Source: Kiritimatiellia bacterium
Lineage (GTDB): Bacteria; Verrucomicrobiota; Kiritimatiellia; JAKQHR01
Assembly: GCA_050178035.1 (NCBI GenBank)
Contig: JBFXGK010000001.1
Location: 128,679-192,678 of the forward strand
DNA length: 64,000 nucleotides
Reading direction: 5' to 3'
The translations under genes and the position numbers were made by a program. Each line of letters opens with the position of its first letter. Positions within the stretch are counted from its first letter, which is position 1. Under the pieces are notes generated by a model. That model did not search any database. It had not been told where the DNA came from and worked only from the letters and a program-made list of their open reading frames with translations. This document shows, piece after piece, positions 1 to 64,000 of the stretch.

Positions 1-827
1 GGGGCGAGGACAAGCTGCAGGTTTTTGAATTCACCGCACAGGGCTTTGTATGTGCTGAGAAGCGCCTTTTCTTCGCCCGGCCATGTGGATCCGCCCAGCA
101 GGATCGGGGCATTGGCGTCCATGCCGGCTGCCTTGAGAATGGACGCGACTTTTTGCTCACCCGCGGGATCTTTGCCCACCACTTCGTATTTGGCGCTCCC
201 CATCACCTTCACGTTCTGTTCGGGCGCGCCAAGGCTGATCAGGCGGCCGGCATCGGCCTGGCTCTGCACGTAGAGCATGTCCACCATCGCCAGAATTCTT
301 TTCGTAAAGATCCGCACCTTGCGGTAGCCCCGGTAGGAATGATCGGAAATGCGCCCGTTGACCAGCACGACCGGAGCGCCTTTTTTCTTTGCCAGGCGGA
401 TCAGGTTCGGCCACAGCTCGCATTCGACCAGGATCAGCGCGGCGGGATTGATCCGTTTGAGGATGCGCCGCATAACGCCCGGGAAGTCCACCGGAAAATA
501 GATGAGAACATCCTCATCGCTGATTTTCTTCCGCGCGATGGAGTAGCCCGTGGAGGTGTTCGTGGAGAGCACAAAATGCGCATTGGGATTCCGGCGGCGG
601 ATTTCCTCCATGAAGCGGAACGCGACAAAAACCTCGCCTACGCTGACGGCCTGAATCCAGATGTGGCGGTTGGCGGCCAGTTTCGCGCGGATGGACCGGC
701 TGTAGAATCCGAGGCGCTGGATGAAATTGCGGGCGTAGCCGCCGCGCCGCAGCATCCGATAGATGAATTTCGGAAGCATCAGCACGAAGCCGACCGCAAA
801 CAATATGTTGTAAACAATCCAAACCAT
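1..827 (-). CDS. waaA: 3-deoxy-D-manno-octulosonic acid (Kdo) transferase WaaA/KdtA, N-terminal part; gene continues beyond window start
   Basis: Own translation of minus strand from ATG at 827: MVWIVYNILFAVGFVLMLPK...HIWIQAVSVGEVFVAF...ECELWPNLI...VNGRISDHSYRGY, matching the conserved WaaA N-terminus. Absent from ORF track because truncated by the window edge; + strand ORF 153..881 is its antisense shadow. Confidence 0.8.
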   Translation of the reverse strand, partial: MVWIVYNILFAVGFVLMLPKFIYRMLRRGGYARNFIQRLGFYSRSIRAKLAANRHIWIQAVSVGEVFVAFRFMEEIRRRNPNAHFVLSTNTSTGYSIARKKISDEDVLIYFPVDFPGVMRRILKRINPAALILVECELWPNLIRLAKKKGAPVVLVNGRISDHSYRGYRKVRIFTKRILAMVDMLYVQSQADAGRLISLGAPEQNVKVMGSAKYEVVGKDPAGEQKVASILKAAGMDANAPILLGGSTWPGEEKALLSTYKALCGEFKNLQLVLA

Positions 828-843
828 CAGAAATCCGTTCCGG

Positions 844-1833
844 TCACGCGCGCGGGTGCGCCTGCTGGTACACCTCTTTGAGCCGCTCAACCGTTATATG
901 CGTATAAATCTGCGTGGTTGACAGGCTGGCATGGCCTAAAAGCTCCTGAACACTACGTAAATCGGCCCCGTTGTCGAGCAAATGCGTCGCAAAACTGTGC
1001 CGCAGCACATGCGGTGAATGCTCCGGGTTCAGATTGGCCGCCTGCAGATATTTTTTCATCATCCGCTCAATGGACCGCGTGGTGATCCGCCCGCCCTGCC
1101 GGTTCAGAAAAAAACCCGCGGCCCCGGGCCTTTCACCAATGCTGATGCAGAAGGCGTCCCGCTTGTCCACCGCTTCACGCAGCGAACGCGAGGCCGGTCC
1201 GCCCAGCGGGCACAGCCGCTCCTTTTTGCCCTTGCCGCGCACCTTGATGATGCCCGCAAGAAAATCCACCTGCGACGTGGTCAGCCCCGCCAGCTCGCTG
1301 ACGCGCATGCCCGTGCTGTAGAGCACTTCCAGGATGGCCTTGTCGCGGGCCGTTGCGTAATCCATCCACGCCTTGTCGCCGGGCGACTGCGGCGCTTCCT
1401 GCTGCGCGGCGACAAGTTTGGGGGCATCCAGAAGCCGGTTGACTTCGGCCACCGAGAGCACCTCCGGCAGATATTTCCCCTTCTTGGGCATCGCCAGCCC
1501 CGAGAACGGATTGAACGTCACCATTTCCTCGCGGAGCATGTACCGGAAAAACGACCGCATGCTGGATAGCTTGCGCAGAACCGTCGTCGGGTTGCGCCCG
1601 TCCTTCATCATGTGCACAAGGAACTTGCGGCCCGCGTAGCGATCGCACTGCTTCCAGCCGTAGGGCGGCTTCGCATCGGCACCCCACGAAAAGACGATGA
1701 ACTGCTTGATGTCCAAAAGGTAGTTGCTGATCGTGTGGCGCGAGGCGTTTTTCTCGCCCTCCAGATAATCCATGAACGCCGCCAGCGACGGATCGGCCTC
1801 CTTGCGCTGGTCTTTGGCTTTGCCCTCGTTCAT
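844..1833 (-). CDS. tyrosine recombinase, XerC/XerD family
   Basis: ORF 844..1875; C-terminal catalytic motifs (HVLRHSFATHLL, LLGHASLSTTQIYTH). Start moved to ATG at 1833 (MNEGKAK...) to avoid overlap with gatB; 1875 is the alternative. Confidence 0.8.
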   Translation of the reverse strand: MNEGKAKDQRKEADPSLAAFMDYLEGEKNASRHTISNYLLDIKQFIVFSWGADAKPPYGWKQCDRYAGRKFLVHMMKDGRNPTTVLRKLSSMRSFFRYMLREEMVTFNPFSGLAMPKKGKYLPEVLSVAEVNRLLDAPKLVAAQQEAPQSPGDKAWMDYATARDKAILEVLYSTGMRVSELAGLTTSQVDFLAGIIKVRGKGKKERLCPLGGPASRSLREAVDKRDAFCISIGERPGAAGFFLNRQGGRITTRSIERMMKKYLQAANLNPEHSPHVLRHSFATHLLDNGADLRSVQELLGHASLSTTQIYTHITVERLKEVYQQAHPRA

Positions 1834-1840
1834 GCCGGGT

Positions 1841-3262
1841 TCAGCCGAGATTCTTCTTGAGGATTTCGATGACAACGGCCGGATTGGCCTTGCCCCTGCT
1901 GAGTTTCATGACCTGTCCCACGAGATGCTGCAGGGCGGCTTCCTTGCCCGCTTTGTAGGCGGTCACGGATTTTTCATTTTCGGCAATCGCCTGTTTCGCC
2001 ATTGCCTCCAGCGCGCCGGTGTCGCTGACCTGCGCCAGCCCGCGCGCCTTCACAATCGCAGCCGGATCGCCGCCCTCTTCCAGCATCACGGCGAATACTT
2101 CCTTTGCGCCGGTGCTGCTGACGGTTTTGGAATCGACCAGCTTGATCAGCGCCGCCAGAGCAACGGGAACGATCTTGAGGTTCCTGATTTCAATCTCCTG
2201 CGCCGAAAGCACGCGCATGACTTCGCTCATGACCCAGTTGGAAGCCGCTTTGCCGTTGCCGGAGAGTTTTGCGGCCTCCTCAAAATAGTCGGCCACATTT
2301 TTGTCGGCCGCCAGCACGCCCGCGTCATATTCGGGAATGCCGTACTGCGCCATCATCCGCTCGCGCCGCTTCGCGGGCAGTTCAGGAAGCTGACAGCGCC
2401 ACTGCTCAACGATTTTCTCGTCCAGCACCACGGGCATGAGGTCGGGTTCCGGGAAATAGCGGTAGTCGTGCGCGTATTCCTTCGAGCGCATGGCCAGCGT
2501 GACGCCGGCCACATCATCCCAGCGACGCGTTTCCTGCAAAATGGTCCCGCCCTTTTCCAGAACGGAAATCTGCCGGGCGATCTCGGCTTTGAGTGCGCGG
2601 TGCACGCCCTTGAACGTGTTCATGTTCTTCAGTTCGGTTTTGACGCCCAGCTTCTCCTGCCCCTCGGGGCGGACGCTGCAGTTCACGTCGCAGCGCATGT
2701 TGCCCTCTTCGAGATTGCAGTCGCTGATGCCGCCGTAGACCAGAATCTGCTTGAGCGCCTGCAGATAGGCAAAAGCCTCGTCGGCCGACTCGATCACCGG
2801 CTCCGTTACAATCTCCATCAGCGGCGTGCCCGCGCGGTTGAAATCCACGCCGCTGTAATTTTCGAAATGGATGTTCTTCGCGACATCCTCTTCAAGGTGA
2901 ATGCGCGTGACATCAATCGAACGCTTGCCGGCTTCCGTTACGATATCAACCGACCCACCGAGGCACAGCGGCTGATCGTACTGTGAAATCTGGTAGTTTT
3001 TGGGCATGTCGGGATAGAAATAGCTCTTGCGGTCAAACTTGCTGTACGTGTTGATCTTGCATCCGATCATCAGCCCGGTCATTACCGTGAGGCGGACGGC
3101 CTCCTCGTTCAGCACCGGCATTGCGCCCGGATAGCCGAGGCATACCGGACAGACATGCGTGTTGGGCTCGTCGCCGAAATCCTTCCGGCATCCGCAGAAA
3201 ATCTTGCTCTGCGTCTTGAGCTGAACATGCGTTTCCAGACCTATGGTGACTTTGTAGTTCAT
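1841..3262 (-). CDS. gatB: aspartyl/glutamyl-tRNA(Asn/Gln) amidotransferase subunit B
   Basis: 473 aa; N-terminus MNYKVTIGLETHVQLKTQSKIFCGC typical of GatB; full-length. Confidence 0.95.
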   Translation of the reverse strand: MNYKVTIGLETHVQLKTQSKIFCGCRKDFGDEPNTHVCPVCLGYPGAMPVLNEEAVRLTVMTGLMIGCKINTYSKFDRKSYFYPDMPKNYQISQYDQPLCLGGSVDIVTEAGKRSIDVTRIHLEEDVAKNIHFENYSGVDFNRAGTPLMEIVTEPVIESADEAFAYLQALKQILVYGGISDCNLEEGNMRCDVNCSVRPEGQEKLGVKTELKNMNTFKGVHRALKAEIARQISVLEKGGTILQETRRWDDVAGVTLAMRSKEYAHDYRYFPEPDLMPVVLDEKIVEQWRCQLPELPAKRRERMMAQYGIPEYDAGVLAADKNVADYFEEAAKLSGNGKAASNWVMSEVMRVLSAQEIEIRNLKIVPVALAALIKLVDSKTVSSTGAKEVFAVMLEEGGDPAAIVKARGLAQVSDTGALEAMAKQAIAENEKSVTAYKAGKEAALQHLVGQVMKLSRGKANPAVVIEILKKNLG

Positions 3263-3382
3263 CTCTTCATTTCTTTCATGCCCGAGCCATTATCATAAAT
3301 GAGTGGACTGAACAAGAGATTGGTTCGAGGGATGATCAAAGACGGATATTATCTGACAGGATCAACAGGATTTACGAGATTC

Positions 3383-4228
3383 TCAGCCCAGCATTGTGTT
3401 GTCAATCAGGCGGGGTTGGCCGATCCAGACAGCAAGGGCAACAAGAGATTTCCGGTTAAGGGTTTCGATTTTCTGCAGCGTCTCCCAGTCCACGATTTCG
3501 GCGTAATCAATCCGGGCTGCGGGAAACTTCGCTATGTGTGCGCGCATCGCCTCTTTAATGGCCGCCGCCGAGCGCTCGCCTTTTGCGTGCATTTTTTCGG
3601 CAATATCCAGCGCCTGTCGCAGACACAGGGCCTGCGGGCGTTCCTCCTTTGTCAGGAATACGTTCCGTGAACTCATGGCCAGCCCGTCGGACTCACGAAC
3701 GGTCGGACCCGGAATGATTTCCAGAGGGAAGTTCAAATCTTTCACCATCTGCTGAAGAATTCGAAGCTGCTGGGCATCTTTCCGGCCAAAAACGGCGATG
3801 TCTGGCATGACGATGTTGAACAGCTTGGCGACAACCGTCAGAACCCCCTTGAAATGGCCTTCACGCGACGCCCCGCAAAGCTCGCGGCTCAGAAATTCGT
3901 TGTTCACATAGGTTGTTTCGCCGGGCGGATACATTTCCTCAACCGGCGGATGGAAAATGATGTCTACCCCTTCGCCCTCGCACATTTTGCGGTCACGCTC
4001 AATATCGCGCGGATAGGCCGCCAGGTCAGCGGCCACATTGAACTGCTTCGGGTTCACAAATATGCTGACCACGACCACATCGGAATGCTTCTTCGCGATC
4101 CGCAGCAACGACAAATGGGCCTCGTGCAGATATCCCATCGTCGGCACAAAACCAATCTTCTTCCCCTGCCGCCTCAAGTTTTGAGCGGTCTTCTGCATTT
4201 CGGCTATGGATTCGATGACTTTCATCAA
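3383..4228 (-). CDS. panC: pantoate--beta-alanine ligase
   Basis: 281 aa; motifs [16 protein letters not shown] and [12 protein letters not shown]; start overlaps panB stop (ATGA). Confidence 0.9.
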
Positions 4229-5022
4229 TACCCGTGTGATTCGGTCGGGAACCGGCCCTGCTCGACTTCGTCCTTGTAGCTGGTCAGGGCGCGGGTGATT
4301 TCGGTGCCGAGTTCGGCGTAGCGTTTCACGAAGCGCGGCTGATTCCCATGATAGAGGCCAAGCAAATCGTGCCAGACCAGCACCTGACCATCACACCCGG
4401 GGCCTGCACCGATTCCAATGGTTGGAATATTTATCGAGGCGGTAATTTCTGCCGCCAGTTTCTGCGGAATGCATTCAAGCACCAGCGAAAAAGCTCCGGC
4501 CTCGGCCAGGTCTTTCGCGTCCTGTTTGAGCTGCTCCGCATCTTGTTCTGTTTTGGCCTGAACCCTGAACCCTCCAAAAACATTTACGCTCTGCGGGGTC
4601 AAACCAAGATGGGCCTGCACCGGGATCCCGTTGGCCACCATTCGTTGAACCAGTTCAACGCGCACGGCCCCGCCCTCGACCTTGACGGCATCAGCCCCGG
4701 CTTCTTTTAAAAACCGCCCGGCATTGATCAATGCTTCGTCTTCGGAGCCCTGATAGGAAAGAAAAGGCATGTCCGCCACCACCATGGCCTGTTTCACGGC
4801 TCGCGAAACCGCGCGGGTGTGGTGAAGCATTTCTTCCATGGTGACGGGAAGCGTTGTGTCGTATCCAAGAACAGTCATGCCCAGCGAGTCTCCCACAAGC
4901 ACCAGCGGGATGCCCGCCTCGTCCGCGATCCGGGCGGATGAAAAATCATAGGCCGTGATGCAGGCAATTTTCCGCTGACCCTTCTGGGCCTTGATCGTGA
5001 GCACTGTCCACTGTTTTTTCAT
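4225..5022 (-). CDS. panB: 3-methyl-2-oxobutanoate hydroxymethyltransferase
   Basis: ORF 4225..5073; [24 protein letters not shown] motifs. Start set to ATG at 5022 (MKKQWTVL), just after folK stop. Confidence 0.9.
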
Positions 5023-5023
5023 T

Positions 5024-5527
5024 TTACCAGTCTTCCGAAACAAGCTTGGCATTCCCGGTGTCGCCGAACGCATCCAGCAGTTCTTTCACCGACATTTTTG
5101 CGCCGGGCAATTTCAAGTCGGGGCGGATATCCGCGAGCGGCCGCACCACGAATTCGCGCCTCTGCCAGCGCGGATGAGGGATGGTGAGTTTTTCCTCGTT
5201 GATCACGAGACTGCCGGTGAAGATGATATCAATGTCAATCGTGCGCGGATCGTTCGCATGCTGTCCCCGGCGGCGCCACATGCTGCTTTCGATCTGCTGC
5301 ACGGCGGACAGCCATTCAAACGGGGTTTTCACGCTTTCGAATATCAGAACCGCATTCAGGAATACCATGTCCTTGTAACACTCGCGCACATCCACGGGAC
5401 GGGTTTCATAAAGTCTCGATTTCGCCGCCAGTTCAACATCATCCAGCGCCATGAGCGCCTCCATGGCGCGGTGCAGGGAATCCTGCCGGTTTCCGATGTT
5501 GCTTCCCAGACTGAATCCCGCTTCCAT
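5024..5527 (-). CDS. folK: 2-amino-4-hydroxy-6-hydroxymethyldihydropteridine diphosphokinase
   Basis: ORF 5024..5578; FSLGSNIG...RLYETRPV...IDIDII motifs; start set to ATG at 5527 (MEAGFSLGSN). Confidence 0.85.
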   Translation of the reverse strand: MEAGFSLGSNIGNRQDSLHRAMEALMALDDVELAAKSRLYETRPVDVRECYKDMVFLNAVLIFESVKTPFEWLSAVQQIESSMWRRRGQHANDPRTIDIDIIFTGSLVINEEKLTIPHPRWQRREFVVRPLADIRPDLKLPGAKMSVKELLDAFGDTGNAKLVSEDW

Positions 5528-5531
5528 CGCC

Positions 5532-6038
5532 CTATTTCCCCGCTTTCTTCCCAAGCGCGTAATGCAGCAGGATCTCATCCGTTTTGTAGAGCCGCCTGCA
5601 GGCCTCGCGCGCGATGTTTAAAATCACCATGCCGAATATATCCTTGTCCGTTTTGTAAAGCGAATGGATCGCCTCGCGCGAAAGAATGATCAGTTCCGTG
5701 TCCTCCATCGCCACGGCGGTGGCCGAGTGCGGCTGAATGCCTATCACCGAGGTCTCGCCGAAGCACTGCCCCGTGCCGAATTCAATCAGTTCCATGGTTG
5801 TGCCGTCCACGTCCACCACCATCTTCACACGCCCCGACTGCACAATATAAATGTGGCTGGGCCTGCCGCCCTGCTCAAAAATCATCGTCCCTTCTTTATG
5901 GTGCATCGAACCCAGCAGCGGAAATATCCGATGCAGTTGCTCATCGGTCAGCCCGCCCAGCAGAGAAATCTGGTTGAGGATCGCCATGACGCGGCTCACA
6001 TCCAGCGGGAACTGCCTCTCCTGCTCGGAAAAGCTCAT
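5532..6038 (-). CDS. stand-alone cyclic-nucleotide-binding domain protein (no HTH)
   Basis: C-terminal 168 aa of ORF 5532..6401 from MSFSEQERQ; cNMP-binding fold signature (IYIVQSGRVKM...GQCFGETS...ATAVAMEDTELI). The upstream 121 aa of the ORF overlap dapB in another frame and are rejected. ATG at 6038, 1 nt after dapB stop. Confidence 0.7.
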   Translation of the reverse strand: MSFSEQERQFPLDVSRVMAILNQISLLGGLTDEQLHRIFPLLGSMHHKEGTMIFEQGGRPSHIYIVQSGRVKMVVDVDGTTMELIEFGTGQCFGETSVIGIQPHSATAVAMEDTELIILSREAIHSLYKTDKDIFGMVILNIAREACRRLYKTDEILLHYALGKKAGK

Positions 6039-6039
6039 C

Positions 6040-6843
6040 TTAGAGGCCCAGCACGTCCTGCATGGTATAAAGCCCAGGCTTTCGGCCCGCGACCCACGCA
6101 GCCGCGCGCAGTGCGCCCAAAGCAAAGGTCTCGCGGCTTGTCGCACGATGCGAAAGCTCAAGGCACTCGCCTTCGGCCGCAAACAGCACCGTGTGGTCGC
6201 CGATGATGTCTCCGCCGCGGACAGCGTGTATTCCGATCTGCTCACCCGGACGCTCGCCCACGAGGCCGGAACGCCCGTGAACGGCCACGCGGTTGAGGTC
6301 CCAGCCCAGCCCGTCCGCCGCCGACTTTGCCAGCGTGACCGCCGATCCGCTCGGGGCATCTTTCTTGCGGCGGTGATGCCGCTCGATGATTTCCACATCA
6401 TAGCCCTTGCCTGACAGCGCCTTCGACGCCTGTTTAACCAGGGAGAAGAGCAGATTCATTCCAAGGCTCATGTTGGCCGAAAAAACCACCGGCACCTTTT
6501 TAGCCGCCTCGTGGACCATGCCCTCCTCATCCGCCGACATGCCGGTGGTGCCCACCACCAGTGCAACTCCAGTCTGCGCAGAAATTCTTGCATGCTCGGC
6601 CGTGTTCGTATGGAAACTGAAGTCAATCATCACATCAGAAGCCCTGGCCGCAGCGGCCACGTCCGTCGTGAAAAAAACGCCCAGCTTGCCGGCCGCGCCG
6701 GCATCACTGCCAAGCGCTGTGAAATCGGGCCGCTCGACCGCGGCAGATATAGCGAGATCCTGCACAACCCCTGTTTGCACTGCACGGATCATGGCTTGAC
6801 CCATGCGTCCGCCGGCCCCAATAATCGCGACTTTTTTTGTCAT
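6040..6843 (-). CDS. dapB: 4-hydroxy-tetrahydrodipicolinate reductase
   Basis: 267 aa; N-terminal Rossmann VAIIGAGGRMG, ERHHRRKKDAPSG motif. Confidence 0.9.
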   Translation of the reverse strand: MTKKVAIIGAGGRMGQAMIRAVQTGVVQDLAISAAVERPDFTALGSDAGAAGKLGVFFTTDVAAAARASDVMIDFSFHTNTAEHARISAQTGVALVVGTTGMSADEEGMVHEAAKKVPVVFSANMSLGMNLLFSLVKQASKALSGKGYDVEIIERHHRRKKDAPSGSAVTLAKSAADGLGWDLNRVAVHGRSGLVGERPGEQIGIHAVRGGDIIGDHTVLFAAEGECLELSHRATSRETFALGALRAAAWVAGRKPGLYTMQDVLGL

Positions 6844-6856
6844 GTCTTTTCCTTCC

Positions 6857-7723
6857 TCAAATGAGGTTCACTTCGCGCAGGCAGTCCGCCAGCTTCTTCT
6901 TGAGCGCATCGCTCATCGGGCACAGCGGCAGACGGTAGACCTCCTCGATCCTGCCCATCATCGCAAGCGCGGCCTTCACCGGAATCGGATTGGTGTCCAG
7001 GAACAGGTCGCAGAACAAGCGGTGATACTTCAGATGAATCTTGCGCGCATCTTCCCAGCGTCCCGCCAGCGCATCGGCGACCATCGCGGATACCGGCTCC
7101 GGCGCCACGTTCGTGGCGACGCTGATCACGCCAACTGCGCCGACGACCATCATGGGGAGTGTCAGCGAATCATCGCCCGACAGAATCTCAATGTTGCACA
7201 GCCTGCGGATATGGCTCACGCGGTCCACGCTTCCGCCCGCCTCCTTCACACAGACAATCTGCGGATGCTTTGAAAGCTCGGCAATCGTCTCGACGGCGAT
7301 CTCGCGCGAGGACCGGCCGGGCACATTGTAGAGCACCACCGGCAGGCCGAGGTCGGCCACCGCCGAAAAGTGCGCGATGAGTCCCGCCTGGTTGGGCTTG
7401 TTGTAGTAGGGCGTCACCTGCAGCGTGGCGTCCACGCCCATTTCCTTCACGGCCTCCGTCAGTTCAATGGCCTCGGAAGTGGAGTTGGCGCCCGTGCCGG
7501 CGATGACCTTTGCGCGGCCCTTGCAGCGCATGGCGACGGCGCGAATCACCTCGAGGTGCTCGTTCATCTCCAGCGTAGGCGACTCGCCGGTCGTTCCGAC
7601 CGGAACGATGCCGGTCACCCCGCCTTCAATCTGCATCTCCACCAATGCGTCAAGCCTCTCGTAGTCCACCGACCCGTCCTTGCGGAACGGCGTGACAATC
7701 GCGGTATATGTACCTTCAAACAT
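6857..7723 (-). CDS. dapA: 4-hydroxy-tetrahydrodipicolinate synthase
   Basis: 288 aa; TAIVTPF...GIVPVGTTGE...YNKP motifs. Confidence 0.95.
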   Translation of the reverse strand: MFEGTYTAIVTPFRKDGSVDYERLDALVEMQIEGGVTGIVPVGTTGESPTLEMNEHLEVIRAVAMRCKGRAKVIAGTGANSTSEAIELTEAVKEMGVDATLQVTPYYNKPNQAGLIAHFSAVADLGLPVVLYNVPGRSSREIAVETIAELSKHPQIVCVKEAGGSVDRVSHIRRLCNIEILSGDDSLTLPMMVVGAVGVISVATNVAPEPVSAMVADALAGRWEDARKIHLKYHRLFCDLFLDTNPIPVKAALAMMGRIEEVYRLPLCPMSDALKKKLADCLREVNLI

Positions 7724-7752
7724 GCTTTGCCTCCATCGGCCTTTTCAAAAAG

Positions 7753-7829
7753 TTCCAATGATTGGAAGTTTCTTTCTGAAAAGTTCCAACCATTGGAAAA
7801 TCTAAACACGATTCCTCCAATGATTGGAA
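7753..7829. promoter_or_regulatory. array of three 7-1-7 palindromes TTCCAAT-N-ATTGGAA, 31-bp centre spacing, 30-106 bp upstream of dapA start
   Basis: Read directly: TTCCAATGATTGGAA 7753-7767, TTCCAACCATTGGAA 7784-7798, cTCCAATGATTGGAA 7815-7829. Confidence 0.5.
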
Positions 7830-7919
7830 GTTTTTACGCATTATTTTCCAGCGGCTGGAACTTAAAGTCAGCCTCCGGCCGACACCCGGAACGCTGGTGT
7901 CCTTCCGCAGAAAATCCGC

Positions 7920-7974
7920 GAAAATGCAAAATTTCGCAAAAAATTGGCATTTTTGACCGTTTTTTGCCATTTTT
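7920..7974. repeat. phased A/T-tract array, left part (interrupted by IS insertion)
   Basis: gaaaatgcaaaatttcgcaaaaaattggcatttttgaccgttttttgccattttt; T/A runs recur every ~10-11 bp. Confidence 0.5.
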
Positions 7975-9290
7975 GCACATCTGTCCCAGTATTACCGCCA
8001 CAGCATCAACTGGTTAGAAGAGGGAGGTGTTTCTGGGGAGGCGTCTGCCTGCTGAAAAGCCTGTAAAATGGGCACTTTTTCAAATAGCGAGACACTCAAG
8101 ACCTGTAGAATAATGTAGAGTGAAGCTTCTATTTTCAGCCGCTTCTTTATGATGGCGACCAGCAGATATACTGTGATCGCAATCCAGATTTGAGATTTAA
8201 CCGCATTGGGCGAGGTTCCGTAGAATGACTTGATCCGCAGATTCTGCTTGATCCATTTAAAAAATATTTCGATGTTCCAGCGGCCCTTGAAAAGTTCTGC
8301 AACCGTGAGGGGAGGAAGTGAAAAATTATTGGTAAGGAAAACCAGCGTCCGGTTTTCCTGATCACGATACTTGATGCGCCGGAGATGTTCCGGAAAGTAT
8401 CGGGCTGTCTGTGTACCCGTGAGAATGATGGTCTGATCGCAAAGGATGCCGCAGTCTCTATCGGATGGATGGGAGTAGATACGTTGGAACTGAAGATTGG
8501 ATCGGGCCCGTGTAACAAAATAGGCTTTAAGCGAGTGTAGCAGATAAAGGCGTTTGAAATCCAAATAGGCGCGGTCCATTACATAGTAGGCTCCGGGAAC
8601 CGGCAGGATGTGATCCAATACACTGGCATCACCTCGTTTGCCATCTGTAATCAGTATATATTCCGGGATATTGCCGGATAAGTTGAGAAGGGTATGCATC
8701 TTCACGGCCCCTTTGGTCCGGCAGAAATGAGCCCAAGGAAACATCGAAAGACACAGGTCGATCACCGTTGAGTCCAATGCGTATACATCGGCACCCAAAT
8801 CCGGCATCAGCGGATCATCCGCGTATAATCGTCTGGCCTCAGGAATCAGGACGTGAGCAAAATCAGCGTAGATGCGCCAGTCCCGGGTTTCGTTCGCAAC
8901 AGAAAGATTGTTGCGCGAGACGCGACTGTGAATCCCCAAGTGGTACAGCTTGCCGCTCACAGCCCGCAAACAGGATTCGATGTCCCGCAAACTTTCACGG
9001 CAAGTCAACTGAGCAAAGGCCATCACACGGAACTGCTCAGAGCACCGGAACGTCTTCACCTTGTAATCGCCCTGATAGCGATTCACCAACGTCTGAAATC
9101 GCCACCAGGGCAACTGCTGCATCAGCTGAGAAAATACGGTTGTTCCAGAATACATAAGGTTGATCTCCTCCTCCTGATCAACCTTATAGGAAAAACCAAT
9201 TTCAAGTCGGAAAGGATGTAATATCAACACATCCTTATGATGTAACGTGCGTTATAACTATTTTATGCGAAAACGTTGGGACAGATGTGC
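7975..9290 (-). mobile_element. IS element, IS4-family-like, ~1.3 kb, with terminal inverted repeats and flanking direct repeat
   Basis: Perfect 14-bp inverted repeats gcacatctgtccca (7975-7988) and tgggacagatgtgc (9277-9290); flanking direct repeat cattttt at 7968-7974 and 9291-9297 (7-9 bp depending on exact IR end); one DDE transposase ORF inside. Confidence 0.8.
7992..9155 (-). CDS. DDE transposase (IS4 family-like)
   Basis: ORF 7992..9230; start set to ATG at 9155 (MYSGTTVFSQLMQQLP...). Candidate DDE residues in YALDSTVIDL, YVMDRAYLDF, WNIEIFFKWIKQNLRIK. Confidence 0.85.
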   Translation of the reverse strand: MYSGTTVFSQLMQQLPWWRFQTLVNRYQGDYKVKTFRCSEQFRVMAFAQLTCRESLRDIESCLRAVSGKLYHLGIHSRVSRNNLSVANETRDWRIYADFAHVLIPEARRLYADDPLMPDLGADVYALDSTVIDLCLSMFPWAHFCRTKGAVKMHTLLNLSGNIPEYILITDGKRGDASVLDHILPVPGAYYVMDRAYLDFKRLYLLHSLKAYFVTRARSNLQFQRIYSHPSDRDCGILCDQTIILTGTQTARYFPEHLRRIKYRDQENRTLVFLTNNFSLPPLTVAELFKGRWNIEIFFKWIKQNLRIKSFYGTSPNAVKSQIWIAITVYLLVAIIKKRLKIEASLYIILQVLSVSLFEKVPILQAFQQADASPETPPSSNQLMLWR

Positions 9291-9350
9291 CATTTTTGGG
9301 CTTTTTGGGGGCATTTTTGACCATTTTTTGCACTTTTTCGTGGTTTTCAG
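9291..9350. repeat. phased T-tract array, right part (continuation across the IS)
   Basis: catttttgggctttttgggggcatttttgaccattttttgcactttttcgtggttttcag. Confidence 0.5.
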
Positions 9351-9371
9351 GTTGATGTTTTAAGGGCTTAG

Positions 9372-10739
<1,368 letters not shown>

Positions 10740-10756
10740 ATCAAATGAGACAAATC

Positions 10757-10790
10757 AAAACGGCGCCGTCCATTCAGGCGGCGCCGTTTT
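10757..10790 (+). terminator. intrinsic terminator candidate downstream of eno
   Basis: aaaacggcgccg-tccattcagg-cggcgccgtttt: GC-rich perfect inverted repeat followed by TTTT. Confidence 0.55.
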
Positions 10791-10804
10791 GACTGGATAC
10801 AGGC

Positions 10805-11113
10805 ATGACATTCTGGGACATGGTAACCAAGATTACGTGGGCGATCCTGATCGGGCTGCTGATCGTGGTGGGGATCAGCATGTTCATTCCCAGGATCCGG
10901 GAATATCATGAATATCAGCGCACGGCCGCACGACTCGCCGAGGAGACGCGCCATGAGGAGGAAATGATCAAGCATTTGAAGATGCAGCAGGAGCGTTTTC
11001 AGACCGATCCCCGCTTTGTGGAGTACATCGCCCACGAGATGGGCATGGCAAAAACAAACGAAACGATTTTCACCTTCATTGACGATCTCCCGCCAGCGGG
11101 CTCCGCGCAGTGA
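10805..11113 (+). CDS. ftsB: septum formation initiator family protein (FtsB/DivIC-like)
   Basis: 102 aa; N-terminal TM helix, coiled-coil segment, C-terminal motif FVEYIAHEMGMAKTNETIFTF resembling the FtsB conserved region; eno-ftsB adjacency is common. Confidence 0.6.
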   Translation: MTFWDMVTKITWAILIGLLIVVGISMFIPRIREYHEYQRTAARLAEETRHEEEMIKHLKMQQERFQTDPRFVEYIAHEMGMAKTNETIFTFIDDLPPAGSAQ

Positions 11114-11301
11114 AGATTGACGCACATAAGAAATTCGGGAAACGGGAATGCCCGGCGTGCGCGTGCGAGGTTTCCGCCAACAGCAACCGCTGCCCGATCT
11201 GCGGATACCCGTTCCCCAACCCCACCCCCGCACGGCGGATGTTCAAGATCATTGCCGCGCTGGTCATGCTCGGACTTTTCCTGCTGCTGATCCTGCGGTA
11301 G
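11110..11301 (+). CDS. small zinc-ribbon membrane protein (hypothetical)
   Basis: 63 aa; CPAC...CPIC zinc-ribbon pattern then hydrophobic C-terminal helix; start overlaps previous stop (ATGA). Confidence 0.4.
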   Translation: MKIDAHKKFGKRECPACACEVSANSNRCPICGYPFPNPTPARRMFKIIAALVMLGLFLLLILR

Positions 11302-11339
11302 AGATAATCAGTTTATGCAATCCGGCGGAATTCGCCCGG

Positions 11340-12395
11340 TCAGGGGGCCGGGCCTGCAACATTTACGGACGAACAGCATTTCTTCTTCGCGGGTTTGCGG
11401 CCGGACCAGAGGGCGCAGCCCAGCACAGCGGCCAGCGCAGCCGTTGACACCAGCTTCATCCAGTACGGCATCATGGCGTGCGCCATGTGGTCCACATGCA
11501 CATGATCCGGGATGATCACGTTGTCCAGCAGCAGCCCGAAGGCCAGCGCCGAAACGGCGATGGTCGCCAGATAGATCAGAACGGACTTGTTGCCCATCAT
11601 GCTGCGGATGATGGCAATGGTGGCCGCATTGGTGGCGGGGCCGGTCATCAGGAACACAAACGCGGCACCCGGCGTGATGCCCTTCATCATGAACGCCGCC
11701 GCCACGGGCACGGAAGCTGTCGCGCAGACATAGACAGGAATGCCCATCAGCATCATCACCACCATGGACAGGAAGCCGGTGCCCAGATATTCCGCAAAGA
11801 AATCCTCGGGGATCAGCGCGGTGATCAGGGCCGCTACCGCGAGGCCGATCACCATGTCGCGCGCAATGTGCTTCGGGAGGGTGATAAAGCCGTGGCGAAG
11901 CCCGTCCAGAAACCGGTTTCTTTTGTGGTCATGCTTCGCGCAGCAGGGATCTTCGCAGGGCTCAGGCACCTGATCGGGTCCCTTCCCGGATGAAAAATCC
12001 ACCAGCCATCCGCCCAGGATTCCCGTCAGCAGGGCGGCAATGGGACGCACAATCGCAAACACCATTCCCAGCAGGCTGTAGGTTACAAAAATACTGTCCA
12101 CCCCGGTCTGCGGTGTGGAAATGAGGAAAGCGGTGGTGGCACCCCTGCTGGCGCCGTGCTTGCGGAGGGAGGCGGAGACGGGGATCACGCTGCAGCTGCA
12201 CAGCGGAAGCGGCACACCAAAAGCGGAGGCCTTGATCACCGGCCATATGCCGCGGCCGCCCAGATGGCGTTCCACCGTAGAGGCGGAGAGGAACATGGAA
12301 AGAATGCCGGCCACAAAGAATCCAAACAGGAGGTATGGGGACATCTGCACGAGCACGTCCCAGAACGAATTCAAGACAGCCCAAATAGTTTCCAC
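11340..12395 (-). CDS. permease, ArsP/DUF318-like (putative metal or metalloid transporter)
   Basis: 351 aa, polytopic; Cys motif PLPLCSCSVIP reminiscent of ArsP-type permeases. Confidence 0.65.
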   Translation of the reverse strand: METIWAVLNSFWDVLVQMSPYLLFGFFVAGILSMFLSASTVERHLGGRGIWPVIKASAFGVPLPLCSCSVIPVSASLRKHGASRGATTAFLISTPQTGVDSIFVTYSLLGMVFAIVRPIAALLTGILGGWLVDFSSGKGPDQVPEPCEDPCCAKHDHKRNRFLDGLRHGFITLPKHIARDMVIGLAVAALITALIPEDFFAEYLGTGFLSMVVMMLMGIPVYVCATASVPVAAAFMMKGITPGAAFVFLMTGPATNAATIAIIRSMMGNKSVLIYLATIAVSALAFGLLLDNVIIPDHVHVDHMAHAMMPYWMKLVSTAALAAVLGCALWSGRKPAKKKCCSSVNVAGPAP

Positions 12396-12445
12396 TTCAC
12401 TATCTCCTTCCAGTAAAAATACTGCACCGATGGCTTTAGATCAAC

Positions 12446-12925
12446 TCAGAGCACCTCTTTCAGGGCGGATTCGTAGACCGAACGGTGATTGAAACCGCTG
12501 ATCTGGCGGAGCTGGCGGCCGTTCTCATAAATGCGGACATCGGGAATGCCCACTATCCCGGCAGCCTGCGCTTCGGCTGCATGTTTGTCCACATTCACCC
12601 CGACAAAGAGCACGCGGCCGGCATAATCCCCCGCGAGCTTGTCCAGCACCGGCTTGAGGCTCTTGCAGGGTGGACACCAGTCGGCATAGTAATCAACAAG
12701 AACCGCGCGGTTGCTTTGGACAATCCCCGCGATGGTTTCGCCGGGGGCAGGCAGATAAATGTTTTGCGGGGTGCGGGTGCCGATTTCATGCCACGCAATC
12801 AAACCCGCGATCACAGCGCCGATGAAGGCGCCGTTCACGGGGGCCAGATGCAGTCTTTTCACCTTCAGGCACGCAATGAACCCAATCAGTGCCCCAAAGG
12901 CCGCCGTTAAAATCAGGATCAGCAT
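12446..12925 (-). CDS. membrane-anchored thioredoxin-family protein
   Basis: 159 aa; N-terminal TM helices, WCPPC active site. Confidence 0.8.
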   Translation of the reverse strand: MLILILTAAFGALIGFIACLKVKRLHLAPVNGAFIGAVIAGLIAWHEIGTRTPQNIYLPAPGETIAGIVQSNRAVLVDYYADWCPPCKSLKPVLDKLAGDYAGRVLFVGVNVDKHAAEAQAAGIVGIPDVRIYENGRQLRQISGFNHRSVYESALKEVL

Positions 12926-12928
12926 GGA

Positions 12929-13447
12929 TCAGTCCGCTGCGGGAGCGGCCGGCGGGACGAAGACGCGCGCGGCCAGCTCGCGGTCGAGCATGAACAGGCC
13001 CTGCTTGGAATCGCCGGAAATCCGGATCTGGTCAAGGATGCCTGTAGCGTTTTCTTCTTCCTCGATCTGCTCGGTGACAAACCACTGCACAAAGATTTCA
13101 GAGGCATAATCGCCGTCTTCGCGCGAAAGCTTCATCAGGTTGTTGATGCGGGAGGTGACATATTTCTCATGCTCCAGCGTCAGTTCAAAAAGCTCCTTCA
13201 TGGAGGTTCCCTTTAATTCAGGCTTTTCGATCGCTTCCATGACCGGCAGCGCGCCCTGGCTGCAGAGATATTTGAAGAACTTGTCGGCATGAGTCATTTC
13301 TTCCAGAACCTGGACATGGAACCAGTTTGCGCAGCCTTTATAACCCTGGGTTTCCGCCTGGGCGGACATGGCATAATACAAGTAGGCCGAATAGATTTCC
13401 TTGTTGATCTGCTCGTTGATGGCTTTTGCCAGTTTCTTCGATATCAT
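12929..13447 (-). CDS. ferritin (non-haem)
   Basis: 172 aa; ferritin-like four-helix ferroxidase signature (EIYSAYLYYAMS, LEEMTHADKF). Confidence 0.85.
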   Translation of the reverse strand: MISKKLAKAINEQINKEIYSAYLYYAMSAQAETQGYKGCANWFHVQVLEEMTHADKFFKYLCSQGALPVMEAIEKPELKGTSMKELFELTLEHEKYVTSRINNLMKLSREDGDYASEIFVQWFVTEQIEEEENATGILDQIRISGDSKQGLFMLDRELAARVFVPPAAPAAD

Positions 13448-13473
13448 CTGATCTGCTCCTTATCTAAGATGAA

Positions 13474-13497
13474 GCGGGGGCCGTCATCGGCCCCCGC
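13474..13497 (-). terminator. GC-rich hairpin between dfx and ferritin gene (possible terminator/attenuator)
   Basis: gcgggggccg-tcat-cggcccccgc perfect 10-bp stem; no strong U-tract, so weak as an intrinsic terminator. Confidence 0.35.
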
Positions 13498-13518
13498 GTT
13501 CAATTGCTTGATTATGGT

Positions 13519-13896
13519 TCAGGACTTCCAGAGGCCGTGCACGTTGCAATACTCGCGTGCCGATACATTCTTAGCGCTGATGCCTTCAAAAACGGCAACA
13601 GGCTGGTCGCCCGGCTTCAGGAATTTCCGTCCCACTTTGTCATCAAACTGAATTTCGATCCATTCAATATAGTGTTCCGGGAGCATGGGATGAAGCGTGC
13701 TTCCCACGGTGACCTTGTAGCCCGTGGCGGTTTTCTCGATCAAGGGAACATGCTTCTCCTTGGTCTTGTCCGCCGTCTGTTCCACCATGAGCTTCATGGG
13801 TTCGCCGCAGCAAACCAGTTCCCCGTCGCCGGCATGCAGGACGCTGACAATATTACTGCAGGCCGCACATTTATAGATTTCCAGTCGCTTTGTCAT
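13519..13896 (-). CDS. dfx: desulfoferrodoxin (2Fe superoxide reductase)
   Basis: 125 aa; N-terminal desulforedoxin Cys cluster ([10 protein letters not shown]...CCGEPM) plus SOR domain. Confidence 0.9.
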
Positions 13897-13912
13897 TGTT
13901 CGCTCCTTGTTG

Positions 13913-14485
13913 TTACCAGTTTTCCGCCAACAGTTCGAAATGGGCCTGGGGATGGGCGCAGGCCGCGCAGATATCCGGGGCTTCTTTTCCGGTATGAATA
14001 TATCCGCAGTTCATGCAGCGCCAGACAACCGGTTTGTCTTTTTTGAAAACAGTCTGGGCGTCCACGTTGGCCTTGAGCCCGAGGAAGCGCTTCTCGTGCT
14101 GCTTCTCGGCGACGGCAATGGCTTCAAACACCTTCGCAATTTCGGGGAAACCCTCTTTGCGGGCGGTGTCGGCGTACGAGGGATACATCTCGGTCCACTC
14201 GTAGTGCTCGCCGGCTGCGCCGTGCTCAAGGTTCTCGGAGGTCGAGGCGATTGTTCCGGCCGGGAAGGACGCGGTGATCTCCACCTCGCCGCCCTTGAGA
14301 AACTTGTAAAGACGCTTTGCGTGCTCGCTTTCCTGATCAGCCGTCTCCTCGAAAACCTCGGAGATCTGGCGGAATCCCTCTTTTTTTGCCTTGCCCGCAT
14401 AAAAGGTATAACGGTTCCTTGCCTGCGATTCACCTGCGAATGCGGTCAGCAGATTTTTCTCCGTCTGGCTTCCTTTCAGTTCCAT
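13913..14485 (-). CDS. rbr: rubrerythrin
   Basis: 190 aa; diiron domain ([23 protein letters not shown]) plus C-terminal rubredoxin-like CxxC...CxxC. Confidence 0.95.
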
Positions 14486-14494
14486 TTTTCTCTC

Positions 14495-15643
14495 CTATGA
14501 CAATTTCTGTCCAAGCTGTTTTTCGTATTTTCTGAAATCCGCTGCGGACCCGGCCATTTGGATACCGACGAGTACGCCATCCTTCACCAGAAGGCCGCGG
14601 AAAATTTCAGCACTGTGCTCCAATATTACCGTATGAATCCCATTTGCGCAAGCCGGACCGATTGAATTTACGGCGAAGCCCGCGTGAGAGTAGAATATGG
14701 GCGAATCTGAAGGCTGGTGAGCCGACAGGGCCATTCCCTGCGCCGCCGAAAGCGCGTTGACTGCGGCCACCTTGCCCTGCAGCACGGCCTCCAGCGCGCA
14801 AAAGATATCTACATGGTCCCATTCAGCAATATCTCCGCAGGCAAAGACCGAAGGTGCGGATGCCTGCATCTTCATATCCACCCGTATCCCCTTCCCGCAA
14901 ACGAGCCCCGAGGATTTCGGAAGCGTCACATCGCGGCGCGCGCCCACCGCCAGCACCACCAGGTCCGCTGTCATCACGTCGCCGGACTCCATTATGAGTT
15001 GGAAATCCCCGGCATTCTGCCTGGCAATGGACGACACCGTGGTCCCCAGAAGGATTTTAACGCCCATCGACCGGAGTAAATTCTCGACGACTTCAGACGC
15101 ATCCGTGCACAAGTTGGACAGCATCAAATGCTCCAGGCGCTCCACCAGCACCACGTCCAGACCGGCAAGTGCTCCGCGATGCGCCACTTCCACCCCCAGA
15201 ATTCCGCCCCCGATCACCACCAACTTCCTGCCGGGAGCCAGCGTCCCGCGGATGTCTTCGGCATGCTCTATGTGCCATAGCGGATGAATATGTTTCCGCG
15301 CGGAATGCGCGAACGGCGGTATGGCTGGACCGGATCCGATGGAAAATATAATAGCATCATACGACTCTGTTCCCCGTCCGGATGTCAGGGTTCGCGCAGC
15401 TGAATCACAGGCCGTGACCGGAGTGTCCAGCCGCAAATCGATTTTGCGCGACGCATACCACGCCAAGTCATGCATCGTGATGTCCTCCAGCGAGGACTGC
15501 GCAAAAGCGTACCCGACCAGCTTGGGGCGGTAATACGGCAAGACCTTTTCCGCCGAATACAAATGGACTTCCGCTCCCTGCGCGGCGGCCGTTTCGGCCG
15601 CCTTCACGCCCGCATGGCCCGCGCCAATGATTCCCAGCTTCAC
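14495..15643 (-). CDS. NAD(P)H:rubredoxin oxidoreductase-like FAD-dependent pyridine nucleotide-disulfide oxidoreductase
   Basis: ORF 14495..15709; two Rossmann motifs (LGIIGAGHAG, LVVIGGGILGVE). Start set to GTG at 15643 (VKLGIIGAG), overlapping the PtsI-like stop (GTGA). Confidence 0.75.
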   Translation of the reverse strand: MKLGIIGAGHAGVKAAETAAAQGAEVHLYSAEKVLPYYRPKLVGYAFAQSSLEDITMHDLAWYASRKIDLRLDTPVTACDSAARTLTSGRGTESYDAIIFSIGSGPAIPPFAHSARKHIHPLWHIEHAEDIRGTLAPGRKLVVIGGGILGVEVAHRGALAGLDVVLVERLEHLMLSNLCTDASEVVENLLRSMGVKILLGTTVSSIARQNAGDFQLIMESGDVMTADLVVLAVGARRDVTLPKSSGLVCGKGIRVDMKMQASAPSVFACGDIAEWDHVDIFCALEAVLQGKVAAVNALSAAQGMALSAHQPSDSPIFYSHAGFAVNSIGPACANGIHTVILEHSAEIFRGLLVKDGVLVGIQMAGSAADFRKYEKQLGQKLS

Positions 15644-17253
15644 GAAACCGCCGCCTTTCGGACCGCGGGTATTGCGCGCGGGCTGCAGCTCACGGATTTT
15701 ATGCCGCATTCCATCAGTTTCCTGACCATCACCGGATCACTCGCCAGTTCGCCGCATACGGACAGCGACCGCCGGTGTTTTTCGGCGGCCGCTGCGATTC
15801 CGCGCAGCACCTGCCAGAACACCGGATGGTCAGAGGTGTATTCGTCAGTCACCAGCTCATTGCCGCGGTCCACCGCAAAAAGATATTGAGTAAGATCATT
15901 CGTGCCGATACTGGCAAATTGAGCCTCGGCCAGAATGGCATCCGCCTGAAGGGCGGCCGACGGGACTTCAAACATCACCCCGAATTCAATGCTGCCGGTT
16001 TTAATGTCCTCCACCATTTCTTTGAACATGTCGCGCAAGCGCCGGAATTGCGCAACATCAACGATCATGGGGAACATCACACGAACAGGGCCCTTCAGCG
16101 ATGCGCGTGCAATGGCACGCGCCTGATCACGAAACAGGTTCGGATGGCGGATCAGCAAACGGCTGCCGCGCAGGCCCAATGCGGGGTTTTCCTCCTTCGG
16201 AATCCTCATTGCCGGCAACGGCTTGTCTCCTCCGGCATCGAGCATCCGGAATGTGGTCACACGGCCTTCCATGGCCTCGACCACAGGCGCATAACGCGTA
16301 TACTGCGCTTCTTCAGACAGCAATTCGCCTGCGGATATGAATTCGAATTCCGTCCGGTAAAGTCCAATGCCCTCTGCCTTCATTTCGCGGGCTTCGGACA
16401 CTTCCCGGCCCAGTGTGATGTTGGCCATCACCTGAAGTTGCGGGACGGTGTCAACGGCTCCGTCACGGCGCGCCCTTCCCGCCTCGCAAGAGCAGGCGGC
16501 AATTGTTCTTTCATCCGGAGAAATGATCACTTCACCGGTGTCTCCATTCACAATCAGCTCTGTGCCGCAAGCAACGGTGCTGTGAATGTTCTTGATGCCG
16601 CTGACCGCGGGAATGCCCAGCGCGCGCGCAAGGATCGCAGCATGCGAGTTGACACCGCCATGTTCGGTGACAAATGCCAGAACCTCCCCGGTGTTCAAAC
16701 TGACGGTAAGGCTGGGCGTCAGCTCTTCGGCAATGACAATGCGGTTTTTGCCCCGGCGGCAGCGGCCGGCGCAACTGAACCCCGGTGCGGTATTGGACAG
16801 GTTGTCCAGCAGGCGGCGGCGAATCTCACCGATGTCAGACGCCCGCTCGCGAATGTACTCGTTGTCGAGAGCGCCCAGTTTCGTCTCATAGGCATCGAGC
16901 ACCGTATGAATCGCATTTTCAGCGTTGCGCAGGGCGGAACGGATGTGTTCGCGCAGCTGCTTAAGGATCATTGGATCCTCGACAATCATTTTCTGCGCAA
17001 CAAAAATGCCGGCCTCGGCCTGGCCCATCCGGTTTTCCACATGCGCGCGGATATTTTCAAGCTGCTGGGCTGTGGCTTCCACGGCATCTTCCATACGCTT
17101 GACTTCATCGTTGAGCTGTGCGGGTTCAATGGCGTAGTCGGGAACCTCCTGATGACGGTGATCATCAAAAAGGCAAACGCGGCCAAGGGCCACTCCTTTG
17201 CTCAGAGAAAGGCCTTGAACGCGTTTTTCAGCAGTTTTGTTTCCAGTGGCCAA
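15640..17253 (-). CDS. ptsI: phosphoenolpyruvate--protein phosphotransferase (PTS Enzyme I-like)
   Basis: 537 aa; EI motifs: catalytic His region GGVNSHAAILARALGIPAV, IGTNDLTQYLFAVDR, CGELASDP; N-terminal domain aligns with EI. Confidence 0.85.
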   Translation of the reverse strand: MATGNKTAEKRVQGLSLSKGVALGRVCLFDDHRHQEVPDYAIEPAQLNDEVKRMEDAVEATAQQLENIRAHVENRMGQAEAGIFVAQKMIVEDPMILKQLREHIRSALRNAENAIHTVLDAYETKLGALDNEYIRERASDIGEIRRRLLDNLSNTAPGFSCAGRCRRGKNRIVIAEELTPSLTVSLNTGEVLAFVTEHGGVNSHAAILARALGIPAVSGIKNIHSTVACGTELIVNGDTGEVIISPDERTIAACSCEAGRARRDGAVDTVPQLQVMANITLGREVSEAREMKAEGIGLYRTEFEFISAGELLSEEAQYTRYAPVVEAMEGRVTTFRMLDAGGDKPLPAMRIPKEENPALGLRGSRLLIRHPNLFRDQARAIARASLKGPVRVMFPMIVDVAQFRRLRDMFKEMVEDIKTGSIEFGVMFEVPSAALQADAILAEAQFASIGTNDLTQYLFAVDRGNELVTDEYTSDHPVFWQVLRGIAAAAEKHRRSLSVCGELASDPVMVRKLMECGIKSVSCSPRAIPAVRKAAVS

Positions 17254-17264
17254 AACGGCCTCAT

Positions 17265-17426
17265 CTATGCGACAGGCTCAAAGTCGCTTTTGGGAACACC
17301 GCATTCAGGACAAACCCAGCTGTCGGGAATGTCGGCAAAAGCGGTTCCGGGAGCAATCCCGTTGTCCGGATCTCCGACGGCGGGGTCATAAACGTATCCG
17401 CAGACGGTGCAAACATATTTCTGCAT
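17265..17426 (-). CDS. rubredoxin
   Basis: Not in ORF track (53 aa). Own translation: [53 protein letters not shown]; canonical CxxCG...WxCPxCG rubredoxin. Confidence 0.85.
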
Positions 17427-17431
17427 GTTGT

Positions 17432-18640
17432 TCACTCCTGTTTGATCTGTTTACAGATTTCCAATGCCTGATCTGCAAGCATACTACCGGCTTCCCGGCA
17501 AAGCGCAAGATCATCTGCCCGCGGCACATATTGGACCTGGATGGGCTCGCGGAGAATCCGGACTTTCATATCCTCAAGATATTCATTCACCTCCTGTGCC
17601 CCGCCCTTCGCCCAGCCATACGATCCGAATGCGAATCCCGCCTTGCCGGCGGGCTTCAAGCCCTTGAGATACGTCAGCACGGCTGCCGCCTGCGGCATCA
17701 GCGTTCCGTTCAGCGTCGGCGACCCGAAAGCAAATGTTGCCGCATCCAGCATCTCCGTGGCCAGCGTGGTGGTGTTGCTTGCCCGGATGTAGAACAGCTT
17801 GGCGTCAACTCCGGGCTTTGCGGCGCCTTCCAGGATGGCGTGCGCCATTTTCTCGGTGCTTTTCCACATGGTGTCATAAATGACCAGCACCTTGGGCTTC
17901 GGTTTGCAGACCATCCATTCGCTGTAGGCCTGCATGATTTCCTTTACATGCCTGCGCCAAATCACCCCGTGGCTGGGGGCAATCATTTCGACGTCCAGCC
18001 CACCCACCCCGCTCAGCACGCGAGCGATGGGTTTGCTGTAGAGCATCAGGATGTTTGCATAGTATGTCTTTGCCTCGAACATGACCGTGTTCAGCGGTTC
18101 CTCATCGTCAAAGCGTCCGGATGAGGCATAATGCTGGCCGAAGCCATCCATCGAGAAAAGAATCTTTTCCTCCGGCACATAGGTGGCCATGGATTCCGGC
18201 CAGTGCGCCATCGGCGTTTCCACAAAGACCAGCGTCCGCTTGCCCAGGGAGAGTTTGTCTCCGTCTTTAACAATCTTGAACTTCCAGCCGGTGATGTCGT
18301 GATGAAGCGCAAGAGCCTTCTGGCATTTGTCATCACAGACAATCTCCGCCTGCGGACAGGCGGCCACAACTTCCGGAAGAGAACCGGCATGATCCAGCTC
18401 GGCGTGATTGCAGACAATGTAATCAATCTTCCGAAGATCAATCAGCCTGCGGACATTGTCCAGCAGCTGTTTGCCAAAACCGGCCTTGACGGTGTCAATC
18501 AGCGCGTTCTTGCCGTCACGCACCAGATAGGCGTTATAGGTGGATCCGCGACGGGTTTCGTATCCATGAAAATCGCGGACATTCCAGTCCACGTATCCCA
18601 CCCAGTCAATGTTGTTCCGCAGGCTCGTGTTCATATGCAA
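17432..18640 (-). CDS. flavodiiron protein (FprA / rubredoxin:oxygen or NO oxidoreductase)
   Basis: 402 aa; metallo-beta-lactamase-like diiron domain ([14 protein letters not shown]) plus C-terminal flavodoxin domain. Confidence 0.9.
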
Positions 18641-18703
18641 TCTCCAGAATCAGCCCATATTAGACGCAACCGGCCGGGAGGTAAAGGTTCTTCGAACCGC
18701 GCA

Positions 18704-19045
18704 TCACGTCGCCGGCTGGCGAATCATGATCAGCAGCATTTTGAACTGCTTTTCCGCCCAGAGAGAATGCGGAACATTTGCCGGCATGATCACCAATTGC
18801 CCGGCCCGGGCAGTCAGCGGATTTCCGCCGATGTTGATAACCACCTCGCCGTCCAGAATCTGAACAGCCGCATCATACGGTGATGTGTGCTCGCTGAGCC
18901 CCTGCCCCGCATCAAAGGCAAACAGGGTCAATGAGCCCACGTCTTTGTTCATCAGAGTCTTGCTGACGACCGAACCGGAGGCATAGGCGACCTCTTGAAC
19001 AAGTTCAAGGGGCCGCCCTTTGTAGTCTTCGCTGCCCATGATCAC
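18704..19045 (-). CDS. cupin domain protein
   Basis: 113 aa; cupin motifs (GLSEHTSPYDAAVQILDGEV ... PANVPHSL). Confidence 0.65.
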   Translation of the reverse strand: MIMGSEDYKGRPLELVQEVAYASGSVVSKTLMNKDVGSLTLFAFDAGQGLSEHTSPYDAAVQILDGEVVINIGGNPLTARAGQLVIMPANVPHSLWAEKQFKMLLIMIRQPAT

Positions 19046-19410
19046 TCCGCGGGCGCGACAGGCGCTTCCGCCTCAGGGGCCTTTGAAACGCAGCCCGCTT
19101 TTTCCATCATCGGGCATCCGGCCTTGCCTTCAGCCTTCATGCTTTTGCAGCAGGCCATGCAACCAGGCGATCCCGCATGCTTTCCGCACTTCGGGCATAC
19201 CGCGGCGCCTTCTTTGCAGCACAGTTCCGAACCCGCAACCTGGCCGCATTTCCCGCACAGCGCGGGCGCAGCTTCCTCCGATGTCGAAGAGGCCTTCATT
19301 TCTGCTGCCGGTTCAACCGCCGCAGCGGCCTTCGCCGCGCAGCAGGGCCCGGCAAAGGAAACCGATGAAACGGCCAGCACCATTAAAATAACCATTATTC
19401 CGACTTTCAT
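19042..19410 (-). CDS. secreted cysteine-rich small protein (hypothetical, putative metal-binding)
   Basis: ORF 19042..19545; start set to ATG at 19410 (MKVGIMVILMVLAVSSVSFA signal peptide). Mature part has 14 Cys in CC and CxxC arrangements. Confidence 0.5.
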   Translation of the reverse strand: MKVGIMVILMVLAVSSVSFAGPCCAAKAAAAVEPAAEMKASSTSEEAAPALCGKCGQVAGSELCCKEGAAVCPKCGKHAGSPGCMACCKSMKAEGKAGCPMMEKAGCVSKAPEAEAPVAPAE

Positions 19411-19466
19411 AACACTCACCTTTCTTCCCTTGTGGGAATTGAAGTATACGCACCAGGGGCAATAAA

Positions 19467-20249
19467 TCAAATGGCCTTGATCGAAAGAATGTCGCCGGTG
19501 AGACTCATGACCGCTTCTTCCACCACCAAATCCTCCCGCCCGCATCTTTCAGCGGCAGCGCGAACCATCATGGTCAGTCCACCGCAGCAGGGAACCTGCA
19601 TTCTGACGACAATGACTTTGGGGATGGACGGCTCAGCAAATATATCGGCCATTTTTTCCACATAGCCGTCTGTACGATCCAGCTTTGGGCAGGCTACAAC
19701 CAAGCCCCTGCCCCGCAGAAAACGCCAGTGCACGTCAGCCGAGGCGATTGGTCCGCAGGTGCTCATCACCACCAGCTCGCGGTTCTTGAAGAACGGCGCA
19801 CCCGCCTGCACCAGATGCAGCTGCACAGGCCACTGCTGAAGCTCCGACGGAATCGCCGTGGGCATCTGCGCGTGGGTCGCCACCGCCGGCTTTGCGGCGG
19901 GAGCATCCGGCACACGCATGCGTGTGCCGGGACATCCCCCGCCCGACGGGGCCAGGCCATGCTTTTTCCCCGCCTCGTCGAACTTCACAACCGCCGCCGC
20001 GCCCTGAGTCTCCGCCACATGCATGCGCGTGGCATTGAAGTCAAAACCATCCGCCTCGCGCTCTTCAATGGTCAGCGCGCCGGTCCGGCATTCACCGATG
20101 CAGTCTCCGAAACCATCGCAGAACTGCTCCTTGACCAGTTTTGCCTTGCCGTTGACGATCTTCAGCGCGCCCTCTGCGCAGGATGTGACGCATTCGCCGC
20201 ATCCGTTGCAGAGGTCTTCATTGATCCTGATGATCTTGCGCTTTGCCAT
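19467..20249 (-). CDS. 4Fe-4S dicluster domain-containing protein
   Basis: 260 aa; N-terminal CNGCGECVTSCAEGAL and CDGFGDCIGECRTGAL ferredoxin motifs; further Cys pairs C-terminally; directly downstream of hcp. Confidence 0.7.
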   Translation of the reverse strand: MAKRKIIRINEDLCNGCGECVTSCAEGALKIVNGKAKLVKEQFCDGFGDCIGECRTGALTIEEREADGFDFNATRMHVAETQGAAAVVKFDEAGKKHGLAPSGGGCPGTRMRVPDAPAAKPAVATHAQMPTAIPSELQQWPVQLHLVQAGAPFFKNRELVVMSTCGPIASADVHWRFLRGRGLVVACPKLDRTDGYVEKMADIFAEPSIPKVIVVRMQVPCCGGLTMMVRAAAERCGREDLVVEEAVMSLTGDILSIKAI

Positions 20250-20250
20250 A

Positions 20251-21900
20251 TCACTTCCCGGCCATCATGGCCGCGACATCGGCCTGCACTTCGCCAGTCG
20301 GTTTGATGTCGAAGTTCTCAACCAGCACTTTGGCGACAGCGGGCGAAAGGAACGCCGGAAGCGTCGGCCCCAGGCGGATGCCTTTCACCCCCAGATGCAG
20401 CAGCGCCAGCAGCACCGCAACGGCCTTCTGCTCGTACCAGGCGATGTCGAACGAAAGCGGAAGGTCATTGATGGAGGCCAGACCGAACGCCTCCTTCAGC
20501 TTCAGGGCGATGACCGCCAGCGAGTAGCTGTCGTTGCACTGCCCAGCATCCAGCACGCGCGGAATGCCGCCGATGTCGCCGAGGTTCAGCTTGTTGTAAC
20601 GGTACTTCGCGCAGCCCGCGGTCAGGATGATCGTGTCCTTTGGCAGAGCCTCGGCTACTTCTGTGAAGTAGCTGCGGTTTTTGTGACGACCATCGCATCC
20701 GGCCATCACCACAAAGCGCTTGATCGCACCGGACTTGACAGCCTCCACCACCTTGCCGGCCACGGCCATGACCTGATTGTGTGCGAAACCACCGACGATT
20801 TCGCCGTTTTCAATCTCCTGCGGCGGCGGACACTTCTTCGCCTGCTCGATGATCGCGGAGAAATCCTTCTGCTTGCCCGGTTTGCGGTCGGGGATGTGCT
20901 TTGCGCCCGGCCAGCCGGCCATGCCCGTGGTGTAAAAACGGTTGAGATAAGAATCCTTCACCGGAATGATGCAGTTGGTCGTCAGCAGGATCGGCCCGTT
21001 GAACGAGGCGAATTCCTTGTCCTGAAGCCACCAGCTCCCGCCGTAGTTGCCGGCCAGGTGCTTGTATTTCTTGAAGGCCGGATAGTAATGGCACGGAAGC
21101 ATTTCTCCGTGGGTATAGACATCCACCCCCGTGCCCTCTGTCTGCTGCAGCAGTTCGTCCATGTCCTTCAGGTCGTGGCCCGAAATCAGAATGCCCGGAT
21201 TTTTGCGGACGCCGGTGGCAACTTTTGTGATTTCCGGATTGCCATAGGTCTCGGTATTGGCTTTGTCGAGCAGCGCCATGGTCGTTACGGCAATTTCGCC
21301 CGCCTTCAGGACCATGCCCACCATTTGATCAACACTGAGTTTCTGAGTGGTCGAGATCAGACCATCAACCACAAACCGGTAGATGGCGTCATCCTCATAG
21401 CCGAGAACAAGCGCGTGATCAGCGTAGGCCGCGATGCCCTTCAGGCCAATGATCAGAAGCTGCTGGAGCGACCGCACGTCCTCGTTCGGCTCGGACGGGA
21501 TGCCGACCAGAAGCGCCTTGACCTGCAGATCCTCGCCCTTCTTCGGAGCCCATGTCGCCGCGTCGGGCAGACTTTTCGCCCAGGCGGCGTCCTTCTTCTC
21601 GCACTGCTTGCGAATGGCGTCGCGCTGCGCAACAGCCTCATGGATCAGGCGGCTGATGACTGCATCGTCAAAGTTGGCATTGGTGATTGTGGAAAAAAGA
21701 CCGCGGATAATGGTCTGTCCGACTGCGCGGTCATACAGGCCCAGTTCATCGGCTTTCTTGCCGGCAATGGCCAGTCCTTTCAGAGAATGGATCAGAAGAT
21801 CCATCAGATTTGCCGTGGGCTCCTGTTTTCCGCAAACGCCCCGGACGGTGCATCCCTGATTCTTCGCGGTCTCCTGACACTGGAAGCAGAACATACTCAT
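20251..21900 (-). CDS. hcp: hybrid cluster protein / hydroxylamine reductase
   Basis: 549 aa; N-terminal [11 protein letters not shown]...CTVRGVCGK Cys cluster and full-length Hcp architecture. Confidence 0.95.
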
Positions 21901-22370
21901 GATTTTCCCTTTCCTTTTTTTGGTTGTTTATAAATTTCAGCCAGCGTTGTTTTCTCAAAGAAAGCGTTCAGGCGGTTTTGAAGAATGCAGACGGACCCCT
22001 TCATCGGGCATTTCCCGCTGTAGGGACAGGGCTGCCCCTTGCGGTTGCAGACATTCATATAGACCGGCCCCTGCACGGCCTCGACAATCCGTGCGAGGCT
22101 GATCTTCCGGGTCGGAAGGGCCAGCAGATATCCCCCGCGCTTTCCGCGCACGGTTTTCACGACTCCGGCTTTTGCGAGCGTCTGCATGATCTTGCGGAGG
22201 GCGGGCAGCGGCACTTTGCAGTCCTTCGCCAGTTCAAGCGTGTCGGTGCGGGTGCACCGCCGGTCCAGCACATGCAGTGCCCGGAGCGCGTAATCGGTCT
22301 CTCTTCTGAGTATTTCCATAAGCCATCCTTTAAATGCGACCAATTTAGTCCTATTTAACTCCCGCGTCAA
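21897..22370 (-). CDS. Rrf2-family transcriptional regulator (NsrR/IscR-like)
   Basis: 157 aa; [10 protein letters not shown]...GGYLLALP wHTH signature; C-terminal Cys residues; 4-nt overlap with hcp start. Confidence 0.85.
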
Positions 22371-22389
22371 CTAATTATATGAAATTATT

Positions 22390-22761
22390 TCAGGAAGTCT
22401 TTTTCGGCCAGGCCTTGAGGACGGCCATCACCTCTCGGACCCAGGTGCAAACGCACTTGACGGGACATCGGCCGTCCTGACCCAGATGGGAGCAGTAACC
22501 CGGACAGTCCGGTCCCCGGTAGGCACACGTCTGCCACACAGGTCCGTCGTAAAGGTTCCGGAAGTCTTCCACCGCCAGGGCAAGCGTGGTCGTGCATTCG
22601 GTCACATGGTTGAAAAGGAAATATCCCAACCGTTCCTCTTCAAAAAAAGGCTGATAGCCAAGAAATTCGACCGATGGATCTGACAGGAATGAATCCCGGT
22701 CCTTCCATGCCGTGCCGCAGGTCGTGCAGCGCTTGTAGATATGTACGCTCTCTTCTTTCAC
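22390..22761 (-). CDS. cysteine-rich hypothetical protein
   Basis: 123 aa; CTTCG, CAYRGPDCPGYCSH, CPVKCVC motifs; first gene of the hcp operon; no family recognised. Confidence 0.45.
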   Translation of the reverse strand: MKEESVHIYKRCTTCGTAWKDRDSFLSDPSVEFLGYQPFFEEERLGYFLFNHVTECTTTLALAVEDFRNLYDGPVWQTCAYRGPDCPGYCSHLGQDGRCPVKCVCTWVREVMAVLKAWPKKTS

Positions 22762-22854
22762 ATTCCCTCTTGCTCATGACAGTTTATTCGACGATCCCCG
22801 ACAAAGCAAGGGGGTGCTTCAACAATATCCGCGGCCTGCCGCCGGTTCAAAAAG

Positions 22855-22931
22855 TTCCAATCATTGGAAGTATTTCCGGGAAAAGTTCCAACCATTGGAA
22901 GTTTTGTGAAGAAAAGTTCCAATGATTGGAA
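22855..22931. promoter_or_regulatory. array of three 7-1-7 palindromes TTCCAAT-N-ATTGGAA, 31-bp centre spacing, upstream of the Cys-rich/rrf2/hcp operon
   Basis: TTCCAATCATTGGAA 22855-22869, TTCCAACCATTGGAA 22886-22900, TTCCAATGATTGGAA 22917-22931. Confidence 0.55.
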
Positions 22932-22961
22932 AAACCGCACCCTGTCTTTCGCGTGCTGCGT

Positions 22962-24107
22962 TCAGAAGCTGATGTTGCCGCCGCCATCCGTGGCGGTTCC
23001 TGCGATGTTTGTGCTCAAAACGCTGAAGCGGTTGTCAGCATACACGTTGCCGGCTGCTGAAAATACGATGCCGGTGTCAGATCCGGTGATCAGGTTGTTC
23101 TCAATGCAGTTGCGCGCGTTGTTCACATGAATGCCGTTGATCCAATTCCACGACACATTGTTGCCTGCGACATGGCAGGAAAGACTCGCGGAAAGCCCCC
23201 CGCAATCCGGGTCTCTCAGGGAGTTGTTGTTTCCAATGGTGTTGTTGTGCACCGAGCACCCGGTAGAGGCATAAATTCCCCATTCCGCATTGTGCATGCA
23301 AACGTTTTCCCCGATACGGTTGTAATCACCTCCAGAAATTCCATTTTTTGCGTTTTCAGACGCCACATTGCCCTGAATCAAACTCGAATCCCCTGCAACA
23401 ATGCCGGAACTCCCGTTTCCGCATGATGCGTTTCCGGAAACAACGCACCCCTCACCGGCATAGATGCCCCAGTATCCGTTCCCGTACACAATGCACTCTT
23501 CAACCTGCCCGCAGTTCCCTATCTCGATCCCGATTGAGCTGTTGGAAACAACTGTCACACCGTCCAGGATGCAGCCCTCAGTAGGAAAATAGATCCCGAT
23601 GCCTCCGTTGTTTATGATGCGCAGACCAGTCACCCGGTGAGCCCGAGGTTGAGATGAAAGCATAGACTCATAGGCATAAACACCGTTTGCCCCGAACTGG
23701 GCAACCGTTCCGTTGCGTACTTCCACGTTGCGCACGTTTCCGATGTAAATGCCATAGTGTGACACATCCAGCGGATTTCCCGTCAGCGTGAATCCGTTCA
23801 GATCAAGGGCAACATGATCGGCTGAAACAGAGATCCCTCCTTGTGTCACTGTCATGTTGTCTGTCAAATAATAGGATCCGCTGTTGGTGATTGCATAATG
23901 ATAGCCTGAAGAACCCGGCGTGTTGATTGCGCTCAGCGCGGTCCGCGGCTCGGACAGCAGGGTTTGCTGGTGAATTTGATACAGAGTCTTCATTGACGGG
24001 GCGGGCGCGCCCGCCGGCATCAGCAGGCCCTGGGCCAATATGCACTGGGCCCACAGAAGTGCCGACGCAAAAATCATCAGATGTTTCAAGCCAGCCTTCA
24101 TAAGCAT
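22962..24107 (-). CDS. secreted right-handed parallel beta-helix repeat protein
   Basis: ORF 22962..24299; start set to ATG at 24107 (MLMKAGLKHLMIFASALLWAQC signal peptide); Gly/Asn-rich repeats typical of beta-helix (pectate-lyase-like) folds. The N-terminal extension in the track is translation of the T-tract array. Confidence 0.7.
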   Translation of the reverse strand: MLMKAGLKHLMIFASALLWAQCILAQGLLMPAGAPAPSMKTLYQIHQQTLLSEPRTALSAINTPGSSGYHYAITNSGSYYLTDNMTVTQGGISVSADHVALDLNGFTLTGNPLDVSHYGIYIGNVRNVEVRNGTVAQFGANGVYAYESMLSSQPRAHRVTGLRIINNGGIGIYFPTEGCILDGVTVVSNSSIGIEIGNCGQVEECIVYGNGYWGIYAGEGCVVSGNASCGNGSSGIVAGDSSLIQGNVASENAKNGISGGDYNRIGENVCMHNAEWGIYASTGCSVHNNTIGNNNSLRDPDCGGLSASLSCHVAGNNVSWNWINGIHVNNARNCIENNLITGSDTGIVFSAAGNVYADNRFSVLSTNIAGTATDGGGNISF

Positions 24108-24224
24108 CCTCCCTCTTCGGCCTTTGCAGGCTTTTGTTGGAAGAAATGCTATCAAATATTCCGCAGGAAACAATCGAAGAAACGAACCGGTTTGCGCGCT
24201 TCTCGATCTTTTGCGGCGAATTAT

Positions 24225-24315
24225 GAAAAAATTGACGAAATTCGGCCAATTTTGAGCATTTTTAGCCGTTTTTGGCGTGTTTTCGCTAATTTTGGCCATT
24301 TCGATGCTTTTTCAG
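24225..24315. repeat. phased A/T-tract array
   Basis: gaaaaaattgacgaaattcggccaattttgagcatttttagccgtttttggcgtgttttcgctaattttggccatttcgatgctttttcag; T runs every ~10 bp. Confidence 0.5.
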
Positions 24316-24330
24316 GCCCTGCGAAGAACA

Positions 24331-24540
24331 TCATTTGTTACAGCAGGAACCGGCGGATTTCAGACCCATTTTTTTGAAGATCATCTCCGCGGGGCAGAAA
24401 CCCGTAAAGGCGGACTGGATCAAATTGACGCCCACAAAGCAGGCCAGCAACAGCCACCATTGATTCACAAAATGCGCCAGCGCCACACTCACCAGCACAA
24501 GCGTTCCCGCTAGAATACGAATTGCATTTTCAACTGTCAT
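24331..24540 (-). CDS. DUF2892-like small inner-membrane protein (YgaP-like TM domain)
   Basis: 69 aa; two hydrophobic helices and C-terminal FTGFCP motif. Confidence 0.5.
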   Translation of the reverse strand: MTVENAIRILAGTLVLVSVALAHFVNQWWLLLACFVGVNLIQSAFTGFCPAEMIFKKMGLKSAGSCCNK

Positions 24541-24555
24541 GGTTTCTCTCCTGAT

Positions 24556-25815
24556 TTAGAAACTGTAGCGGGCGGAGGCATACACGTTATTGTTGTCCTC
24601 AAATTGCCCGAAGAACGTATAATCCTCGCTGCCCATAAAGACATTCCCGCCAAGCGTGAACTTCCAGTCATCTGTCGCCTTGTACGAAACCGACGGGCGC
24701 AAATAGGCATCCTCGTCCGAGGGCGAATAGAAGGCGAAGAATGACAGCATCAGGTTCTGGTTGAGAAGCTGCTGCGTGAGCCGCAGGGTCAGCACATGGC
24801 GGTCCTCATCCGCCGCATTCATTCCCACTGGCAGAGTCTCTTCGTAAGCATCGTAATCCGCCATCAGTTCCAAATAATATTGAACCGCAAGGGTTAAATC
24901 CTGCATCAGTTCCTGCTGGTATCCGGCCATCAGGCGGGTTTCGCTGTTGCGGATCATAGGGTCATCCCCGTCACAGTCATCGCGCGAGTCATAATAGCCC
25001 GCCTCCAGGTTCGCGATGCCCTTCATGAACTGACCGCGCAGGCTTGCGCCGTACACGCCCAGCTCAGGGAATATCGCGCGGCCGGTCGCCATGTCGGAAC
25101 CTGCCGGACTCTTCCAGAATCCCTCATGGCCATAAACCGCAAGTTCATAACCTTTCACATTGCGTGATACACGGACGCTGATTTCATCGTCCTCGAACCA
25201 TTCATCGGGAATGTCGGCCTCCACAACGGCATCCTGTCCCGATCGCGCGCCGAGCCCGGCGTTCCAGAAGGAAATGCGGTCGCCGGAAATATAACGGTCG
25301 TGATCAAAACGCGGCGTGTAGACCACATCAATGTTCGCCCACGACGGGAACAGGCTCAGCTTCAGCGCATCAGACGGGGCCTTCAAATATTCCTCGTCGC
25401 GACCGATGAAAAATGAATTCCAATCTTTTGGGAACATGTCGTTGATGAACAGCAGGTCGCCCGTGCCCCAGGTCAGGATCTGGCGGCCGGCCTTCAGGTC
25501 CGCCCAGCTCACCGGCGATGCCGAAACATTGGCCTCGCGCAGGTCGATGGCCCCCTCGCCCGTTTCCAGGTCAATGTCATGCTCGTCCAGAACCCAGTCA
25601 TAGAGGAAATCCGACCGTAACTGGAGCGTCAGCGGACCCGCATACTCCAGAACGTCAAGCTGCAGGCGCAGTTCTCCAAGGCTTTCTTTCTCCTGGTTCG
25701 GATCAGTCTGCGTCCGCACGCCCGCGCGCACATCGGCAAAGCCATGCAGATCAACTGCCCGCGCAGCCCCGGCGGCGAGCATGAAGACGGTGAGAAAAAC
25801 AAGCGATCTTTTCAT
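24556..25815 (-). CDS. putative outer-membrane beta-barrel protein
   Basis: 419 aa; signal peptide MKRSLVFLTVFMLAAGAARA, alternating amphipathic strands, C-terminal aromatic YSF. Confidence 0.65.
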   Translation of the reverse strand: MKRSLVFLTVFMLAAGAARAVDLHGFADVRAGVRTQTDPNQEKESLGELRLQLDVLEYAGPLTLQLRSDFLYDWVLDEHDIDLETGEGAIDLREANVSASPVSWADLKAGRQILTWGTGDLLFINDMFPKDWNSFFIGRDEEYLKAPSDALKLSLFPSWANIDVVYTPRFDHDRYISGDRISFWNAGLGARSGQDAVVEADIPDEWFEDDEISVRVSRNVKGYELAVYGHEGFWKSPAGSDMATGRAIFPELGVYGASLRGQFMKGIANLEAGYYDSRDDCDGDDPMIRNSETRLMAGYQQELMQDLTLAVQYYLELMADYDAYEETLPVGMNAADEDRHVLTLRLTQQLLNQNLMLSFFAFYSPSDEDAYLRPSVSYKATDDWKFTLGGNVFMGSEDYTFFGQFEDNNNVYASARYSF

Positions 25816-25823
25816 TTCACTCC

Positions 25824-26612
25824 TCAGCGGGTGGCTTCACGCGGCGGACGTTTCAAAAAGCGCTCGGAGAAAATGGCGTCGTTCAGTCCAATATCGTACT
25901 TCACGCCGCTGAACGCATTGACGGTTTTACCGCCAGTGTTCAGGTCGCTGACCACCGATTCCATGACCGTCGGATACCCCTGAATGGTCTCAACCTTCGT
26001 GCCCTCGACGCGGCGGTAGAGTTTGCCGTTCTTGTCGTAATACTCGGCTTTGCGCGGAAGGAATGTGTCCCGATCAATCCAGACATTGTAAAAGGAAAAC
26101 TCCACTGATCCGGGATCTTTGGGAGTGTTCTTGATCTGGTACTGGCCGCCCTCAGAGGAGACCAGTTCATGCTCATCCGCATTCAGGTTGCGGCCGGATA
26201 CATCCTCGTACACGAAATCCGAACCGACAAAGCTCGTGCGCTTGTCGCCGGGAGCGATGCGGCGGACCAGATCCAGCGCCGGCAGATACATCCATCGGTC
26301 ATCATCCTGCCCCTCGCCCACTTTCTTCCAGACCAGATACACCATGCGGCGCACATCGGCGGGTTCATTGAAATAGACATAGAACTTCTGATTCTTGTCC
26401 TCCGTGTTCAGGCGCAGGATGCGGAACTCGCGGACACGTTCGCCGCCTTTGGCGTCGGTGATCGACATCTTCACATCCGCCTGTCCGTCTTTGCCCGCGT
26501 AATACGCGGCATCATTGGCCTTCGTGATGATTTCATCAACGGTCAAATCAGCGGCAGAAGCAATACCAGCAAATGCAATTATGAATAATGCAGCAAGATA
26601 TATGGTCTTCAT
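25824..26612 (-). CDS. LolA-like outer-membrane lipoprotein-sorting family protein
   Basis: 262 aa; signal peptide; domain family usually paired with MMPL transporters. Confidence 0.55.
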   Translation of the reverse strand: MKTIYLAALFIIAFAGIASAADLTVDEIITKANDAAYYAGKDGQADVKMSITDAKGGERVREFRILRLNTEDKNQKFYVYFNEPADVRRMVYLVWKKVGEGQDDDRWMYLPALDLVRRIAPGDKRTSFVGSDFVYEDVSGRNLNADEHELVSSEGGQYQIKNTPKDPGSVEFSFYNVWIDRDTFLPRKAEYYDKNGKLYRRVEGTKVETIQGYPTVMESVVSDLNTGGKTVNAFSGVKYDIGLNDAIFSERFLKRPPREATR

Positions 26613-26624
26613 ATCAGTCTCCTC

Positions 26625-29603
26625 TCAATTCTCTGTTTCATTCTTGAAAAGCACCTTCCGCAGCAATGTCACAAGCGCCACGAGAATAAACAGCGTCGCC
26701 AGCCAGGACACGAGCATGATCGCGGCCATGAAAAAGCCAACCGTCTTGTAGGGCACCAGCGGTGCGGCCAGCAGAGGGGTAAAACCAAAAGCAATCACAA
26801 TTGCATTGCGGCTGATGGCCATGGCCGGTTCCTTGAACATCTCGCGGCAGGCCAGTTTCCAGCTTCCGGCCTGCTTCTGGATTTCACGGGCGCGCTCAAG
26901 GAAGTGGATCGCAAAGTCCACGCTCAGGCCCAGGGTCAGCGCCGAGAGCACCGCCACCGGCATGTCGTAGTCCTTGCCGACGAGGCCGATCAGGCCATAG
27001 ATGAACGAAATGGTGACGGTCAGCGGGAGCATGGAGAGCAAACCCATCAGCGGCGAACGGAACAGAACCATCATCATAATGAGGACGATAATGAAACTGC
27101 TGCCGAGCGATGATAGCATGCCAACCACCATCTTATCCTGCCAGACGACATTCAAATAGGTCAGCCCGGCCCAGCCCGCCTGCAGGCCGCCCGGAGGAGG
27201 ATTGACCGCCATGTAATCTTCGACATCTTTCACCACAGCTTCCATGAACTTGTTGTCGCCGCTCTTGAGCTGCACCCAGATGTTGGCCTGCTGATAGTCT
27301 TTGGTCACCAGGTGGAACAGGCTGTCCTTTTTCTTGGAGCCCTCGAGCTGGGTGAACACCTGTGCGCAGGCGGAAGGTGTCTGCGGAATCGAATAGAAGG
27401 ATTCGTTGCGCTTTTTGTCGCCGTCATTTCCAGGCTCGAGATAGTTCAGTTCATACGAAGCCTTTTTCAATGCATCCACCGCCGAGCTGACTTTGCCGAC
27501 CACCTCATTCCCGACAATGTGCGCCTGCAGCTTCTCCACATAGGCGAGCACCTCCGGCTGCTTGAACAGCGGCGCGGAAAGATTGGCCTCCATTTCATAA
27601 ACAAACTCGCTGAACGACAGCGCCGTATATTCGTCACAAACCGCCAGCGCGGCGTTCTGCAAATCAGCGGCCGTGAGATTTTTCTGAGCTTCCAACTTCG
27701 ACAGCAGCGCAGCCCTGTCGCCCTCCCCCGCGCCCGCAGTTGCGTTGACGGCGGAAACCAGCGCGTCAAATGTCAGGCCTTCGGGATCAAGATAGTTGAT
27801 CTGGTCCGCCAGCGCATACCAGGAGGCCGAGGCTTCCTGATCAATCGCTTCGGCAGCCCGCACAAGACTTACAAAACATTTCCGCAAATCAGCCGACTGG
27901 ATATTCCGGTGCAACTGCTCCTGCTGCGCCAGTTGCGCAAGAAACCGCTTCAACGCTTCCGGCATTTTTTCGCCAAAACGCTTCTGAGCCTCTTCGCGAA
28001 TGATGGCCGCCTTCTCGAAGCAGTTAACAGCCTGCACTTCGGGTGAAGCCAGCGTCAGATAAGCGGTATACGTTCCGCCGAAATGATGATTCAGCACATC
28101 ATCCGCGACCCGGATGCGGTGCGATTTCACAAACCATTTGACGGGATTGTCGTTCACCTCGATGCGGGTTATGCCATAGACGGCGATCCCGATCACCAGA
28201 AGCGTTGCCACAATAATGAATTTCCAGCGCGCATACGAAAACTCTCCCAGCCATTCAAGGAACCGATCCAGCCTGGAATCCTTCATTTCACAACTGTGCT
28301 GGTCGTGAACTCTGCAGGCCTTGTCGAGCGACTTCTTCGAGACAAATATCATGATGTATGCCGGAACCAGCGTCATCGTGAGAACCCACGCCAGCATCAC
28401 GCCGAAGGCGACATGCAAACCAAAAACCTTGACCGGAGGAATCGGAGTGGTGGCCAGAGACGCAAAGCCCGCAATCGTGGTCAGGCTGGTGTAGAGCATG
28501 GGCATGAAAAGATGGCTGATCACATGCTGGATGGTTTTGCTTTTGTCCTGAAAGCGGTGATAAGTGTCGAAAAACTCGCTCAGGATATGAACCGAATCCG
28601 CCACGGAAATAGGCATCAGAAAAATGGCGATCATCGAGCTCATGATGTGCACATCATAACCCAGCCCAATCAGCAGCCCCATGGTGGTGATCACGCTGAC
28701 AATCGCGACTATCATCGGCGGGATGATCAGCGATATCCTGCGGAAGAACAGCAGCAGGAGCAGGAAAATCGCGACGCCGGCCAGCGGCGCGGAGGTGGCC
28801 ATCTGCACCAGCATCTCAACGCCAAATGTGTCCTGCGCCACCGGCTGACCGGTAATCAGCACGCGGTCCTCCGCAGGCCAGTCTTTCGTAAGCGCTTCCA
28901 CCAGATTGGCGACATTGAAACTGTAGGTTTTGGCGATGATTGGAATGTATACGCAGACAGCCTTTTCATCCTCGGAGACCAGCATCCCGTTATAGAGCGG
29001 GTTGTTCATGGCATCCTTGCGGATGGCCATGGCTTCCTCCCGAGTCTGCGGGGGCTTCTCCATGAGGTATTCGATCTTGAGCTGTCCCATGGCCGCCTGC
29101 TTGATGTTGTCCACCACGCCGGGGGCCATGATCTCGGGATTGATGATGACGCTTTGCCCCTCTCCATCGAACAGATTGTTCACGTCATGCCTGAACACAA
29201 CGCCCAGGGCGCGTTTCCACAAGCTCGCAGGGCGCAGCTCGGGAGTGACCACCTGGCCATCCGCGGGATTCACAACCGCCGGGCGGCCATCCTCCGTGCG
29301 GTTGAGACTGATGAGCTGCTTTGTCAGCGCATCCACACGGCCAAGAGTTGCGACATTGAAAATGCCGTCCGCGTGATTCGTGTTCACAATGCCGACGATC
29401 ACAAAATCATAGAGATTATACTTCTGCTTGATCTGGTTGTGGAACACCCGGACATATTCCTCCGGGGAAAGCATGTTCTCCGGGTCGTTGTCGAACTTCA
29501 CTTTTGGAAACTGAAGGGAAAACCCAATCACCATGGCCAGCACTGCAGCCATGACAAGCCACGGGTGCCGCACGCTGAAATTCGTCATTGCCAGTCTTTT
29601 CAT
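26625..29603 (-). CDS. MMPL/RND-superfamily transporter
   Basis: 992 aa; two 6-TM bundles each following a large periplasmic domain. Confidence 0.85.
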   Translation of the reverse strand: MKRLAMTNFSVRHPWLVMAAVLAMVIGFSLQFPKVKFDNDPENMLSPEEYVRVFHNQIKQKYNLYDFVIVGIVNTNHADGIFNVATLGRVDALTKQLISLNRTEDGRPAVVNPADGQVVTPELRPASLWKRALGVVFRHDVNNLFDGEGQSVIINPEIMAPGVVDNIKQAAMGQLKIEYLMEKPPQTREEAMAIRKDAMNNPLYNGMLVSEDEKAVCVYIPIIAKTYSFNVANLVEALTKDWPAEDRVLITGQPVAQDTFGVEMLVQMATSAPLAGVAIFLLLLLFFRRISLIIPPMIVAIVSVITTMGLLIGLGYDVHIMSSMIAIFLMPISVADSVHILSEFFDTYHRFQDKSKTIQHVISHLFMPMLYTSLTTIAGFASLATTPIPPVKVFGLHVAFGVMLAWVLTMTLVPAYIMIFVSKKSLDKACRVHDQHSCEMKDSRLDRFLEWLGEFSYARWKFIIVATLLVIGIAVYGITRIEVNDNPVKWFVKSHRIRVADDVLNHHFGGTYTAYLTLASPEVQAVNCFEKAAIIREEAQKRFGEKMPEALKRFLAQLAQQEQLHRNIQSADLRKCFVSLVRAAEAIDQEASASWYALADQINYLDPEGLTFDALVSAVNATAGAGEGDRAALLSKLEAQKNLTAADLQNAALAVCDEYTALSFSEFVYEMEANLSAPLFKQPEVLAYVEKLQAHIVGNEVVGKVSSAVDALKKASYELNYLEPGNDGDKKRNESFYSIPQTPSACAQVFTQLEGSKKKDSLFHLVTKDYQQANIWVQLKSGDNKFMEAVVKDVEDYMAVNPPPGGLQAGWAGLTYLNVVWQDKMVVGMLSSLGSSFIIVLIMMMVLFRSPLMGLLSMLPLTVTISFIYGLIGLVGKDYDMPVAVLSALTLGLSVDFAIHFLERAREIQKQAGSWKLACREMFKEPAMAISRNAIVIAFGFTPLLAAPLVPYKTVGFFMAAIMLVSWLATLFILVALVTLLRKVLFKNETEN

Positions 29604-29788
29604 ATAATCTCCTGATCCTCTTCGGGCGTTTTATACCACAAAAACGGCTTGTCCGAAGCAAAAACATAGCTCAAAATATCATTATATCTTGATATGTCAA
29701 TATATAGATTGCGTTTTCTGCGGAAAATCCTTTTGTTTGAATCCCGCACGCCCATCGGGTAACCTGTATCCGCTTTTAGAGTACGGAG

Positions 29789-31246
29789 ATGAACATGCAG
29801 AAATATGCGGACATTGGCGTGATCGGACTCGCCGTCATGGGCGAGAACCTGATTCTTAATATGGAGTCAAAAGGCTTCACGGTCGCCTGCTTCAACCGCA
29901 CTGCCGCCCGTGTGGAGGAGTTCACCGCCGGCCGCGCAAAAGACAAAAACATCATCGGATGCCGCACGCTCGCAGAACTCGTTGCTTCGCTTCAGAGACC
30001 CCGGAAGATCATGATGATGGTCAGGGCCGGCGCAGCCGTTGATGACCTGATCGAATCCCTCCTTCCCCTGCTCGAACCCGGTGACATCATCATTGATGGC
30101 GGGAATTCCCACTACCCGGACACCATCCGTCGCGTGAAATATGTTGAGCGCAAAGGCCTGCTCTATATCGGCACCGGAATTTCCGGCGGTGAGGAAGGCG
30201 CCCTGACCGGCCCGTCCATCATGCCCGGAGGCTCTCCTGCCGCATGGCCGGCGGTGAAACCGATTTTCCAGAAGATCGCGGCCAGAACCGCCGACGGGGA
30301 AATCTGCTGCGACTGGGTCGGAGAAGGCGGCGCCGGGCATTTTGTGAAGATGGTTCACAACGGCATCGAGTACGGCGACATGCAGCTCATCGCCGAAGCT
30401 TATCATATGATGAAATCCGGCCTGCGCCTCTCCAACGAGGAAATGCACATTATTTTCGCCAACTGGAGCAGCGGTCCGCTGGATTCCTATCTCATCGAAA
30501 TCACGAGCGATATTCTTGCATACCAGGAGGATGGGGATTTCCTCCTCGACAAGATTCTGGATGCCGCAGGACAGAAAGGCACCGGCAAATGGACGGCCGC
30601 CGCGGCGCTCGATCTGGGCCAGCCGCTCACGCTCATCGCGGAGGCGGTTTATGCCAGAGGCCTCTCCGCCCTGAAAGAGGAACGAACCGCAGCCAGCAGG
30701 GTCTATGATTTTCCTCCCGCCATGGTTACCGGGCACACCAGCGAATCAGTCCAGCAGCTTGAATCCGCGCTCTATGCGTCAAAAATCGTCTCCTATGCGC
30801 AGGGCTATCAGCTCATGCGGGCCATGGCCCAGGATCAGAAATGGAATCTCAATTACGGAGGAATCGCGCTCATGTGGCGCGGGGGCTGCATCATCCGGTC
30901 AGCGTTTCTAGGAAAGATCAAGGAGGCCTTTGACCGGAATCCGGAACTCACCAACCTCCTTCTCGATCCGTTCTTCAAGGATGCCATCATAAAGGCGCTT
31001 CCCGGCTGGCGGCGAGTGGTCGCCGGCGGAGCGATGACCGGCATTCCGCTTCCGGCGATGGGCAGCGCCCTTTCCTGGTTCGACGGATATCACAGCGAGA
31101 ATCTCCCGGCCAACCTGATCCAGGCCCAGCGCGATTATTTTGGAGCTCACACGTATGAGCGCACGGACAGGCCGCGCGGCGAGTTCTTTCACACCAACTG
31201 GACCGGACGCGGCGGAACAACGGCCGCCGGCACCTACGGGGCGTAG
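29789..31246 (+). CDS. gnd: 6-phosphogluconate dehydrogenase (decarboxylating)
   Basis: 485 aa; IGVIGLAVMGENLILN Rossmann, full-length Gnd motifs (GAGHFVKMVHNGIEYGDMQLIAE). Confidence 0.95.
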   Translation: MNMQKYADIGVIGLAVMGENLILNMESKGFTVACFNRTAARVEEFTAGRAKDKNIIGCRTLAELVASLQRPRKIMMMVRAGAAVDDLIESLLPLLEPGDIIIDGGNSHYPDTIRRVKYVERKGLLYIGTGISGGEEGALTGPSIMPGGSPAAWPAVKPIFQKIAARTADGEICCDWVGEGGAGHFVKMVHNGIEYGDMQLIAEAYHMMKSGLRLSNEEMHIIFANWSSGPLDSYLIEITSDILAYQEDGDFLLDKILDAAGQKGTGKWTAAAALDLGQPLTLIAEAVYARGLSALKEERTAASRVYDFPPAMVTGHTSESVQQLESALYASKIVSYAQGYQLMRAMAQDQKWNLNYGGIALMWRGGCIIRSAFLGKIKEAFDRNPELTNLLLDPFFKDAIIKALPGWRRVVAGGAMTGIPLPAMGSALSWFDGYHSENLPANLIQAQRDYFGAHTYERTDRPRGEFFHTNWTGRGGTTAAGTYGA

Positions 31247-32643
31247 GATAGAAGATAATCCTTTGCCCACTGGCTGACGACTTCGACATCGCCGGCGCCA
31301 ATCACAAGAAACAGGTCGCCGGGCTGAAGCATTATGCGGGCCTTGTTCCACGCATCCTGAAGCGATTCGGCCAGTTCAACATTCAGCGCGTTTGCCTTTA
31401 AAAAGTGCCCGTGCAAATCGCCAATGCGGCCGCCGTCAAGCGGAGCTTCGGAAGCCGGATAAACCGGTGCGAGAATCAATTGATCAACCCCTGCGCACGC
31501 GGGAACGAACTGTGGGCCGAGCGCCAGTGTGCGCGTGTAGCGGTGCGGCTGAAATACAGCGATAATCCGCTTGTGCGGCTGCATCCGCGCAAGGTCAATG
31601 AGCGCGCGGATTTCCGTGGGATGATGGGCATAGTCCGAAATCACCCGCACGCCATTCAAATCGCAAACCTGCTCAAACCGGCGGCGTGCAAGACGCAGAC
31701 TTGAAAATCCTTTTCTGATTTCATCGAAACTGCACCCGTACAAATGTGCCACCGCCGCCGCACTGGCCGCATTGAGTGCATTGTGCCGGCCCGCGACCGC
31801 ATACGTGAACAGCCCCTGATCATCTCCCCGCCAAAAAAGCCGGATCGTCGCGGAATCGGCCGACATGGTTTCAACAGCCGCACGGCAGTCGGCATCGCCG
31901 GAAAAACCAAAAGTGACACCGCCATTCAAATCGCTGAGGACGCGGCAAAGCCCCGGATCATCTTTGCACCATACAACATTTTTTCGGGCGGCGCGCGCAA
32001 AGGTCAGGAAGCAGTTTTCCATGTCCGCTTCATTTCTGAAATGCTCCATGTGATCGTATTCGATGTTGGTCAGCACGGCCGTCTCGGGCCGGTACAGCGC
32101 AACCGTCCCGTCACTCTCATCAGCCTCCGCAACCAGCAATGGCCCCCCGCCCGCGCCCGCCACGGCGCCATCGCCCGCAACCTCCGCGCCGATGCAGAAT
32201 GACGGATCGCGCCCGCACGCGGTCAGAAGCTGCGCAGTGAATGTGGCGGTCGTGGTTTTCCCGTGCGTGCCCGTAACCGCAATGGAGGCGCGGCCATCGA
32301 TCAGCGCGGCCAGCACGGCTCCGCGCATATAAACCGGGATTCCCTGCTCCCTTGCGCGGCTCACTTCCGGCGCGTTCGATTTCACGGCTGTGGTCCGGAC
32401 AACGGCCGTGACGGTGTCGTCAATGTGCACCGGGTCATGGCCCGTGAAAACTTCTATGCCGTTCGCGCGAAGCCATGCGGTGATGCGGGATTCAAGAAGA
32501 TCGCATCCGGAGACCCGTATGCCGGTTTTGCTGGCGAGAAAGGCAAGGCCGGCCATGCCGACACCGCCAATGCCGACAAAATGCGCGTGACCGCGGCCGG
32601 ACTGAAGCCAGCGCCGGATGGATGGGACGTCGCGTTCCGGCAT
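31234..32643 (-). CDS. murC: UDP-N-acetylmuramate--L-alanine ligase
   Basis: 469 aa; HFVGIGGVGMAGLA, GTHGKTTTA P-loop. Confidence 0.95.
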   Translation of the reverse strand: MPERDVPSIRRWLQSGRGHAHFVGIGGVGMAGLAFLASKTGIRVSGCDLLESRITAWLRANGIEVFTGHDPVHIDDTVTAVVRTTAVKSNAPEVSRAREQGIPVYMRGAVLAALIDGRASIAVTGTHGKTTTATFTAQLLTACGRDPSFCIGAEVAGDGAVAGAGGGPLLVAEADESDGTVALYRPETAVLTNIEYDHMEHFRNEADMENCFLTFARAARKNVVWCKDDPGLCRVLSDLNGGVTFGFSGDADCRAAVETMSADSATIRLFWRGDDQGLFTYAVAGRHNALNAASAAAVAHLYGCSFDEIRKGFSSLRLARRRFEQVCDLNGVRVISDYAHHPTEIRALIDLARMQPHKRIIAVFQPHRYTRTLALGPQFVPACAGVDQLILAPVYPASEAPLDGGRIGDLHGHFLKANALNVELAESLQDAWNKARIMLQPGDLFLVIGAGDVEVVSQWAKDYLLSYAP

Positions 32644-33749
32644 CAGACCGGCTCCCGGCTCCCGGTGGCGGTCTGCTCAACCAGGTCCGCCAAAGCCTCG
32701 GCACCGCGTCCGCTGGAGCGCTTTCGGGCTGCCGCACTCATGGCAGTCAAACGTTCCGGCGACACGAGAATCCTGGAGAGATAATCCACCAGAAATTCGC
32801 AAGTCATGTCTTTTTCATCCACAACATCGGCGGCCTGCTTCTTTTCGATGGCGCGGGCATTGGCCGTCTGGTGATCCTTGGCCGCGAACGGATAAGGAAC
32901 CAGAAGCGCGGGGATTCCAAATGCCGAAAGTTCAGCGCAGGAGGCCGCGCCGGAGCGGCAGATGGCCAGATGGGTTTTCGCATAAACCGGGGCCATGTGC
33001 TGAATGAAAGCCTCGACGCTATGAGGAACACCCGTTTCCTCATAGAGGCTCCGCACTTCTTTTTCATCAGGAATACCGGTCAGGTGAATCACTTCAACCG
33101 GGATCCCCTTCCGGTGCACTTCGCAGATCGCACGGGACGCGACCTCATTCAGTTTTCGCGCTCCGCGGCTGCCGCCCATGATCAGAACCGTGAAGGGGCC
33201 ATCGGCAGGTTTGCGCGGAATATCGCCGGCAGCCGCATCTTCAAGCTCCTTGCGGAGGGGCATGCCCGTGAGCACAATATCCTTGCGTTTCAGATAATAC
33301 CGGGTTTCCTCAAAGCATCCGGCCACAGCCGAGGCGCGGCGGGCGTACAGGGCCGTTGTGCGGCCGGGCAAAACGTTGGACTCGTGCAGCACCACCGGGA
33401 TCTTCAGCCGGAGGGCCGCCCCAACCGGCCCGACGGAAGCATAGCTGCCCATGGCGAGCACCACATCCGGACGGTCATTGCGCATGATCTTCCGGCACTT
33501 GAGGATGGCGGCCATCAGCTGCCACGCGGCCCCGAGCGCTTTCAGAGAAAATCCGTGAGGGAATCCGCGGGCTTTCACGGTGAGAACGGGCCCGTCCCAT
33601 CCGGCCAGGGCCGTGCTTTCGACATCCTTGCCGGACATCCAGAGGGTGACTTCATGCCCGCGGGCCCGGAGAACATGCGCCGTGGCCATGCCGGGGAAAA
33701 TGTGTCCGCCGGTGCCGCCGCAAGCCAAAGCTATTTTCAGTTTCTTCAT
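32643..33749 (-). CDS. murG: undecaprenyldiphospho-muramoylpentapeptide beta-N-acetylglucosaminyltransferase
   Basis: 368 aa; GGTGGHIFP N-terminal motif, GT-B fold. Confidence 0.95.
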   Translation of the reverse strand: MKKLKIALACGGTGGHIFPGMATAHVLRARGHEVTLWMSGKDVESTALAGWDGPVLTVKARGFPHGFSLKALGAAWQLMAAILKCRKIMRNDRPDVVLAMGSYASVGPVGAALRLKIPVVLHESNVLPGRTTALYARRASAVAGCFEETRYYLKRKDIVLTGMPLRKELEDAAAGDIPRKPADGPFTVLIMGGSRGARKLNEVASRAICEVHRKGIPVEVIHLTGIPDEKEVRSLYEETGVPHSVEAFIQHMAPVYAKTHLAICRSGAASCAELSAFGIPALLVPYPFAAKDHQTANARAIEKKQAADVVDEKDMTCEFLVDYLSRILVSPERLTAMSAAARKRSSGRGAEALADLVEQTATGSREPV

Positions 33750-33788
33750 GTGTTCAAATCCGGCGGCACATCATAGCGGGAGAGCCGC

Positions 33789-35105
33789 TTAAATAAAGTT
33801 CAATCTGCCCTGCTCCAATTCCAGCACCTCGCCCGCCAGATACAGCGAACCGGTGATGCAAACCATCCCGCCGTTTTCCGCGGCCCATTTTTTGGCCGAT
33901 GCCAGCGCCTCCGGAAGCGCAGCCGTTTCGCAGGGAATCTGATGCCTCCGTAAAACCGAAACAATATCCGCAACCGGGCGGGCGCGCTCGCCGTGAAGCT
34001 GGACAGCCCACGCATGTTCGGCCATACGGCTGAAGTGTTTCAAAAACCCGTCCGCATCCTTGTCAGCCAGAAAGCTGACCACCAGACGCAGCGGGCGCTT
34101 GCCCTTCAGGCTCTTCAATGTGCGCGCGAGGGCTTCCCCGCCGTCTGTATTGTGGGCGCCGTCGAGGATGACCGGCGGCTCGCGGCTGAGGATCTGGCAC
34201 CGCGCGGGCCAGAATGTTTTTTCCAGGCCCTTTTTGATCACCTCGGGAGGGATGTCCGTTCCAAGGCGGTCCGCAAGTGTTTCCAGGGCTGCGACGGCAA
34301 TTGCCGTATTCTCAAGCTGATGATCGCCAAGCAGCGGAAGCAGAACCGGCGGACAGCTCCCCTGCTGCGTTTCGATGCTGATCCGCTGGCCGTCCAGATC
34401 CTGATTCATGCGGCGCACCGACGCGTATTGGGCGGCATCCACGGCAGGAGCTCCCAGTTCCTTTGCGCGGCGCAGAATGACCGCAGAGGCCTCTTCCGGC
34501 ATTTTCCCGAAAACAACCGGTACGCCGGGTTTGATGATGCCGCTTTTTTCGCCGGCAATCTTTTCCAGCGTGCTGCCCAGATACTCCATGTGATCCATGC
34601 CGATGCGCGTGATGACAGAAACCAGCGGAGTGATCACATTCGTGGAATCCCACGTCCCGCCCATGCCGGTTTCAATGACCGATATTTCCGCATTCTGCCG
34701 CGCGAAATATTCAAAGGCGAGCGCCGTGGCTATTTCAAAAAAGGTGGCGGGCCTCAGTCCGTGCTTTTGAGAAACCGCATCGGCGGCCGCATCCGAATTT
34801 TCCAGAAGCGCGGCCAGTTCTTCATCCGCAATGGGCTGTCCGGCAATGCGGAAGCGTTCGTTGAAGCGGACCAGATGGGGCGAAGTGTAGAACGCGGTCC
34901 TGATGCCGGCGGCGCGCAGCACGGATTCGACCATGGCCGCCACCGAGCCCTTCCCGTTGGTTCCCGCGACATGGACGCAGGGGATTTTCCGGTGAGGATT
35001 TCCGAGTTCCGCAAGGATGGCTTCCGTGACCTCCAAGCCGGGCTTGATTCCAAAGGCTGTGCGCCGGAAAAGTTTTTCCAGCGCATCCGGAAGCGAAATG
35101 CTCAC
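33789..35105 (-). CDS. folC: bifunctional folylpolyglutamate synthase / dihydrofolate synthase
   Basis: 438 aa; VAGTNGKGS P-loop and Mur-ligase family architecture. Confidence 0.9.
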   Translation of the reverse strand: MSISLPDALEKLFRRTAFGIKPGLEVTEAILAELGNPHRKIPCVHVAGTNGKGSVAAMVESVLRAAGIRTAFYTSPHLVRFNERFRIAGQPIADEELAALLENSDAAADAVSQKHGLRPATFFEIATALAFEYFARQNAEISVIETGMGGTWDSTNVITPLVSVITRIGMDHMEYLGSTLEKIAGEKSGIIKPGVPVVFGKMPEEASAVILRRAKELGAPAVDAAQYASVRRMNQDLDGQRISIETQQGSCPPVLLPLLGDHQLENTAIAVAALETLADRLGTDIPPEVIKKGLEKTFWPARCQILSREPPVILDGAHNTDGGEALARTLKSLKGKRPLRLVVSFLADKDADGFLKHFSRMAEHAWAVQLHGERARPVADIVSVLRRHQIPCETAALPEALASAKKWAAENGGMVCITGSLYLAGEVLELEQGRLNFI

Positions 35106-35971
35106 GATGCCTTGGCCTCACCCGGACGCGACGGACGGAAAAAGTCCAGGAGCTGGATCAGTGTGGACTTGAGTTCCTTGCGGTTCACCACCATGTCCAG
35201 CAGGCCGTGCTTGAGCAGGAATTCCGATTTCTGGAAACCGTCCGGCAGATCCTGCTGTGTCGTTTCCTTGATGACGCGCGGGCCGGCAAAGCCGATCAGC
35301 GCATCGGGTTCGGCCACGATGACATCGCCCAGCGTGGCAAAGCTGGCCATGACGCCGGCCATGGTCGGATGCGTCAGCACAGGAATGTAGGGAAGCCCCG
35401 CGGCCGCGTGGCGCGCCAGCGCGCCGCTGGTCTTGGCCATTTGCATCAGGCTGAAGAGCCCCTCGTACATGCGCGCGCCGCCGGAGGTGCAGACGATCAC
35501 CACTGGAAGCCGCTCGGCAGTTCCGCGCTCGATCAGGCGGGTGATTTTTTCGCCTACGACAGAACCCATGCTGGCGCCGAGGAAATCAAAATCCATCACG
35601 GCAAACGCCACCGCATGCTCGCCCATGCGCCCCTTGCCGCAGAGCACTGCATCCTTGCGGCCGGTTTTCTTCATGTTGGATTCCAGCTTGGAGACATAAG
35701 AGGAAGTGCCGGTGAACTCCAGCAGGTCCATGGACTCCAGGCCGGCGTCCCATTCCTCAAAGGACTTGGGCTCGAGAAGCATTTCGAGGCGCTCGGTGCA
35801 GCTCAGCGGAAAATGGAATCCGCATTTCGCGCAGACCCCGTGCTCCCGGTGCATCTGCTTGCGGTACACCATTTCGCCGCACGAGGGGCACTTGGTCCAC
35901 AAGCCGTCCGGGATATCCCTCTTCTCCGACGTCAGCCTTGCTATTTTCTTCCTGAAAAACGGAAACATCAT
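35102..35971 (-). CDS. accD: acetyl-CoA carboxylase carboxyltransferase subunit beta
   Basis: 289 aa; N-terminal zinc ribbon CPSCGEMVY...CAKCGFHF and CT-beta domain. Confidence 0.95.
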   Translation of the reverse strand: MMFPFFRKKIARLTSEKRDIPDGLWTKCPSCGEMVYRKQMHREHGVCAKCGFHFPLSCTERLEMLLEPKSFEEWDAGLESMDLLEFTGTSSYVSKLESNMKKTGRKDAVLCGKGRMGEHAVAFAVMDFDFLGASMGSVVGEKITRLIERGTAERLPVVIVCTSGGARMYEGLFSLMQMAKTSGALARHAAAGLPYIPVLTHPTMAGVMASFATLGDVIVAEPDALIGFAGPRVIKETTQQDLPDGFQKSEFLLKHGLLDMVVNRKELKSTLIQLLDFFRPSRPGEAKAS

Positions 35972-35979
35972 TTCTCCTC

Positions 35980-36690
35980 TTAACCGCGGGCCACGGTCAG
36001 CACATAAACCCTCGCGGCGCCGCTGTTCTTGAGCGCCCTGGATGCCTCATGCACCGTGGCTCCGGTGGTCATGACATCATCAATCAAAAGAATTCGCTTA
36101 CCCTCAATCCAGCCGCGGCTGACGGCCGAAAAAGCATCCTTGACGTTAGCCAGCCGATCCCCCGCTGTCAAATCCGTTTGCGTGGGAGTTGCGCGGATAC
36201 GCCGGAAACCCTTTGAGATAAAAGGCTTGTGCATGAGCTTTGCAAGCTCCGCCGCGAGCACCTTGGACTGGTTATAGCCGCGCTGACGCTGACGGGCGCC
36301 GTACAGGGGCACGGCGCAGATCACGTCAATGGATTCCGCGTCGAAGTGGGCGCGCGCGCAGATTTCAAGTATCCGGGCCAGATCGCGCACCAGCCAGACG
36401 GCATCATGATATTTCAGGTCGCGGAGCATCTGCCGCACGACCCCCTCGTAGCGCGCTACCGACCGCGCCTTGTCGAAAGCCGGATGGTTGTCCGCGCAGA
36501 AGGAGCAGATGTATTCGTGGTCGATGAATCCCGACACCGGATCCCCGCACTGCGAACAGAACGGAGGCTGGATGAACAGGATCGAGGCCTGGCAGTCCCA
36601 GCAGAGATAAGGGGAATTTTCCGGGGCCTGTGCGCCGCATCCCGTACAGGCGCGCGGATACACAATATCCAGGATCGCGCCCGGGTTCAT
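35980..36690 (-). CDS. comF: ComF family protein (phosphoribosyltransferase-like)
   Basis: C-terminal 236 aa of ORF 35980..37428 from MNPGAILDIV; Cys pairs N-terminally, PRTase motif ILLIDDVMTTGAT. Upstream part of the ORF overlaps the CPBP gene and is rejected. ATGA overlap at 36687-36690. Confidence 0.8.
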   Translation of the reverse strand: MNPGAILDIVYPRACTGCGAQAPENSPYLCWDCQASILFIQPPFCSQCGDPVSGFIDHEYICSFCADNHPAFDKARSVARYEGVVRQMLRDLKYHDAVWLVRDLARILEICARAHFDAESIDVICAVPLYGARQRQRGYNQSKVLAAELAKLMHKPFISKGFRRIRATPTQTDLTAGDRLANVKDAFSAVSRGWIEGKRILLIDDVMTTGATVHEASRALKNSGAARVYVLTVARG

Positions 36691-37634
36691 GCTGCGACCA
36701 TCTTTTGTTTGCGGGCGTACAGCAGGACGGCCGCCGTGAAAAAGAGAATCACCTCGAGGATGGCCATGCCGCTCTTGGCCACGGACATGCTCGGCCCGAA
36801 CATCATCACCAGCACATTGTCGTCGCGGTCCAGCAGATAGCCGCCGATGCGCATCAGCCAGACCCAGCCGGCGTGAAGGCCGATTGCCAGATACAGATTG
36901 CCGTAGGCGGCATACAGATAGCAGAGCGTCATGCTCATGAAGAAAACGGTGATGAACATGAAACCGAACTCCCAGCGCATGTCCAGGTCGGTGATTAAAT
37001 ATGGGAACATCTGAAAGCCCGAATACCAGTGGCCGCGGACAACGCCGACCGCCGGCTCCGGCGTCGCGAAATGCGCGAACGCGAAAACAAAGCTCAGCAG
37101 CAGGGCGGCGGGCAGAAGTTTCATGCTCTTGCGCAGCATCCCCAGCGCCGCGCCGCGGAAAAGAATCTCCTCGATAATCCCGACCACCACCGCGCCGATC
37201 ATGTAGCTGATGACCTTCCCCACAAGCGGCCAGCCGATGCGGCCGGGAAGATAAAACATCGCGCCCGACGCCCAGCCCGTCAGCAGGAGGACAATCATTG
37301 AAACCGTTCCAATGCTCCAGCCCGACCAGAAAAGTTTCACGCCGCGATGATCCCGGGAAAGGCCGAGCGCCTTCCAGTTGTTGAGGCCGGTGATGCGGAT
37401 GGCCGGATAAAGCGCCAGCAAAACGCAAACCAGCACGCAGCGGTTCATCACCTTCTCGAATTCGGTCTTGCGCAGGCTTTCAAGCCACGCGAACTCGCGG
37501 CCGAGCCAGGTGACCAGATTGAAAACCGGAGGCGCGAGCAGCGTGCCCGCGACCAGCGCCAAAGCGAAAAACAGCAGCGCGGCCACACCCGGCCGGCATG
37601 CCGTCCATTTCCGTTCTGTAGGCGACAACGTCAT
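36687..37634 (-). CDS. CPBP family intramembrane metalloprotease (CAAX protease-like)
   Basis: ORF 36687..37865; start set to ATG at 37634 (MTLSPTERK); EEILFRG motif and polytopic membrane profile. The Lys-rich N-terminal extension in the track is translation of the T-tract array. Confidence 0.75.
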   Translation of the reverse strand: MTLSPTERKWTACRPGVAALLFFALALVAGTLLAPPVFNLVTWLGREFAWLESLRKTEFEKVMNRCVLVCVLLALYPAIRITGLNNWKALGLSRDHRGVKLFWSGWSIGTVSMIVLLLTGWASGAMFYLPGRIGWPLVGKVISYMIGAVVVGIIEEILFRGAALGMLRKSMKLLPAALLLSFVFAFAHFATPEPAVGVVRGHWYSGFQMFPYLITDLDMRWEFGFMFITVFFMSMTLCYLYAAYGNLYLAIGLHAGWVWLMRIGGYLLDRDDNVLVMMFGPSMSVAKSGMAILEVILFFTAAVLLYARKQKMVAA

Positions 37635-37707
37635 TTGAAGCAGAGAATGACTGTAAACATGGCGTTTCGCAATCCATTTTGCGGCATCCCTTGAAAAGCA
37701 TAAAAAT

Positions 37708-37800
37708 GCGGTTTTAACCTGTTTTTGGCCATTTTTGAGCATTATTAGCCGTTTTTTGGCCTTTTTGAGCACTTTTTGGGCATTTTTAAGAGAATTTTCA
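37708..37800. repeat. phased T-tract array (best example)
   Basis: gcggttttaacctgtttttggccatttttgagcattattagccgttttttggcctttttgagcactttttgggcatttttaagagaattttca; T runs start at about 37712, 37722, 37732, 37752, 37762, 37773, 37784, 37795. Confidence 0.55.
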
Positions 37801-37928
37801 CCATTATGAAGATTTATCGCGCAGACTTGTCCGCCTATGGTGGAGGCGCAGTGACGCAGAGGCAACAGATATTCTGAATGCTTCCTTCGGCCTAAAGGAC
37901 TACAGCCTAAAAGACTTCTTCCCCGGAA

Positions 37929-38666
37929 TCAGGCTTTGAGTTTGCGGTTAAGGGCGTACATGGCGATGCTGCCGGCCACGGAGGCGTTGAGGGAGTTGAT
38001 CTGGCCGTGCTGTTCGATGCGGACCACATAATCCGCCATGTTCAGGATGTACTGGCCGACGGACTTGTCTTCGCCGCCGATCACCAGCATCACGCGGTCA
38101 TTCGCGGAAACATTCACCTCTTCCAGCGCGGTCTTTCCGGCCCCGTCGAGCGCAATGATGGTGAAGCCCGCCTCATGAGCCTTGCGCGCGTAGAGGTTGG
38201 CCGCGGAATCCTTGCAGATTTTCAGAAACTCGGTTGCGCCCGCCGAGACCTTGACCACCGAGGGATAGATGTCCGGCACGCCCTTCATCGGCGCCAGAAT
38301 GCTGCTGAAGCCGAAAATTTCCGCCGTGCGGAGGATCGCGCCGACGTTATGCGGGTCTTCGACATTATCGAGCAGAAGCACGCGCTGCGCGCTGATCACT
38401 TCCTCAAAGGAAACGTACGGATAGGTGCTGGAGCGGATGACAGCCCCCTGGTTGTCCTTGCTTCCGGACAGGTCCATCACGCGCCCCTTCTCCACCCACT
38501 CCACCGGAATCTCCTTGCGGACGAGATATTCCTCCAGCTTCTTGATGCGGGGATTGTTTGCGGATGAAAGACTGAGAAACGCCTGCTTGATGTTTCGACG
38601 CCCGGCGCGCACCACCTCGAATATCGGGTTGATTCCGTAAATATACTCGACGGAGCGCTGGCTCAT
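37929..38666 (-). CDS. rlmB: 23S rRNA 2'-O-ribose methyltransferase, SpoU/TrmH family (RlmB-like)
   Basis: ORF 37929..38822; start set to ATG at 38666 (MSQRSVEYIYG) just after efp stop; SPOUT motifs (LLLDNVEDPHNVGAILRTAE, VIGGEDKSV, SLNASVAGSI). Confidence 0.8.
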   Translation of the reverse strand: MSQRSVEYIYGINPIFEVVRAGRRNIKQAFLSLSSANNPRIKKLEEYLVRKEIPVEWVEKGRVMDLSGSKDNQGAVIRSSTYPYVSFEEVISAQRVLLLDNVEDPHNVGAILRTAEIFGFSSILAPMKGVPDIYPSVVKVSAGATEFLKICKDSAANLYARKAHEAGFTIIALDGAGKTALEEVNVSANDRVMLVIGGEDKSVGQYILNMADYVVRIEQHGQINSLNASVAGSIAMYALNRKLKA

Positions 38667-38668
38667 GG

Positions 38669-39235
38669 TCAGGCCCTTGAGACGAAGGCTTTGGTGCGGG
38701 TGTCCACGCGAATCACTTCGCCCTGCGATATATATTCGGGAACAAGAACCGTGAGCCCGGTGGTCATGGTCGCCGGCTTGTTCCGCGCGGTGGCGGAGGC
38801 GCCCTTGATGGACGGATCGCACTGTTCAATTTTCATCTCGACCACGTCCGGCATGCGGATGCAGAGCACGCGGCCGTCGCTCATCAAAGCGGTGATGCCC
38901 TCCATGTCCTCGACCAGATAAGGAATGGCATCCTCAATATCCGCCTCGTTCAGTTCAAACTGCGAATAATCCTCCACATCCATGAAGGTATAGATATCGC
39001 CGTTCTTGTAGAGATACTGGACCTCGCGCGTGTCAAAATCGGCCTCCTTGAACGGGTCATCGCCCCGCAGGGTCTGGTCCACCTTCTGCTGCGTCTTGAT
39101 GTTGCGGAAGCGGATTTTATAGAGCGTTGCCCCGCCGCGCGCAGAGGGGGTCTGCACGACGATGTTTTCCACCGTATGCGGCGCACCTGCGATTTCCACA
39201 ACCGAATTCTTTGTAATGTTGCATGCCTTGATCAC
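38669..39235 (-). CDS. efp: elongation factor P
   Basis: 188 aa; full-length EF-P with KPG-equivalent region and OB domains. Confidence 0.95.
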   Translation of the reverse strand: MIKACNITKNSVVEIAGAPHTVENIVVQTPSARGGATLYKIRFRNIKTQQKVDQTLRGDDPFKEADFDTREVQYLYKNGDIYTFMDVEDYSQFELNEADIEDAIPYLVEDMEGITALMSDGRVLCIRMPDVVEMKIEQCDPSIKGASATARNKPATMTTGLTVLVPEYISQGEVIRVDTRTKAFVSRA

Positions 39236-39309
39236 AGCTTCTTCTCCTGTTCCAACGGGGGCGCAGTGTAGAACATGGAGCCCGCGCGTGCAATCCGAAG
39301 GTTAAACTT

Positions 39310-40041
39310 TCATTCCGGAAGCACTTCGAAATCGCACACCAGCGGGAGATGGTCTGAAAGCGTGACATGCGGCGCCCAGAAGCAGGTGGGCCGGATCCGG
39401 GGGCTGTGCAGGATGAAATCCAGCGACCGCTTTGGCGCCCAGCTTGGATGCGTGGGCAGGCCGGGCGGGCCGGCCTGCGTCAGGCCCGAGGCCGCCAGAA
39501 AAAGACTGATTTCGACGTCGCCCCAGAACGCGTTGAAATCTCCGGCCACGATGAGCGGCTTCTTTGTGTTGCGCACAAGCTGGTACAAATGCTCAAGCTG
39601 ATGGTGCCGGATCTTGAAGCCGAGCGCGAGGTGCACGAGGAAAATCGTGACGTTCTCCAGTTCCAGTTCGATGACCAGTCTTTTCATTCCGCGGGCAAAA
39701 TAGTGGAATTTCAATTCGGCAAAGGAGTCCTTTGTGACAAACGCGTTCCCCTGCTTGTTCAAAAGCGGCAGGCGGTTGGCCAGATGCGTTTCATGATATT
39801 TCGACGCATAGGCGTGGTAATGACCGAGGCGCGAGGCGATGAGTTCGGCCTGGTTGTTGCGGGCGGAACGGTAAGACCCGGCATCCACCTCGACGAGTCC
39901 GATAACGTCCGGATTCAGCGTGTGGAAGAAGCTGATGATTTCCTCCAGGTTGGCGTTGGTCCGACGGAGATAGTTCATAAAGGGAACCACCCGGCTCCGT
40001 CCGCCGGTGGCATAGCACATGTTGTAGAGCACAAACCTCAT
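39310..40041 (-). CDS. endonuclease/exonuclease/phosphatase (EEP) family protein
   Basis: 243 aa; EEP catalytic motifs (IGLVEVD, AGDFN, SDHLPL). Confidence 0.75.
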   Translation of the reverse strand: MRFVLYNMCYATGGRSRVVPFMNYLRRTNANLEEIISFFHTLNPDVIGLVEVDAGSYRSARNNQAELIASRLGHYHAYASKYHETHLANRLPLLNKQGNAFVTKDSFAELKFHYFARGMKRLVIELELENVTIFLVHLALGFKIRHHQLEHLYQLVRNTKKPLIVAGDFNAFWGDVEISLFLAASGLTQAGPPGLPTHPSWAPKRSLDFILHSPRIRPTCFWAPHVTLSDHLPLVCDFEVLPE

Positions 40042-40130
40042 TTGCCGGATATTTTACAGCGATCGCCCCGAATGTGAAGCAGGAAGCAATAGGATTTGAA
40101 AATCCCGATGCACACCGCTAAGCTGTAACT

Positions 40131-41660
40131 ATGAACTGGACTTCATTCACGGAGCGGTTTCCCGGATCGGCCGTGCCCATGCCCTGGTGGGAGTGGGCAT
40201 CCGTGGCCGGGCTCCTGCATCTGCTCTGCTTCACACTGGTTCTGCTTCATTGTCTTCGGCATCGCCGCGAAGCCCCTGCGACGCTGCTCTGGATTTTTGT
40301 GGCGTGGGGCTTCCCGTTTGTCGGGCCGCTGATTTATCTGGCGCTCGGAATAGACCGGGTGCCCCAGAAGATATTCCGGAAGCGCAGCAAAGATCAGGCG
40401 CTGTGGACGGAGCTCAAGGCGCGCAACGCCGAGACGCTTCCCCTTGCCTATTGGCGCGCCGTGCACGAGTCGGCCGCGGAAATCCCGCACGGGCAGCCGG
40501 GCTACCGGTTTAACCGCGCGGTGAACTCCATTCTTGCCCATCACCCGCTTCTGGACGGGAACCGCATCCGGCCGCTTGTTACCGGCGATGAGGCCTATCC
40601 CAAAATGATGGAGGCTATCCGGTCGGCCGGCCATCACATCCATCTGCAGTGTTTTATCATCAGCAACGATGACACCGGGCGGGCCTTCCTGGATCTGCTG
40701 GCCGAAAAAGCGCGTGAAGGCGTCACCGTTCGCCTGCTCTATGACCGGTTCGGATGCACCAAAGCCGTTTTTTCGGGCTTGTTCCGGAAGTACCGGCGCA
40801 TTCCCAACCTCCACATCGCCGGCTGGACGCTGGCGAATCCTCTCAAGAGGCAGTTCCAAATCAATCTGCGCAACCACCGCAAAAGCCTGATCGTGGACGG
40901 ACGCCTCGCCTTCACGGGCGGAATCAATATCTCCTTGGACAATGTCGCCCGGGACATGCAGCCTGCCATTCGCGACTATCATTTTGAGGTCGTCGGCCCC
41001 ATTGTGCAGGAGCTGCAGTACACCTTCCTGCGCGACTGGTATTTCATTACCGATGAAGACCCAGACAACTTTCTGCAGGAGGTCTATTTCCCTCAGCTCC
41101 CGGCCATTGGCGCCGCGAAAGTGCGGCAGGTGGACAGCGGCCCGTCGCATGTCTCCGAAATCCTGACGGATGTCTATTTTGCGGCCATTGTGTCGGCACG
41201 GAACGAGCTGATGATCGTAACTCCCTATTTCATTCCCAACCGCGACCTGGTGCGCGCGCTGCGCGCGGCGGCCTTGCGCGGCGTCAACGTGCGCCTGGTG
41301 GTTCCCCGGAAGAACAACCACCGCTATGCGGGGCTCGCAGGCCAGGCGCTTTACGAGGAACTGCTGGAAGCCGGAGTACGCATATTCGAGCGCCGGCCGC
41401 CGTTTCTGCATGCGAAAGCCCTCATCGTCGACGATGCGGCCGCGCTGGTGGGCACGGCGAATTTCGACGCCCGCAGTTTCCGTCTCAATTTCGAAAGCAC
41501 CATGGTTGTCTTGGACGAAGCGTTCTGCAATCAGCTGAAGCCCGTCGTGCTCGCCGACCTTGCGGAAAGTGATGAAGTGATCCTGGAGGAATGGCAGAAG
41601 CGCCCCAACCGCCGGAAGATGCTGGAAAATCTCGCGTTCCTGATGATGCCGGGGCTGTAG
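40131..41660 (+). CDS. cls: cardiolipin synthase (phospholipase D family)
   Basis: 509 aa; N-terminal TM helices and two HKD motifs (HRKSLIVDG, HAKALIVDD). Confidence 0.9.
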   Translation: MNWTSFTERFPGSAVPMPWWEWASVAGLLHLLCFTLVLLHCLRHRREAPATLLWIFVAWGFPFVGPLIYLALGIDRVPQKIFRKRSKDQALWTELKARNAETLPLAYWRAVHESAAEIPHGQPGYRFNRAVNSILAHHPLLDGNRIRPLVTGDEAYPKMMEAIRSAGHHIHLQCFIISNDDTGRAFLDLLAEKAREGVTVRLLYDRFGCTKAVFSGLFRKYRRIPNLHIAGWTLANPLKRQFQINLRNHRKSLIVDGRLAFTGGINISLDNVARDMQPAIRDYHFEVVGPIVQELQYTFLRDWYFITDEDPDNFLQEVYFPQLPAIGAAKVRQVDSGPSHVSEILTDVYFAAIVSARNELMIVTPYFIPNRDLVRALRAAALRGVNVRLVVPRKNNHRYAGLAGQALYEELLEAGVRIFERRPPFLHAKALIVDDAAALVGTANFDARSFRLNFESTMVVLDEAFCNQLKPVVLADLAESDEVILEEWQKRPNRRKMLENLAFLMMPGL

Positions 41661-41689
41661 ATTTCTGCTTGTGTCCAGGCCCCAAAGAA

Positions 41690-42199
41690 ATGATGATGAT
41701 TCCCATGCGAGCATTTGTTTACATGTTGATTGCGGCGGCATGCGTGCTTCACGTCCGCGCCGCCGAGCAAATCATAGATGTCGGTATGCCGGAAGCCCGG
41801 GAACATCTCGGCTACGGCTGGGGCGGCGACGAGCGCGGGCGCGGCGGAAGGTTCGCGTGGATCAAGGAACTGGAAGGCGATGTCCGGTTTGATCTGGATG
41901 CCGTCGCAGACACGGAGATCACGATTCGGGCGGTTCCCTATTATGTGGCTGACCGGAAGCAGATCGTGGCGCTTTACATCAACAACCGCTTTGTGAAGGA
42001 ATGGATTTGCACACACACGCGCCAGTGGAACTATGATCCATATACGATCAAGGTTCCGGCAGAAATGCTTCAGCAGGGCCGAAACCAAATGACACTCCGC
42101 ATGGGATACCGCGCGCGCGGAAACAAGCGGTATCACGCGCTGGCGGTTGAATCCATCCTGATCCGTTCCAACGCGCCCGATGAAAAAAAGGACAACTGA
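41690..42199 (+). CDS. secreted hypothetical protein
   Basis: ORF 41591..42199; start set to ATG at 41690 (MMMIPMRAFVYMLIAAACVLHVRAA signal peptide), after cls stop. Confidence 0.5.
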   Translation: MMMIPMRAFVYMLIAAACVLHVRAAEQIIDVGMPEAREHLGYGWGGDERGRGGRFAWIKELEGDVRFDLDAVADTEITIRAVPYYVADRKQIVALYINNRFVKEWICTHTRQWNYDPYTIKVPAEMLQQGRNQMTLRMGYRARGNKRYHALAVESILIRSNAPDEKKDN

Positions 42200-42201
42200 A
42201 C

Positions 42202-42627
42202 ATGGCCGACAGGATATCCATCGAACTTCCGGAACAGTTCCCCTTCACCACGCGTCTTACGGTGCGCATTGGCGACATCAACTACGGCAATCATGTCGGC
42301 AATGACGCCATGCTGCGCCTGATGCAGGATGCGCGTCTCCGGTTCCTGGCCGAACGCGGCTGGAGCGAACTGGATGCGGCCGGCGCCAGTCTCATCATGA
42401 CCGATGCCGCCGTGATCTACAGGTCGCAGGCGCGGTTCGGGGATGAACTCCAGATCGGCGTGGCGGTGCGGGATCTGACGCGCACCGGATTCGCTTTCGT
42501 GTACCGTATTTCGCAGGTCAAGGACGGAGCAGAAGTCGCCCGCGGGCAGACGGGCATGGCCTTTTTTGATTATACCCGCAACCGCGTGGCCCGCATGCCC
42601 GAGGCCTTCCGTCAGGCCTTCGGCTGA
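42202..42627 (+). CDS. acyl-CoA thioesterase, hotdog fold (YbgC/4HBT-like)
   Basis: 141 aa; hotdog thioesterase motifs (DINYGNHVGNDAML, MAFFDY). Confidence 0.75.
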   Translation: MADRISIELPEQFPFTTRLTVRIGDINYGNHVGNDAMLRLMQDARLRFLAERGWSELDAAGASLIMTDAAVIYRSQARFGDELQIGVAVRDLTRTGFAFVYRISQVKDGAEVARGQTGMAFFDYTRNRVARMPEAFRQAFG

Positions 42628-43313
42628 TCCGCTCTGGCTGACTCGCGCTTTTTCCTTGCTTCCATCCAAAGGCGGTGGGCGATGAGCGCAGCAATCAAAA
42701 CCGTCGTGAAAATCACCGGGATTTCGGAATTGATGTTCTCCAGCCAGCCGTAAAGATTGTCGTACGTGTAAAGCCAGCAGACCGCCGCCGACAGGGTCCC
42801 CAGCGTGACCGTCACCATGTTGGTCCACGTTTTGAGTCCGAGCAGATAACCCAGCACGGCGCCCACAACCACGCCGGTCATGAAAAATGGCAGCCACACG
42901 AAAACTAAAATGCCGATGATTTTATATTTCGCAAAGCGGTTGACGTTCTTCTCCGCCGATTCAATGATGCCCTTCATGCGTTCGTCCACGAACCGCCCCT
43001 CGAGCAGGTTGCGGTACGCCAGGATCAGAACGGGGTAAAACAGAAAGACTGTGACGGCATCTATATAGGTGGCAAGGAATATGATCAGGCCGTTGTGCAT
43101 ATCCATCTCCACAGCCTTGGCGATGGCGACCCCGCGGCCGAGGATCAGTTCGGTGAAGCCCATGATGACCCACTGCTCCCACGGGTGCCCGAGACGCCAC
43201 AGGACGGCAACCGCCAGAAGCCATGCGATAAGCATCCAGCTTCCGACGACAAACACGCTGCTCTCCTCCGAGAGCATAATCTGCTGTCTAAAACGTCCCG
43301 GCTGCAGTTTCAT
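42612..43313 (-). CDS. polytopic membrane protein (uncharacterised)
   Basis: 233 aa; about 5-6 predicted TM helices; no confident family assignment. Confidence 0.5.
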   Translation of the reverse strand: MKLQPGRFRQQIMLSEESSVFVVGSWMLIAWLLAVAVLWRLGHPWEQWVIMGFTELILGRGVAIAKAVEMDMHNGLIIFLATYIDAVTVFLFYPVLILAYRNLLEGRFVDERMKGIIESAEKNVNRFAKYKIIGILVFVWLPFFMTGVVVGAVLGYLLGLKTWTNMVTVTLGTLSAAVCWLYTYDNLYGWLENINSEIPVIFTTVLIAALIAHRLWMEARKKRESARADQPKA

Positions 43314-44422
43314 TGCAGACCACTTTCCACATTATATTCCATGGCGGCAAGCAATTTTGCGCCTGCGCTGTTCACAAGATCGTATCCTTCTTTCGAAAAA
43401 CGCGTCGCGTGACGCCTGCCGGTAAATGCATCAATCCAGCACGCGACAAGATTCAGCGAAGGGACCACCAGAAGCACATCGTGCCCCGAATGACCCTGAG
43501 CCAGGAAGGCATCCTCCGGCAGTGCCGGGAGCAGGCGCTGACCCTTCTTATCCTTTCCATTCACCCACCAGGTGTAGCTGTAGCTCCCAAGGTGCCTTTC
43601 CTGATTTGCGCCGGAACCCAGACTGCGCTGGTTTTCGATCATCTCCGTCTCCACCTGTTCCGTGCGCGGGAAATCCGGAGGCAGAGGAGAAGAAACCGCC
43701 TGCACCGCCAGGTCTCGCGGAACAATTTGCTTGCGGCCCCACCGGCCCCTGTTCAGGTACAGAAGCCCGAACCGCGCAAAGTCGCGCACCGAAATCCTCA
43801 GGCGGCCGGGATGCGACCGCTCGTGATGCAGCGTGGCGCCGTCCTGGAATCCAAGCGGTCCGGCCAGATATTTGTCCAGAATATCAATATCTGCGCCGTC
43901 ATACCCCACTTCATGAACATAGAACACCAGCGTATCGGCCAGAAGCGCCGCCTGGTAATCGCTGTAGTTGAACGCCGTGCCGGGCAGCTCCTCCATGCCG
44001 TAGCAGGCCGTCTGTTGCAGCAAATGACGCCAGGTGACTTCCCTGTCCTTGAATCCGAGCGGTTCATTGATGCGCCCCAGATCGGGCTGATGCAAACCGA
44101 CCTTCTCATCCAAATCCCTGATCACGCCCTCCTTGATGGACATATAGACAAAGTGGGCATAGACCGGTTTGCAGGCGGAGGAAACATCCAGCAGATGCGC
44201 ATAATGACCCCACCGCTTCACCACATAACCGTGTCGCACAATAATGCCGTGTCCGCCCACTTCCTTCACAAACTCCGCGAGACGGTCGGGCATAAAACCC
44301 GCGCGTTCCGGCGCGATGTGCTCCCAGTGCTCCCCGGGGAAGACCGGCTTCACCCGCCGATTGTCCGCGCATCCGGCCGAAAACAGAGCCGCGCAGAACA
44401 GGATGTGCAACAAATTCTTCAT
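43310..44422 (-). CDS. lipoprotein, serine hydrolase / beta-lactamase-like
   Basis: 370 aa; lipoprotein signal (LFSAGCADN), SxxK motif (SACK). Confidence 0.55.
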   Translation of the reverse strand: MKNLLHILFCAALFSAGCADNRRVKPVFPGEHWEHIAPERAGFMPDRLAEFVKEVGGHGIIVRHGYVVKRWGHYAHLLDVSSACKPVYAHFVYMSIKEGVIRDLDEKVGLHQPDLGRINEPLGFKDREVTWRHLLQQTACYGMEELPGTAFNYSDYQAALLADTLVFYVHEVGYDGADIDILDKYLAGPLGFQDGATLHHERSHPGRLRISVRDFARFGLLYLNRGRWGRKQIVPRDLAVQAVSSPLPPDFPRTEQVETEMIENQRSLGSGANQERHLGSYSYTWWVNGKDKKGQRLLPALPEDAFLAQGHSGHDVLLVVPSLNLVACWIDAFTGRRHATRFSKEGYDLVNSAGAKLLAAMEYNVESGLQ

Positions 44423-44510
44423 GCCTGCATACTAAACAGCGGCTGGACGCCTGAACAGGGAATAATAAGTCCGAAATTGAATCGCCGCGCGGATTATGTA
44501 TATTCATTGC

Positions 44511-44744
44511 ATGAAAGTAACAGTTAACCATACGGCCCATCTGAAACTGACGGGCATAGAACCGGGCAAGTCGGCGGAGATTGAAACCGGCGCCTCCATC
44601 GCCGATTTACTGCGAAAGTGCGGCGTGCAGGAATCCCATCTGCAGTTTGTGACACCCTATGTCAACGGGAAGGAAGTCCGCATCCATCACGTCCTTCAGG
44701 ACGGCGATGAATTAAAACTTTTCCTTCCGGTCGGCGGAGGCTGA
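44511..44744 (+). CDS. ThiS/MoaD-family sulfur-carrier-like small protein
   Basis: ORF 44496..44744; from MKVTVNH, 77 aa, ends in ...LFLPVGGG (C-terminal Gly-Gly). Confidence 0.6.
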   Translation: MKVTVNHTAHLKLTGIEPGKSAEIETGASIADLLRKCGVQESHLQFVTPYVNGKEVRIHHVLQDGDELKLFLPVGGG

Positions 44745-44747
44745 AAC

Positions 44748-44793
44748 TTCCAATCATTGGAAGTATTATAACGAATAGTTCCAGGGATTGGAA
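44748..44793. promoter_or_regulatory. two 7-1-7 palindromes, 31-bp centre spacing, 63-108 bp upstream of iorA
   Basis: TTCCAATCATTGGAA 44748-44762; TTCCAGGGATTGGAA 44779-44793 (degenerate left half). Confidence 0.5.
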
Positions 44794-44855
44794 CTTTTAC
44801 AAAGGCCTGCCTCCTTGCATAAATTCTTTCATTTGTTAAAGTCGGCCATTCTTGT

Positions 44856-46631
44856 TTGCGGCAGGATATGAAACCGACAAAAACACTGATGCTGGGAAAT
44901 GAAGCGATTGCGCGCGGCGCCTGGGAAGCCGGCGTGCGCGTGGCCACGGCCTATCCCGGCACTCCCAGCACCGAAGTCACCGAACACATCGCGCAGTACA
45001 AGGAAATAGATTCCGAGTGGTCGGTGAATGAAAAAGTCGCACTGGAAGTAGCGATTGGCGCTTCCGTGGCCGGCGCGCGCGCAGTCTGCACGATGAAGCA
45101 CGTTGGCCTCAATGTGGCCATGGATCCCCTGCTCTCGATTTCTTATCCCGGCGTCAATGCGGGGCTGGTGGTCGTGGTGGCGGACGACCCCGGACAGCAC
45201 AGTTCCCAGAACGAGCAGGACACCCGCTATTTCGGCATGGCCGGAAAGCTGCCGGTGCTCGAACCGTCCGACAGCCGCGAGTGCCGCGATTTCATGATCC
45301 GCGCGTTTGAAATCAGCGAGAAATTTGACACCCCTGTGATCGTTCGCACAACCACGCGCGTGGCCCACGCCTATGGTCTCGTGGATCATGGCGAGCGCGC
45401 TGACGTTCCGCTGCGCGAGTACGACAGCCGATTCGGGAAATACATGGTCGCGCCCGCATTCTCGCGCAAGCGCCGCGTGGTGGCCGAGGAGCGTCTTGGG
45501 AAACTGCGCGGGTTCGCGGAAACCACCGACTTGAATGTTTATGAGGAAGGCCGGTCTGATACCTGCATCGTCACCGGGAGCATTGCTTATCAGTACTGCA
45601 AGGAAGTCATGCCCGAGGCCGGTTTCTGCAAACTGGGGCTTTCGTATCCCCTGCCCGAAAAGAAGCTGAAAGATTTCTGCAGACGGTACCAGCAGGTTTT
45701 CGTTGTTGAGGAACTGGAACCCATTTTCGAAAACCACCTGAAGACGCTCGGAATCCCAGTGATTGGAAAAGATAAAGTTCCAATCATTGGAGAATTGAGC
45801 ACGGAGATCGTCCGAAAGGCGCTGACCGGGATTGCTCCGAAGCCGGCAGCATCCCAATTTGAAAACCTTCCTGTTCGTCCTCCGGTGCTCTGCCCCGGAT
45901 GCCATCACCGCGGACCGTTCTATGTGATGAAGAAACTCAAGCTGAAAGTGGCCGGCGACATCGGATGCTACACGCTGACCGCCTCGCCGCCGCTGAGCAT
46001 CATGGACACCGCGATCTGCATGGGCGCGGGCATCGGCATGGCCTTCGGCATGCAGAAGGCGCGCGGAAAGGATTTCGCGGGAAAATCTATCGCGGTCATC
46101 GGCGACTCGACCTTCTGGCATTCCGGCATGACCGGCCTCCTGGACATTGTCTATAACCGCGGCATCACCACGGTTGTCATTTTGGACAACAGCATCACCG
46201 CGATGACCGGGCATCAGGAGAATCCATCCAGCGGCAGGACTCTCAGCGGAGAAACCGTGCCTGCGATCAGCTTTGCGGATTTTGCAAAATCCATCGGCAT
46301 CAGGCATGTGCGCGAAGTGGATGCCTTCAACCTGAAGGAACTCGAAACAGTCATGCGCGAGGAACTGGCGCGCGAGGAGCCGTCGGTGATCATCACCAAA
46401 CGCATCTGCATCCTGCACCCGTGTGCGGTCAGGCATTTCCCGCTGAAGGTGAATCCGGATCTCTGCAAGAGCTGCATGAAATGCCTTTCGATCGGATGCC
46501 CCGCCATTTCCTTCGACGGCGACAAGGTGAAGATTGATCAGGTGCTTTGCGTGGGATGCGAACTGTGCGCGGGCATATGCCCGTTCCATGCGATTGAAAA
46601 GCAGCCCAAACCCGACGGAGGCGAATCTTGA
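44856..46631 (+). CDS. iorA: indolepyruvate ferredoxin oxidoreductase subunit alpha
   Basis: 591 aa; TPP-binding and 4Fe-4S ferredoxin motifs (CKSCMKC...CPAISF, CVGCELCAGICP). Confidence 0.95.
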   Translation: MRQDMKPTKTLMLGNEAIARGAWEAGVRVATAYPGTPSTEVTEHIAQYKEIDSEWSVNEKVALEVAIGASVAGARAVCTMKHVGLNVAMDPLLSISYPGVNAGLVVVVADDPGQHSSQNEQDTRYFGMAGKLPVLEPSDSRECRDFMIRAFEISEKFDTPVIVRTTTRVAHAYGLVDHGERADVPLREYDSRFGKYMVAPAFSRKRRVVAEERLGKLRGFAETTDLNVYEEGRSDTCIVTGSIAYQYCKEVMPEAGFCKLGLSYPLPEKKLKDFCRRYQQVFVVEELEPIFENHLKTLGIPVIGKDKVPIIGELSTEIVRKALTGIAPKPAASQFENLPVRPPVLCPGCHHRGPFYVMKKLKLKVAGDIGCYTLTASPPLSIMDTAICMGAGIGMAFGMQKARGKDFAGKSIAVIGDSTFWHSGMTGLLDIVYNRGITTVVILDNSITAMTGHQENPSSGRTLSGETVPAISFADFAKSIGIRHVREVDAFNLKELETVMREELAREEPSVIITKRICILHPCAVRHFPLKVNPDLCKSCMKCLSIGCPAISFDGDKVKIDQVLCVGCELCAGICPFHAIEKQPKPDGGES

Positions 46632-47227
46632 AGTCCGCGACCAACATCCTGATTGCCGCCGTAGGCGGACAGGGCGCGCTGCTGGCTTCGAAGATTCTGG
46701 GAGCCTGCGCGACCGCGCGCGGCGACGATGTGAAGATGTCGGAAATCCACGGCATGGCCCAGCGCGGCGGAAGCGTGGTGACCCATGTGCGGTTCGGGCA
46801 GAAGGTTTTTTCGCCGACCATCGAACAGGGAACTGCGGATGTGCTGCTGGCCTTTGAGATGCTGGAAGCGGCACGTTACGCAACGATGTTGAAAGCCGGC
46901 GGGACCGTGATTTTGAACACGCAGGCCATCGCGCCGCTCCCGGTGCTCACCAACGAAATGCCCTACCCCGCCGATATCATCGGCCGTTTGCAGAAAATGG
47001 ATCTCCGGGTGTGGCACGTGGATGCCCTCGACCTTGCGCGAAAGGCCGGCCATGTCAAAACCGTGAACACCGTCCTCATCGGCATGTATGCGCGGATGGA
47101 CGGCGGATCCGCCGAACCATGGCTGAAGGTGCTTTCAGAAAATCTGCCCGAACGGCTTTTTAAAGTGAACCAGGCCGCCTTCATGGCCGGTTATGAAATC
47201 AGTCCTCCGTGGACAAAGCAGGAGTAA
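46628..47227 (+). CDS. iorB: indolepyruvate oxidoreductase subunit beta
   Basis: 199 aa; IAAVGGQGALLASKIL motif; TTG start overlapping iorA stop. Confidence 0.9.
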   Translation: MKSATNILIAAVGGQGALLASKILGACATARGDDVKMSEIHGMAQRGGSVVTHVRFGQKVFSPTIEQGTADVLLAFEMLEAARYATMLKAGGTVILNTQAIAPLPVLTNEMPYPADIIGRLQKMDLRVWHVDALDLARKAGHVKTVNTVLIGMYARMDGGSAEPWLKVLSENLPERLFKVNQAAFMAGYEISPPWTKQE

Positions 47228-47230
47228 TCC

Positions 47231-48532
47231 GTGATCTGGAATAGAATCTTTGAATGCATGTCCCGCAATGAATTAACCGCATGGCAGACCAAGCGCCTGA
47301 AGGAGACTGTAGAGCGGGTCTATGAAAAAGTTCCCTTCTACCGTCGCAAGATGGATGAGCTGGGCATCAAGCCGAAGGATATTAAAAGCCTTGAGGATAT
47401 CCGGCATCTGCCCATGACCACCAAGCAGGATCTGCGCGACAACTATCCCTTTGGGATGTTCTCCTCGCCCATGTCCGAAATCATCCGCCTGCACGCCTCG
47501 TCGGGCACAACCGGTAAACCCACCGTAGTCGGCTATGCGCGGGAGGACATTGATCTGTGGGCCGACGTCATGGCGCGCACGCTCTGCAGCGCGGGCGCGA
47601 CGGAACACGATATCATCCAGATTGCCTACGGCTACGGCCTTTTCACCGGTGGGCTTGGCGTGCACTACGGGGCGGAAAAGCTCGGTGCAACGGCCATCCC
47701 GGTTTCGGGCGGCAACACCCAGCGGCAGATTCAGATTCTGCAGGATTTCGGGCCCACGCTGCTTGCCTGCACCCCGTCCTATTCCCTTTTCCTCGCGGAA
47801 GCGCTCGCGGAGCGCAATATTCATCCGGGCGATCTCAAGCTCAAGGCCGCCGTGCTGGGCGCGGAGCCGTGGACCGAGAACATGCGCACCGCCATTGAAA
47901 AGAATCTTGGCGTCAAGGCCATTGATATTTACGGCCTCAGCGAAATCATCGGCCCCGGAGTGGCCTATGAATGCATGGAGCAGAATGGCCTGCACATCAA
48001 CGAGGATCATTTCTATCCCGAGATCATAGATCCTTCCACGCTGAAGGTTCTTGAGCCGGGGCAGCACGGCGAACTGGTCTTCACCACGATCACGAAGCAG
48101 GGAATGCCGCTCCTGCGCTACCGCACGCGCGACCTGACCAGCCTGATTACGGAAACCTGCCCTTGCGGGCGCACCACCGTCCGCATGCACAAGTGCCAGG
48201 GCCGCAGCGACGACATGCTCATCATCCGCGGCGTGAACGTATTCCCGTCGCAGATCGAAAGTGTTCTGCTGGAAATGGACGGAACGCGCCCGCACTACCT
48301 GCTCATCATTGACCGCGTGAACAATCTCGATCAGCTCACGCTCCAGGTTGAGGTGGACGCGCAGTTCTTCTCGGACGAGATCAAGCAGCTCGAGGCGCTG
48401 AGCAGGCGCATCAAGCACAATGTGGAAAGCACGCTGGGCCTGTCGGTGAACGTAAGACTGGTGGAGCCGCAGACCATCGAACGAAGCGAGGGCAAGGCCA
48501 AACGCGTGATAGACAACCGCAAACTTTCATAA
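47231..48532 (+). CDS. paaK: phenylacetate--CoA ligase family protein
   Basis: 433 aa; [14 protein letters not shown]-binding motif and PaaK-type N-terminal domain. Confidence 0.9.
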
Positions 48533-48544
48533 GGAGGATTCGCC

Positions 48545-48970
48545 ATGATCATTCAGCAGGTTTCAATATTTCTTGAAAACAAATCCGGGCGGCTGGTGGA
48601 AGTCACCGGGGCTTTGGCTGAAGCCGGCGTCAACATCTCCGCGCTGAGTATTGCGGAGACGTCTGACTATGGCGTGCTTCGCTGCGTCGTATCGCATCCC
48701 CAGAAGGCCATGGATCTTCTCAAGGCCAAACACTTCTCGGCCCGCCTGACGGATGTCATCTGCATGGCGACGCCCAACCAGCCGGGAGCACTGCACCGCT
48801 GCCTGAAAATACTCGCTGATGCCAATATCAGTGTGGAATACATGTATGCCTTCGCCATCGGCGACCGCGCGCTGGTCGTCATCCGCACCGACAACATCAA
48901 GGAAACCATCAGTGTCCTTCAGCACCACAAAGTGGACCTGCTGAAATCGAGCGAACTGTATCAGGTGTGA
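48545..48970 (+). CDS. ACT domain-containing protein
   Basis: 141 aa; two ACT-like segments; commonly follows paaK-like ligases in anaerobes. Confidence 0.8.
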   Translation: MIIQQVSIFLENKSGRLVEVTGALAEAGVNISALSIAETSDYGVLRCVVSHPQKAMDLLKAKHFSARLTDVICMATPNQPGALHRCLKILADANISVEYMYAFAIGDRALVVIRTDNIKETISVLQHHKVDLLKSSELYQV

Positions 48971-49070
48971 GCAGTTTTTGGCGCCTGGGGAGCCATGGCC
49001 ATACGACGAGCCATGATGATTAGGCCTTTTGTCTGTCTTTAGCGGGAGGGCGTAGTGTATATAGAAATTC

Positions 49071-50063
49071 ATGCGCAGGATGACTGTCATCTTGGTTCTG
49101 GCGGCGGCCGTTTGGATGCCGGCGGCTGATGGCCGGGATTACCTTGTTTTCGATGTGGTCGGCGACAGCATTTCCGCGGGGGTGAATCCGGAGTGCGGAA
49201 CCTATGGCTGGGTCCACATGCTGTTTGGACAAACGAACTGCGGGCAGGCGCTTAATTCCCAAACCCTCACAAACCTCTGGCCCGGCATCACTGCTTACAA
49301 CAGCGCCGTTTCTGGCTCCACCGCGAGGCAGTGGGCATGGGCGGCGCCTTCTTATCTGCAGACTGTCTCCAACCACCATCCCGATCTTGTCGTGGTTTTC
49401 ATCGGCGGAAATGACGGACTCGGCTATGCGTGCGACGGTTTCTATTCACCGCAGGAACAGGGAGAGTTTCGAACCAACCTGACGCTGATCCTGCAAAAGC
49501 TCCACAGTTTCTGCCCCGCGCCGGAAATCATCGTCGCAAACTACTACGACCTCTTCGACGGCTTCAGCAGCAGCCTTCCCCCGCTCTACGCGGCCTATAC
49601 CAATCTTTCCGCCGCTGTGCGCGAGGGAAACCGCATGATTGAAGAGATTGCATTCAGCAACGGATGCTTCCATGTGGACGTTCATTCAGAGTTCATGCAC
49701 CACTGCTATGGCGCGGAACTGGGTGACACGAACCATCTCTCCCCCGCCTACGTGCGCACGCCGCTCTCGGCATTCGACATTCATCCCGTGACTGCGGGCC
49801 ACAATACGATCCGAGAACTGATATTCGAACGGCTCACAGAGCTGCATCGGATTCCCGAGTTCACGGCGGCTTCCGCCGGGATCAGCACCATCAGCCTCCA
49901 ATGGAGGAGCGGCATCGGCCAGAGCTATGTGGTTGAACGCTCAACGAATTTGACCGGAGCATTCATCGGAGTGGCCACCAACATCGCCACGCCGCCGGCC
50001 AATGTGTTCAACGAGGACATCGGGGAAATCAACCGCGCATTCTATCGCATCAGGGTTGAATAG
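49071..50063 (+). CDS. secreted SGNH/GDSL-family hydrolase
   Basis: 330 aa; signal peptide, GDSIS block, GGNDG block, DxxH catalytic motif region. Confidence 0.75.
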   Translation: MRRMTVILVLAAAVWMPAADGRDYLVFDVVGDSISAGVNPECGTYGWVHMLFGQTNCGQALNSQTLTNLWPGITAYNSAVSGSTARQWAWAAPSYLQTVSNHHPDLVVVFIGGNDGLGYACDGFYSPQEQGEFRTNLTLILQKLHSFCPAPEIIVANYYDLFDGFSSSLPPLYAAYTNLSAAVREGNRMIEEIAFSNGCFHVDVHSEFMHHCYGAELGDTNHLSPAYVRTPLSAFDIHPVTAGHNTIRELIFERLTELHRIPEFTAASAGISTISLQWRSGIGQSYVVERSTNLTGAFIGVATNIATPPANVFNEDIGEINRAFYRIRVE

Positions 50064-50069
50064 CCGTCA

Positions 50070-51638
50070 TTATGCCGTGCGAATGCCTTCCGAGTCCGTG
50101 TGGATCAAGCCGTTTATCAAGTGCCCTTTGCCCGCCAGACCCAGGATGAAGCAGACGGCGGCGGCGAGCAGATAGCCGTGGCCGACACTTGATGTGAGTG
50201 CGATTTGCATTTTGGGGGAATGGATCACGCCCACGAAGCTCAGCAGCGCAGCCGCGAGGAAGAATCCGGCGGCCTTTTTGAGCTGGCGGTCAATCAGCGC
50301 AGCGGTTGCCGCGCCCCAAAGGAGTCCGACCACAATCGCGCCGCCGGCGACAGTGGTGTGCCCCGTCACATACGCGCCCTGCTGCAGCATGTTTTTCATC
50401 AGTTCAGGATCGGTCACGATCGCAGGCGCCGTTGTGTCGCCCATCGCGCGCAGGGCCTGCAGCAGGCTTCCCCACTGCTTCACGAGCAGATCGGAGACGT
50501 GCGGAATGAGCGCAATGCCCACGGCCATGGCATGGTGCTTCGGGCAGGCCGTGAAGGCCTGGCCGGTGATCACCAGCGCAATATAGACCAGCATGGGCGC
50601 GACCGCGGCAATCGGGATGATCTTGTGCATGAAGCCCACAAAGCCCAGCACGGCGCCGAGGCAAAGCACAACGCCCACGGCGAGGGCATAGCCCGCGCGC
50701 GCGTTCATGCGTTTGTAGCCGGGGTGGCCGATATAAACGGTCGTCGGAAAGGCCGAACCGCAGAGCGCGCCAACCATAGTTCCCACTCCGTCCATGATCT
50801 GGCATTTTCGGACATCATACTTGTCGCCGGCGGCCTCGGCGGATTCAACGTTGTTCATGGTCTCGAGGAAGTTGTAGATCTCCACTGGAATAATGATGGC
50901 CAGCAGTTCCGGATGCGAGAAGAGCGCTTTCATGCCGACGATGATATCCTTGATCACGGGAACCGGAAAATGAAAACCAAGCTGTTCAAATTCCACTTTC
51001 GTGTGGCCCATGCAAAGGGAAATTACAGACCCGACAATTACGGCCAAAAGTCCCGCGGGAATGCCAAACGGCAGGCGGAGACCGGCCACCAGCCCGATAA
51101 GGATGATGATCATGGCTGGAAAGCCGATCAGGGGCGCTTCGAAGATTTCCGCAAAGGGAACGACCGCGATCCATGCGATGGCAATGCCCGCAAGGGTGCC
51201 CAGCATGCCCGCGCGCGGCGTGACGCGCTTGATCACCGGCCCGATCACGCTTCCCAGCGCCTCGATCACTCCGCCAAGAAGGGCGGCCGCTATGCCAACC
51301 TGCCAGGCGAGAACCGGATCCTGCGTGGCAAAATAAATCGGGCCGATCACGCCGAAAAGATAAACGAACATGACGGGCGTGCTGATGCCATAGGGAAGCG
51401 CCGTCACATTATCGCGTCCCTCTTTCTTGGCGAGCTGGACGGCAAGATAAGCGTAGAATGCGAGGCCGACGATCAATCCAACGCCAACGCCGGGCAGGAT
51501 GCGGCCAAAGACGATGGAGTCCGGCATTTTGAAGACAAACTTGCAGACACCGCTCAGAATGATCATGTTCGCGAGGTTGTCCGCAAACAACGCCCAAAAT
51601 GCGTTCCATTCGCCCTTTGAGAATATTCTTCCGCCCAT
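50070..51638 (-). CDS. NCS2-type (xanthine/uracil/vitamin C or AzgA-like) permease
   Basis: 522 aa; 13-14 TM helices; weak similarity by eye to purine permeases; family assignment tentative. Confidence 0.55.
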   Translation of the reverse strand: MGGRIFSKGEWNAFWALFADNLANMIILSGVCKFVFKMPDSIVFGRILPGVGVGLIVGLAFYAYLAVQLAKKEGRDNVTALPYGISTPVMFVYLFGVIGPIYFATQDPVLAWQVGIAAALLGGVIEALGSVIGPVIKRVTPRAGMLGTLAGIAIAWIAVVPFAEIFEAPLIGFPAMIIILIGLVAGLRLPFGIPAGLLAVIVGSVISLCMGHTKVEFEQLGFHFPVPVIKDIIVGMKALFSHPELLAIIIPVEIYNFLETMNNVESAEAAGDKYDVRKCQIMDGVGTMVGALCGSAFPTTVYIGHPGYKRMNARAGYALAVGVVLCLGAVLGFVGFMHKIIPIAAVAPMLVYIALVITGQAFTACPKHHAMAVGIALIPHVSDLLVKQWGSLLQALRAMGDTTAPAIVTDPELMKNMLQQGAYVTGHTTVAGGAIVVGLLWGAATAALIDRQLKKAAGFFLAAALLSFVGVIHSPKMQIALTSSVGHGYLLAAAVCFILGLAGKGHLINGLIHTDSEGIRTA

Positions 51639-51689
51639 ATCACTCCTCCAATGTTATGCAGCCGCTGAATGAAGATTTTAAAGAAATTT

Positions 51690-51785
51690 AGGTGTTTTTA
51701 AGCATTTTCGAGCATATTTTGGCCGTTTTTTGCCATTTTTAGGCATTTTTTAGCCCTTTTTGCTCATTTTTGAGCATTTTTTAAG
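51690..51785. repeat. phased T-tract array
   Basis: ggtgtttttaagcattttcgagcatattttggccgttttttgccatttttaggcattttttagccctttttgctcatttttgagcattttttaagccc; nine T runs at ~10-11 bp period. Confidence 0.55.
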
Positions 51786-51792
51786 CCCTGAA

Positions 51793-53208
51793 TTATTTTG
51801 CTTTCAAATGTTTGGCAAGGCCCTCGTAGGCCTTTTTGAACGGGTCCATCGGTGCGTTCAGCACGCCCGCGCCCACCTGCCCCACGCCGGGCTCCTTGTG
51901 AGCCACGCCGGTGTCAATGAACGGCAGAATGTTCTTTTCAACCACCTTCACAACATCAATGCCCGTCGGTGTACCGCGGAAGTTCAGGGATGGAATCTGA
52001 TACATGTTGTTTTCCGCCGCCGTGATTTCGTACATCGTCATCGTGTACTGCAGCGCATCCGCCGCGGTTCCGCCCACGAACTGCACAATGGCCGGCGAGG
52101 CTGCGATCGCGAAGCCGCCGAGCCCGCCCGTTTCCGTGATGGCGCTGTCGCCAATGTCGCGCGCAGCGTCGGCCTTGCTGAAGCCGGGGAAATACAGCGC
52201 ATCCGGAACCAGCGCTTCGCCGACATACCACTTCCCTCCGGTGGCGGAAATCTGCACGCCGAAGTCCGTGCCGTTGCGGGCCATGACCGTCGCGACGCTG
52301 CTGTTTTTGATCCCGCGCGCGGCATCCAGCACGCATTTGCTGGCGGGCATGGACAGGTTCAGGAAGAAATGGTCGTTGCTGTGGATGAACTCCAGGACGG
52401 CCGCCGCATCGGTGCGGTTCCCGGTGGTCTTGATGATGGCCGGGGCCAGCAGGCGATAGAGAAGCGAAGTTCCCGCGCGGTTGCGGTTGTGCACTTCGTC
52501 GCCCATGTGCAGGGCCTGCGCGATCAGGTTCTTGAGATCAATGAAGCCAAGCTGTTCAACCGCACGCTGCAGGACCGGATAGAGCACCTTTTCCATCCAG
52601 CGCAGGCGATCAATCACCTCCGGGCTGTAGGCTCCGTAGCGGAGCACCTTGCCGAGTCCCTCGTTCAGCGTGCAGTAGGCCTTGTTGCCAAAGGTCTTGT
52701 TTTCGATGATCCACACCGGCATCGAAGGCGTGACCACGCCCGCCATCGGGCCGACCGCGCAGTGCTCGTGGCAAGGCGCAAATTTCAATTTCCCTGACTT
52801 GGCTAACTTCTCCGCCTCTGCCGGGGTTTTCGCCATGCCCTCATAAAGCAGTCCGCCCATCATTGCGCCGCGCATCGGGCCGCACATGCGGTCCCAGGTG
52901 ATCGGCGGGCCGGAATGCAGGAACAGATTCTTTTTCATTCCGGGGATCACGTCAATCGCGCGCGCAAGGCCCACCACGCGCGGCATGCCGCGCAGGATGA
53001 TGTCCATCGCCTTCTTGTTGGCCTTTTCGATCTGGGCCTTTTTGCCAGCAATGATTCGAACCGCCTCCGGCGAAACATCCACCGGCGGCTTCCACTGCAC
53101 CTGAATGGCGGGCGTCCCGACTTCGTCCAGCGCGGCCTTGAAGGATTCGAGTCCAATATTGACCACTTTAACTTGACTGTTGAAAAGTTCTTTCACGGCC
53201 ATGATCAT
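51793..53208 (-). CDS. DUF1116 domain protein (YlbE-like)
   Basis: 471 aa; near-collinear to E. coli YlbE as I recall it (HSGPP, CHEHCAVGPM, NEGLGKVLRYGAY, FFLNLSMPASK, GIAHKEPGVGQVGAG). Confidence 0.85.
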   Translation of the reverse strand: MIMAVKELFNSQVKVVNIGLESFKAALDEVGTPAIQVQWKPPVDVSPEAVRIIAGKKAQIEKANKKAMDIILRGMPRVVGLARAIDVIPGMKKNLFLHSGPPITWDRMCGPMRGAMMGGLLYEGMAKTPAEAEKLAKSGKLKFAPCHEHCAVGPMAGVVTPSMPVWIIENKTFGNKAYCTLNEGLGKVLRYGAYSPEVIDRLRWMEKVLYPVLQRAVEQLGFIDLKNLIAQALHMGDEVHNRNRAGTSLLYRLLAPAIIKTTGNRTDAAAVLEFIHSNDHFFLNLSMPASKCVLDAARGIKNSSVATVMARNGTDFGVQISATGGKWYVGEALVPDALYFPGFSKADAARDIGDSAITETGGLGGFAIAASPAIVQFVGGTAADALQYTMTMYEITAAENNMYQIPSLNFRGTPTGIDVVKVVEKNILPFIDTGVAHKEPGVGQVGAGVLNAPMDPFKKAYEGLAKHLKAK

Positions 53209-54743
53209 TCTCCCAGTTTTTCAATGATGCTGCCGGCCAGCCTGCAGGCTTCCGCATTGGTCGGCATAACGATTGCGCCCGCCTTGCGCAGGGTTTCCCT
53301 GACCTTGCTCCGGTTCTGCGGATCGCGGGCGGTGCCCGTGATCGAACAGACCACCAGCACTTTTTTGCAGGCCTTTTTAATGACGTCCTGAAGTTCCCCT
53401 GCGGGATCCATGTTGGAACCGTATCCCAGCACCACATCGAGCAGAATGACGGCTGTTTCAGGGTCGCTGGCCTCCTGCAGGATGCGCTGGTTGCGGAGCG
53501 AGAAATCAATCATCGGATGCGGACGGCCCACTGTGAATTCGTCCTCGCCAAGATCAATGACGGTGTTCTTCCGGCTCCTGAGCAGATCCTTTAACTGCTT
53601 CGCGGTTCCGGAAGGCGAATTGGCATACAGCCCGCCCGGCAGCTTCTGGAAAAGAATCTGTGCCTCGGTGCAGAAGGTGCCGCCGCTGAACAGGCCGCGC
53701 AGATATTTCTGCTTGGGCTTGCAGCGGTTCGCGAGCGCCGAGGCCTGCGACCGGATGGCCGCATCATTTGCGGCCAGCTGGCTGTCCACATCCCTGACCT
53801 TTGCGCCGCGCGAAAGCGCCACCGCCTTGAGGGCGGCCTCTTCCAGCGTGACCGCCATCAAAGCATCCTTTGGCTTAGCCCCAAGGAACATTGAGACCAC
53901 CGGCTTGCTGATTTTTGCCGTGATTTTTCCGATCTCGCGCATCACGCTCTCATGCGGCGGCTTTGAAACCAGCAGGATGACCTTCGTCTGCCGGTCTTCC
54001 GCCAGCGCCTTCAACGCCTCGATGAACATGATGCCGCCGATGTCCTTTTTGACATCGCGGCCGCCTGTGCCGATCGCCTGCGATATGCCGCAGCCTTCGT
54101 TGGAAATGATGCAGGTGACTTCCTGGCAGCCCGTGCCGGAAGCGGCCACCACGCCGATGTCGCCACGGTTCACGACATTCGCAAACGCCAGCGGAACGCC
54201 GTTGATGATGGCTGTTCCGCAGTCGGGCCCCATGACCAGCAGGCCTTTCCTGCGGGCAAAGAGTTTCAGCTTCTTCTCATCCTCAATGGAAACATTGTCG
54301 GAAAACAGCATCACATGCAGCCCTTTTTCGAGCGCCTTCATGGCTTCGGCCGCTGCATATCGGCCGGCAATGGAAATGATGGCGAGGTTTGCGTCGGGAA
54401 CTTTCTCCAGCGCGCTGGCAAGGTTCGTGGCGGTGGCCGATGCCTGTCCTCCGGAGGATACCTTCTTGCGGCTTGCCGAAAGCAAATCCTCGGCGGCCTT
54501 CAACGCCGCCTCGGCCGCGGCCTGCGTTTTTGCGCGAATGCCGATCAGCAGGTCTGTATCCGTGGCATTTTTGAACTCGTTCAGCAGAAGCCCCGAATTA
54601 GCCAGGATACTCCTGTTTTCCTTCGTGCCCATCACCACGGCGGCATCCACAACGCCATCGCGGGCGGAAAGTTCACGGCCCACATTCATCAGCGCCACAG
54701 AATCAAAGTAGGCGCCCTTTTTAATCACACCTTTAACCACCAT
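53205..54743 (-). CDS. fdrA: FdrA family protein (CoA-binding, succinyl-CoA synthetase-alpha-like)
   Basis: ORF 53205..54797; start set to ATG at 54743 (MVVKGVIKKGAYFDSVALM); motifs KLPDANLAIISIAG, GLLVMGPDCGTAIINGVPLAFANV, LGEDEFTVGRPHPMID. Confidence 0.85.
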   Translation of the reverse strand: MVVKGVIKKGAYFDSVALMNVGRELSARDGVVDAAVVMGTKENRSILANSGLLLNEFKNATDTDLLIGIRAKTQAAAEAALKAAEDLLSASRKKVSSGGQASATATNLASALEKVPDANLAIISIAGRYAAAEAMKALEKGLHVMLFSDNVSIEDEKKLKLFARRKGLLVMGPDCGTAIINGVPLAFANVVNRGDIGVVAASGTGCQEVTCIISNEGCGISQAIGTGGRDVKKDIGGIMFIEALKALAEDRQTKVILLVSKPPHESVMREIGKITAKISKPVVSMFLGAKPKDALMAVTLEEAALKAVALSRGAKVRDVDSQLAANDAAIRSQASALANRCKPKQKYLRGLFSGGTFCTEAQILFQKLPGGLYANSPSGTAKQLKDLLRSRKNTVIDLGEDEFTVGRPHPMIDFSLRNQRILQEASDPETAVILLDVVLGYGSNMDPAGELQDVIKKACKKVLVVCSITGTARDPQNRSKVRETLRKAGAIVMPTNAEACRLAGSIIEKLGE

Positions 54744-54757
54744 GATACAAACTCCCT

Positions 54758-56921
<2,164 letters not shown>

Positions 56922-57081
56922 TTACCTCTTTTTATCCTGCGCAATTCACATGAACTGCTCTTGTGGGCGCAGAAAATGAATGAAATGTCATTTCGAATCA
57001 AGCATCTTTCTTCAAATTCTTGCTATCAGCCGGGAAATCTGGAAATAATGATCCGTTCAAACAAATGAAAGTGTTTCAATC

Positions 57082-58701
57082 ATGAACAGCAAAGTATCGC
57101 ACGCGGCAAACGCTTATGCGGCAGGCGGCCGGAAAACCGTTGATCCGTCCAATATTGTCCCTTTTCTCGAGGCCGTGCTGAAGCCCGGCATCCGCGTGTG
57201 CCTCGAGGGCGACAACCAGAAACAGGCTGATTTTCTGGCCCAGGCTCTCACGCAGGTGAATCCGGAAAAGGTCAACCGCCTGCACATGGTGCAATCGTCG
57301 CTGGTGCTGCCGGAGCACCTTGATGTTTTTGAGAAAGGCATCGCCGAGAAACTTGATTTTGCGTACTCCGGCCCGCAGGCCAAGCGCCTTTACAAGATGG
57401 TGGGTGAAGGCAAGGTCAAGATCGGCTCGATTCACACCTACCTTGAACTGTATTCCCGGTATTTCTCCGATCTGAATCCGCAGGTCTCTCTGATTGTGGC
57501 GGACTACGCTGATCCCTCGGGGAATCTTTACACGGGATACAACACGGAAGACACCCCGCTCATCTGCGAGGCCACCGCATTCAACCGCGGCATTGTCATC
57601 GCGCAGGTGAAGGAGGTTCGAGACGCCCTGCCCCGTGTGGACATCCCGGGCGACTGGGTGGATTTTGTCGTGCCCACCGGAAAGAATTACTATATTCAGC
57701 CGCTGTTCACAAAGGATCCGGCAAAGATTTCCGAGATGCAGATTCTGCTGGCCATGATGGTTATCAAGGGGATCTACGAGAAATACAAAATCAATTCGCT
57801 GAATCACGGGGTCGGCTACAATGCAGCAGCCATCGAACTGCTGCTCCCAAAACTCGCCGGCCACCTGAAGGGCAAAATCTGCCAGTACTGGGCGCTGAAC
57901 CCCCATCCCACGCTGATCCCCGCCATCGAAAGCGGCTTTGTAAAGCGCATCTATTCCTTTGGAGGCGAGCCGGGCATGGAGGAATACTGCAAAGCCCATC
58001 CGGACATCTTCTCCATCGGTCCCGACGGATCCATGCGGAGCGGACGGTTGAACGCCCAGCTTCTGGGTTTGTACGGGGTGGACTGCTTCGTGGGCTCCAC
58101 GCTCCAAATTGACCGGTTTGGCAACTCCTCAACCGCCATTGACGGCATGATCGCCGGCTTCGGCGGCGCACCCAACCTCGGCAGCACGCCTCCCGGACGC
58201 CGGCATTCCTCGCCGACCTGGGAAAAGAGCTCACGCGAAAACAAGACCTTTAAGAAGTATACCGGTTATAAATCCGGCCGCAAAATCGTGGTTCAGATGA
58301 CGCCGACCGTGAGCGAGAAAAAGGAAATACCCGTATTCGTGGAGGAACTGGACGCAGCGAAACTTTTCAGGAGCGGGAAGTTTGAAACCCCGCCGGTCAT
58401 GCTCTATGGGGACAGCATCACACACATTGTCACCGAATGCGGCATCGCCAACCTGATGAAATGCGCCTCGCCCAGAGAGCGCATGAAGGCCGTGGCCTCC
58501 GTCGCCGGCAGCACCGATGTGGGCAAAGCATCCACCGCCGAAGACAAGGCCGCGCTGCGGAAGAAGGGCATTCTGCAGACACCTGAAGATTTGGGCATTG
58601 ACCCGGCAGCGGCCAAAAAGGATTTGCTGGCCGCGCACAGTTTGGAGGACCTCGTGAAATGGTCCAAGGGGCTCTATCACATTCCGGAGGGACTGAAATG
58701 A
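57082..58701 (+). CDS. malonate decarboxylase alpha-subunit homologue (MdcA-like acyl/CoA transferase)
   Basis: 539 aa; strong collinearity by memory with MdcA (LEGDNQKQADFL, LDFAYSGPQ, IGSIHTYLELY, GNLYTGYNTEDTP, LNPHPTLIPAIESG, GSTLQIDRFGNSS); no other mdc subunit genes in the window. Confidence 0.75.
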   Translation: MNSKVSHAANAYAAGGRKTVDPSNIVPFLEAVLKPGIRVCLEGDNQKQADFLAQALTQVNPEKVNRLHMVQSSLVLPEHLDVFEKGIAEKLDFAYSGPQAKRLYKMVGEGKVKIGSIHTYLELYSRYFSDLNPQVSLIVADYADPSGNLYTGYNTEDTPLICEATAFNRGIVIAQVKEVRDALPRVDIPGDWVDFVVPTGKNYYIQPLFTKDPAKISEMQILLAMMVIKGIYEKYKINSLNHGVGYNAAAIELLLPKLAGHLKGKICQYWALNPHPTLIPAIESGFVKRIYSFGGEPGMEEYCKAHPDIFSIGPDGSMRSGRLNAQLLGLYGVDCFVGSTLQIDRFGNSSTAIDGMIAGFGGAPNLGSTPPGRRHSSPTWEKSSRENKTFKKYTGYKSGRKIVVQMTPTVSEKKEIPVFVEELDAAKLFRSGKFETPPVMLYGDSITHIVTECGIANLMKCASPRERMKAVASVAGSTDVGKASTAEDKAALRKKGILQTPEDLGIDPAAAKKDLLAAHSLEDLVKWSKGLYHIPEGLK

Positions 58702-59519
58702 AAAAGTGTGTCGTATCCTGCGTGCAAATGTTCATCCGTCCTCTGGACGTGCTCGGCAACACCGAACGCGCCCTCCATTTTCTGGAAAAGGCCAAAAAGG
58801 ACTGCAAATCCGACCTGGTTGTCTTTCAGGAATCCGTGACGACCGGTTTTACGCCCAACATGCCCGCGAAGGAGTTTCTGAAGGTCATTGACAAGGTTCC
58901 CGGCAAGCAGATTGCACCGATCCTGGATGCAGCCAAGAAACTGAAACTGCACATTGTGTGGCCGGATTACGAGAAAGTCGGCCAGAAAATATTCAACTCC
59001 GCATTCCTGATCGGCTCGAACGGAAAGATCATTGGCAAGTACTGCAAAACGCATCCGTTCGACAAAGAGAGCACCGAACGCGGCGGATGGACCACACCCG
59101 GCACCGAGATGCGAGTTTTCCAGACGCCGTTTGCGAAAATCGGCATGATCATTTGTTTTGACGGCGACTATTCCGAGGCTTCGCGCCTGCTGGCCAAAAA
59201 GGGCGCTGAAATCATCGCCCGCCCGTCGGCCCTGCTGCGGAACTATGAAATCTGGTCGCTCACCAACCGCGCACGCGCGTTCGACAATCACGTCTTTCTG
59301 GCGGCCGCGAATGCGACCGGGTTTGACGCCGCGGGCAGGCACTATTACGGGCACAGCATGATCGTCGGCCCCGCAGGAAACATCATGGCGCTGGCGGCCG
59401 CGCAGGAGGACATAATCAGCGCAGAGCTCGACCCGAAAATGATCCGCCAGACGTTCCCGGGCTCCCCCGCGCAGCGGGTATACGACCATCTCGCCGACCT
59501 GAATCCGCGTTTGAAGTAA
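58698..59519 (+). CDS. carbon-nitrogen hydrolase (nitrilase-superfamily amidase)
   Basis: ORF 58659..59519; start set to ATG at 58698 (MKKCVVSCVQM), overlapping the MdcA-like stop (ATGA); catalytic E-K-C triad context (VVFQESVTT, CKTHPF, MIICFDGDY). Confidence 0.8.
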   Translation: MKKCVVSCVQMFIRPLDVLGNTERALHFLEKAKKDCKSDLVVFQESVTTGFTPNMPAKEFLKVIDKVPGKQIAPILDAAKKLKLHIVWPDYEKVGQKIFNSAFLIGSNGKIIGKYCKTHPFDKESTERGGWTTPGTEMRVFQTPFAKIGMIICFDGDYSEASRLLAKKGAEIIARPSALLRNYEIWSLTNRARAFDNHVFLAAANATGFDAAGRHYYGHSMIVGPAGNIMALAAAQEDIISAELDPKMIRQTFPGSPAQRVYDHLADLNPRLK

Positions 59520-59528
59520 GCGGTTTTC

Positions 59529-60821
59529 ATGAGAATCCGGACAAAAATGATCATCGGAATCGGACTGCCGGTTCTGCTGATGTGGGCCCTCACGGCATGG
59601 GCCCTTCGGGGCATATCCTCAGCCGCGATCATTTTGGAAGTCACCATCATAGCGACCCTGGCCTCCATCGCGGCCGGAGCCATGCTGGTTCGTTCTGTTC
59701 TCTATCCGATCCGCAAACTCCGGGACAGCGCAGAACGGCTCGCAAACGGCGACATGTCTTTCAGGATCAACGATTCCGGATCGGACGAAGTGGCTGATCT
59801 TTGCCAAACTTTTAATGATATGGTTGCCAGGCTTGCGCACTGCCGCGAGGAAACAGAGACCAAGCTTCAGGCCCAGACCGAAAAGATATCCTCCAATCTC
59901 AAGGTCTATGCCGAACAGCGCCAGGAACTGGAGGACAACCGCATTGCAATGGAGAAGGTGATGGACAGTTTGCGCCTTAAGCAGGCTGAACTGCTTGAGG
60001 AAGTGAACCAGAGAAAACTCGCCGAGGCCCGTCTGAAAAACCGCGTGGAAGAGGTTGAGATCCTCAACAGGGGCATGACGAACCTGCTGGAGGATCTGCA
60101 GGAGGCCAGCCGGCTGCAGACCCGAACCACTGCGCAACTGAAGGAGGCCAACAAGGAGCTGGAATCATTCTCTTATTCCGTGTCTCACGACTTGCGCGCG
60201 CCGCTGCGCGCCATCAAAGGTTTTGCGGATGCCCTTTTGGAAGAAGCCGGGGATCAAGTCGGGGAGGCCGGACGCCACTATATTGACGTGATCACCCGGA
60301 ATGCGCGAAGCATGGGACAGCTCATCGAAGATCTGCTCGCATTCTCCCGCCTGGGCCGGAAACCGCTGGAACGGGTCACGGTTGACATTGATCGAATGGT
60401 CAGGGAGGCGGTTGCGGATTGCAAGCCAGATCCGGCGATGCGCAGTGTCGAGTTTCAAATCGAGTCCCTGCCGCCGGCGCAGGCTGATGCTGCTTTGATG
60501 CGCCAGGTCTGGATTAATCTCATATCCAATGCCGTGAAATTCACCGGGCGGAAGAAGAAGGCCGAGATCAGGATCTGGTCATTCGAAGAAAACGGTCAGA
60601 TTGTTTATGCCATCCGGGACAACGGCGTGGGCTTCAACATGGATTACATCGACAAAATATTCGGGGTCTTTCAGCGCCTGCACCGGCCGGAGGATTTCGA
60701 GGGCACCGGTGTCGGCCTGGCCATTGTCCAGCGCATCATCGAACGTCATGGCGGAACTATCCGTGCCGAGGGTAAGGAAAACGAAGGTGCCGCGTTTTTC
60801 TTCACAGTTCCGGCATCCTGA
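59529..60821 (+). CDS. sensor histidine kinase (TM-HAMP-coiled coil-HisKA-HATPase)
   Basis: 430 aa; H-box FSYSVSHDLRAPLRAIKGF, N/G boxes (NLISNAVKFT, DNGVGF, GTGVGLAIV). Confidence 0.85.
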   Translation: MRIRTKMIIGIGLPVLLMWALTAWALRGISSAAIILEVTIIATLASIAAGAMLVRSVLYPIRKLRDSAERLANGDMSFRINDSGSDEVADLCQTFNDMVARLAHCREETETKLQAQTEKISSNLKVYAEQRQELEDNRIAMEKVMDSLRLKQAELLEEVNQRKLAEARLKNRVEEVEILNRGMTNLLEDLQEASRLQTRTTAQLKEANKELESFSYSVSHDLRAPLRAIKGFADALLEEAGDQVGEAGRHYIDVITRNARSMGQLIEDLLAFSRLGRKPLERVTVDIDRMVREAVADCKPDPAMRSVEFQIESLPPAQADAALMRQVWINLISNAVKFTGRKKKAEIRIWSFEENGQIVYAIRDNGVGFNMDYIDKIFGVFQRLHRPEDFEGTGVGLAIVQRIIERHGGTIRAEGKENEGAAFFFTVPAS

Positions 60822-60830
60822 CCGACGCGG

Positions 60831-62045
60831 TCAGCGCAGTTGAGCAAACCGGTCCACGACGGCTTGCAGCCAGGCTGTTCCCGAGCGGGCCTCTTCCGGC
60901 GTGAGGCTTTTTACAGCCTTGAGGTAATCGTGATCCTGTTTTGAGACGCGGTCCCAGGCCGAGGCAAATGTGTCCTGAAGCTGATCAACGTCAAAATCCG
61001 GCTCCGGCTCCTTGCGCAGGCACTCTTCAAGGCGCGGCCACGATTCTGCAAAGGCGCGCTGCGCTGCAAGTTCGGGGCCGTCGCCTTCTGCGGCAAGAAT
61101 CGCGATGGACTCACGCAAATTCTTTGCAAGTTCGCCAAGTCGCTTGATCCTTTCAGACCGGTTATCTTCCAGAAGGCGGAGGGCGCCGTTGTAACAGGCG
61201 CGTTCAAAAGCATTGCCATCCATGAAATGACGGCGGATAAACCGGTACCATTGTGTCAGGGCCCAAAGGTTGCCGATGTAATTCAGGTTATTGGAGACAA
61301 TGCGTGCAATTCCCCGATAGGCGCCGATCTTGCAGGGCATGGGCTGTCCGGTCCCGCGGGACTTTTCCGTCAGCAACATGTTCGGCTGCAATGCATCTCC
61401 ACGCCAAACCGTTCCGGCCGCTGAAACACATCCGTATTCAATCCGGACCGGCCCCACCAGACCGCCCTGCCCTCCGAGAAATATGGGATCGCTGTTCAAC
61501 ATCACTCCGCGCGGAACATCTCCAATGAGCGACGGCGTCGCCTTGTCGCGATGAGGCGTGTAATTGAAATGAATGAATGACGAACCGATTTCGCTGTGCT
61601 CCCTGCGGCTGCGGCCGCCCGCCATCAACGCGTCGCAGAAATTAATCAGGCTCCCGGCCGTGACATAGGGCAGGAAAATGGTCTGCTTGAATCCGACCGC
61701 GTGAGCGCCGCTGGCCGCCTCTTCAAGGAGCGTACCCGGGCGCACATGGGCACAGGGGCCCATGGAGGACTTGTCCAAAAACACCGAGCCCTCAAACGAG
61801 CCGCCCTGCAGCTTCACTCCGCTGCCCAGCTGGCAGTTTTTCAGCGTCACCGGACCTTCCTCACCGAGAACGGAGCCCGGACCGACGCTGGTGTGCTCGC
61901 CCAGCAGTTTCGTCCCGGTATGCAGGACTACGCCCGGCGCGATCAGTGCCGGGTTTAGCCGTTCATCCACTTCGACCGACACGGGCGCGGGAATGGAGAC
62001 TCCCCGTTCAATCAGTCCTCTGACATGTGGCGGCAGTGTCATCAT
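60831..62045 (-). CDS. hexapeptide-repeat (left-handed beta-helix) protein, function unknown
   Basis: 404 aa; N-terminal half shows Gly/Val-rich hexapeptide-like periodicity; C-terminal helical domain. Confidence 0.5.
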   Translation of the reverse strand: MMTLPPHVRGLIERGVSIPAPVSVEVDERLNPALIAPGVVLHTGTKLLGEHTSVGPGSVLGEEGPVTLKNCQLGSGVKLQGGSFEGSVFLDKSSMGPCAHVRPGTLLEEAASGAHAVGFKQTIFLPYVTAGSLINFCDALMAGGRSRREHSEIGSSFIHFNYTPHRDKATPSLIGDVPRGVMLNSDPIFLGGQGGLVGPVRIEYGCVSAAGTVWRGDALQPNMLLTEKSRGTGQPMPCKIGAYRGIARIVSNNLNYIGNLWALTQWYRFIRRHFMDGNAFERACYNGALRLLEDNRSERIKRLGELAKNLRESIAILAAEGDGPELAAQRAFAESWPRLEECLRKEPEPDFDVDQLQDTFASAWDRVSKQDHDYLKAVKSLTPEEARSGTAWLQAVVDRFAQLR

Positions 62046-62071
62046 TTTTGCGGATTCCCTAAATTGCGCAT

Positions 62072-62248
62072 TTACTTCAGCAGAAGCCCGATCACCACTC
62101 CGATGCTGGTGAAAAGGAGCAGAGCCAGCGGTGTGTGCATGTGCACCTTGCCGACGCCCAGATTGACAGTGGTGCTGCCGCTCGTGAAAATCAGCACAAT
62201 GGCGACCAGCGCGATTATAAGCAGGGCAATGACGGTTCTCTTACTCAT
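62072..62248 (-). CDS. small membrane protein (58 aa, hypothetical)
   Basis: Not in ORF track. Own translation: MSKRTVIALLIIALVAIVLIFTSGSTTVNLGVGKVHMHTPLALLLFTSIGVVIGLLLK; two hydrophobic helices. Confidence 0.4.
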   Translation of the reverse strand: MSKRTVIALLIIALVAIVLIFTSGSTTVNLGVGKVHMHTPLALLLFTSIGVVIGLLLK

Positions 62249-62930
62249 TGTTTCTCTCCGTTTTCTTCACCGGTTGCTGAAGCATGTTCAGTTCCTTCAG
62301 CTGCATGTAAATCCGGCGGCTGATCCAGGCATCCGTGGCGGCGTATGCAATCTGATGCTGCGACAGTTTTCTCCTTGCCCAGTTCGTAAGCTGGGCCCGC
62401 TTGGAAATCCTTTCTCCAAGAAGAACGGCAGCCAGACCCTTGAGGCCCAGATTCTTGATGCCGCCCAGGCGGCCCGCCTCTGAGACATCAAAGAAGCCAG
62501 CCGATTCGAACGGGGCCAGAGCCTTGAGTTCAAGGGCATCACGCCCGGGTGCAACCCCCGCCTTGATCACGGACGGGTTGGACAGAATCTCAACGAGCGG
62601 CTTCGGAAGACCGATAAGATTCAACTGAAATATGCAAACCGTGTTTTCTCCCGCCAACTGCAGAAGTGCGGGCTTGTAGTTGGTGCCTTTGGTGAAGGAT
62701 GGACGGGTTTCGGTGTCAAAGCCCAGAATGGAATCTCCACTGAGCGCGGCGACGGCCGCAGGCACATCTTCCGGAACGCTGACCAGCAACACCGGGCCGT
62801 TATAGGAAGTCAGAGGAAGGACATTGATTTCATGATGAGACATACGATAATCATAACCCGGGCGGCCGACCGGCTTCTCTGCCTGAGGAATGATATCCGG
62901 CGTATCGTTATTCATCTTTGTCTTTGACAA
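62241..62930 (-). CDS. 3'-5' exonuclease domain protein (RNase D / DEDDy-like)
   Basis: 229 aa; exo motifs (LGFDTETRP; YAATDAWISRRIY). Confidence 0.75.
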   Translation of the reverse strand: MSKTKMNNDTPDIIPQAEKPVGRPGYDYRMSHHEINVLPLTSYNGPVLLVSVPEDVPAAVAALSGDSILGFDTETRPSFTKGTNYKPALLQLAGENTVCIFQLNLIGLPKPLVEILSNPSVIKAGVAPGRDALELKALAPFESAGFFDVSEAGRLGGIKNLGLKGLAAVLLGERISKRAQLTNWARRKLSQHQIAYAATDAWISRRIYMQLKELNMLQQPVKKTERNNE

Positions 62931-63945
62931 GCTTGAAACGGCCGCCGGTTGTGCGTGAAAGTTCTTTCATGAAATCAATGGCTCTTTGGCCCTTTTCATT
63001 ATTATACGGTTTGTAGGCAATCGTATTGATTTTCACCTGCCGGCCAAAGCTGGATTCAATGTTGCGTGCGAAATCAAGAATCTCTTTTTGATGTTCCGGC
63101 AATTCCACACCCGACTCAAAGTCGCCCTTTTTCAAATACGGCGGATCATCCGTGAGCACAAACATGGTGTCGCAGCCCATCTCAACGGCAAGTTTAATGG
63201 CATCTCCCGGGGTGCTGCCCGAATAACCCCGCTTGTTGCCCATTCTACGGCCATCAAACTGCTGATTGAGCCATGCGATTCCCGCCAGCCGGTTGGTTTT
63301 GGTCCCGTAGACCATCTGCGGCGAGAACGGCTGGGCGCCATCCACAAACACAATGACATTGAACTTGGTGTTTGGATTGAGAGCTTCAAGCATCTTGAGC
63401 GCTTCGGCCCGGACATCCTCCACAACGCCCTTGGCAACCATACTGGGGCTGATGTCCATCAGGATGCAGACGGCTCGGGTGCGGATGTTCTGACCGAAGA
63501 ACTGCGCATCCGAATAGCCCATGCCTCCGGTCAACCCGCGGCCGGCGCCGCCCCCTTCCCCGCCAAGCCCGCCCAAAGAGGATCCGGCCTTGGAGCGCGA
63601 CATGATGGTGTCGCGCATGTTTTTCATGTCCGGCACTTCCATCTCAGGAAGTTCCGGCAATGCCACCGACGACGGAGTTTTGGAAACCATCCTTTGCAGA
63701 ATCTGCGGCTTGCGCACCTGCTTTTCCATCTGCTTCACGCGGATCGCATGCTCCAGTTTCTTGGCGGGAACGGAAGGCGGCTCCTTGCCCTCGAACATCA
63801 GCTTCTGCCGCCCCTGAATCACCAGCACCGTTACAGACGCCGCGCCGATCAGAAGCAGAATGTGCACGACAATGCTGGCGACAATTCCCTCCAGCTTGAG
63901 GCGTGCCCCCTTGGATACATGATGCGGATGGGCGCCGTTTGTCAC
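62908..63945 (-). CDS. von Willebrand factor A (vWA) domain protein with N-terminal TM anchor
   Basis: 345 aa; TM helix then vWA fold with MIDAS-like DISPSM motif. Confidence 0.75.
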   Translation of the reverse strand: MTNGAHPHHVSKGARLKLEGIVASIVVHILLLIGAASVTVLVIQGRQKLMFEGKEPPSVPAKKLEHAIRVKQMEKQVRKPQILQRMVSKTPSSVALPELPEMEVPDMKNMRDTIMSRSKAGSSLGGLGGEGGGAGRGLTGGMGYSDAQFFGQNIRTRAVCILMDISPSMVAKGVVEDVRAEALKMLEALNPNTKFNVIVFVDGAQPFSPQMVYGTKTNRLAGIAWLNQQFDGRRMGNKRGYSGSTPGDAIKLAVEMGCDTMFVLTDDPPYLKKGDFESGVELPEHQKEILDFARNIESSFGRQVKINTIAYKPYNNEKGQRAIDFMKELSRTTGGRFKLVKDKDE

Positions 63946-64000
63946 ATCTCCTCCACAGCAAAGGTTACATTGTTGATCTTGGCGTCCGCGCAGGCATTGA

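Follow-up and report, generated by a model that had tools for sequence, protein, structure and literature searches.

A predicted exported cysteine-rich protein in the redox island of a Kiritimatiellia bacterium carries a module of a large unannotated family

Introduction

The defence of anaerobes against O2 and NO has, to our knowledge, been described almost wholly through cytoplasmic enzymes: FprA, rubrerythrin, superoxide reductase and Hcp. In a 64,000-nucleotide stretch of a Kiritimatiellia contig (JBFXGK010000001.1, hereafter the window), genes for enzymes of this kind surround a small gene encoding a 122-residue, cysteine-rich product with an apparent signal peptide. What is this protein, and what might it do outside the cytoplasm? 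An exported, cysteine-dense partner in such operons of several unrelated lineages would indicate a periplasmic arm of the defence. All bacterial metallothioneins that we know of are cytosolic, and Csp1, the only well-studied exported thiolate metal store known to us, has an unrelated helical fold.

Results

The gene and its start site

Coordinates are those of the window.

19042..19410, minus strand: gene for the 122-aa cysteine-rich protein, predicted to be exported (ORF and translation; stop codon at 19042-19044)
19416..19429, minus strand: Shine-Dalgarno-like element GGGAAGAAAGGTGA, read from the sequence, 6-19 nt 5' of the ATG at 19410
19443..19470, minus strand: sigma-70-like hexamer pair TTGATT-16-TATACT, from a consensus scan, within the 56-nt spacer

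The ORF was found in the same place, on the same strand and with the same length of 122 aa as in an earlier, sequence-only reading of this DNA, and the six motifs listed there (GPCCAAK, CGKCG, CCKEG, CPKCGKH, CMACCK and GCPMMEK) are all present in the translation. The cysteines, given as 14, number 13 (residues 23, 24, 52, 55, 64, 65, 72, 75, 84, 87, 88, 99 and 107). The protein is 100% identical to NCBI MGD9872762.1, a "hypothetical protein" of a Kiritimatiellia MAG.

The earlier reading had itself named two ways in which its proposal could fail, an ORF that is not translated and a true start at position 19545, which would leave no signal peptide; in neither case would a functional exported protein be made. 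An in-frame ATG at 19545 does extend the frame, and many shadow ORFs arise in GC-rich DNA. However, comparison with the orthologue of locus L001 gave a dN/dS of 0.12 for the whole gene and 0.045 for the Cys module, with dS around 1, and the product matches the family profile presented below with E=2e-13. The gene is therefore not a chance ORF, and we conclude that it is genuine and under purifying selection; the conserved ribosome-binding site also speaks against an untranslated ORF. As to the start, 19545 falls, in a different frame, inside the conserved upstream Fer4/AF_0155 gene, while the Shine-Dalgarno-like element in front of 19410 is the sole block of the 56-nt spacer that is conserved in L001. 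A hydrophobic signal is retained in the L001 and L048 orthologues, and in L048 the mature protein is 99% identical, with a signal sequence that is different yet equally hydrophobic. For these reasons 19410 is favoured over 19545, and the alternative, in both its forms, is effectively refuted. The hexamer pair in the same spacer, facing TTGAAT...TATCTT at the aligned place in L001, could be an internal promoter, for which it is a weak candidate.

Layout of the protein

19351..19410, minus strand: Sec-type signal peptide, residues 1-20 (MKVGIMVILMVLAVSSVSFA), by inspection, with predicted cleavage before G21
19261..19350, minus strand: Ala-rich flexible tail at the N-terminus of the mature protein, residues 21-50, with the CC pair C23/C24 (pLDDT 52-75)
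19144..19260, minus strand: Cys8 double-knuckle module, residues 51-89 (family profile E=2e-13, AlphaFold, Cys conservation)
19045..19143, minus strand: C-terminal tail, residues 90-122, which contains G-C99-P-M-M-E-K-A-G-C107 as a Met/Cys motif and is rich in Ala/Pro/Glu at its end (pLDDT 45-69)

Secretion by means of a signal peptide had been proposed before, and inspection agrees with this prediction: a basic n-region is followed by a 15-residue hydrophobic core and by a c-region with S-F-A at positions -3 to -1, in keeping with the -3/-1 rule, which places the putative cleavage between MKVGIMVILMVLAVSSVSFA and GP. The tails are not peculiar to this protein. Just after the signal, a CC(G)AAK motif recurs in the Sec-type relatives P0002, P0009, P0045, P0166, L058, L064 and L066; the C-x-M-M-x-K-x-G-C motif of the C-terminal tail is conserved in the orthologue P0002, and the L040 protein ends in a similar GCPMK.

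Other assignments were considered and rejected. The protein has no lipobox and is thus not a lipoprotein. It is not a RiPP precursor either, as it carries a signal peptide instead of a leader and modifying enzymes are absent nearby. The C-x2-C-H motif of c-type cytochromes, which would suggest haem binding, is absent: in the nearest string, C-P-K-C-G-K-H, the His lies 3 residues past the second Cys, and just 28% of the module family has a His at this column.

A module made of two similar halves

The structured part of the protein is a module that, in the family, spans 41 residues and consists of C-x2-C-G-x3-G-S/T-x2-C-C repeated twice, the overall pattern being C-x2-C-G-x3-G-S/T-x2-C-C-x6-C-x(1-2)-C-G-x3-G-S-x2-C-C. 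Here, the first half reads C52-x2-C55-G-x3-G-S-x2-C64-C65 and the second C72-x2-C75-G-x3-G-S-x2-C84-x2-C87-C88. Cysteines 52, 55, 64, 65, 72, 75 and 84 align to the first seven conserved columns, and the last group, C84-x2-C87-C88, resembles the C-x3-C variant of 13 other modules, with C87 at +3 and C88 at +4. When the A3 module profile was run with hmmsearch against the six-frame translation of the window, a single match was obtained, at 19042-19410 (E=2e-13, 46.5 bits), so that no second copy of the module exists elsewhere in the window.

AlphaFold models the module with confidence, at a pLDDT of 89-95 within the full protein and of 93.7 when modelled alone, as two knuckle hairpins with almost no helix. 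A profile search and a structure prediction had both been put forward as checks by the sequence-only reading, and both single out this segment. No fold match to the modelled module was found in the PDB, nor any significant structure or sequence match to characterised metal-binding domains. The only PDB sequence echoes, below significance, were zinc ribbons, namely the HVO_2753-like chain 9fhl_C (E=0.004) and bL32 (E=0.05-0.9).

An unannotated family of exported proteins

Word-indexed homology searches returned just 5, 7 and 8 matches and badly under-reported the family, for which an index-free search was required. A full HMMER profile search seeded by the gene at 19042-19410 detected the module in at least 492 protein clusters (50% identity) at E<=1e-3, 267 of them at E<=1e-10. 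Two-module lipoproteins of Planctomycetota/PVC bacteria make up the majority, and every named member is called "hypothetical". In the 169 members examined, two modules are the rule (141 proteins); a single module is present in 16, and three or four modules in 12. N-terminal signals were found in about 150 of these 169, the remaining 19 being fragments or unclear; at least 99 of the signal-bearing members have a lipobox, several have a twin-arginine motif (e.g. RRRSFLK, RRRDILK, SRRDVLK), and P0005, P0009, P0010, P0166, L058, L064 and L066 have, like the 122-aa protein, a Sec-type signal with no lipobox. Judging from these signals, nearly all full-length members are predicted to be exported, by way of lipoprotein, Sec or Tat signals. 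Many of the hosts are aerobic Planctomycetota, whose periplasm would tend to oxidise free thiols, and the family also occurs in genomes of strict-anaerobe type.

Pfam-A and NCBIfam gave nothing above noise for the 122-aa protein or for canonical family members; the Pfam cut-offs were E<=0.01 for the former, and E<=1 for eight canonical or Sec-type relatives and two further members. Full-text literature searches for module motif strings such as GSPGCC and CGKCGQ returned no occurrence, and a keyword search found no description of the family. The earlier reading could not place the protein in a known family. This holds for the curated Pfam and NCBIfam families, but a place can be given: with one module and a Sec-type signal, the protein belongs to a large family that lacks annotation. 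Within it, the protein is atypical, with its single module, its lack of a lipobox, its altered last ligand pair (C-x2-CC) and its extra tail cysteines.

Some relatives carry further domains. A YHS metal-binding domain is fused to the module in 6 of 50 long members, and also in L023, L028, L030, L037 and L040; long His/Asp tails, a thioredoxin (L023) and a peroxiredoxin of AhpC/TSA type (P0081) were also found.

Cysteines lost from the module are replaced by histidines

Across 329 modules, conservation is at least 95% in every one of the eight Cys columns, and the exceptions are informative. C16 is missing from ten modules, none of which has lost any of the other seven cysteines; nine have a His two residues before C17 ("HxC"), whereas any His nearby is present in 3 of the 319 intact modules (Fisher p=2e-14, with roughly five independent events). 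C37 is missing from 16 modules, 13 of which have a Cys at +4 and two a His at +4, and C36 is once replaced by His. Such single losses made good by His fit metal ligands and not disulfide partners. The composition of the module family (Cys 23.5%, Gly 16%, Lys 13%, aromatics 0.64%), in which seven Lys positions per module are conserved, is metallothionein-like. The earlier suggestion of a metal-binding protein is supported by the swaps to His or to a shifted Cys, by the composition and by the fusions to YHS, thioredoxin, peroxiredoxin and His-rich segments, and metal binding by the 122-aa protein itself is predicted from these sequence features.

These data bear on another possibility, that of a structural envelope protein held by four disulfides per module, as in OmcA or the Cys-rich wall proteins of Planctomycetes. 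The family is exported, consists mostly of lipoproteins, is PVC-centred and has an even number of cysteines per module, and exported Cys-rich domains are usually disulfide-bonded. However, disulfide partners are normally lost pairwise, and the single losses seen here leave seven cysteines and a His. In addition, members with a Tat signal would fold in the reducing cytoplasm, the family is found in strict-anaerobe-type genomes, DsbD, a supplier of reductant, is encoded next to it in two loci, and neither the 122-aa protein nor family members matched Chlam_OMP3, Chlam_OMP6 or any other Pfam entry. We consider a disulfide-built envelope protein very unlikely.

The redox island around the gene

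17432..18640, minus strand: flavodiiron protein FprA, downstream in the operon (Pfam ODP and Flavodoxin_1)
18704..19045, minus strand: small cytoplasmic cupin (Pfam Cupin_2, E=3e-10)
19467..20249, minus strand: Fer4/AF_0155-type protein, upstream operon gene (Pfam, NCBIfam)
20251..21900, minus strand: hybrid-cluster protein Hcp, upstream operon gene (Pfam, NCBIfam)
21897..22370, minus strand: Rrf2-family regulator, upstream operon gene (Pfam, NCBIfam)
12446..12925, minus strand: thioredoxin (WCPPC) with two N-terminal transmembrane helices (Pfam Thioredoxin, E=5e-22)

Assignment of the neighbours by profile search placed the gene, as had been claimed, inside a redox island, whose order, all on the minus strand, is Rrf2, Hcp, Fer4/AF_0155, the Cys-rich gene, cupin, FprA, PtsI-like, Pyr_redox, rubrerythrin, desulfoferrodoxin, ferritin, thioredoxin and ArsP. 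The upstream order Rrf2/Hcp/Fer4 is the same in L001 and L048. The start of the cupin gene overlaps the stop of the Cys-rich gene by 4 nt (GTGA), an overlap of the same length being present in L001 (ATGA), and the cupin is predicted from this to be translationally coupled to it.

Three of the neighbours (FprA, rubrerythrin and desulfoferrodoxin) are rubredoxin users, and at the L001 locus a true rubredoxin takes the position of FprA. One could therefore envisage that the protein carries electrons in the periplasm, on a rubredoxin-like Fe(Cys)4 site, for the O2- and NO-reducing enzymes of the island, all the more as the module has two C-x2-C-G knuckles, the second of which is CPKCG exactly as in rubredoxin, and as the Tat signals of some relatives would permit export with the cofactor loaded. 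The 122-aa protein, however, has a Sec and not a Tat signal. It was not matched by Pfam Rubredoxin (PF00301), which did recognise the true rubredoxin of L001; the distance between its knuckles is 16 residues, where rubredoxin has about 29, and the aromatic core is absent. Moreover, FprA, rubrerythrin, desulfoferrodoxin and Hcp of the window have no export signals, and an exported carrier could not reach them. Such a carrier is, in our opinion, improbable, to the same degree as the disulfide-built protein. The earlier view that the sequence resembles neither ferredoxin nor rubredoxin stands for the spacing, which differs from that of rubredoxin, and fails for the two C-x2-C-G motifs, which are knuckles of the rubredoxin/zinc-ribbon type.

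The thioredoxin at 12446-12925 shares 37% identity with the thioredoxin domain that L023 carries in fusion with family modules. It is a candidate reductant of the Cys-rich protein and would face the periplasm, a topology deduced solely from its positively charged KVKR loop. No DsbD gene is present within the window.

Neighbours of the family at other loci

Stress-related neighbours of family genes were detected by tblastn with the island proteins; longest-ORF calling picks shadow ORFs in high-GC loci, and missed rubrerythrin and desulfoferrodoxin in L030. In about 8 unrelated loci, the family gene lies beside genes for FprA, rubrerythrin, desulfoferrodoxin, DsbD or thioredoxin. In L030, a Planctomycetota MAG, rubrerythrin, the family gene, desulfoferrodoxin and ferritin form one operon. 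An FprA homologue (60-63% identity) adjoins the family gene in L023 and L068, rubrerythrin and Fer4/AF_0155 do so in L065, and in L040 the family gene is followed by a DsbH-like protein, a PtsI-like enzyme and rubrerythrin. DsbD is adjacent in L003 and L056, thioredoxin-domain proteins in L036 and L040, and a peroxiredoxin in L003. Around Tat-type members, no recurrent family was seen except one DsbD. The co-occurrence with fprA and hcp suggested earlier as a check was thus recovered for fprA, and for rubrerythrin and desulfoferrodoxin as well, in several unrelated lineages, but for hcp only in the present one. Most family members are outside redox islands: about 45 of about 53 loci lie among housekeeping genes with no conserved neighbour, and the enrichment of stress neighbours is a rough estimate, set against no proper genomic background. 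For this reason the stress role may belong to particular lineages, and the core function of the family could differ.

The DsbD, thioredoxin and peroxiredoxin neighbours, together with the thioredoxin and AhpC/TSA fusions and the location in O2/NO-defence operons, could also point to a metal-free thiol-redox protein. By cycling between thiol and disulfide, such a protein would serve as a sacrificial or recyclable reductant of periplasmic oxidants (H2O2, HOCl, NO-derived), or as a relay from DsbD or thioredoxin to a target; C-x2-C is also a classical redox-active motif. Yet a Cys to His swap is useless to a thiol/disulfide cycle, the thioredoxin fold is absent, metal knuckles typically have such a hairpin geometry and such a conserved Gly behind each C-x2-C, and the YHS and His/Asp-rich fusions point to metals. 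We regard a metal-free protein as unlikely; thiol redox chemistry is compatible with our preferred explanation if the reactive species are metal-thiolates.

Finally, the many loci with no metal or redox neighbour would suit structural, zinc-ribbon-like modules that act as a tethered binding or adaptor domain, with another envelope protein or else an anionic polymer as the target; the metal would be purely structural, and the modules would take no part in metal or redox homeostasis. The rigid and confident AlphaFold fold, the seven conserved Lys positions, and the architecture of lipid anchor and long disordered linkers go in this direction. On the other hand, the neighbourhoods contain no conserved partner, the fusion partners are metal and redox domains rather than enzymatic or binding ones, and the family was repeatedly recruited into stress operons. 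Conserved Lys residues are equally expected for charge neutralisation of Cys4 sites, as in metallothioneins. An adaptor role appears distinctly less probable than a thiol-redox one.

Discussion

The reading that we favour, at slightly less than an even chance, is that of an exported metal-thiolate protein recruited to defence against oxidative and nitrosative stress. The protein would be exported by Sec to the periplasm, with a structured core made of one Cys8 module, itself an internal duplication. Its two C-x2-C-G knuckles and two CC pairs would provide eight thiolate ligands, a number that suffices for either a pair of tetrahedral sites or a single small metal-thiolate cluster, and the flexible tails could contribute five further cysteines and a Met-rich C-P-M-M patch. 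Thiophilic metal ions, most likely Zn(II) or Cu(I), with Fe possible, would be held on reduced cysteines outside the cytoplasm. In the Kiritimatiellia lineage, the protein would have become part of an operon for O2/NO defence with Rrf2 at its head. It would buffer the periplasm there by means of metal-thiolates, capturing toxic soft metals, oxidants or both under oxygen or nitrosative stress, and a periplasm-facing thioredoxin or a DsbD-type pathway would maintain it in the reduced state. Several points weigh against this reading: no characterised metal-binding domain gave a significant match, most family loci have housekeeping surroundings, the periplasm of the many aerobic hosts would tend to oxidise thiols, and the 122-aa protein is atypical within its family. 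What the data show is a genuine gene under purifying selection, its membership of an exported family, the pattern of Cys conservation and substitution, and the recurrence of stress and redox neighbours; metal binding and its stoichiometry, the identity of the metal, the reductant and the role as a buffer are inferences.

On a broader and more doubtful level, the proteins with the Cys8 module may be the first bacterial class of metallothionein-like proteins outside the cytoplasm, lipid-anchored or exported by Sec or Tat and centred on Planctomycetota/PVC. Anaerobes would have wired the module repeatedly into operons for rubrerythrin, desulfoferrodoxin, flavodiiron protein and Hcp, as an outer thiolate shield that keeps reactive oxygen and nitrogen species and soft metals (Cu(I), Zn, Fe) from entering the cytoplasm by trapping them; DsbD or exported thioredoxins would recycle it. 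Hundreds of "hypothetical" clusters contain this module, which is short, strongly conserved and modelled with confidence. Simple experiments could therefore assign a function to the whole family, which could add a new metal-handling component to the biology of the Planctomycetota/PVC envelope.

Comparison with known systems

Metallothioneins are small Cys-rich proteins with metal-thiolate clusters (PMC7558416). The bacterial ones (SmtA/BmtA, MymT) and the Cys8 family are alike in their small size, very high Cys content, conserved Lys and near absence of aromatics; the mixed Cys/His ligands and the zinc-finger-like element within a metal-thiolate cluster of the former have predicted counterparts in the latter. 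Known bacterial metallothioneins differ in being cytosolic and in their Cys pattern, whereas the proteins of the Cys8 family are exported, consist of repeated modules (from one to four or more) and should fold rigidly. The two show no sequence similarity, and the Metallothio_Pro/SmtA-type profile (Cys9His2) of Pfam matched neither the 122-aa protein nor ten family relatives.

Csp1 reaches the periplasm through Tat, has 13 cysteines and uses thiolates to store Cu(I) (PMC7558416). The 122-aa protein is likewise exported, by prediction, and has the same number of cysteines. However, Csp1 is a four-helix bundle with a Cys-lined core, the Cys8 module is almost helix-free and built on C-x2-C-G knuckles, and the two have no sequence similarity; the Csp (DUF326-type) profile of Pfam matched neither the protein nor its relatives.

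With zinc ribbons and rubredoxin (bL32, HVO_2753-type zinc fingers) the module shares paired C-x2-C-G knuckles in beta-hairpins; compared with rubredoxin, these are closer together and the aromatic core is missing. YHS/TRASH domains are short, Cys-based and implicated in heavy-metal trafficking. The YHS domain, fused N-terminally to the module in several members and missing from the 122-aa protein, is a fusion partner and not a homologue, even if the GCPMM of the tail loosely recalls the CP[VI]MGG at the start of YHS regions fused to other members.

The N-terminal domain of E. coli thioredoxin 2 and Hsp33 hold Zn on C-x2-C pairs, are induced by oxidative stress and are cytoplasmic. These Zn-Cys4 redox switches are linked to a thioredoxin fold, as the modules are in the L023 fusion, and have no sequence homology with the Cys8 family. 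Lastly, chlamydial OmcA, located in the outer membrane, is, like members of the Cys8 family, a small and very Cys-rich lipoprotein of the PVC superphylum; it works by intermolecular disulfides, whereas the replacement of Cys by His in the Cys8 family favours metal ligands.

The redox island and its cysteine-rich gene

The cluster holding the gene is co-directional and contains, in order, a 123-aa Cys-rich ORF, Rrf2, Hcp, a Fer4/AF_0155 protein, the 122-aa cysteine-rich protein, a cupin, FprA, a PtsI-like PEP-utilising enzyme, a pyridine-nucleotide-disulfide oxidoreductase, rubrerythrin, desulfoferrodoxin, ferritin, thioredoxin and an ArsP_1 permease. The cupin start overlaps the stop of the cysteine-rich gene by 4 nt. 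Gene order is the same in two orthologous loci, L001 and L048, except that L001 has a rubredoxin where FprA stands. No equivalog, NsrR included, could be assigned to the Rrf2 protein. The features discussed are:

19042-19410, minus strand: Cys-rich protein gene (ORF and translation, 122 aa)
22390-22761, minus strand: 123-aa cytoplasmic Cys-rich ORF, just upstream of the Rrf2 regulator
19467-20249, minus strand: Fer4/AF_0155 protein, 260 aa, after hcp; N-terminal 2x[4Fe-4S] ferredoxin and C-terminal AF_0155-type domain (PF27217 in L001)
15640-17253, minus strand: PtsI-like PEP-utilising enzyme, within the oxidative-stress operon
12446-12925, minus strand: thioredoxin with two N-terminal transmembrane helices and WCPPC, at the end of the island

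The 122-aa translation contains every motif quoted in the sequence-only reading, with 13 cysteines rather than the 14 counted there. By inspection, its N-terminus, MKVGIMVILMVLAVSSVSFA followed by GP, reads as a Sec signal peptide, in line with the signal claimed earlier: n-, h- and c-regions are present, the residues at -3 and -1 are small, and there is neither a lipobox nor a twin-arginine motif. The alternative start at 19545, which would leave no signal peptide, was rejected: it lies inside the Fer4/AF_0155 gene, in a different frame, and an SD-like element, GGGAAGAAAGGTGA, sits 5' of the 19410 ATG. This element is the sole conserved part of the 56-nt spacer in comparison with L001. The L001 orthologue shares ~69% amino acid identity across 90% of the query (65-76% in MAFFT alignments), with a dN/dS of 0.12 over the whole gene and 0.045 in its Cys core (dS ~1), values that disfavour the untranslated ORF also envisaged. 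In L048, from activated sludge, the mature protein is 99% identical and the signal divergent yet hydrophobic. SD conservation, the dN/dS ratios and the hydrophobic signal kept in L048 together indicate that the gene is real, translated and exported, which rules out a spurious ORF. The source genome is a Kiritimatiellia MAG, and the product is identical to NCBI MGD9872762.1, labelled 'hypothetical protein'.

A sigma-70-like pair, TTGATT-16-TATACT, is present at 19443-19470 (minus strand) in the short spacer ahead of the gene, with TTGAAT...TATCTT at the aligned position of L001. This pair may act as an internal promoter that drives the Cys-rich, cupin and FprA portion of the operon. The 22390-22761 ORF, which starts ...CTTCG... 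and ends ...CPGYC...CPVKCVC..., has no match in Pfam or NCBIfam. Because it is conserved in L001 (78%) and L048 (98%), the ORF is probably a genuine, uncharacterised gene that opens the island. The region upstream of the island encodes a NosD-like beta-helix protein (22962-24299, minus strand), then a DUF1302-like outer-membrane protein, a LolA-like protein and an MMPL/RND-type transporter (24556-29603, minus strand). The whole of 22962-29603 resembles a cluster for exporting envelope lipids or lipoproteins, without relation to the Cys-rich gene.

A family of exported proteins built on a Cys8 module

The earlier failure to place the protein holds for Pfam-A and NCBIfam, which gave no match; canonical relatives also lack Pfam and NCBIfam matches. 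It nevertheless belongs to a large unnamed family. Word-indexed searches returned few relatives, but in these a repeat became visible. A full HMMER search of 1.84 billion representatives with its 42-position profile retrieved 492 proteins at E<=1e-3 (267 at E<=1e-10). The 41-residue module, L-C-x2-C-G-x-[IV]-K-G-[ST]-x2-C-C-x6-C-x(1-2)-C-G-L-x-K-G-S-P-G-C-C-K, is an internal duplication of C-x2-C-G-x3-G-S/T-x2-C-C. In an alignment of 329 modules, conservation is at least 95% at each of the eight Cys columns, at the Gly following each C-x2-C and at ~7 Lys positions.

Two modules were found in 141 of 169 members, one in 16 and three or four in 12. Typically a member is a lipoprotein of 120-150 aa that has 17 Cys (the lipobox Cys plus 2 x 8). 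An N-terminal signal is present in ~150 of the 169, the remaining 19 being fragments or unclear, and at least 99 have a lipobox. Clear twin-arginine motifs occur in member proteins P0018, P0052, P0118 and P0131 and at loci L024, L026, L031, L049, L053, L056 and L057; this Tat subfamily has lipoprotein signals and extra module cysteines (CLLCCKCG..., ...DLCCCNKPDQPRC...). Hosts among species-representative genomes, all MAGs, are mainly Planctomycetota (Pirellulales, Phycisphaerae), with Verrucomicrobiota, Anaerolineales, Sumerlaeia, Marinimicrobia and one Granulosicoccus. Every member bearing a source name is a 'hypothetical protein'.

The window protein is atypical, with one module (residues 51-89), a Sec instead of a lipoprotein signal, a CC pair right behind it, a last ligand pair C-x2-CC and a C-P-M-M-x-K-x-G-C tail. 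Comparable Sec-type relatives with a single module are P0005, P0009, P0010, P0166, L058, L064 and L066. Three other members (L050 7371-8288, L052 7344-8261, L054 3297-4013) have a long, low-complexity extension rich in Cys, Ala and Thr at the N-terminus (CCPSMAAAAKDAPGCC...CASSC...) before two modules, the last ending GSPGCMACC like the window protein.

AlphaFold2, with a 111-sequence alignment, gave a pLDDT of 89-95 at residues 49-91 and 45-75 in both tails; the module modelled alone (120 aligned modules) reached a mean of 93.7. DSSP found only isolated bridges flanking each C-x2-C-G, forming two knuckle hairpins, and a short C-terminal helix. From these bridges the predicted fold is knuckle-based; it could not be placed in any solved family.

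The cysteines as proposed metal ligands

Ten modules, representing ~5 independent groups, have lost profile column C16 and kept the other seven Cys (10/10). In nine of them a His stands two residues before C17 (DHRC, DHVC, NHAC, EHKC and similar); only 3 of 319 intact modules have a His anywhere there (Fisher p=2e-14). C37 is lost in 16 modules, with a Cys four residues after C36 in 13 and a His there in 2; C36 is replaced by His once. This pattern fits metal ligands and not disulfides, since metal sites tolerate a single Cys to His change or a Cys shifted by one turn, while disulfide partners usually vanish together. A disulfide-rich envelope protein, which export and PVC precedent would suit, does not agree with the single Cys losses, nor with the Tat members and DsbD neighbours; Tat signals in a subgroup point to folding, probably with cofactor loading, in the reducing cytoplasm before export. 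The His substitutions likewise misfit a metal-free thiol-redox role, although genomic context agrees with it. Among the roles first proposed for a periplasmic protein (metal-binding, metallothionein-like or thiol-redox), the metal-binding ones gain from these substitutions and from composition.

Cys makes up 23.5% of the core, Gly 16%, Lys 13% and aromatics 0.64%, and the mature window protein has no aromatic residue. High Cys, Gly and Lys with near-absent aromatics is the classical metallothionein signature. Additional domains are found in some members: YHS (PF04945) in 6 of 50 long members and in L023, L028, L030, L037 and L040, a C-terminal thioredoxin in L023, and an AhpC/TSA domain in one member. 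Long His/Asp-rich tails, typical of divalent-metal binding stretches, occur in L017, L022, L042 and 14 of the 169 members. The L017 (4821-5426), L022 (4107-4559) and L042 (4866-5360) proteins are two-module lipoproteins whose tails are very long, e.g. DDDHDHDHADHDHEGHDHDDDDHDHAGHDH.

Zn(II) would be favoured by the C-x2-C-G knuckles with their Cys-to-His swaps and by the His/Asp tails, Cu(I) by the YHS partners and the C-P-M-M tail; Fe is possible.

Redox neighbourhoods

Most family loci consist of a monocistronic gene amid housekeeping genes. When island proteins, and redox proteins from other loci, were compared by tblastn with all 75 fetched loci, the redox context was found to recur independently.

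Table. Family loci with redox neighbours
L030, Planctomycetota MAG, one strand: ArsP, rubrerythrin, YHS plus two-module lipoprotein (own RBS), 16-nt gap, desulfoferrodoxin, ferritin
L023, Sumerlaeia: fusion of YHS, two modules and thioredoxin, then FprA (63% identical to the window's)
L068, metagenome: two-module Sec protein, then FprA (60%)
L065, metagenome: family gene, rubrerythrin, Fer4/AF_0155-like protein
L040, uncultured bacterium: family gene, DsbH-like thioredoxin-domain protein, PtsI-like enzyme (49% identical to the window's), rubrerythrin
L036, Planctomycetota MAG: family gene, then DsbH-like protein
L003, metagenome: DsbD, family gene, HPr, periplasmic peroxiredoxin
L056, metagenome: Tat-type family gene, then DsbD

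With the Kiritimatiellia lineage, ~8-9 of ~53 distinct loci are of this type, which would be a clear enrichment over a chance expectation roughly estimated at ~1-2% per locus. The suggested co-occurrence holds for fprA, which adjoins the family gene in L023 and L068, and linkage to hcp was seen in the window's own lineage only. The many context-free loci and the rigid predicted fold agree with a purely structural zinc module serving binding. A periplasmic rubredoxin-like carrier would account for the knuckles and the rubredoxin-dependent neighbours, but would be unable to reach those cytoplasmic enzymes.

Since a 42%-identical homologue (L065 1371-2126) follows the rubrerythrin that lies beside a family member, the Fer4/AF_0155 protein is a recurrent, uncharacterised stress-island component. 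The PtsI-like enzyme is also inside the oxidative-stress operon of L001 (9062-10660), and in the unrelated L040 the 49%-identical homologue (7761-9356) lies between the DsbH-like gene and rubrerythrin; in L003 the family gene is followed by an HPr gene (1804-2109). These loci place PTS-type phosphotransfer components in O2-defence clusters. The thioredoxin and ArsP_1-type permease pair (11340-12925, minus strand) is kept in L001 (13386-14930), and in L030 an ArsP_1 permease (2847-3695) precedes the rubrerythrin, family gene and desulfoferrodoxin operon; this association may tie the island to the handling of thiophilic metal(loid)s. In L004 (2-813), the partial member P0008 runs into the beginning of a TorD/NarJ-type chaperone gene, behind which come tatA, a TauE-like permease and moaA; this one case hints at a connection to maturation of Tat-exported molybdoenzymes.

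Proposed role

The sequence evidence is best fitted by an exported protein whose reduced cysteines would hold thiophilic metal ions. The eight module ligands could form two tetrahedral sites or one small cluster, and flexible Cys/Met tails could add capacity. In anaerobic lineages, apparent co-expression with O2/NO-detoxifying enzymes and iron storage suggests a periplasmic metal-thiolate buffer, which could capture soft metals made available or dangerous by oxygenation. DsbD, exported thioredoxins and peroxiredoxins accompany the family repeatedly, which suggests a dedicated electron supply that would keep the thiols reduced. A candidate reductant in the window genome is the membrane-anchored thioredoxin, which would face the periplasm judging solely from positive charge in the loop that joins its two helices.

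Small Cys-rich metal-binding proteins are well known as a general kind. No description of the module, its extracytoplasmic location, the modular lipoprotein architecture or the repeated recruitment to anaerobe stress operons was found in Pfam, NCBIfam, PDB or the searchable literature. The proposed function is a well-defined, testable lead at family level. By predicted structure, the module is zinc-ribbon-like in local elements only. Metallothioneins are defined as small Cys-rich proteins with metal-thiolate clusters (PMC7558416). The family core shares their composition, being Cys- and Lys-rich with almost no aromatics. Eukaryotic metallothioneins absorb oxidants and NO via their thiolates, and we propose that the thiolates of the family protein could do the same.

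Follow-up and report, generated by a model that had tools for sequence, protein, structure and literature searches.

Phased palindromic arrays in intergenic DNA of Kiritimatiellia, possible sites for a widely acting DNA-binding protein

Background

Three near-identical palindromes stand in line before a string of redox-stress genes in a Kiritimatiellia bacterium, and the question raised by this locus is whether they form the operator of a local stress regulator, such as the Rrf2-family protein encoded beside them, or sites for a protein that acts far more widely. Members of the Kiritimatiellia degrade polysaccharides anaerobically and are abundant in sediments, guts, and the rumen; to our knowledge almost nothing has been established about gene control in this class. 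The analysis was performed on the 64,000-nt stretch of DNA that contains the locus, referred to below as the window, and on loci from other genomes that carry the same motif. Coordinates of the features are collected in Table 1.

Table 1. Locations of features in the window and, where a locus handle (L) precedes the coordinates, in loci from other genomes
Feature	Location	Strand	Remarks
Site 1, nearest the operon	22855..22869	.	TTCCAATCATTGGAA; centre 22862
Site 2	22886..22900	.	TTCCAACCATTGGAA; one mismatch; centre 22893
Site 3, farthest from the operon	22917..22931	.	TTCCAATGATTGGAA; centre 22924
Entire triplet array with A/T-rich flanks (AAAAG...)	22850..22936	.	TRF period, position profiles, orthologue comparison
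NosD-like ORF	22962-24299	-	stop borders the triplet gap
Predicted -35, TTGCTT, of operon promoter	22804..22809	-	inferred from conservation
Predicted -10, TAAACT, of operon promoter	22781..22786	-	inferred from conservation
Cys-rich 123-aa protein	22390..22761	-	GTG start; first downstream gene
Rrf2-family regulator	21897..22370	-	superfamily model match
Hcp (hydroxylamine reductase/hybrid-cluster protein)	20251..21900	-	
Sister array A, 31-bp period	7753..7860	.	four sites (7753, 7784, 7815, 7846; last degenerate)
Sister array C	44748..44793	.	two sites (44748, 44779), 31 bp apart
IS4-family insertion sequence	7975-9290		transposase 7992-9230, DUF4372 and DDE_Tnp_1 domains
T-tract repeats	51687-51783; 37722-37787; 7904-7976; 9298-9331; L125 5840-5950		
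Sites on viral contig	L117 3460-3505; L118 712-767		spacings 31 and 41 bp
Boxes before PerR-like genes	L129 about 2930-2950; L130 about 2935-2960; L131 about 2975-2995; L034 about 2525-2545		
21-bp-period repeats	L013 2789-3038; L048 1993-2315; L057 4556-4732; L083 1447-1739; L115 5884-6086		

The triplet and the downstream operon

The palindromes lie in a gap of 200 bp between the stop codon of the NosD-like ORF and the GTG of the Cys-rich ORF, 94-170 bp from that GTG, and their centres follow each other in exact 31-bp steps. Independently, a 31-bp repeat of 2.6 copies was reported by TRF at 22850-22931. In the window as a whole, TTCCAAT-N-ATTGGAA with up to two mismatches was matched 11 times, compared with 0.33 matches expected, and none of 100 shuffles reached 11, so that a chance origin of the excess is excluded; the looser core TTCCA-N5-TGGAA gave nine exact matches where 0.06 were expected.

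On the minus strand the gene order is Cys-rich protein, Rrf2, Hcp, Fer4 protein, cupin, and flavodiiron protein, and genes for NADH oxidase, rubrerythrin, desulfoferrodoxin, ferritin, and thioredoxin are located beyond wider gaps in the string. The initial annotation of this DNA had described three palindromes with these centres, 94-170 bp upstream of the first gene of a long redox-stress string, and had placed the same motif at dapA and iorA; the sites, their spacing and distance, the gene content of the string, and the motif copies at both other genes were all found as described. The Cys-rich protein was without a Pfam or NCBIfam family, and a protein with 100% identity to it is encoded in a Kiritimatiellia MAG. 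Homologues with 40-48% identity occur in Desulfobacterales (L127, L128), where the neighbours are DNA_alkylation, META, and DDAH-like genes; these loci contain neither Rrf2 nor hcp and were rejected as a route to an Rrf2 operator. The Rrf2 protein of the operon was matched by the superfamily model only, and not by the NsrR or IscR equivalog models.

The promoter of the operon, predicted from conservation, has the geometry TTGCTT-17-TAAACT, with the -10 hexamer 19 nt before the GTG. Its -35 element (TTGCTT or TTGCAA) recurs in each of the four orthologous upstream regions, the one that has no array included, and its -10 element (TAAACT or TAGATT) is kept in the same four at an equal distance from the start codon. 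Relative to the transcription start predicted in this way, the sites are centred at about -88, -119, and -150. Sigma-54 enhancer sites were also considered and were rejected, as inspection of the sequence between triplet and gene found no GG-N10-GC promoter.

Further motif copies and other repeats in the window

Of the two sister arrays, A approaches dapA, its nearest site ending 29 bp before the ATG, and C begins 3 bp past the stop codon of a thiS-like gene and ends 21 nt before a predicted iorA promoter (TTGCAT-16-TAAAGT). The IS4-family element near array A has perfect 14-bp terminal inverted repeats (GCACATCTGTCCCA) and splits a T-tract repeat between the array and the enolase gene (9453-10739). 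Because the element interrupts this region, array A was originally in a divergent dapA/eno control region. The possibility that the arrays are insertion sequence ends was rejected, since this element has 14-bp repeats of its own and excludes the array.

Three further matches are inside genes: panB has one (4413) and iorA two (45754, 45778). The panB site (4413-4427) is single and near-perfect (TTCCAATGGTTGGAA), extends to 17 bp, and has no in-phase partner. The motif-like pair inside iorA (45754-45792), with its members 24 bp apart, is kept in a relative with 92% identity in this gene (L126 1486-1524); the pair encodes the repeated peptide VP(V/I)IG(K/E) and may be a by-product of codon choice rather than binding sites.

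A second type of intergenic repeat in the window consists of T-tract decamers, TTTTTGRSCA, in 3-8 copies with a period of 10-11 bp, as expected of intrinsically curved DNA. Some of the units read TGGCC-N..-GAGCA, which is the GG-N10-GC spacing of sigma-54 promoters. In L125 such repeats are located upstream of the Cys-rich gene, at the position where other species carry the palindrome array, and according to TRF they are almost absent from the other Kiritimatiellia loci. Following dapB is an ORF (5532-6401) that encodes a cyclic-nucleotide-binding domain and in which no DNA-binding domain was recognised; the 5' part of the listed ORF overlaps dapB, and the real gene is probably about 165 aa long.

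Taxonomic distribution

One genome per species, from 185,579 species, was scanned for two sites separated by any gap of 5-30 bp (20-45 bp spacing), and at least 116 loci from at least 44 assemblies were obtained. Among the matches listed, 41 of the 44 assemblies carry PVC names; 18 are named Kiritimatiellia, Kiritimatiellales, Pontiellaceae, or Tichowtungia, and 23 stand under the older PVC labels Verrucomicrobia, Lentisphaerae, and Spartobacteria. The arrays are found across the class Kiritimatiellia; on the matches listed, exclusivity to the class is not claimed. A tandem pair of sites is present in the genome of a cultured isolate, Pontiellaceae B1224 (L098).

The sole non-PVC label among the matches listed is Prevotellaceae (L019 3288-3373, 44% G+C), and this match is something else, namely 3.9 tandem copies of a 22-bp unit, GTTGTTCCAAGCATTGGAACAA. 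In the viral collection only one contig, IMGVR_UViG_3300035698_006241, had the tandem motif, in two places; it may represent a prophage of Kiritimatiellia or a piece of host DNA that was assigned wrongly.

Anatomy of the arrays

The listed loci contain 486 sites in arrays of 2-7. Spacing between neighbours peaks at 31-32 bp (216 pairs), with smaller peaks at 22 bp (25 pairs) and 42 bp (7 pairs); the prevailing distance of 31-32 bp and the less frequent ones of 21-22 or 42 bp correspond to three, two, and four helical turns, respectively. In AM-2014_bin-1020, the most array-rich MAG, 87 of 97 pairs are spaced at 32 bp. The same MAG also contains several long tandem repeats in which 8-15 units follow each other every 21 bp; their consensus units differ.

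In the position profiles the effective site is a longer palindrome that measures about 23 bp and reads a(a/t)TT-TTCCAAT-S-ATTGGAA-AA(a/t)t. Among the listed sites, variation is rare at the six outermost positions of either half of the core; G or C occupies the centre in about 99% of them, with mostly T and A beside it, and the core as a whole hardly changes across the 44 listed assemblies, which belong to a deep clade. Within each spacer, the central 8-9 bp are unconstrained and track only the base composition of the genome. Spacers of the same array agree at 3.3 of 8 positions, compared with 2.2 of 8 for random pairs, which suggests growth of arrays by local tandem duplication.

Conservation at orthologous loci

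The same operon was found in related species with 72-80% identity in the Cys-rich protein. A triplet lies 88 bp before the operon start in L120-123 and a doublet is present at the operon in L124. In L125, the closest relative examined, the operon, Rrf2, and the promoter are kept and the array is absent. At iorA, the array numbers four sites in L126 and two in the window; both arrays keep an equal distance of 21 nt to the conserved TTGCAT-16-TAAAGT promoter, although the gene upstream differs. In comparisons of the orthologous hcp and iorA arrays, the sites are 90-93% identical; the four flanking bases on each side in the spacers are 75-100% identical and the spacer cores only 25-50%. Because the sites are so much better kept than the spacer cores, the palindromes are under purifying selection, with copy number drifting. 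Retention of the array at the operon in L120-123 and L124 makes an influence on this promoter plausible.

Genomic placement and neighbouring genes

Genes around the arrays were predicted with a crude codon-usage caller. In bin-1020 an array was present in 0.32 of tandem, 0.36 of divergent, and 0.36 of convergent gaps, and in the other genomes in 0.15, 0.14, and 0.13, respectively, absolute fractions that are inflated by the choice of loci for holding an array. Several of the arrays in convergent gaps have well-supported genes on both sides. Many arrays start a few bases past a stop codon, and some span the entire gap from stop to start, including gaps that appear operon-like; in L006 the holA stop is followed by 2 nt, three sites, 7 nt, and the yggS ATG. 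The centre base is divided 50:50 with respect to the direction of transcription, leaving no strand polarity, and no preferred offset from sigma-70-like promoters was found, so that a fixed coupling to such promoters was rejected. The arrays are confined to intergenic DNA regardless of gene orientation. They occur about every 6 kb in bin-1020, every 20 kb in the window, and every 68 kb in the remaining genomes, a density that by extrapolation implies dozens to hundreds of arrays per genome.

Among 675 predicted proteins near arrays in 45 genomes (the 44 listed assemblies and the window), almost no neighbour family recurs. Pfam searches with 20 array neighbours gave unrelated functions, among them purM, mreC, thrC, rbfA, an Hpt protein, and carbamate kinase, and holA and yggS are further examples of adjacent genes. 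A conserved regulon was rejected on the grounds of these barely shared families and unrelated functions.

The distribution of neighbours bears directly on the suggestion, made in the initial annotation, that the adjacent Rrf2 protein or a Fur-family protein binds the sites and that they control the stress genes. A local operator bound by the adjacent Rrf2 or by a Fur/PerR-family regulator, and defining a redox-stress regulon, would suit an array that precedes an operon encoding Rrf2 and is kept there in two related species (L120-123, L124); the 7-1-7 shape with its AAT-N-ATT core resembles Fur, PerR, and Zur boxes, and in L034 a triplet precedes genes for a PerR-like protein and a peroxiredoxin. 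This reading is nevertheless judged very improbable. Arrays flank genes as unrelated as purM, mreC, holA, yggS, thrC, rbfA, and that of the Hpt protein, and occupy convergent gaps as well. An Rrf2 operator would be expected at promoters of its own regulon and together with its regulator, yet none of the ten genes checked beside the largest arrays elsewhere encodes Rrf2, and L125 combines operon, Rrf2, and promoter with no array. The CC-to-GG distance in the arrays is 8 bp, shorter than the one we take to be typical of IscR-type Rrf2 sites. With no gene family recurring near the arrays, a stress regulon is not supported, and the suspicion of a broader regulator, also voiced in the initial annotation, was right to an extent far beyond its terms, the arrays occurring across Kiritimatiellia beside unrelated genes, convergent ones included.

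For the Fur family, the shape of the site fits but the one such gene found beside an array does not. The PerR-like gene of L034 is the one Fur-family neighbour among approximately 340 array-adjacent genes, a number attributable to chance (about 0.3 by our estimate). Autoregulation would place an array before such genes in general; this was seen in L034 only, as the orthologous loci L129, L130, and L131 have no arrays and carry a different box of the TAGTAAT-N-ATTACTA type, for which reason the PerR-like protein was rejected as the binder. In Kiritimatiellia a 7-1-7 box of the Fur-family form (TAGTAAT-N-ATTACTA in L131) lies just upstream of PerR-like genes that are followed by 1-Cys peroxiredoxin or ferritin-like genes, and this box is probably their own operator.

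Hairpins in RNA as an alternative

Since many arrays lie a few bases past a stop codon or between convergent genes, the palindromes might act in transcripts, as hairpins with a role in termination or in the protection or processing of mRNA ends. Some arrays are necessarily transcribed, as at dapA, where the nearest site ends 29 nt before the ATG, and the 200-nt intergenic transcript of the triplet locus folds at -67 kcal/mol with z = -3.0 relative to shuffles. A role of this kind is considered improbable in view of the sites themselves. By estimate from the sequence, a single site gives a 6-bp stem that is rich in A/U (2 G-C pairs of 6), with a 3-nt loop and no U-tract. The stem positions are invariant and show no compensatory changes, so that the sequence and not the structure is conserved. 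Shuffled pairs show as much complementarity as do the flanks of neighbouring sites, and in most genomes the next site repeats the centre base (121 pairs versus 24), which places a mismatch in any long stem between sites; long REPIN-like hairpins between paired sites were rejected on the same two counts, centre bases not being preferentially complementary. Spacing in multiples of 10.5 bp has no rationale in RNA, and the centre base shows no bias with the direction of transcription. A canonical G+C-rich terminator stands beside the array of L091, the terminator scan found no intrinsic terminator in the triplet array, and a search of 21800-24400 against Rfam gave no match at E <= 1. These observations and the spacing by whole turns of the helix favour a symmetric dimer that recognises double-stranded DNA.

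Proliferating extragenic repeats as an alternative

A further explanation is that the arrays are a proliferating repeat of the REP/BIME kind, spread by a RAYT-type transposase or by local duplication, with incidental effects on genes through supercoiling or mRNA ends. It is rated unlikely. In its favour, the arrays are extragenic, palindromic, clustered, independent of orientation, and present even in operon-like gaps, their density varies more than 10-fold between genomes, and their copy number varies between close relatives; the excess likeness of spacers in the same array likewise suggests tandem duplication. A REP family is usually restricted to one species or genus and is marked by a terminal tetranucleotide, GTAG or CGTC, that is recognised by the RAYT transposase. 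The array core, in contrast, is nearly invariant throughout the 44 listed assemblies of a deep clade, and inspection of the flanks revealed neither tag but A/T-rich sequence (aaaT...Attt). Spacing by helical turns with unrelated spacers is unlike the fixed linker motifs of BIMEs. Orthologous sites remain intact while their spacers are randomised, which points to selection rather than decay after insertion, and no transposase family recurred near the arrays among the 675 neighbouring proteins.

Discussion

The reading preferred here, to which about an even chance of being correct is assigned, is that the arrays are phased sites for a conserved, widely acting, dimeric DNA-binding protein that oligomerises, and not a private switch for stress genes. 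Each palindrome of about 23 bp would dock one dimer of an abundant, sequence-specific protein encoded elsewhere in the genome. Neighbouring dimers would share one face of the helix, touch, and bind cooperatively, and their oligomers would bend or wrap the DNA in the manner of Lrp/AsnC-type regulators on phased 15-bp boxes. At the triplet locus, three dimers, positioned about -88, -119, and -150 relative to the predicted promoter, could shape its activity architecturally. As the protein would occupy many other intergenic regions, it would be a global or nucleoid-type factor rather than a stress-specific one. The motif with its enrichment, phasing, taxonomic spread, intergenic placement, and selection on sites but not on spacers is observed; binding, oligomerisation, and the effect on transcription are what we infer.

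Several findings weigh on this reading. An ordinary promoter-bound regulator would be hard to reconcile with arrays that are as frequent in convergent gaps as elsewhere and that fill whole gaps from stop to start. The variation in density of more than 10-fold and the differences in copy number between close relatives, such as two versus four sites at iorA and presence or absence at hcp, are typical of proliferating repeats and count against the main reading, as do the lack of a fixed offset to sigma-70-like promoters and the T-S-A centre of the box. Among genes near arrays, a search for Fur, PerR, IHF, HU, ArgR, and Fis gave the one PerR-like gene of L034 and one HU gene about 450 bp away. No homologue of Lrp or AsnC was detected by tblastn with the E. 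coli proteins in 0.83 Mb of loci and the window, a weak test because the genomes were sampled in part.

In a more speculative and rather unlikely extension, the arrays would belong to a 'gene-boundary' chromatin system of Kiritimatiellia, in which one protein forms short wrapped oligomers at promoters and convergent gene ends alike and serves as a general insulator or roadblock or as a barrier to supercoils. In yeast, general regulatory factors offer an analogue, and we know of no sequence-specific system of this kind in bacteria.

In Kiritimatiellia this motif of about 23 bp is present in a large fraction of intergenic regions, up to about one third in the array-bearing stretches of one MAG, and the strict phasing together with selection on the sites points to a major, undescribed DNA-binding factor. 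Once identified, this factor would open a first way into the global regulation or the chromosome architecture of these bacteria, a question that the tandem pair in the isolate Pontiellaceae B1224 makes accessible to experiment. When genomes are annotated, it would be a mistake to take these palindromes for operators of a regulator that happens to be encoded next to them.

Comparison with known systems

Literature searches for the motif string, for repeats in Kiritimatiellota, and for binding motifs found no published account of the motif. The arrays differ from the REP and Lrp-type systems that have been described, and no earlier description was found in these searches.

Boxes of the Fur family have the form of a 7-1-7 inverted repeat, in which an AAT-N-ATT core lies between A/T-rich flanks, and the arrays conform to this consensus in all three respects. 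Fur boxes, however, mark small metal or peroxide regulons, overlap, and are not known to be phased at 31 bp, unlike the arrays. Fur, PerR, and Zur boxes differ from each other at few positions (PMC4324032).

The likeness to the REP/BIME elements of Proteobacteria lies in short, clustered extragenic palindromes at gene ends and within operons, in variable copy number, and in the presumed binding of host proteins; the Kiritimatiellia arrays are likewise extragenic, palindromic, multi-copy, and clustered. They differ in having no terminal tag and no conserved linkers, in their helical phase, in a sequence common to the class, and in selection on orthologous sites. The NIMEs of Neisseria form intergenic arrays in which dRS3, an inverted-repeat element of about 20 bp present in hundreds of copies, is combined with variable spacers. 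The alternation of a conserved inverted repeat of about 20 bp with variable intergenic spacers is shared with the arrays. Their spacers are 50-150 bp long and form repeat families of their own, and dRS3 elements are integration targets. NIMEs are not known to show helical phasing, whereas the Kiritimatiellia arrays are helically phased.

Dimers of the Lrp type bind inverted repeats of 13-17 bp that lie two or three helical turns apart, and they wrap the DNA (PMC2995911); Ss-LrpB of Sulfolobus solfataricus binds three regularly spaced 15-bp boxes, TTGCAAAATTTGCAA (PMC1802622). The Kiritimatiellia site resembles these boxes in its 15-bp palindromic core, extended to about 23 bp, which starts with TT and ends with AA (TTGCAAAATTTGCAA in Ss-LrpB versus TTCCAATSATTGGAA). 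The regular centre-to-centre spacing by two or three turns, with peaks at 31-32, 21-22, and 42 bp, is of the same kind and implies cooperativity on one face and wrapping. The centre of the Kiritimatiellia box is T-S-A, whereas boxes of the Lrp type have an A+T-only centre for contact in the minor groove, and the arrays also occur in convergent and short gaps and at high density. The comparison may therefore tell how the arrays work, and the binder is not claimed as a member of the Lrp family, because of the non-A/T centre, the lack of an Lrp/AsnC gene in the sampled DNA, and the non-classical placement. In sum, the arrays resemble REP/BIME or NIME elements in their distribution and Lrp operators in their internal geometry.

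Follow-up and report, generated by a model that had tools for sequence, protein, structure and literature searches.

Organization of the locus

The genes described here lie in the window, the whole stretch of 64,000 nucleotides of a Kiritimatiellia genome that was analyzed, and their coordinates are given in Table 1. The sequence-only reading had proposed four co-oriented genes separated by 12 to 15 bp. ORF analysis of the window confirmed all four open reading frames at 24331-29603 on the minus strand, and the tight spacing also held, with gaps of 12, 8, and 15 bp from pump to carrier to barrel to DUF2892 gene, one of which is thus shorter than claimed. Each of the four genes has a plausible start, and an AGGAG Shine-Dalgarno sequence is present 5' of the pump gene and of the DUF2892 gene. 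A consensus scan identified a promoter-like site 5' of the pump gene (10/12 matches with an extended -10, judged by match to consensus alone), overlapped by a perfect inverted repeat, ATATC-AA-GATAT at 29684-29695, found by sequence inspection, which may be an operator. The operon is flanked by gnd and a gene encoding an unrelated beta-helix protein; no regulator gene adjoins it in the window, nor do hopanoid, aryl-polyene, lipid or siderophore biosynthesis genes flank it there.

Table 1. Genes and promoter-like site of the operon (window coordinates).
Feature	Position	Strand	Details
MMPL/RND pump gene	26625..29603	-	992 aa
LolA-like carrier gene	25824..26612	-	262 aa
Outer-membrane barrel gene	24556..25815	-	419 aa, ends ...ARYSF
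YgaP-like TM/DUF2892 gene	24331..24540	-	69 aa
Promoter-like site 5' of pump gene	29673..29700	-	TTGACA, 16 nt, TGnTATTTT

Protein families and predicted structures

In family profile searches the pump matched PF03176 (2.2e-33) in two stretches, together with sterol-sensing-domain matches. Its top NCBIfam model was HAE3 (TIGR00921), below the cut-off (176 vs 352), and it scored 81 and 30 against the curated HpnN models with cut-offs of 752 and 1100, respectively. The pump is an inner-membrane RND-superfamily protein of the MMPL/HAE3-like type. Its AF2 model (pLDDT 78, pTM 0.67) has an all-helical insert of ~170 aa in the second periplasmic domain (roughly residues 528-700), and Foldseek ranked MmpL5/MmpL4 at the top, followed by NPC1L1, Dispatched, HpnN, and MmpL3. 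D336/H339 and D896/H900 are invariant among 32 homologues and fall in the long helices 322-351 and 881-912 of the model, which we take as putative TM4 and TM10; Asp/His pairs at such positions would be as expected for an active RND proton relay.

The carrier matched LolA_like (PF17131) over its full length (1.5e-56) and also DUF1329 (PF07044; 37.3 bits, cut-off 23.1), and its sequence matches among solved structures were 4z48 (9e-31), 9tp6 (7e-30), 3bk5, and 3buu. Because the translation starts with a signal-peptide-like segment (ASA/AD) and has no lipobox cysteine, the carrier is predicted to be a secreted, soluble periplasmic protein and not a lipoprotein. A signal-peptide-like N-terminus (ARA/VD) without lipobox cysteine was likewise read from the translation of the barrel, for which AF2 predicted 18 strands (pLDDT 81.5, pTM 0.79), and Foldseek returned generic porins only, with AlgE at TMq 0.55. 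Its sole Pfam match was to DUF1302 (PF06980), over the C-terminal 50 residues (28.3 bits). With hhalign, the barrel family profile aligned to a Prevotella 'DUF1302 family protein', itself matching PF06980 at 1.3e-13, with 98.6% probability (E 7e-16, 383 columns). The barrel, a short and divergent relative of DUF1302, has at least 100 invariant columns in its alignment and two very strongly conserved long loops, at residues 110-150 (GRQILTWGTGDLLFINDxFPKDW...EYLKAPSDA) and 168-210. The fourth protein, a small two-helix inner-membrane protein, matched YgaP-like_TM/DUF2892 (PF11127, 4.1e-13) and carries the conserved motif FVGxNLxQSxFTxxCP, in which Cys-Pro is invariant in the alignment. The earlier calls of MMPL, LolA-like, and DUF2892 families and of a beta-barrel ending in YSF were therefore correct, with the family match of the carrier extending over its full length and that of the barrel confined to its C-terminus.

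Conservation and genomic neighborhood

A homolog of the barrel occurs in at least 582 species, and the 80 best-matching loci of these were used for locus analysis. Since these loci belong to the best-scoring barrel relatives (at least 55% identity), the adjacency statistics describe this subfamily. Immediately upstream of the barrel and on its strand, 66 of the 69 loci with room for it have a LolA-like gene, and the pump gene is in place upstream, also on the same strand, in 54/58, the loci spanning Verrucomicrobiota, Planctomycetota, Desulfobacterota, Nitrospirota, Proteobacteria, and Acidobacteriota. In addition, the distance matrices of pump, carrier, and barrel correlate (Mantel r 0.50, 0.53, and 0.85; each p = 0.001). 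By the test that the sequence-only reading had set, the barrel proved to be co-conserved with the pump and not an unrelated porin. The gene arrangement is not due to chance, given that the three core genes have been conserved together in different phyla. Pump and carrier are fused in none of the 80 loci. The triad is also kept in Ilyobacter, in permuted order (barrel 42% identity), and in Prevotella (barrel 25% identity). The distribution is patchy, and since each of the two clades combines different phyla at 55-67% identity, we read it as probable horizontal transfer.

A family HMM search of related loci detected DUF2892 in 23/81. In all but two of these it adjoins the core, 5' of the pump or 3' of the barrel; the two exceptions are at distances of 1.7 and 2.6 kb, and flanks reaching up to about 10 kb contained no further copies. 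With roughly a quarter to a third of loci encoding it, DUF2892 is an optional accessory; the proposed conduit from inner membrane through periplasm to outer membrane, for which the sequence-only reading had counted four genes, comprises one conserved three-gene unit, with DUF2892 outside the core. ArsR/SmtB-type regulators adjoin the triad in 16 loci and DUF302 in eight. In the two clades, 18/29 and 17/31 loci contain at least one of ArsR/SmtB, DUF2892, and DUF302, and about half of the loci contain none; the window operon carries DUF2892 alone.

In related genomes, where DUF2892 and DUF302 accompany the operon, it is often found under an ArsR/SmtB-type regulator, an ECF sigma factor or a sigma-54 activator, and regulators were the commonest immediate neighbors (HTH_5 13, ECF sigma 5, and sigma-54 activators 4, among 148 ORFs). 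In the 0.8-2.4 kb shell (148 ORFs), DctP, TauE/SafE, Rhodanese, HATPase_c, and Thioredoxin_2 were the top families (3 each), with Thioredoxin and MBL-fold among others lower down (2 each), whereas HTH_5, with 13/148 in the first shell, was not among the 25 families listed. The ArsR, DUF302, rhodanese, TauE, and thioredoxin neighbors hint that the operon may be connected with thiol, sulfur or metalloid stress. No conserved biosynthetic enzyme was found among the 148 immediate-neighbor ORFs.

Comparison with known systems

Given the DUF1302 kinship of the barrel, short and divergent as it is, the nearest described system is the DUF1302/DUF1329/Ycf48-like/HAE3 type, exemplified by AmeABCD of Castellaniella defragrans and grouped with the cofit DUF1302/DUF1329/BNR(Ycf48-like)/COG1033-RND clusters of Shewanella, Kangiella, and Pseudomonas (bioRxiv 10.1101/072470), and not HpnN or aryl-polyene export. 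The sequence-only reading had left this closer relative unnamed. Its own analogy to hopanoid and aryl-polyene systems was not upheld, either by the HpnN and HAE3 scores or by the flanks of the operon. Both the AmeABCD type and the window operon encode a DUF1302-lineage barrel, a secreted LolA-superfamily protein, and an HAE3-like RND pump together, without a TolC-type channel or a membrane-fusion protein, and envelope-spanning export of hydrophobic compounds is proposed for both. However, the AmeABCD type has four core parts and the window three, a Ycf48/BNR-like propeller being absent both from the window and from the families listed for neighbors of related loci. The window carrier is of the short PF17131 type (262 aa, compared to ~450 aa for DUF1329), its barrel has 419 instead of ~600 aa with a PF06980 match at the C-terminus only, and its pump has the extra helical periplasmic insert. 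The gene order also differs (pump-carrier-barrel compared to barrel-carrier-propeller-pump), as do the accessories, which are DUF2892, ArsR, and DUF302 in the window's subfamily and LuxR or AraC regulators in the AmeABCD type.

The pump-carrier-barrel order of the window recurs in PG1178-PG1181 of Porphyromonas gingivalis and in the Prevotella operons TetR-ABC-ABC-MMPL-LolA_like-DUF1302, whose triad is homologous to that of the window (barrel by the hhalign match above, carrier 31%, and pump 24% over the C-terminal half). These operons are nevertheless distant in sequence, include TetR and two ABC transporter genes, are induced by haem/iron limitation, and encode a shorter pump (805 aa vs 992 aa); the annotation of the one Prevotella locus examined includes neither DUF2892 nor ArsR. 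In Thalassolituus oleivorans, TOL_3187, an MMPL and LolA-like fusion, and the unannotated porin TOL_3188 place the same functions side by side. The fusion, in which pump and carrier form one polypeptide and which we liken to the window proteins by description and not by sequence, would lend independent support to a pump-carrier partnership; its authors interpreted it as having a part in alkane uptake or porin delivery.

HpnN (HAE3 family) is an RND-superfamily lipid transporter with a fold like that of the window pump (Foldseek TMq about 0.5), but sits in hopanoid gene clusters with no dedicated carrier or barrel. Aryl-polyene ApeL (LolA-like) and ApeM (RND) likewise pair pump and carrier for a hydrophobic product, but their genes lie in a polyketide-like biosynthetic cluster, none of which is present at the window operon, and the outer-membrane partner ApeN (DUF3261, LolB-like) is a lipoprotein instead of a beta-barrel. 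Mycobacterial MmpL4/MmpL5, the top structural match at 10-12% sequence identity, are described with a periplasmic coiled-coil insert; the insert of the window pump, in its AF2 model, is a bundle of short helices and not one long coiled coil. Their partner is MmpS4/5, and they have neither the LolA-like carrier nor the outer-membrane barrel of the window. Finally, Escherichia coli ygaV-ygaP combines an ArsR-type regulator with a rhodanese bearing a DUF2892 membrane anchor, a co-occurrence of ArsR/SmtB and YgaP-like TM shared by many loci related to the window's, while the window DUF2892 is a stand-alone 69-aa protein with neither rhodanese domain nor adjacent regulator.

Proposed function and alternative explanations

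An export conduit from inner membrane through periplasm to outer membrane is the best reading because all three families handle hydrophobic cargo. [quoted passage not shown] The pump would hand its cargo to the soluble LolA-like carrier, whose half-barrel would shield it in a non-polar cavity. The carrier would then dock on the 18-stranded DUF1302-like barrel, where the highly conserved inward-facing loops may provide a specific way out across the outer membrane. Deletion of AmeABCD lowered monoterpene tolerance and raised Nile Red accumulation (PMC6394551), and DUF1302-DUF1329 complexes were predicted by AlphaFold-Multimer (PMC13499233; PMC10866462).

A more specific version of the export model, which we consider unlikely, is that the cargo is a chalcogen or metalloid species (S8 or polysulfide from sulfide detoxification, elemental selenium, or an organo-arsenical), the operon being the missing outer-membrane exit, induced through ArsR-type sensors of thiols, persulfides or metalloids. 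The triad-adjacent ArsR/SmtB, DUF2892, and DUF302 genes and the TauE/SafE, Rhodanese, and Thioredoxin families of the outer shell are consistent with this, as are a BigR/SqrR-like LLxLCxLC...LYC pattern in three regulators, one rhodanese-fused regulator, MBL-rhodanese fusions 3' of the barrel in loci L033 and L056, and the position of the Ilyobacter triad after selD-yedF-DUF3343. In the literature, a DUF2892 gene was upregulated about 10-fold while H2S was oxidized to S0 (PMC5358917), and DUF302 was found in sox clusters and a cyanobacterial arsR-sqr operon (PMC5037610; PMC5061849). However, these counts are low, related loci show no consistent sulfide:quinone reductase neighbor, the regulators reach the generic ArsR/SmtB model only (BigR 55.6 vs cut-off 155), most of them having a single conserved cysteine, and in Bacteroidota it is haem or iron limitation to which the corresponding version responds (PMC10434189). 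None of these accessories occurs in about half of the loci, and the window has DUF2892 alone, between gnd and the unrelated beta-helix protein gene.

Lipid transport in the manner of HpnN or aryl-polyene systems also appears unlikely. LolA-like carriers shield acyl chains, and the pump resembles the lipid transporters HpnN, MmpL3, NPC1, and Patched in fold. An RND pump is moreover paired with a LolA-like protein in the aryl-polyene cluster (PMC8253772). Against this, the HpnN equivalog scores are far under their cut-offs, lipid-biosynthesis genes neither flank the window operon nor recur among 296 neighboring ORFs of related loci, HpnN and ApeLMN have no dedicated barrel, and the patchy distribution and adjacent stress-type regulators fit an accessory better than a housekeeping function.

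We give little credence to acquisition, in which barrel and carrier would import a hydrophobic nutrient (long-chain alkane, fatty ester or terpene) and the RND protein would serve in assembly, regulation or removal of excess substrate. To our knowledge, every characterized RND pump transports outward; no catabolic genes are conserved beside the operons of this subfamily, and many of the organisms carrying them presumably degrade polysaccharides anaerobically or reduce sulfate, sulfur or metals. On n-C28, on the other hand, the MMPL-LolA-like protein of Thalassolituus and the neighboring porin were 42-fold induced or expressed exclusively (PMC6304351), and P. putida needs its DUF1302/DUF1329, BNR, and RND genes for growth with Tween 20 and with butyl stearate (bioRxiv 10.1101/2020.07.04.188060), whereas the AmeABCD data favor efflux (PMC6394551). 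These Thalassolituus (n-C28) and P. putida (Tween 20) studies, architecturally the two closest, were read by their authors as hydrophobic-substrate uptake or utilization, a counterpoint to export.

Export of a siderophore, porphyrin or other metallophore, modeled on MmpL4/5 and on the P. gingivalis PG1178-81 and Prevotella triads, which rise roughly 13- to 220-fold in low iron/haem (PMC10434189; PMC10470040), would agree with the top structural matches of the pump, the siderophore exporters MmpL5/MmpL4 including forms with a periplasmic coiled-coil insert, but is very improbable given that the Bacteroidota triad is distant (barrel 25%, carrier 31% identical) and comes with TetR and two ABC genes absent in the window, that no iron-related gene is among the families listed for the subfamily's 296 neighbors, and that no siderophore biosynthesis genes flank the window operon.

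The operon that we favor as an exporter resembles a stress-responsive accessory system that moves horizontally and not a housekeeping envelope-biogenesis machine, and its pump-carrier-barrel module is found in hundreds of species across many phyla.

Operon Layout and Flanking Genes

The four minus-strand open reading frames that the sequence-only reading had proposed to form an envelope export module were confirmed at their coordinates, and they encode an MMPL/RND pump, a LolA-like carrier, an outer-membrane barrel and a small DUF2892 protein; the first three genes are referred to here as the triad. The intergenic gaps within this operon are 12, 8, and 15 bp, and AGGAG ribosome-binding sites lie 5' of its first (pump) and last (DUF2892) genes. 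A promoter-like site was found within the 185-bp gap between the pump gene and the divergent gnd gene, and the perfect inverted repeat that overlaps it is a candidate operator, which a regulator from another locus would bind. The terminator scan revealed no convincing terminator 3' of the operon, and an Rfam scan of the whole window gave zero matches.

Features of the operon and its downstream flank in the window
Feature	Position	Strand	Description
Pump gene	26625-29603	-	992 aa
Carrier gene	25824-26612	-	262 aa
Barrel gene	24556-25815	-	419 aa
DUF2892 gene	24331-24540	-	69 aa
Promoter-like site, pump gene	29700-29673	-	putative; TTGACA, 16 nt, TGnTATTTT
Perfect inverted repeat	29684-29695		ATATC-AA-GATAT; overlaps promoter-like site of pump gene
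NosD-like parallel beta-helix gene	22962-24299	-	mechanical ORF call
Rrf2-family regulator	21897-22370	-	
Hybrid-cluster protein Hcp	20251-21900	-	
4Fe-4S ferredoxin	19467-20249	-	
Flavodiiron protein	17432-18640	-	

The flanks appear unrelated to the operon, with gnd and then the cell-wall genes murC-murG on the upstream side, and a NosD-like beta-helix gene and then an Rrf2-Hcp-ferredoxin-flavodiiron cluster (17432-22370, minus strand) on the downstream side. The latter cluster resembles an operon for the response to nitrosative or oxidative stress. The mechanical ORF start of the NosD-like gene is probably too far upstream; an alternative start, consisting of GGGAGG followed by ATG at 24101-24099 (MKAGLKHLMIFASALLWAQ...), leads to a signal-peptide-like N-terminus. 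We rejected this gene as a member of the module, since none of the 80 related loci analyzed has a homologue beside the triad, and after the start correction it is also set apart from the operon by ~220 bp.

The Pump and the Carrier

The pump belongs to the MMPL family, matching PF03176 in two stretches that cover both halves of the protein (2.2e-33, 116 bits, cut-off 20.5), and sterol-sensing-domain models match it as well. Its AF2 model (pLDDT 78, pTM 0.67) shows long helices and two extramembrane regions (~36-252 and 480-813), a pattern that would fit 12 TM helices with large periplasmic domains after TM1 and TM7, the numbering being our own reading. In the model, the second periplasmic domain carries an extra all-helical bundle of ~170 residues (roughly 528-700). 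Foldseek placed MmpL5/MmpL4 first, some entries being described with a coiled-coil domain, followed by NPC1L1, Dispatched, HpnN, and MmpL3, and these matches all move lipids or hydrophobic molecules; the Patched fold was also similar. Residue pairs D336/H339 and D896/H900, which are invariant among 32 homologues, lie in model helices 322-351 and 881-912, respectively, which we assign to TM4 and TM10, where the proton relay of RND pumps is situated. The best NCBIfam match of the pump was a partial one to HAE3 (TIGR00921; 176 bits vs. a cut-off of 351.9), while the HpnN models gave 81.3 vs. 751.85 (TIGR03480) and 29.9 vs. 1100 (NF052374). Since the scores for HpnN, BstA, SecDF, and HAE3 were all far under their cut-offs, we rejected each of these assignments and filed the pump under no curated equivalog.

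The carrier matched LolA_like PF17131 over model positions 2-184 of 184 (1.5e-56, 191.4 bits, cut-off 30) and thus belongs to this family, and among solved structures it matched 4z48 (9e-31), 9tp6 (7e-30), 3bk5 (1e-20), and 3buu. PF17131 fits it far better than DUF1329 PF07044, which reached 37.3 bits (cut-off 23.1) across just ~80 residues, the carrier having 262 aa vs. the 368 positions of that model. Neither canonical LolA nor LolB was among its Pfam matches, and it scored 16.8 against NCBIfam LolA3 (cut-off 83), so that it falls outside the canonical LolA/LolB families. Whereas the partner in the canonical Lol system is the ABC transporter LolCDE, the partner gene of the carrier here encodes an RND pump. 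A signal peptide (…GIASA|AD) can be read at the N-terminus, and a lipobox cysteine is lacking; the carrier should therefore be a soluble periplasmic protein, as judged from its sequence.

The Barrel and its Probable Relation to DUF1302 Proteins

The barrel has a signal-peptide-like N-terminus (residues 1-20) and a C-terminus ending in RYSF, and its AF2 model (18 strands, pLDDT 81.5, pTM 0.79) has the properties of an outer-membrane beta-barrel. A Foldseek search against the PDB returned porins and AlgE with a probability of 1.0 (TMq 0.55 for AlgE), that is, generic porin/AlgE similarity and no informative relative, and the same structural neighbors, generic porins and AlgE, have been reported for DUF1302 (PMC13499233). 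Against DUF1302 PF06980 the whole protein scored 28.3 (cut-off 23.2), with only residues 368-419 aligning (model positions 493-541) and no single stretch passing alone. However, an hhalign comparison aligned 383 columns of the barrel-family profile with a Prevotella 'DUF1302 family protein' (98.6% probability, E 7e-16), which itself matches PF06980 at 1.3e-13, thus indirectly supporting full-length homology and suggesting that the barrel is a short, divergent DUF1302 relative.

The most conserved segments of the barrel are GRQILTWGTGDLLFINDxFPKDW…EYLKAPSDA (residues 110-150) and residues 168-210, which by strand counting would correspond to extracellular loops 3 and 4. In other barrels, these loops line or constrict the lumen. 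In the clade of loci with lower pump identity (e.g., L005, L008, L027, and L033), the barrel has a median of 58% identity to that of the window compared to 52% for the carrier and 44% for the pump, and such conservation, unusual for an outer-membrane protein, suggests a strong constraint on the loops. Some barrel homologues (P0017, P0053, and P0106; alignment columns 40-100) carry N-terminal extensions with PxLPxGLG-type repeats, and cluster representatives P0244, P0249, and P0279 reach up to 752 aa, with ~300 extra N-terminal residues.

Conservation and Spread of the Triad

Scanning one genome per species identified at least 582 confirmed barrel homologues, and the loci of the best 80 of these, with 55-64% barrel identity, were analyzed; the adjacency statistics describe these loci. 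They come from Verrucomicrobiota/Kiritimatiellia, Lentisphaerae, Planctomycetota, Desulfobacterota, Nitrospirota, Nitrospinota, Omnitrophota, Acidobacteriota, and Alpha- and Gammaproteobacteria. Where enough sequence was available, a LolA-like gene was located directly 5' of the barrel gene on the same strand in 66/69 loci, and the pump gene directly upstream on the same strand in 54/58. The barrel is thus not an unrelated porin lacking co-conservation with the MMPL gene, and on this point the proposal of an export module stood.

The pairwise distance matrices of pump, carrier, and barrel were correlated (Mantel r 0.50, 0.53, and 0.85; p = 0.001 each). By pump identity the loci split into two clades (~62% vs. 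~44%), with barrel identity at ~58% in both. Because each clade holds mixed phyla, we read the pattern as horizontal transfer of the whole triad, a reading based on this mixing rather than on a tree. Only two plasmid matches were found, both chromid-sized replicons predicted to be non-mobilizable. Two loci of this outer-membrane system (L046 and L047) come from bins labeled Actinomycetota and 'Halobacteria archaeon', most likely as a result of binning contamination and not of real monoderm or archaeal carriage. Four candidate ORFs for pump-carrier fusions sit in the carrier frame and not in the pump frame, and the related loci are therefore without fusions.

More distant versions vary in gene order and similarity: Ilyobacter polytropus has the order carrier-barrel-pump with a 42% identical barrel, and Prevotella nigrescens the order pump-carrier-barrel with 25% (barrel) and 31% (carrier) identity. 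An exhaustive profile search with the barrel yielded 2,470 clusters at 50% identity with E ≤ 1e-3, 480 of which reach E ≤ 1e-30.

Accessory Genes, Regulators, and Neighbors

The 69-aa protein encoded by the last gene of the operon belongs to the YgaP-like TM/DUF2892 family (PF11127; 4.1e-13, 49.7 bits, cut-off 25.3), and the family alignment shows two hydrophobic stretches and a conserved FTxxCP motif with an invariant Cys-Pro. The family HMM detected DUF2892 genes in 23/81 loci, just 3' of the barrel or just 5' of the pump apart from two exceptions at 1.7 and 2.6 kb, and no further copies in the flanks of up to ~10 kb; DUF2892 is hence a specific but facultative partner of the triad. A Nitrospirota MAG (L008, 5743-6192) carries two tandem DUF2892 genes 5' of the pump, only one of which was caught by tblastn. 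Genes for ArsR/SmtB-type regulators were found immediately upstream in 16 loci and DUF302 genes adjacent in eight, and in the two clades, 18/29 and 17/31 loci have one or more of these three accessories. In the window, DUF2892 is the only one.

The neighbors were counted in two shells, within 0.8 kb and at 0.8-2.4 kb, listing the 25 commonest Pfam families of each. In the first shell, which comprised 148 ORFs, HTH_5 (13), ECF sigma factors (5), and sigma-54 activators (4) were the commonest families, and no recurring enzyme was seen among the families listed. At 0.8-2.4 kb, DctP, TauE/SafE, Rhodanese, HATPase_c, and Thioredoxin_2 lead with raw counts of three each, Thioredoxin and MBL-fold are among the families with two each, and HTH_5 is missing from the 25 families. 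For all 296 neighboring ORFs, the families listed contain no conserved enzyme neighbor that would name the cargo.

A BigR/SqrR-like two-cysteine pattern occurs in 3/16 triad-adjacent regulators of related loci, but we rejected membership of that family on the curated score, the best regulator reaching 55.6 vs. a cut-off of 155 and the tested ones passing only the generic ArsR/SmtB model NF033788. In an alphaproteobacterial MAG (L048, 5368-6057), an ArsR-type HTH is fused to a rhodanese in a 229-aa protein encoded directly 5' of the pump, which links operon regulation to sulfur-transfer chemistry. The permuted triad of I. polytropus pILYOP01 (L081, 3432-12573) follows right after selenium or sulfur trafficking genes (FAD oxidoreductase, selD, yedF, and DUF3343) and precedes an OmpA-family gene.

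Mechanism and Alternative Explanations

The triad is a distant relative of the AmeABCD system of Castellaniella defragrans and other DUF1302-DUF1329-BNR-HAE3 systems and would work in a similar way, AmeABCD being compared by its description. Deletion of AmeABCD lowers monoterpene tolerance and increases dye accumulation (PMC6394551), cofitness links the DUF1302, DUF1329, BNR, and RND genes (bioRxiv 10.1101/072470), high-confidence predictions exist for DUF1302-DUF1329 complexes (PMC13499233, PMC10866462), and in Thalassolituus a pump is fused to a LolA-like domain beside a porin (PMC6304351). In contrast to AmeABCD, whose fourth part is a periplasmic Ycf48/BNR-like beta-propeller (COG4447), the operon has no such component; BNR/PSII_BNR was found neither in or beside it nor among the 25 commonest families of either neighbor shell. 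Further differences concern the gene order, the pump insert, the accessory genes, and, for carrier and barrel, both size and family. A full-text literature search found no paper characterizing the compact triad or the subfamily found here.

The three co-inherited genes encode an inner-membrane RND pump whose long helices have kept their acidic residues, a LolA-fold protein that is secreted, and a dedicated barrel with highly conserved long loops, and we consider it rather probable that they form a three-part exporter of hydrophobic molecules. By analogy with RND precedent and with the relatives (AmeABCD, the cofit genes, the predicted complexes, and the Thalassolituus fusion), the pump would pass a molecule into the non-polar cavity of the carrier, which would carry it on to the barrel, where it would be released at the outer membrane or beyond. 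A role in stress or detoxification export appears more likely to us than housekeeping biogenesis of lipids, because regulators adjoin the triad, its distribution is patchy, and biosynthetic neighbors are absent from the families listed.

It is tempting to speculate that the cargo is a specific chalcogen or metalloid, such as S8/polysulfide, Se0, or organo-arsenicals. The ArsR, DUF2892, DUF302, rhodanese, TauE, thioredoxin, and MBL-rhodanese genes among the neighbors and selD-yedF beside the Ilyobacter triad would agree with this, as would the finding that a DUF2892 gene is induced while H2S is oxidized (PMC5358917) and the presence of DUF302 in sox and arsR-sqr operons (PMC5037610, PMC5061849). 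The triad could then be the Gram-negative exit for zero-valent sulfur or selenium, or for organo-metalloids, made in the periplasm or inner membrane by sulfide, selenite, or arsenite detoxification, with ArsR-type thiol/persulfide control and DUF2892 and DUF302 as sulfur-handling accessories. However, these counts are low, SQR is not a consistent neighbor, and we regard both this choice of cargo and this role as rather unlikely.

Quite unlikely, too, is housekeeping lipid delivery as performed by HpnN or the aryl-polyene system, the analogy drawn in the sequence-only reading. HpnN sits among hopanoid biosynthesis genes, and the aryl-polyene module has its DUF3261 LolB-like lipoprotein inside a biosynthetic cluster with KS, ACP, DH, and acyltransferases (PMC8253772), whereas the flanks of the operon lack such genes and no aryl-polyene genes were found in the window flanks or among the recurrent neighbor families listed. 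Both contexts were rejected on these grounds and, with the HpnN scores far below their cut-offs, the analogy does not hold: the operon represents neither HpnN nor an aryl-polyene export module, nor is it a Lol system.

Uptake of hydrophobic nutrients is very unlikely, being at odds with the known direction of RND transport. Export of a siderophore or porphyrin, suggested by the haem- and iron-regulated triads of Bacteroidota (PMC10434189, PMC10470040), is highly improbable for the operon, given that the Bacteroidota version is distant and its accessory genes differ.

Significance of the Family

To our knowledge, the passage of hydrophobic molecules through the periplasm and outer membrane is understood for few cargoes, namely lipoproteins, LPS, and in part phospholipids, and we know of no compact three-gene member of this family with a known cargo. 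The triad represents a very widespread alternative, in which an RND pump is combined with a soluble LolA-like carrier and a dedicated barrel, and has neither a TolC channel nor a membrane-fusion protein. As the operon in the window is an unremarkable representative of a very large family, the interest rests on the family, which spans at least 582 species and at least eight phyla, and not on this locus. In oral pathogens, few operons are regulated more strongly by haem and iron than the distant versions, and the compact triad appears in transcriptome tables of oral Bacteroidota and was never characterized. The accessory-gene pattern observed here points to concrete conditions worth testing. With the cargo defined, thousands of outer-membrane proteins now called 'hypothetical' would gain a function, and its identity could expose a new export route, possibly for sulfur or metalloid detoxification products.

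Follow-up and report, generated by a model that had tools for sequence, protein, structure and literature searches.

Helically phased T-tract arrays upstream of genes in an uncultured Kiritimatiellia bacterium as putative static-bend elements

The intergenic region between the stop codon of a SpoU-type methylase gene (37929) and the start of a CPBP protease gene (37634), both on the minus strand, contains an array (array 3; 37690–37800) in which eight T-tracts (37712–37798) recur in phase with the DNA helix next to the junction GAAAAGCATAAAAATGC (37694–37710). What this array is, and what it may do upstream of a gene, was addressed by analyzing the 64-kb stretch of DNA that contains it (hereafter, the window), which comes from an uncultured Kiritimatiellia bacterium and has 57% G+C. 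The window was scanned for runs of T or A (≥4 nt) chained at start-to-start distances of 8–13 bp, one skipped unit being allowed, and only four chains with five or more tracts emerged: 9293–9347 (6 tracts), 24250–24312 (6), 37712–37798 (8), and 51676–51799 (11). A three-tract piece (7950–7974) was also returned. All five pieces have T on the plus strand, and the sole A-chain in the window is a weak one of three tracts (29640–29676). Direct reading of the five coordinates showed runs of 4–6 T with G+C-rich spacers of 4–6 nt between them, and Fourier analysis gave a best period of 9.8–10.5 bp per array, clustering at 10.1–10.4 bp. None of 200 dinucleotide-preserving shuffles of the whole window produced a chain of five or more tracts (the maximum was four). 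When the A+T-rich intergenic regions bearing the arrays were shuffled, chains of at least five tracts arose at 0.13 per shuffle versus four observed, and an eight-tract chain was obtained in 3 of 1,000 shuffles, with none longer; the longest chain observed in the concatenated sequence had 10 tracts. A three-unit pattern matched four times versus an expectation of 0.00. Sequence, chain scan, and shuffles all confirm the phased runs of 4–6 T that the first-pass annotation had described at five loci, and the phasing at the helical repeat is real. The density is ~1 array per 16 kb in this 57% G+C genome.

The remaining arrays occupy similar positions. Array 2 (24220–24315) combines six T-tracts (24250–24312) with an A-tract junction (24226–24246) and lies upstream of a NosD-like β-helix gene that starts at ~24103 on the minus strand. 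Array 4 (51670–51790) has 9–11 T-tracts with a 31-bp super-period detected by TRF and is located 32–52 bp upstream of a gene for a 522-aa permease-like protein (start 51638, minus strand). Array 1 is in two pieces. The left piece (7903–7975) is the dapA-proximal end and bears a switch from A- to T-tracts, with four phased A-tracts on the plus strand (7910–7946) followed by three T-tracts (7950–7974), and the right piece, on the eno side (9290–9352), has six phased T-tracts. Between them, and outside the array proper, lies an IS4-like insertion sequence (7976–9289, minus strand, 1314 bp) encoding a transposase with DUF4372 and DDE_Tnp_1 domains (Pfam). Its terminal inverted repeats are CACATCTGTCCC and GGGACAGATGTG, and a 9-bp target-site duplication, CCATTTTTG, flanks it at 7967–7975 and 9290–9298. 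In contig L297, from a 99%-identical strain, the insertion sequence is absent and array 1 runs uninterrupted (...TTTTTTGCCATTTTTGGGC...); this allele, together with the duplication, establishes that the two pieces are one array split by an insertion sequence, as had been proposed. An exact look-up of the transposase for further copies returned no record. The weak array (29640–29676) has A on the plus strand and precedes a plus-strand gene at 29789; its units, CAAAAACGGC and GCTCAAAA, resemble those of the other arrays and mark it as a possible minor member of the family.

The arrays are related by sequence as well as by spacing. Their unit is T5–6 preceded by RRSC[A/G] (e.g., GGCCA, GAGCA, AGCCG), which bears out the unit sequences first reported, and T is nearly absent from the spacers. 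Three units compose a super-period of ~31 bp, [RRCCG-T6][GSCM-T5][GAGCA-T5], assigned by TRF at 51687–51783. The core AAAAA-TGSC-AAAAAA-CGG-YC is common to most arrays and CCGTTTTTTGSCMTTTTTNRGC to arrays 1, 3, and 4, and pairs of arrays have 18–26-mers in common: arrays 1 and 4 share CCGTTTTTTGCCATTTTT; arrays 2 and 3, which have a 26-mer in common with one mismatch, share TTTTGAGCATTWTTAGCCGTTTTT. AAAAATGCCAAAAAACGGCCC is present in two arrays from other contigs (L001 and L214a, see below). The unit consensus and the common words uphold the earlier view of a single sequence-related family. At the gene-proximal end of each array, A-tracts switch to T-tracts; along the sense strand of the gene next to that end, the layout is [A5–6 N4–5] × 5–11, [T4–6 N5] × 1–4, 30–190 bp, and ATG. 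The A-to-T junction is dyad-symmetric (e.g., AAAAATGCCAATTTTT) and can form an A-T-rich hairpin. This switch, the ~31-bp super-period, and the core motif were overlooked in the first-pass annotation, as were the narrow taxonomic range and the fast within-species divergence described below.

OmpR/PhoB-type regulators, and ParR on parC, bind direct repeats one helical turn apart, and the array units are likewise direct repeats on one helix face. The arrays could be imagined as a binding platform for a lineage-specific DNA-binding protein, either nucleoid-associated or a regulator of tandem direct repeats, with curvature as a by-product. The specific core in most arrays, the 18–26-mers common to array pairs, and the 31-bp super-period speak for such a platform, and the confinement to a single narrow lineage is what a lineage-specific protein would predict. 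Against this, the unit outside the T-run amounts only to RRSC[A/G], less than the well-conserved unit expected of tandem operators or iterons; the arrays diverge by 4% within the species, tract-breaking changes included; genes for partition, replication, or an obvious cognate regulator were not found beside them; and the neighboring genes compose no recognizable regulon. On balance, a protein platform appears unlikely.

Curvature was predicted with three dinucleotide wedge models (AA-wedge, Bolshoy–Trifonov, and De Santis), the check that the first-pass annotation had suggested. In all three models the top five peaks of the 64-kb window coincide with the five pieces, which reach 111–160° over ~62 bp where the next-best peaks reach 70–85° and the window mean is ~20°; these absolute angles are indicative only. 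The arrays in contigs L001, L214, L285, L297, and L238 each gave one peak of ~150°, with everything else at or below 85°, and the weak array ranked 6th to 10th depending on the model. As in phased A-tracts generally, the runs are at least 4 bp long and lack TpA steps; most are T5–T6, and there are 6–11 per array. The sequence C-A6-CGG reportedly resembles the synthetic, maximally bent DNA of the Crothers laboratory. We see about an even chance that the arrays are redundant static-bend elements upstream of candidate promoters, a reading weakened by the fact that the curvature values come from model parameters rather than from a gel.

The position of the arrays relative to genes is consistent with such a role. 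Intergenic regions of 90 bp or more add up to ~2.9 kb in our gene map (4.6% of the window), and all four arrays of the window lie in regions of this kind, each holding a gene start. The distance from array edge to start is 52–197 bp, in agreement with the 50–200 bp estimated initially. The Lys-rich N-terminal extensions into which the arrays are translated in the ORF list had been rejected at the outset, correctly so: they are artefacts of that list because the true starts, recognized by a signal peptide or TM segment and a Shine-Dalgarno sequence, lie downstream. A coding reading is ruled out by the 10–11 bp period with its shifting frames. The genes on the A-to-T side are dapA, the NosD-like gene, the CPBP protease gene, and the permease-like gene in the window, and galE (L285), a radical-SAM gene (L214a), and leuC (L001) in other contigs. 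The neighbors as a whole (dapA, eno, NosD-like, CPBP, SpoU-type methylase, permease-like gene, and AllG-like) share no common theme, and no tRNA, replication, partition, or obvious cognate regulator gene was found adjoining any array. Array 1 and the L214a array are in divergent intergenic regions where no gene ends. The proposal that the arrays read as A-tracts upstream of the promoter, made for the minus-strand genes, is not a general rule, because array 1 also faces eno and does so in the opposite sense, with T-tracts on the sense strand of eno. No array occurs in the one convergent intergenic region of the window, a sample too small to exclude convergent regions. Elsewhere in the window, an oxygen-defence cluster typical of an anaerobe (11340–15709) encodes an ArsP-like permease, thioredoxin, ferritin, desulfoferrodoxin, and rubrerythrin; next comes a pyridine-nucleotide oxidoreductase gene, and contigs of the same species have a rubredoxin gene farther on, at a position equivalent to ~17300–17430 of the window.

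The uniform orientation of the arrays is confounded with both gene orientation and replication strand. If the T-tract strand were always the lagging (C-rich) strand, the arrays might be a replication-strand signal acting on replication or chromosome handling. The T strand was the C-rich strand in all four sequences examined: the window arrays all have T on the plus strand, which has negative GC skew, and the A strand is the G-rich strand in L001, L214, and L285. This agreement is fully confounded with gene orientation, given that 42 of the 59 genes in the window are on the minus strand, and the weak array at 29640 is oriented the other way and precedes a plus-strand gene. The skews at the short loci are tiny (0.004–0.019), and we know of no strand signal with such a form. 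A replication-strand signal is accordingly regarded as highly improbable.

Candidate promoters near the arrays were sought with the σ70 consensus, which may not be that of Kiritimatiellia, and the outcome is neither for nor against a promoter reading. The scan returned TTGGCC-18-CATAAT adjoining array 2, the last unit of which forms the −35 element, and a candidate 20 bp beyond the L214a array; no σ70 consensus site was found beside arrays 1, 3, and 4 or those of L285 and L001. By eye, the candidate TTGCAT-16-TATCTT (9377–9404) abuts the T-tracts of array 1 before eno. A search for a promoter motif shared between array and start codon yielded just A/T-tract words and, at some loci, the palindrome TTTTCTGCGGAA. 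A further palindrome, TTTYCTGCGGAA (TTTTC-TGCG-GAAAA), lies between array and gene start at arrays 1 and 2 and the weak array (7903–7914, 24159–24170, and 29714–29725, respectively); it has seven matches with at most one mismatch versus 0.98 expected and is possibly another operator or part of a core promoter. The window also contains a second family of repeats. Its unit is a 15-bp palindrome, TTCCAAT(S)ATTGGAA, with AAAAG/GTTTT on its flanks, and it has 19 strand-matches versus 0.03 expected. Sets of two to three copies exactly 31 bp apart (7753–7829, 22855–22931, and 44748–44793) lie upstream of dapA, an operon ending in a gene for an Rrf2-family regulator (21897–22370), and an indolepyruvate oxidoreductase operon; single copies are found at 4413 and 45778, and the palindrome also occurs at L214 5923–5961. 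It is probably a transcription-factor operator array, and the operators possibly serve the Rrf2 protein.

The dyad symmetry of the A-to-T junction allows an explanation at the RNA level, in which the A-tract and U-tract parts of a transcript would pair as an A-U-rich hairpin with U runs and either end the upstream transcript or form a leader. A terminator scan identified an A-U-rich hairpin plus T-run both at the junction in L285 (14–17 pairs) and at the dapA-facing end of array 1. In L001, TTTT comes directly after an 11-bp palindrome, and four of the seven independent arrays, plus that of L001, come after a co-directional gene. The same scan reported no terminator-type site on the gene-sense (minus) strand at arrays 2–4, and where stems were found they had only three G-C pairs. 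Pairing is possible for the last one or two units only, leaving 5–10 units over, and array 1 and the L214a array are in divergent regions with nothing to terminate. A structured RNA was rejected on two further grounds: nothing in the window matched Rfam at gathering score, and folding z-scores ranged from −0.5 to −2.5 with a different structure for each array and strand. We consider a terminator or RNA element very unlikely.

The taxonomic range of the arrays was explored by a metagenome search with CCGTTTTTTGSCMTTTTTNRGC. Just 4 of the 117 loci retrieved (L214, L238, L285, and L297, all contigs of one activated-sludge assembly) are of the window's species; most of the others are an unrelated ~390-bp dispersed repeat, an identical mobile or plasmid-like segment, or chance matches. 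L238 and L297 are 98–99% identical to the window and therefore the same species, and L214 and L285, which have no overlap with the window and a G+C content of 0.58, are taken as other parts of the same organism's genome. No arrays were found in ~8 kb of new sequence beyond the window ends. Among the relatives examined, the only other lineage found with an array is represented by L001, a MAG contig with 77.6% nucleotide identity to the window over 5.3 kb. Its array has nine tracts and a period of 10.4 bp and lies 45 bp after the stop of a SpoU-type methylase gene, as array 3 does at 130 bp; the gene downstream is leuC in L001 and CPBP in the window. The two arrays align in register, whereas the remaining noncoding DNA is unalignable. 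The alignment score of 64 falls within the 42–76 of non-orthologous pairs, so orthology and family resemblance are indistinguishable by this measure. In 79 more distant SpoU-type methylase loci from GTDB genomes, no array was found in any with G+C above ~0.5, and A+T-rich loci contained irregular, chance-like chains of five to six tracts. Loci of relatives of the beta-lactamase-like protein and enolase (63–88% identity, G+C 0.58–0.72) had neither arrays nor synteny. In all, only ~7 independent arrays are open to comparison.

Homologues of indolepyruvate oxidoreductase were discarded as a route to orthologous loci, since the sole close cluster is on a 3.9-kb contig. The alpha subunit of indolepyruvate ferredoxin oxidoreductase (44856–46631) has, beyond its own 92% cluster, closest homologues of only 65–68% identity that are named from Fibrobacter, Chitinispirillaceae, and Polyangiaceae; hence its gene was possibly acquired by transfer. 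Phased T-tracts were also encountered in other organisms. The ~390-bp dispersed repeat (e.g., L204 2314–2702) is from an unrelated organism with ~47% G+C (L204–L320, Ga03079xx contigs), where it occurs in several copies per contig at 75–90% identity and contains GCCGTTTTTTGCCGTTTTTTGGCCTTTTTAGGC, three to four phased T-tracts with the type of unit seen in the Kiritimatiellia arrays. Viral contigs with 41–43% G+C carry a six-unit phased T-tract array, CCGTTTTTTGGCATTTTTGAGCCTATTTTTGGATTATTTTGAGCCTATTTTTGGG (L201 895–980; L202/L319 2822–2890), with a divergent gene start on one side and two tandem promoter-like repeats, TGTGGCTATAATACAACA, on the other; its predicted curvature of 110° is the top peak of the contig. 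A loose three-unit pattern gave at least 120 matches on viral contigs, which were chance ones, and was set aside as having no specificity.

Comparison of strains showed that the arrays change faster than their surroundings. Within the species, they differ at 10 of 249 aligned positions (4.0%), compared with 1.19% in coding and 1.13% in other intergenic sequence, and one pair of changes breaks a tract. At arrays 1 and 4, the two loci compared, with alleles from the 98–99%-identical strain contigs L297 and L238, respectively, the number of units is equal and no presence/absence polymorphism was seen. A contingency or CRISPR-like repeat was excluded because strains differ just by substitutions and single-base changes in T-run length. 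The faster divergence implies weak constraint on exact sequence, and weak constraint combined with an array at the corresponding position in another species fits a function that is redundant and depends on a bulk property; it is also compatible with a mutation-prone satellite kept by chance or gene conversion, as array divergence above coding is also what a neutral satellite would show.

Such a satellite, neutral or selfish, would lack function and consist of 10- or 31-bp units that slippage or unequal exchange had expanded in tolerant intergenic DNA and that recombination had carried from array to array. Apart from the raised divergence, it draws support from the long words common to arrays, which suggest shared descent or gene conversion, and from the T-tract motif in the ~390-bp dispersed repeat of the unrelated organism. 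Synteny between the window (37634–37929) and L001 (5333–5610) ends exactly at the array, and one contig of the same-species assembly, L214b, stops within an array (L214 11271–11303); both are as a satellite would predict, and the arrays may be rearrangement or assembly breakpoints. The constant unit number between 98–99%-identical strains, however, is not what expansion of this kind predicts, nor is the finding of an array at the corresponding flank in a 78%-identical species whose other noncoding DNA is unalignable. Slippage of 10-bp units alone leaves unexplained a period held at 10.2–10.4 bp, and neither terminal inverted repeats nor homology in the flanks could be found. The lack of an array in the sole convergent intergenic region would also count against a satellite, with a sample too small to weigh. 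Overall, a satellite origin is judged quite unlikely. A MITE- or REP-like element was rejected, as there are no consistent flanking inverted repeats, no flank homology, and no conserved array edges.

Curvature upstream of promoters has been recognized since the 1980s, usually as a loose statistical feature whose role in bacteria is debated; examples include the plc promoter of Clostridium perfringens, with three phased A-tracts, and Bacillus phage promoters with curved DNA upstream. The arrays resemble phased promoter A-tracts in their 4–6 bp runs, ~10–11 bp spacing, location just upstream of gene starts, and predicted curvature. They differ in having 6–11 near-perfect units instead of three to four loose ones, semi-conserved G+C-rich spacers, a core common to several loci, a 31-bp super-period, and a proximal A-to-T switch, and in constituting a discrete dispersed family within one narrow Kiritimatiellia lineage. 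It is established that core promoters of bacteria and phages can have helically phased A-tracts upstream and that these tracts exert effects (PMC9825172, PMC4081817); Synechocystis promoters are one example (PMC9825172). In the account given in PMC4081817, upstream A-tracts act through the α subunit of RNA polymerase (Aiyar et al. 1998), and the effects reported there (citing Ross 1993, Estrem 1998, and Aiyar 1998) and in PMC9825172 include curvature, α-CTD contacts, and plectoneme positioning. Like an UP element, the arrays show, directly before a presumed core promoter, an A-run and then a T-run on the non-template strand; unlike the UP element, a site of ~20 bp for α-CTD at −40 to −60 that is set by a mapped −35, they are 60–130 bp long. 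Diffuse 10–11 bp A-tract periodicity or clusters have been described genome-wide in prokaryotes (PMC4132750, PMC3940949, PMC3431218, PMC4060949). The arrays have in common with this periodicity AA/TT near the helical repeat and a tie to curvature, supercoiling, or packaging, but the periodicity runs diffusely through coding and noncoding DNA, whereas the arrays are discrete, countable, and strictly intergenic and have recognizable units. As a short family of direct-repeat units in many intergenic regions they recall REP/BIME elements, MITEs, and iterons, and one copy holds an insertion sequence, as some REPs do; unlike REP/BIME elements and MITEs, they are without terminal inverted repeats, palindromic stem-loops, target duplications, or homology beyond the tracts, and unlike iterons they have no adjacent replication or partition genes. 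No description of such arrays in this phylum was found in the literature, which is weak evidence of absence. Judged by these comparisons, the arrays appear to be a lineage-specific case of a known promoter-upstream feature with a putative function.

A family with this anatomy, predicted curvature, upstream position, second-species member, and narrow taxonomic range could operate as static bends in the following way. With 6–11 A/T runs of 4–6 bp spaced by G+C-rich sequence and repeating every ~10.2–10.3 bp, the small bend at each tract would add to the others in one plane, and 60–130 bp of intergenic DNA would become strongly curved. We infer that the array acts in cis on transcription initiation and that it has protein partners. 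The bend might wrap upstream DNA around RNA polymerase, its narrow minor grooves might be offered to the α C-terminal domain or a nucleoid protein, or it might fix the tip of a plectoneme at the promoter. Function would then rest on a bulk property (phase and A+T content), with redundant units whose exact sequence is unimportant. The T-tracts presented to eno, the replication-strand confounding, the small number of arrays, and the absence of a gene theme all count against static bends. A bolder and doubtful extension is that the array is a "portable bend," a lineage-specific, sequence-defined module with its 31-bp super-unit and core AAAAATGSCAAAAAACGG. Such a module would be spread and homogenized among promoter regions by recombination and read by a Kiritimatiellia protein or RNA polymerase to organize promoter-upstream DNA or supercoil domains, and it would double as a hotspot for IS insertion and rearrangement.

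Even as neutral satellites, the arrays would still break assemblies and create false Lys-rich ORF extensions. The signal itself is discrete, near-ideal, and countable, with 6–11 units at a 10.3-bp period, and comes from one uncultured lineage of the PVC superphylum in which, to our knowledge, the architecture of promoters has hardly been studied. Should the arrays modulate transcription or pin supercoils, they could usefully guide the annotation of promoters and true start codons in these MAGs. They would also offer a clean natural system for tests of static bends in vivo, with one design before unrelated genes and natural variants of it, one of them disrupted by an insertion sequence. If the portable module is real, it would be a new class of dispersed structural cis-element, as opposed to independently evolved runs of A-tracts.
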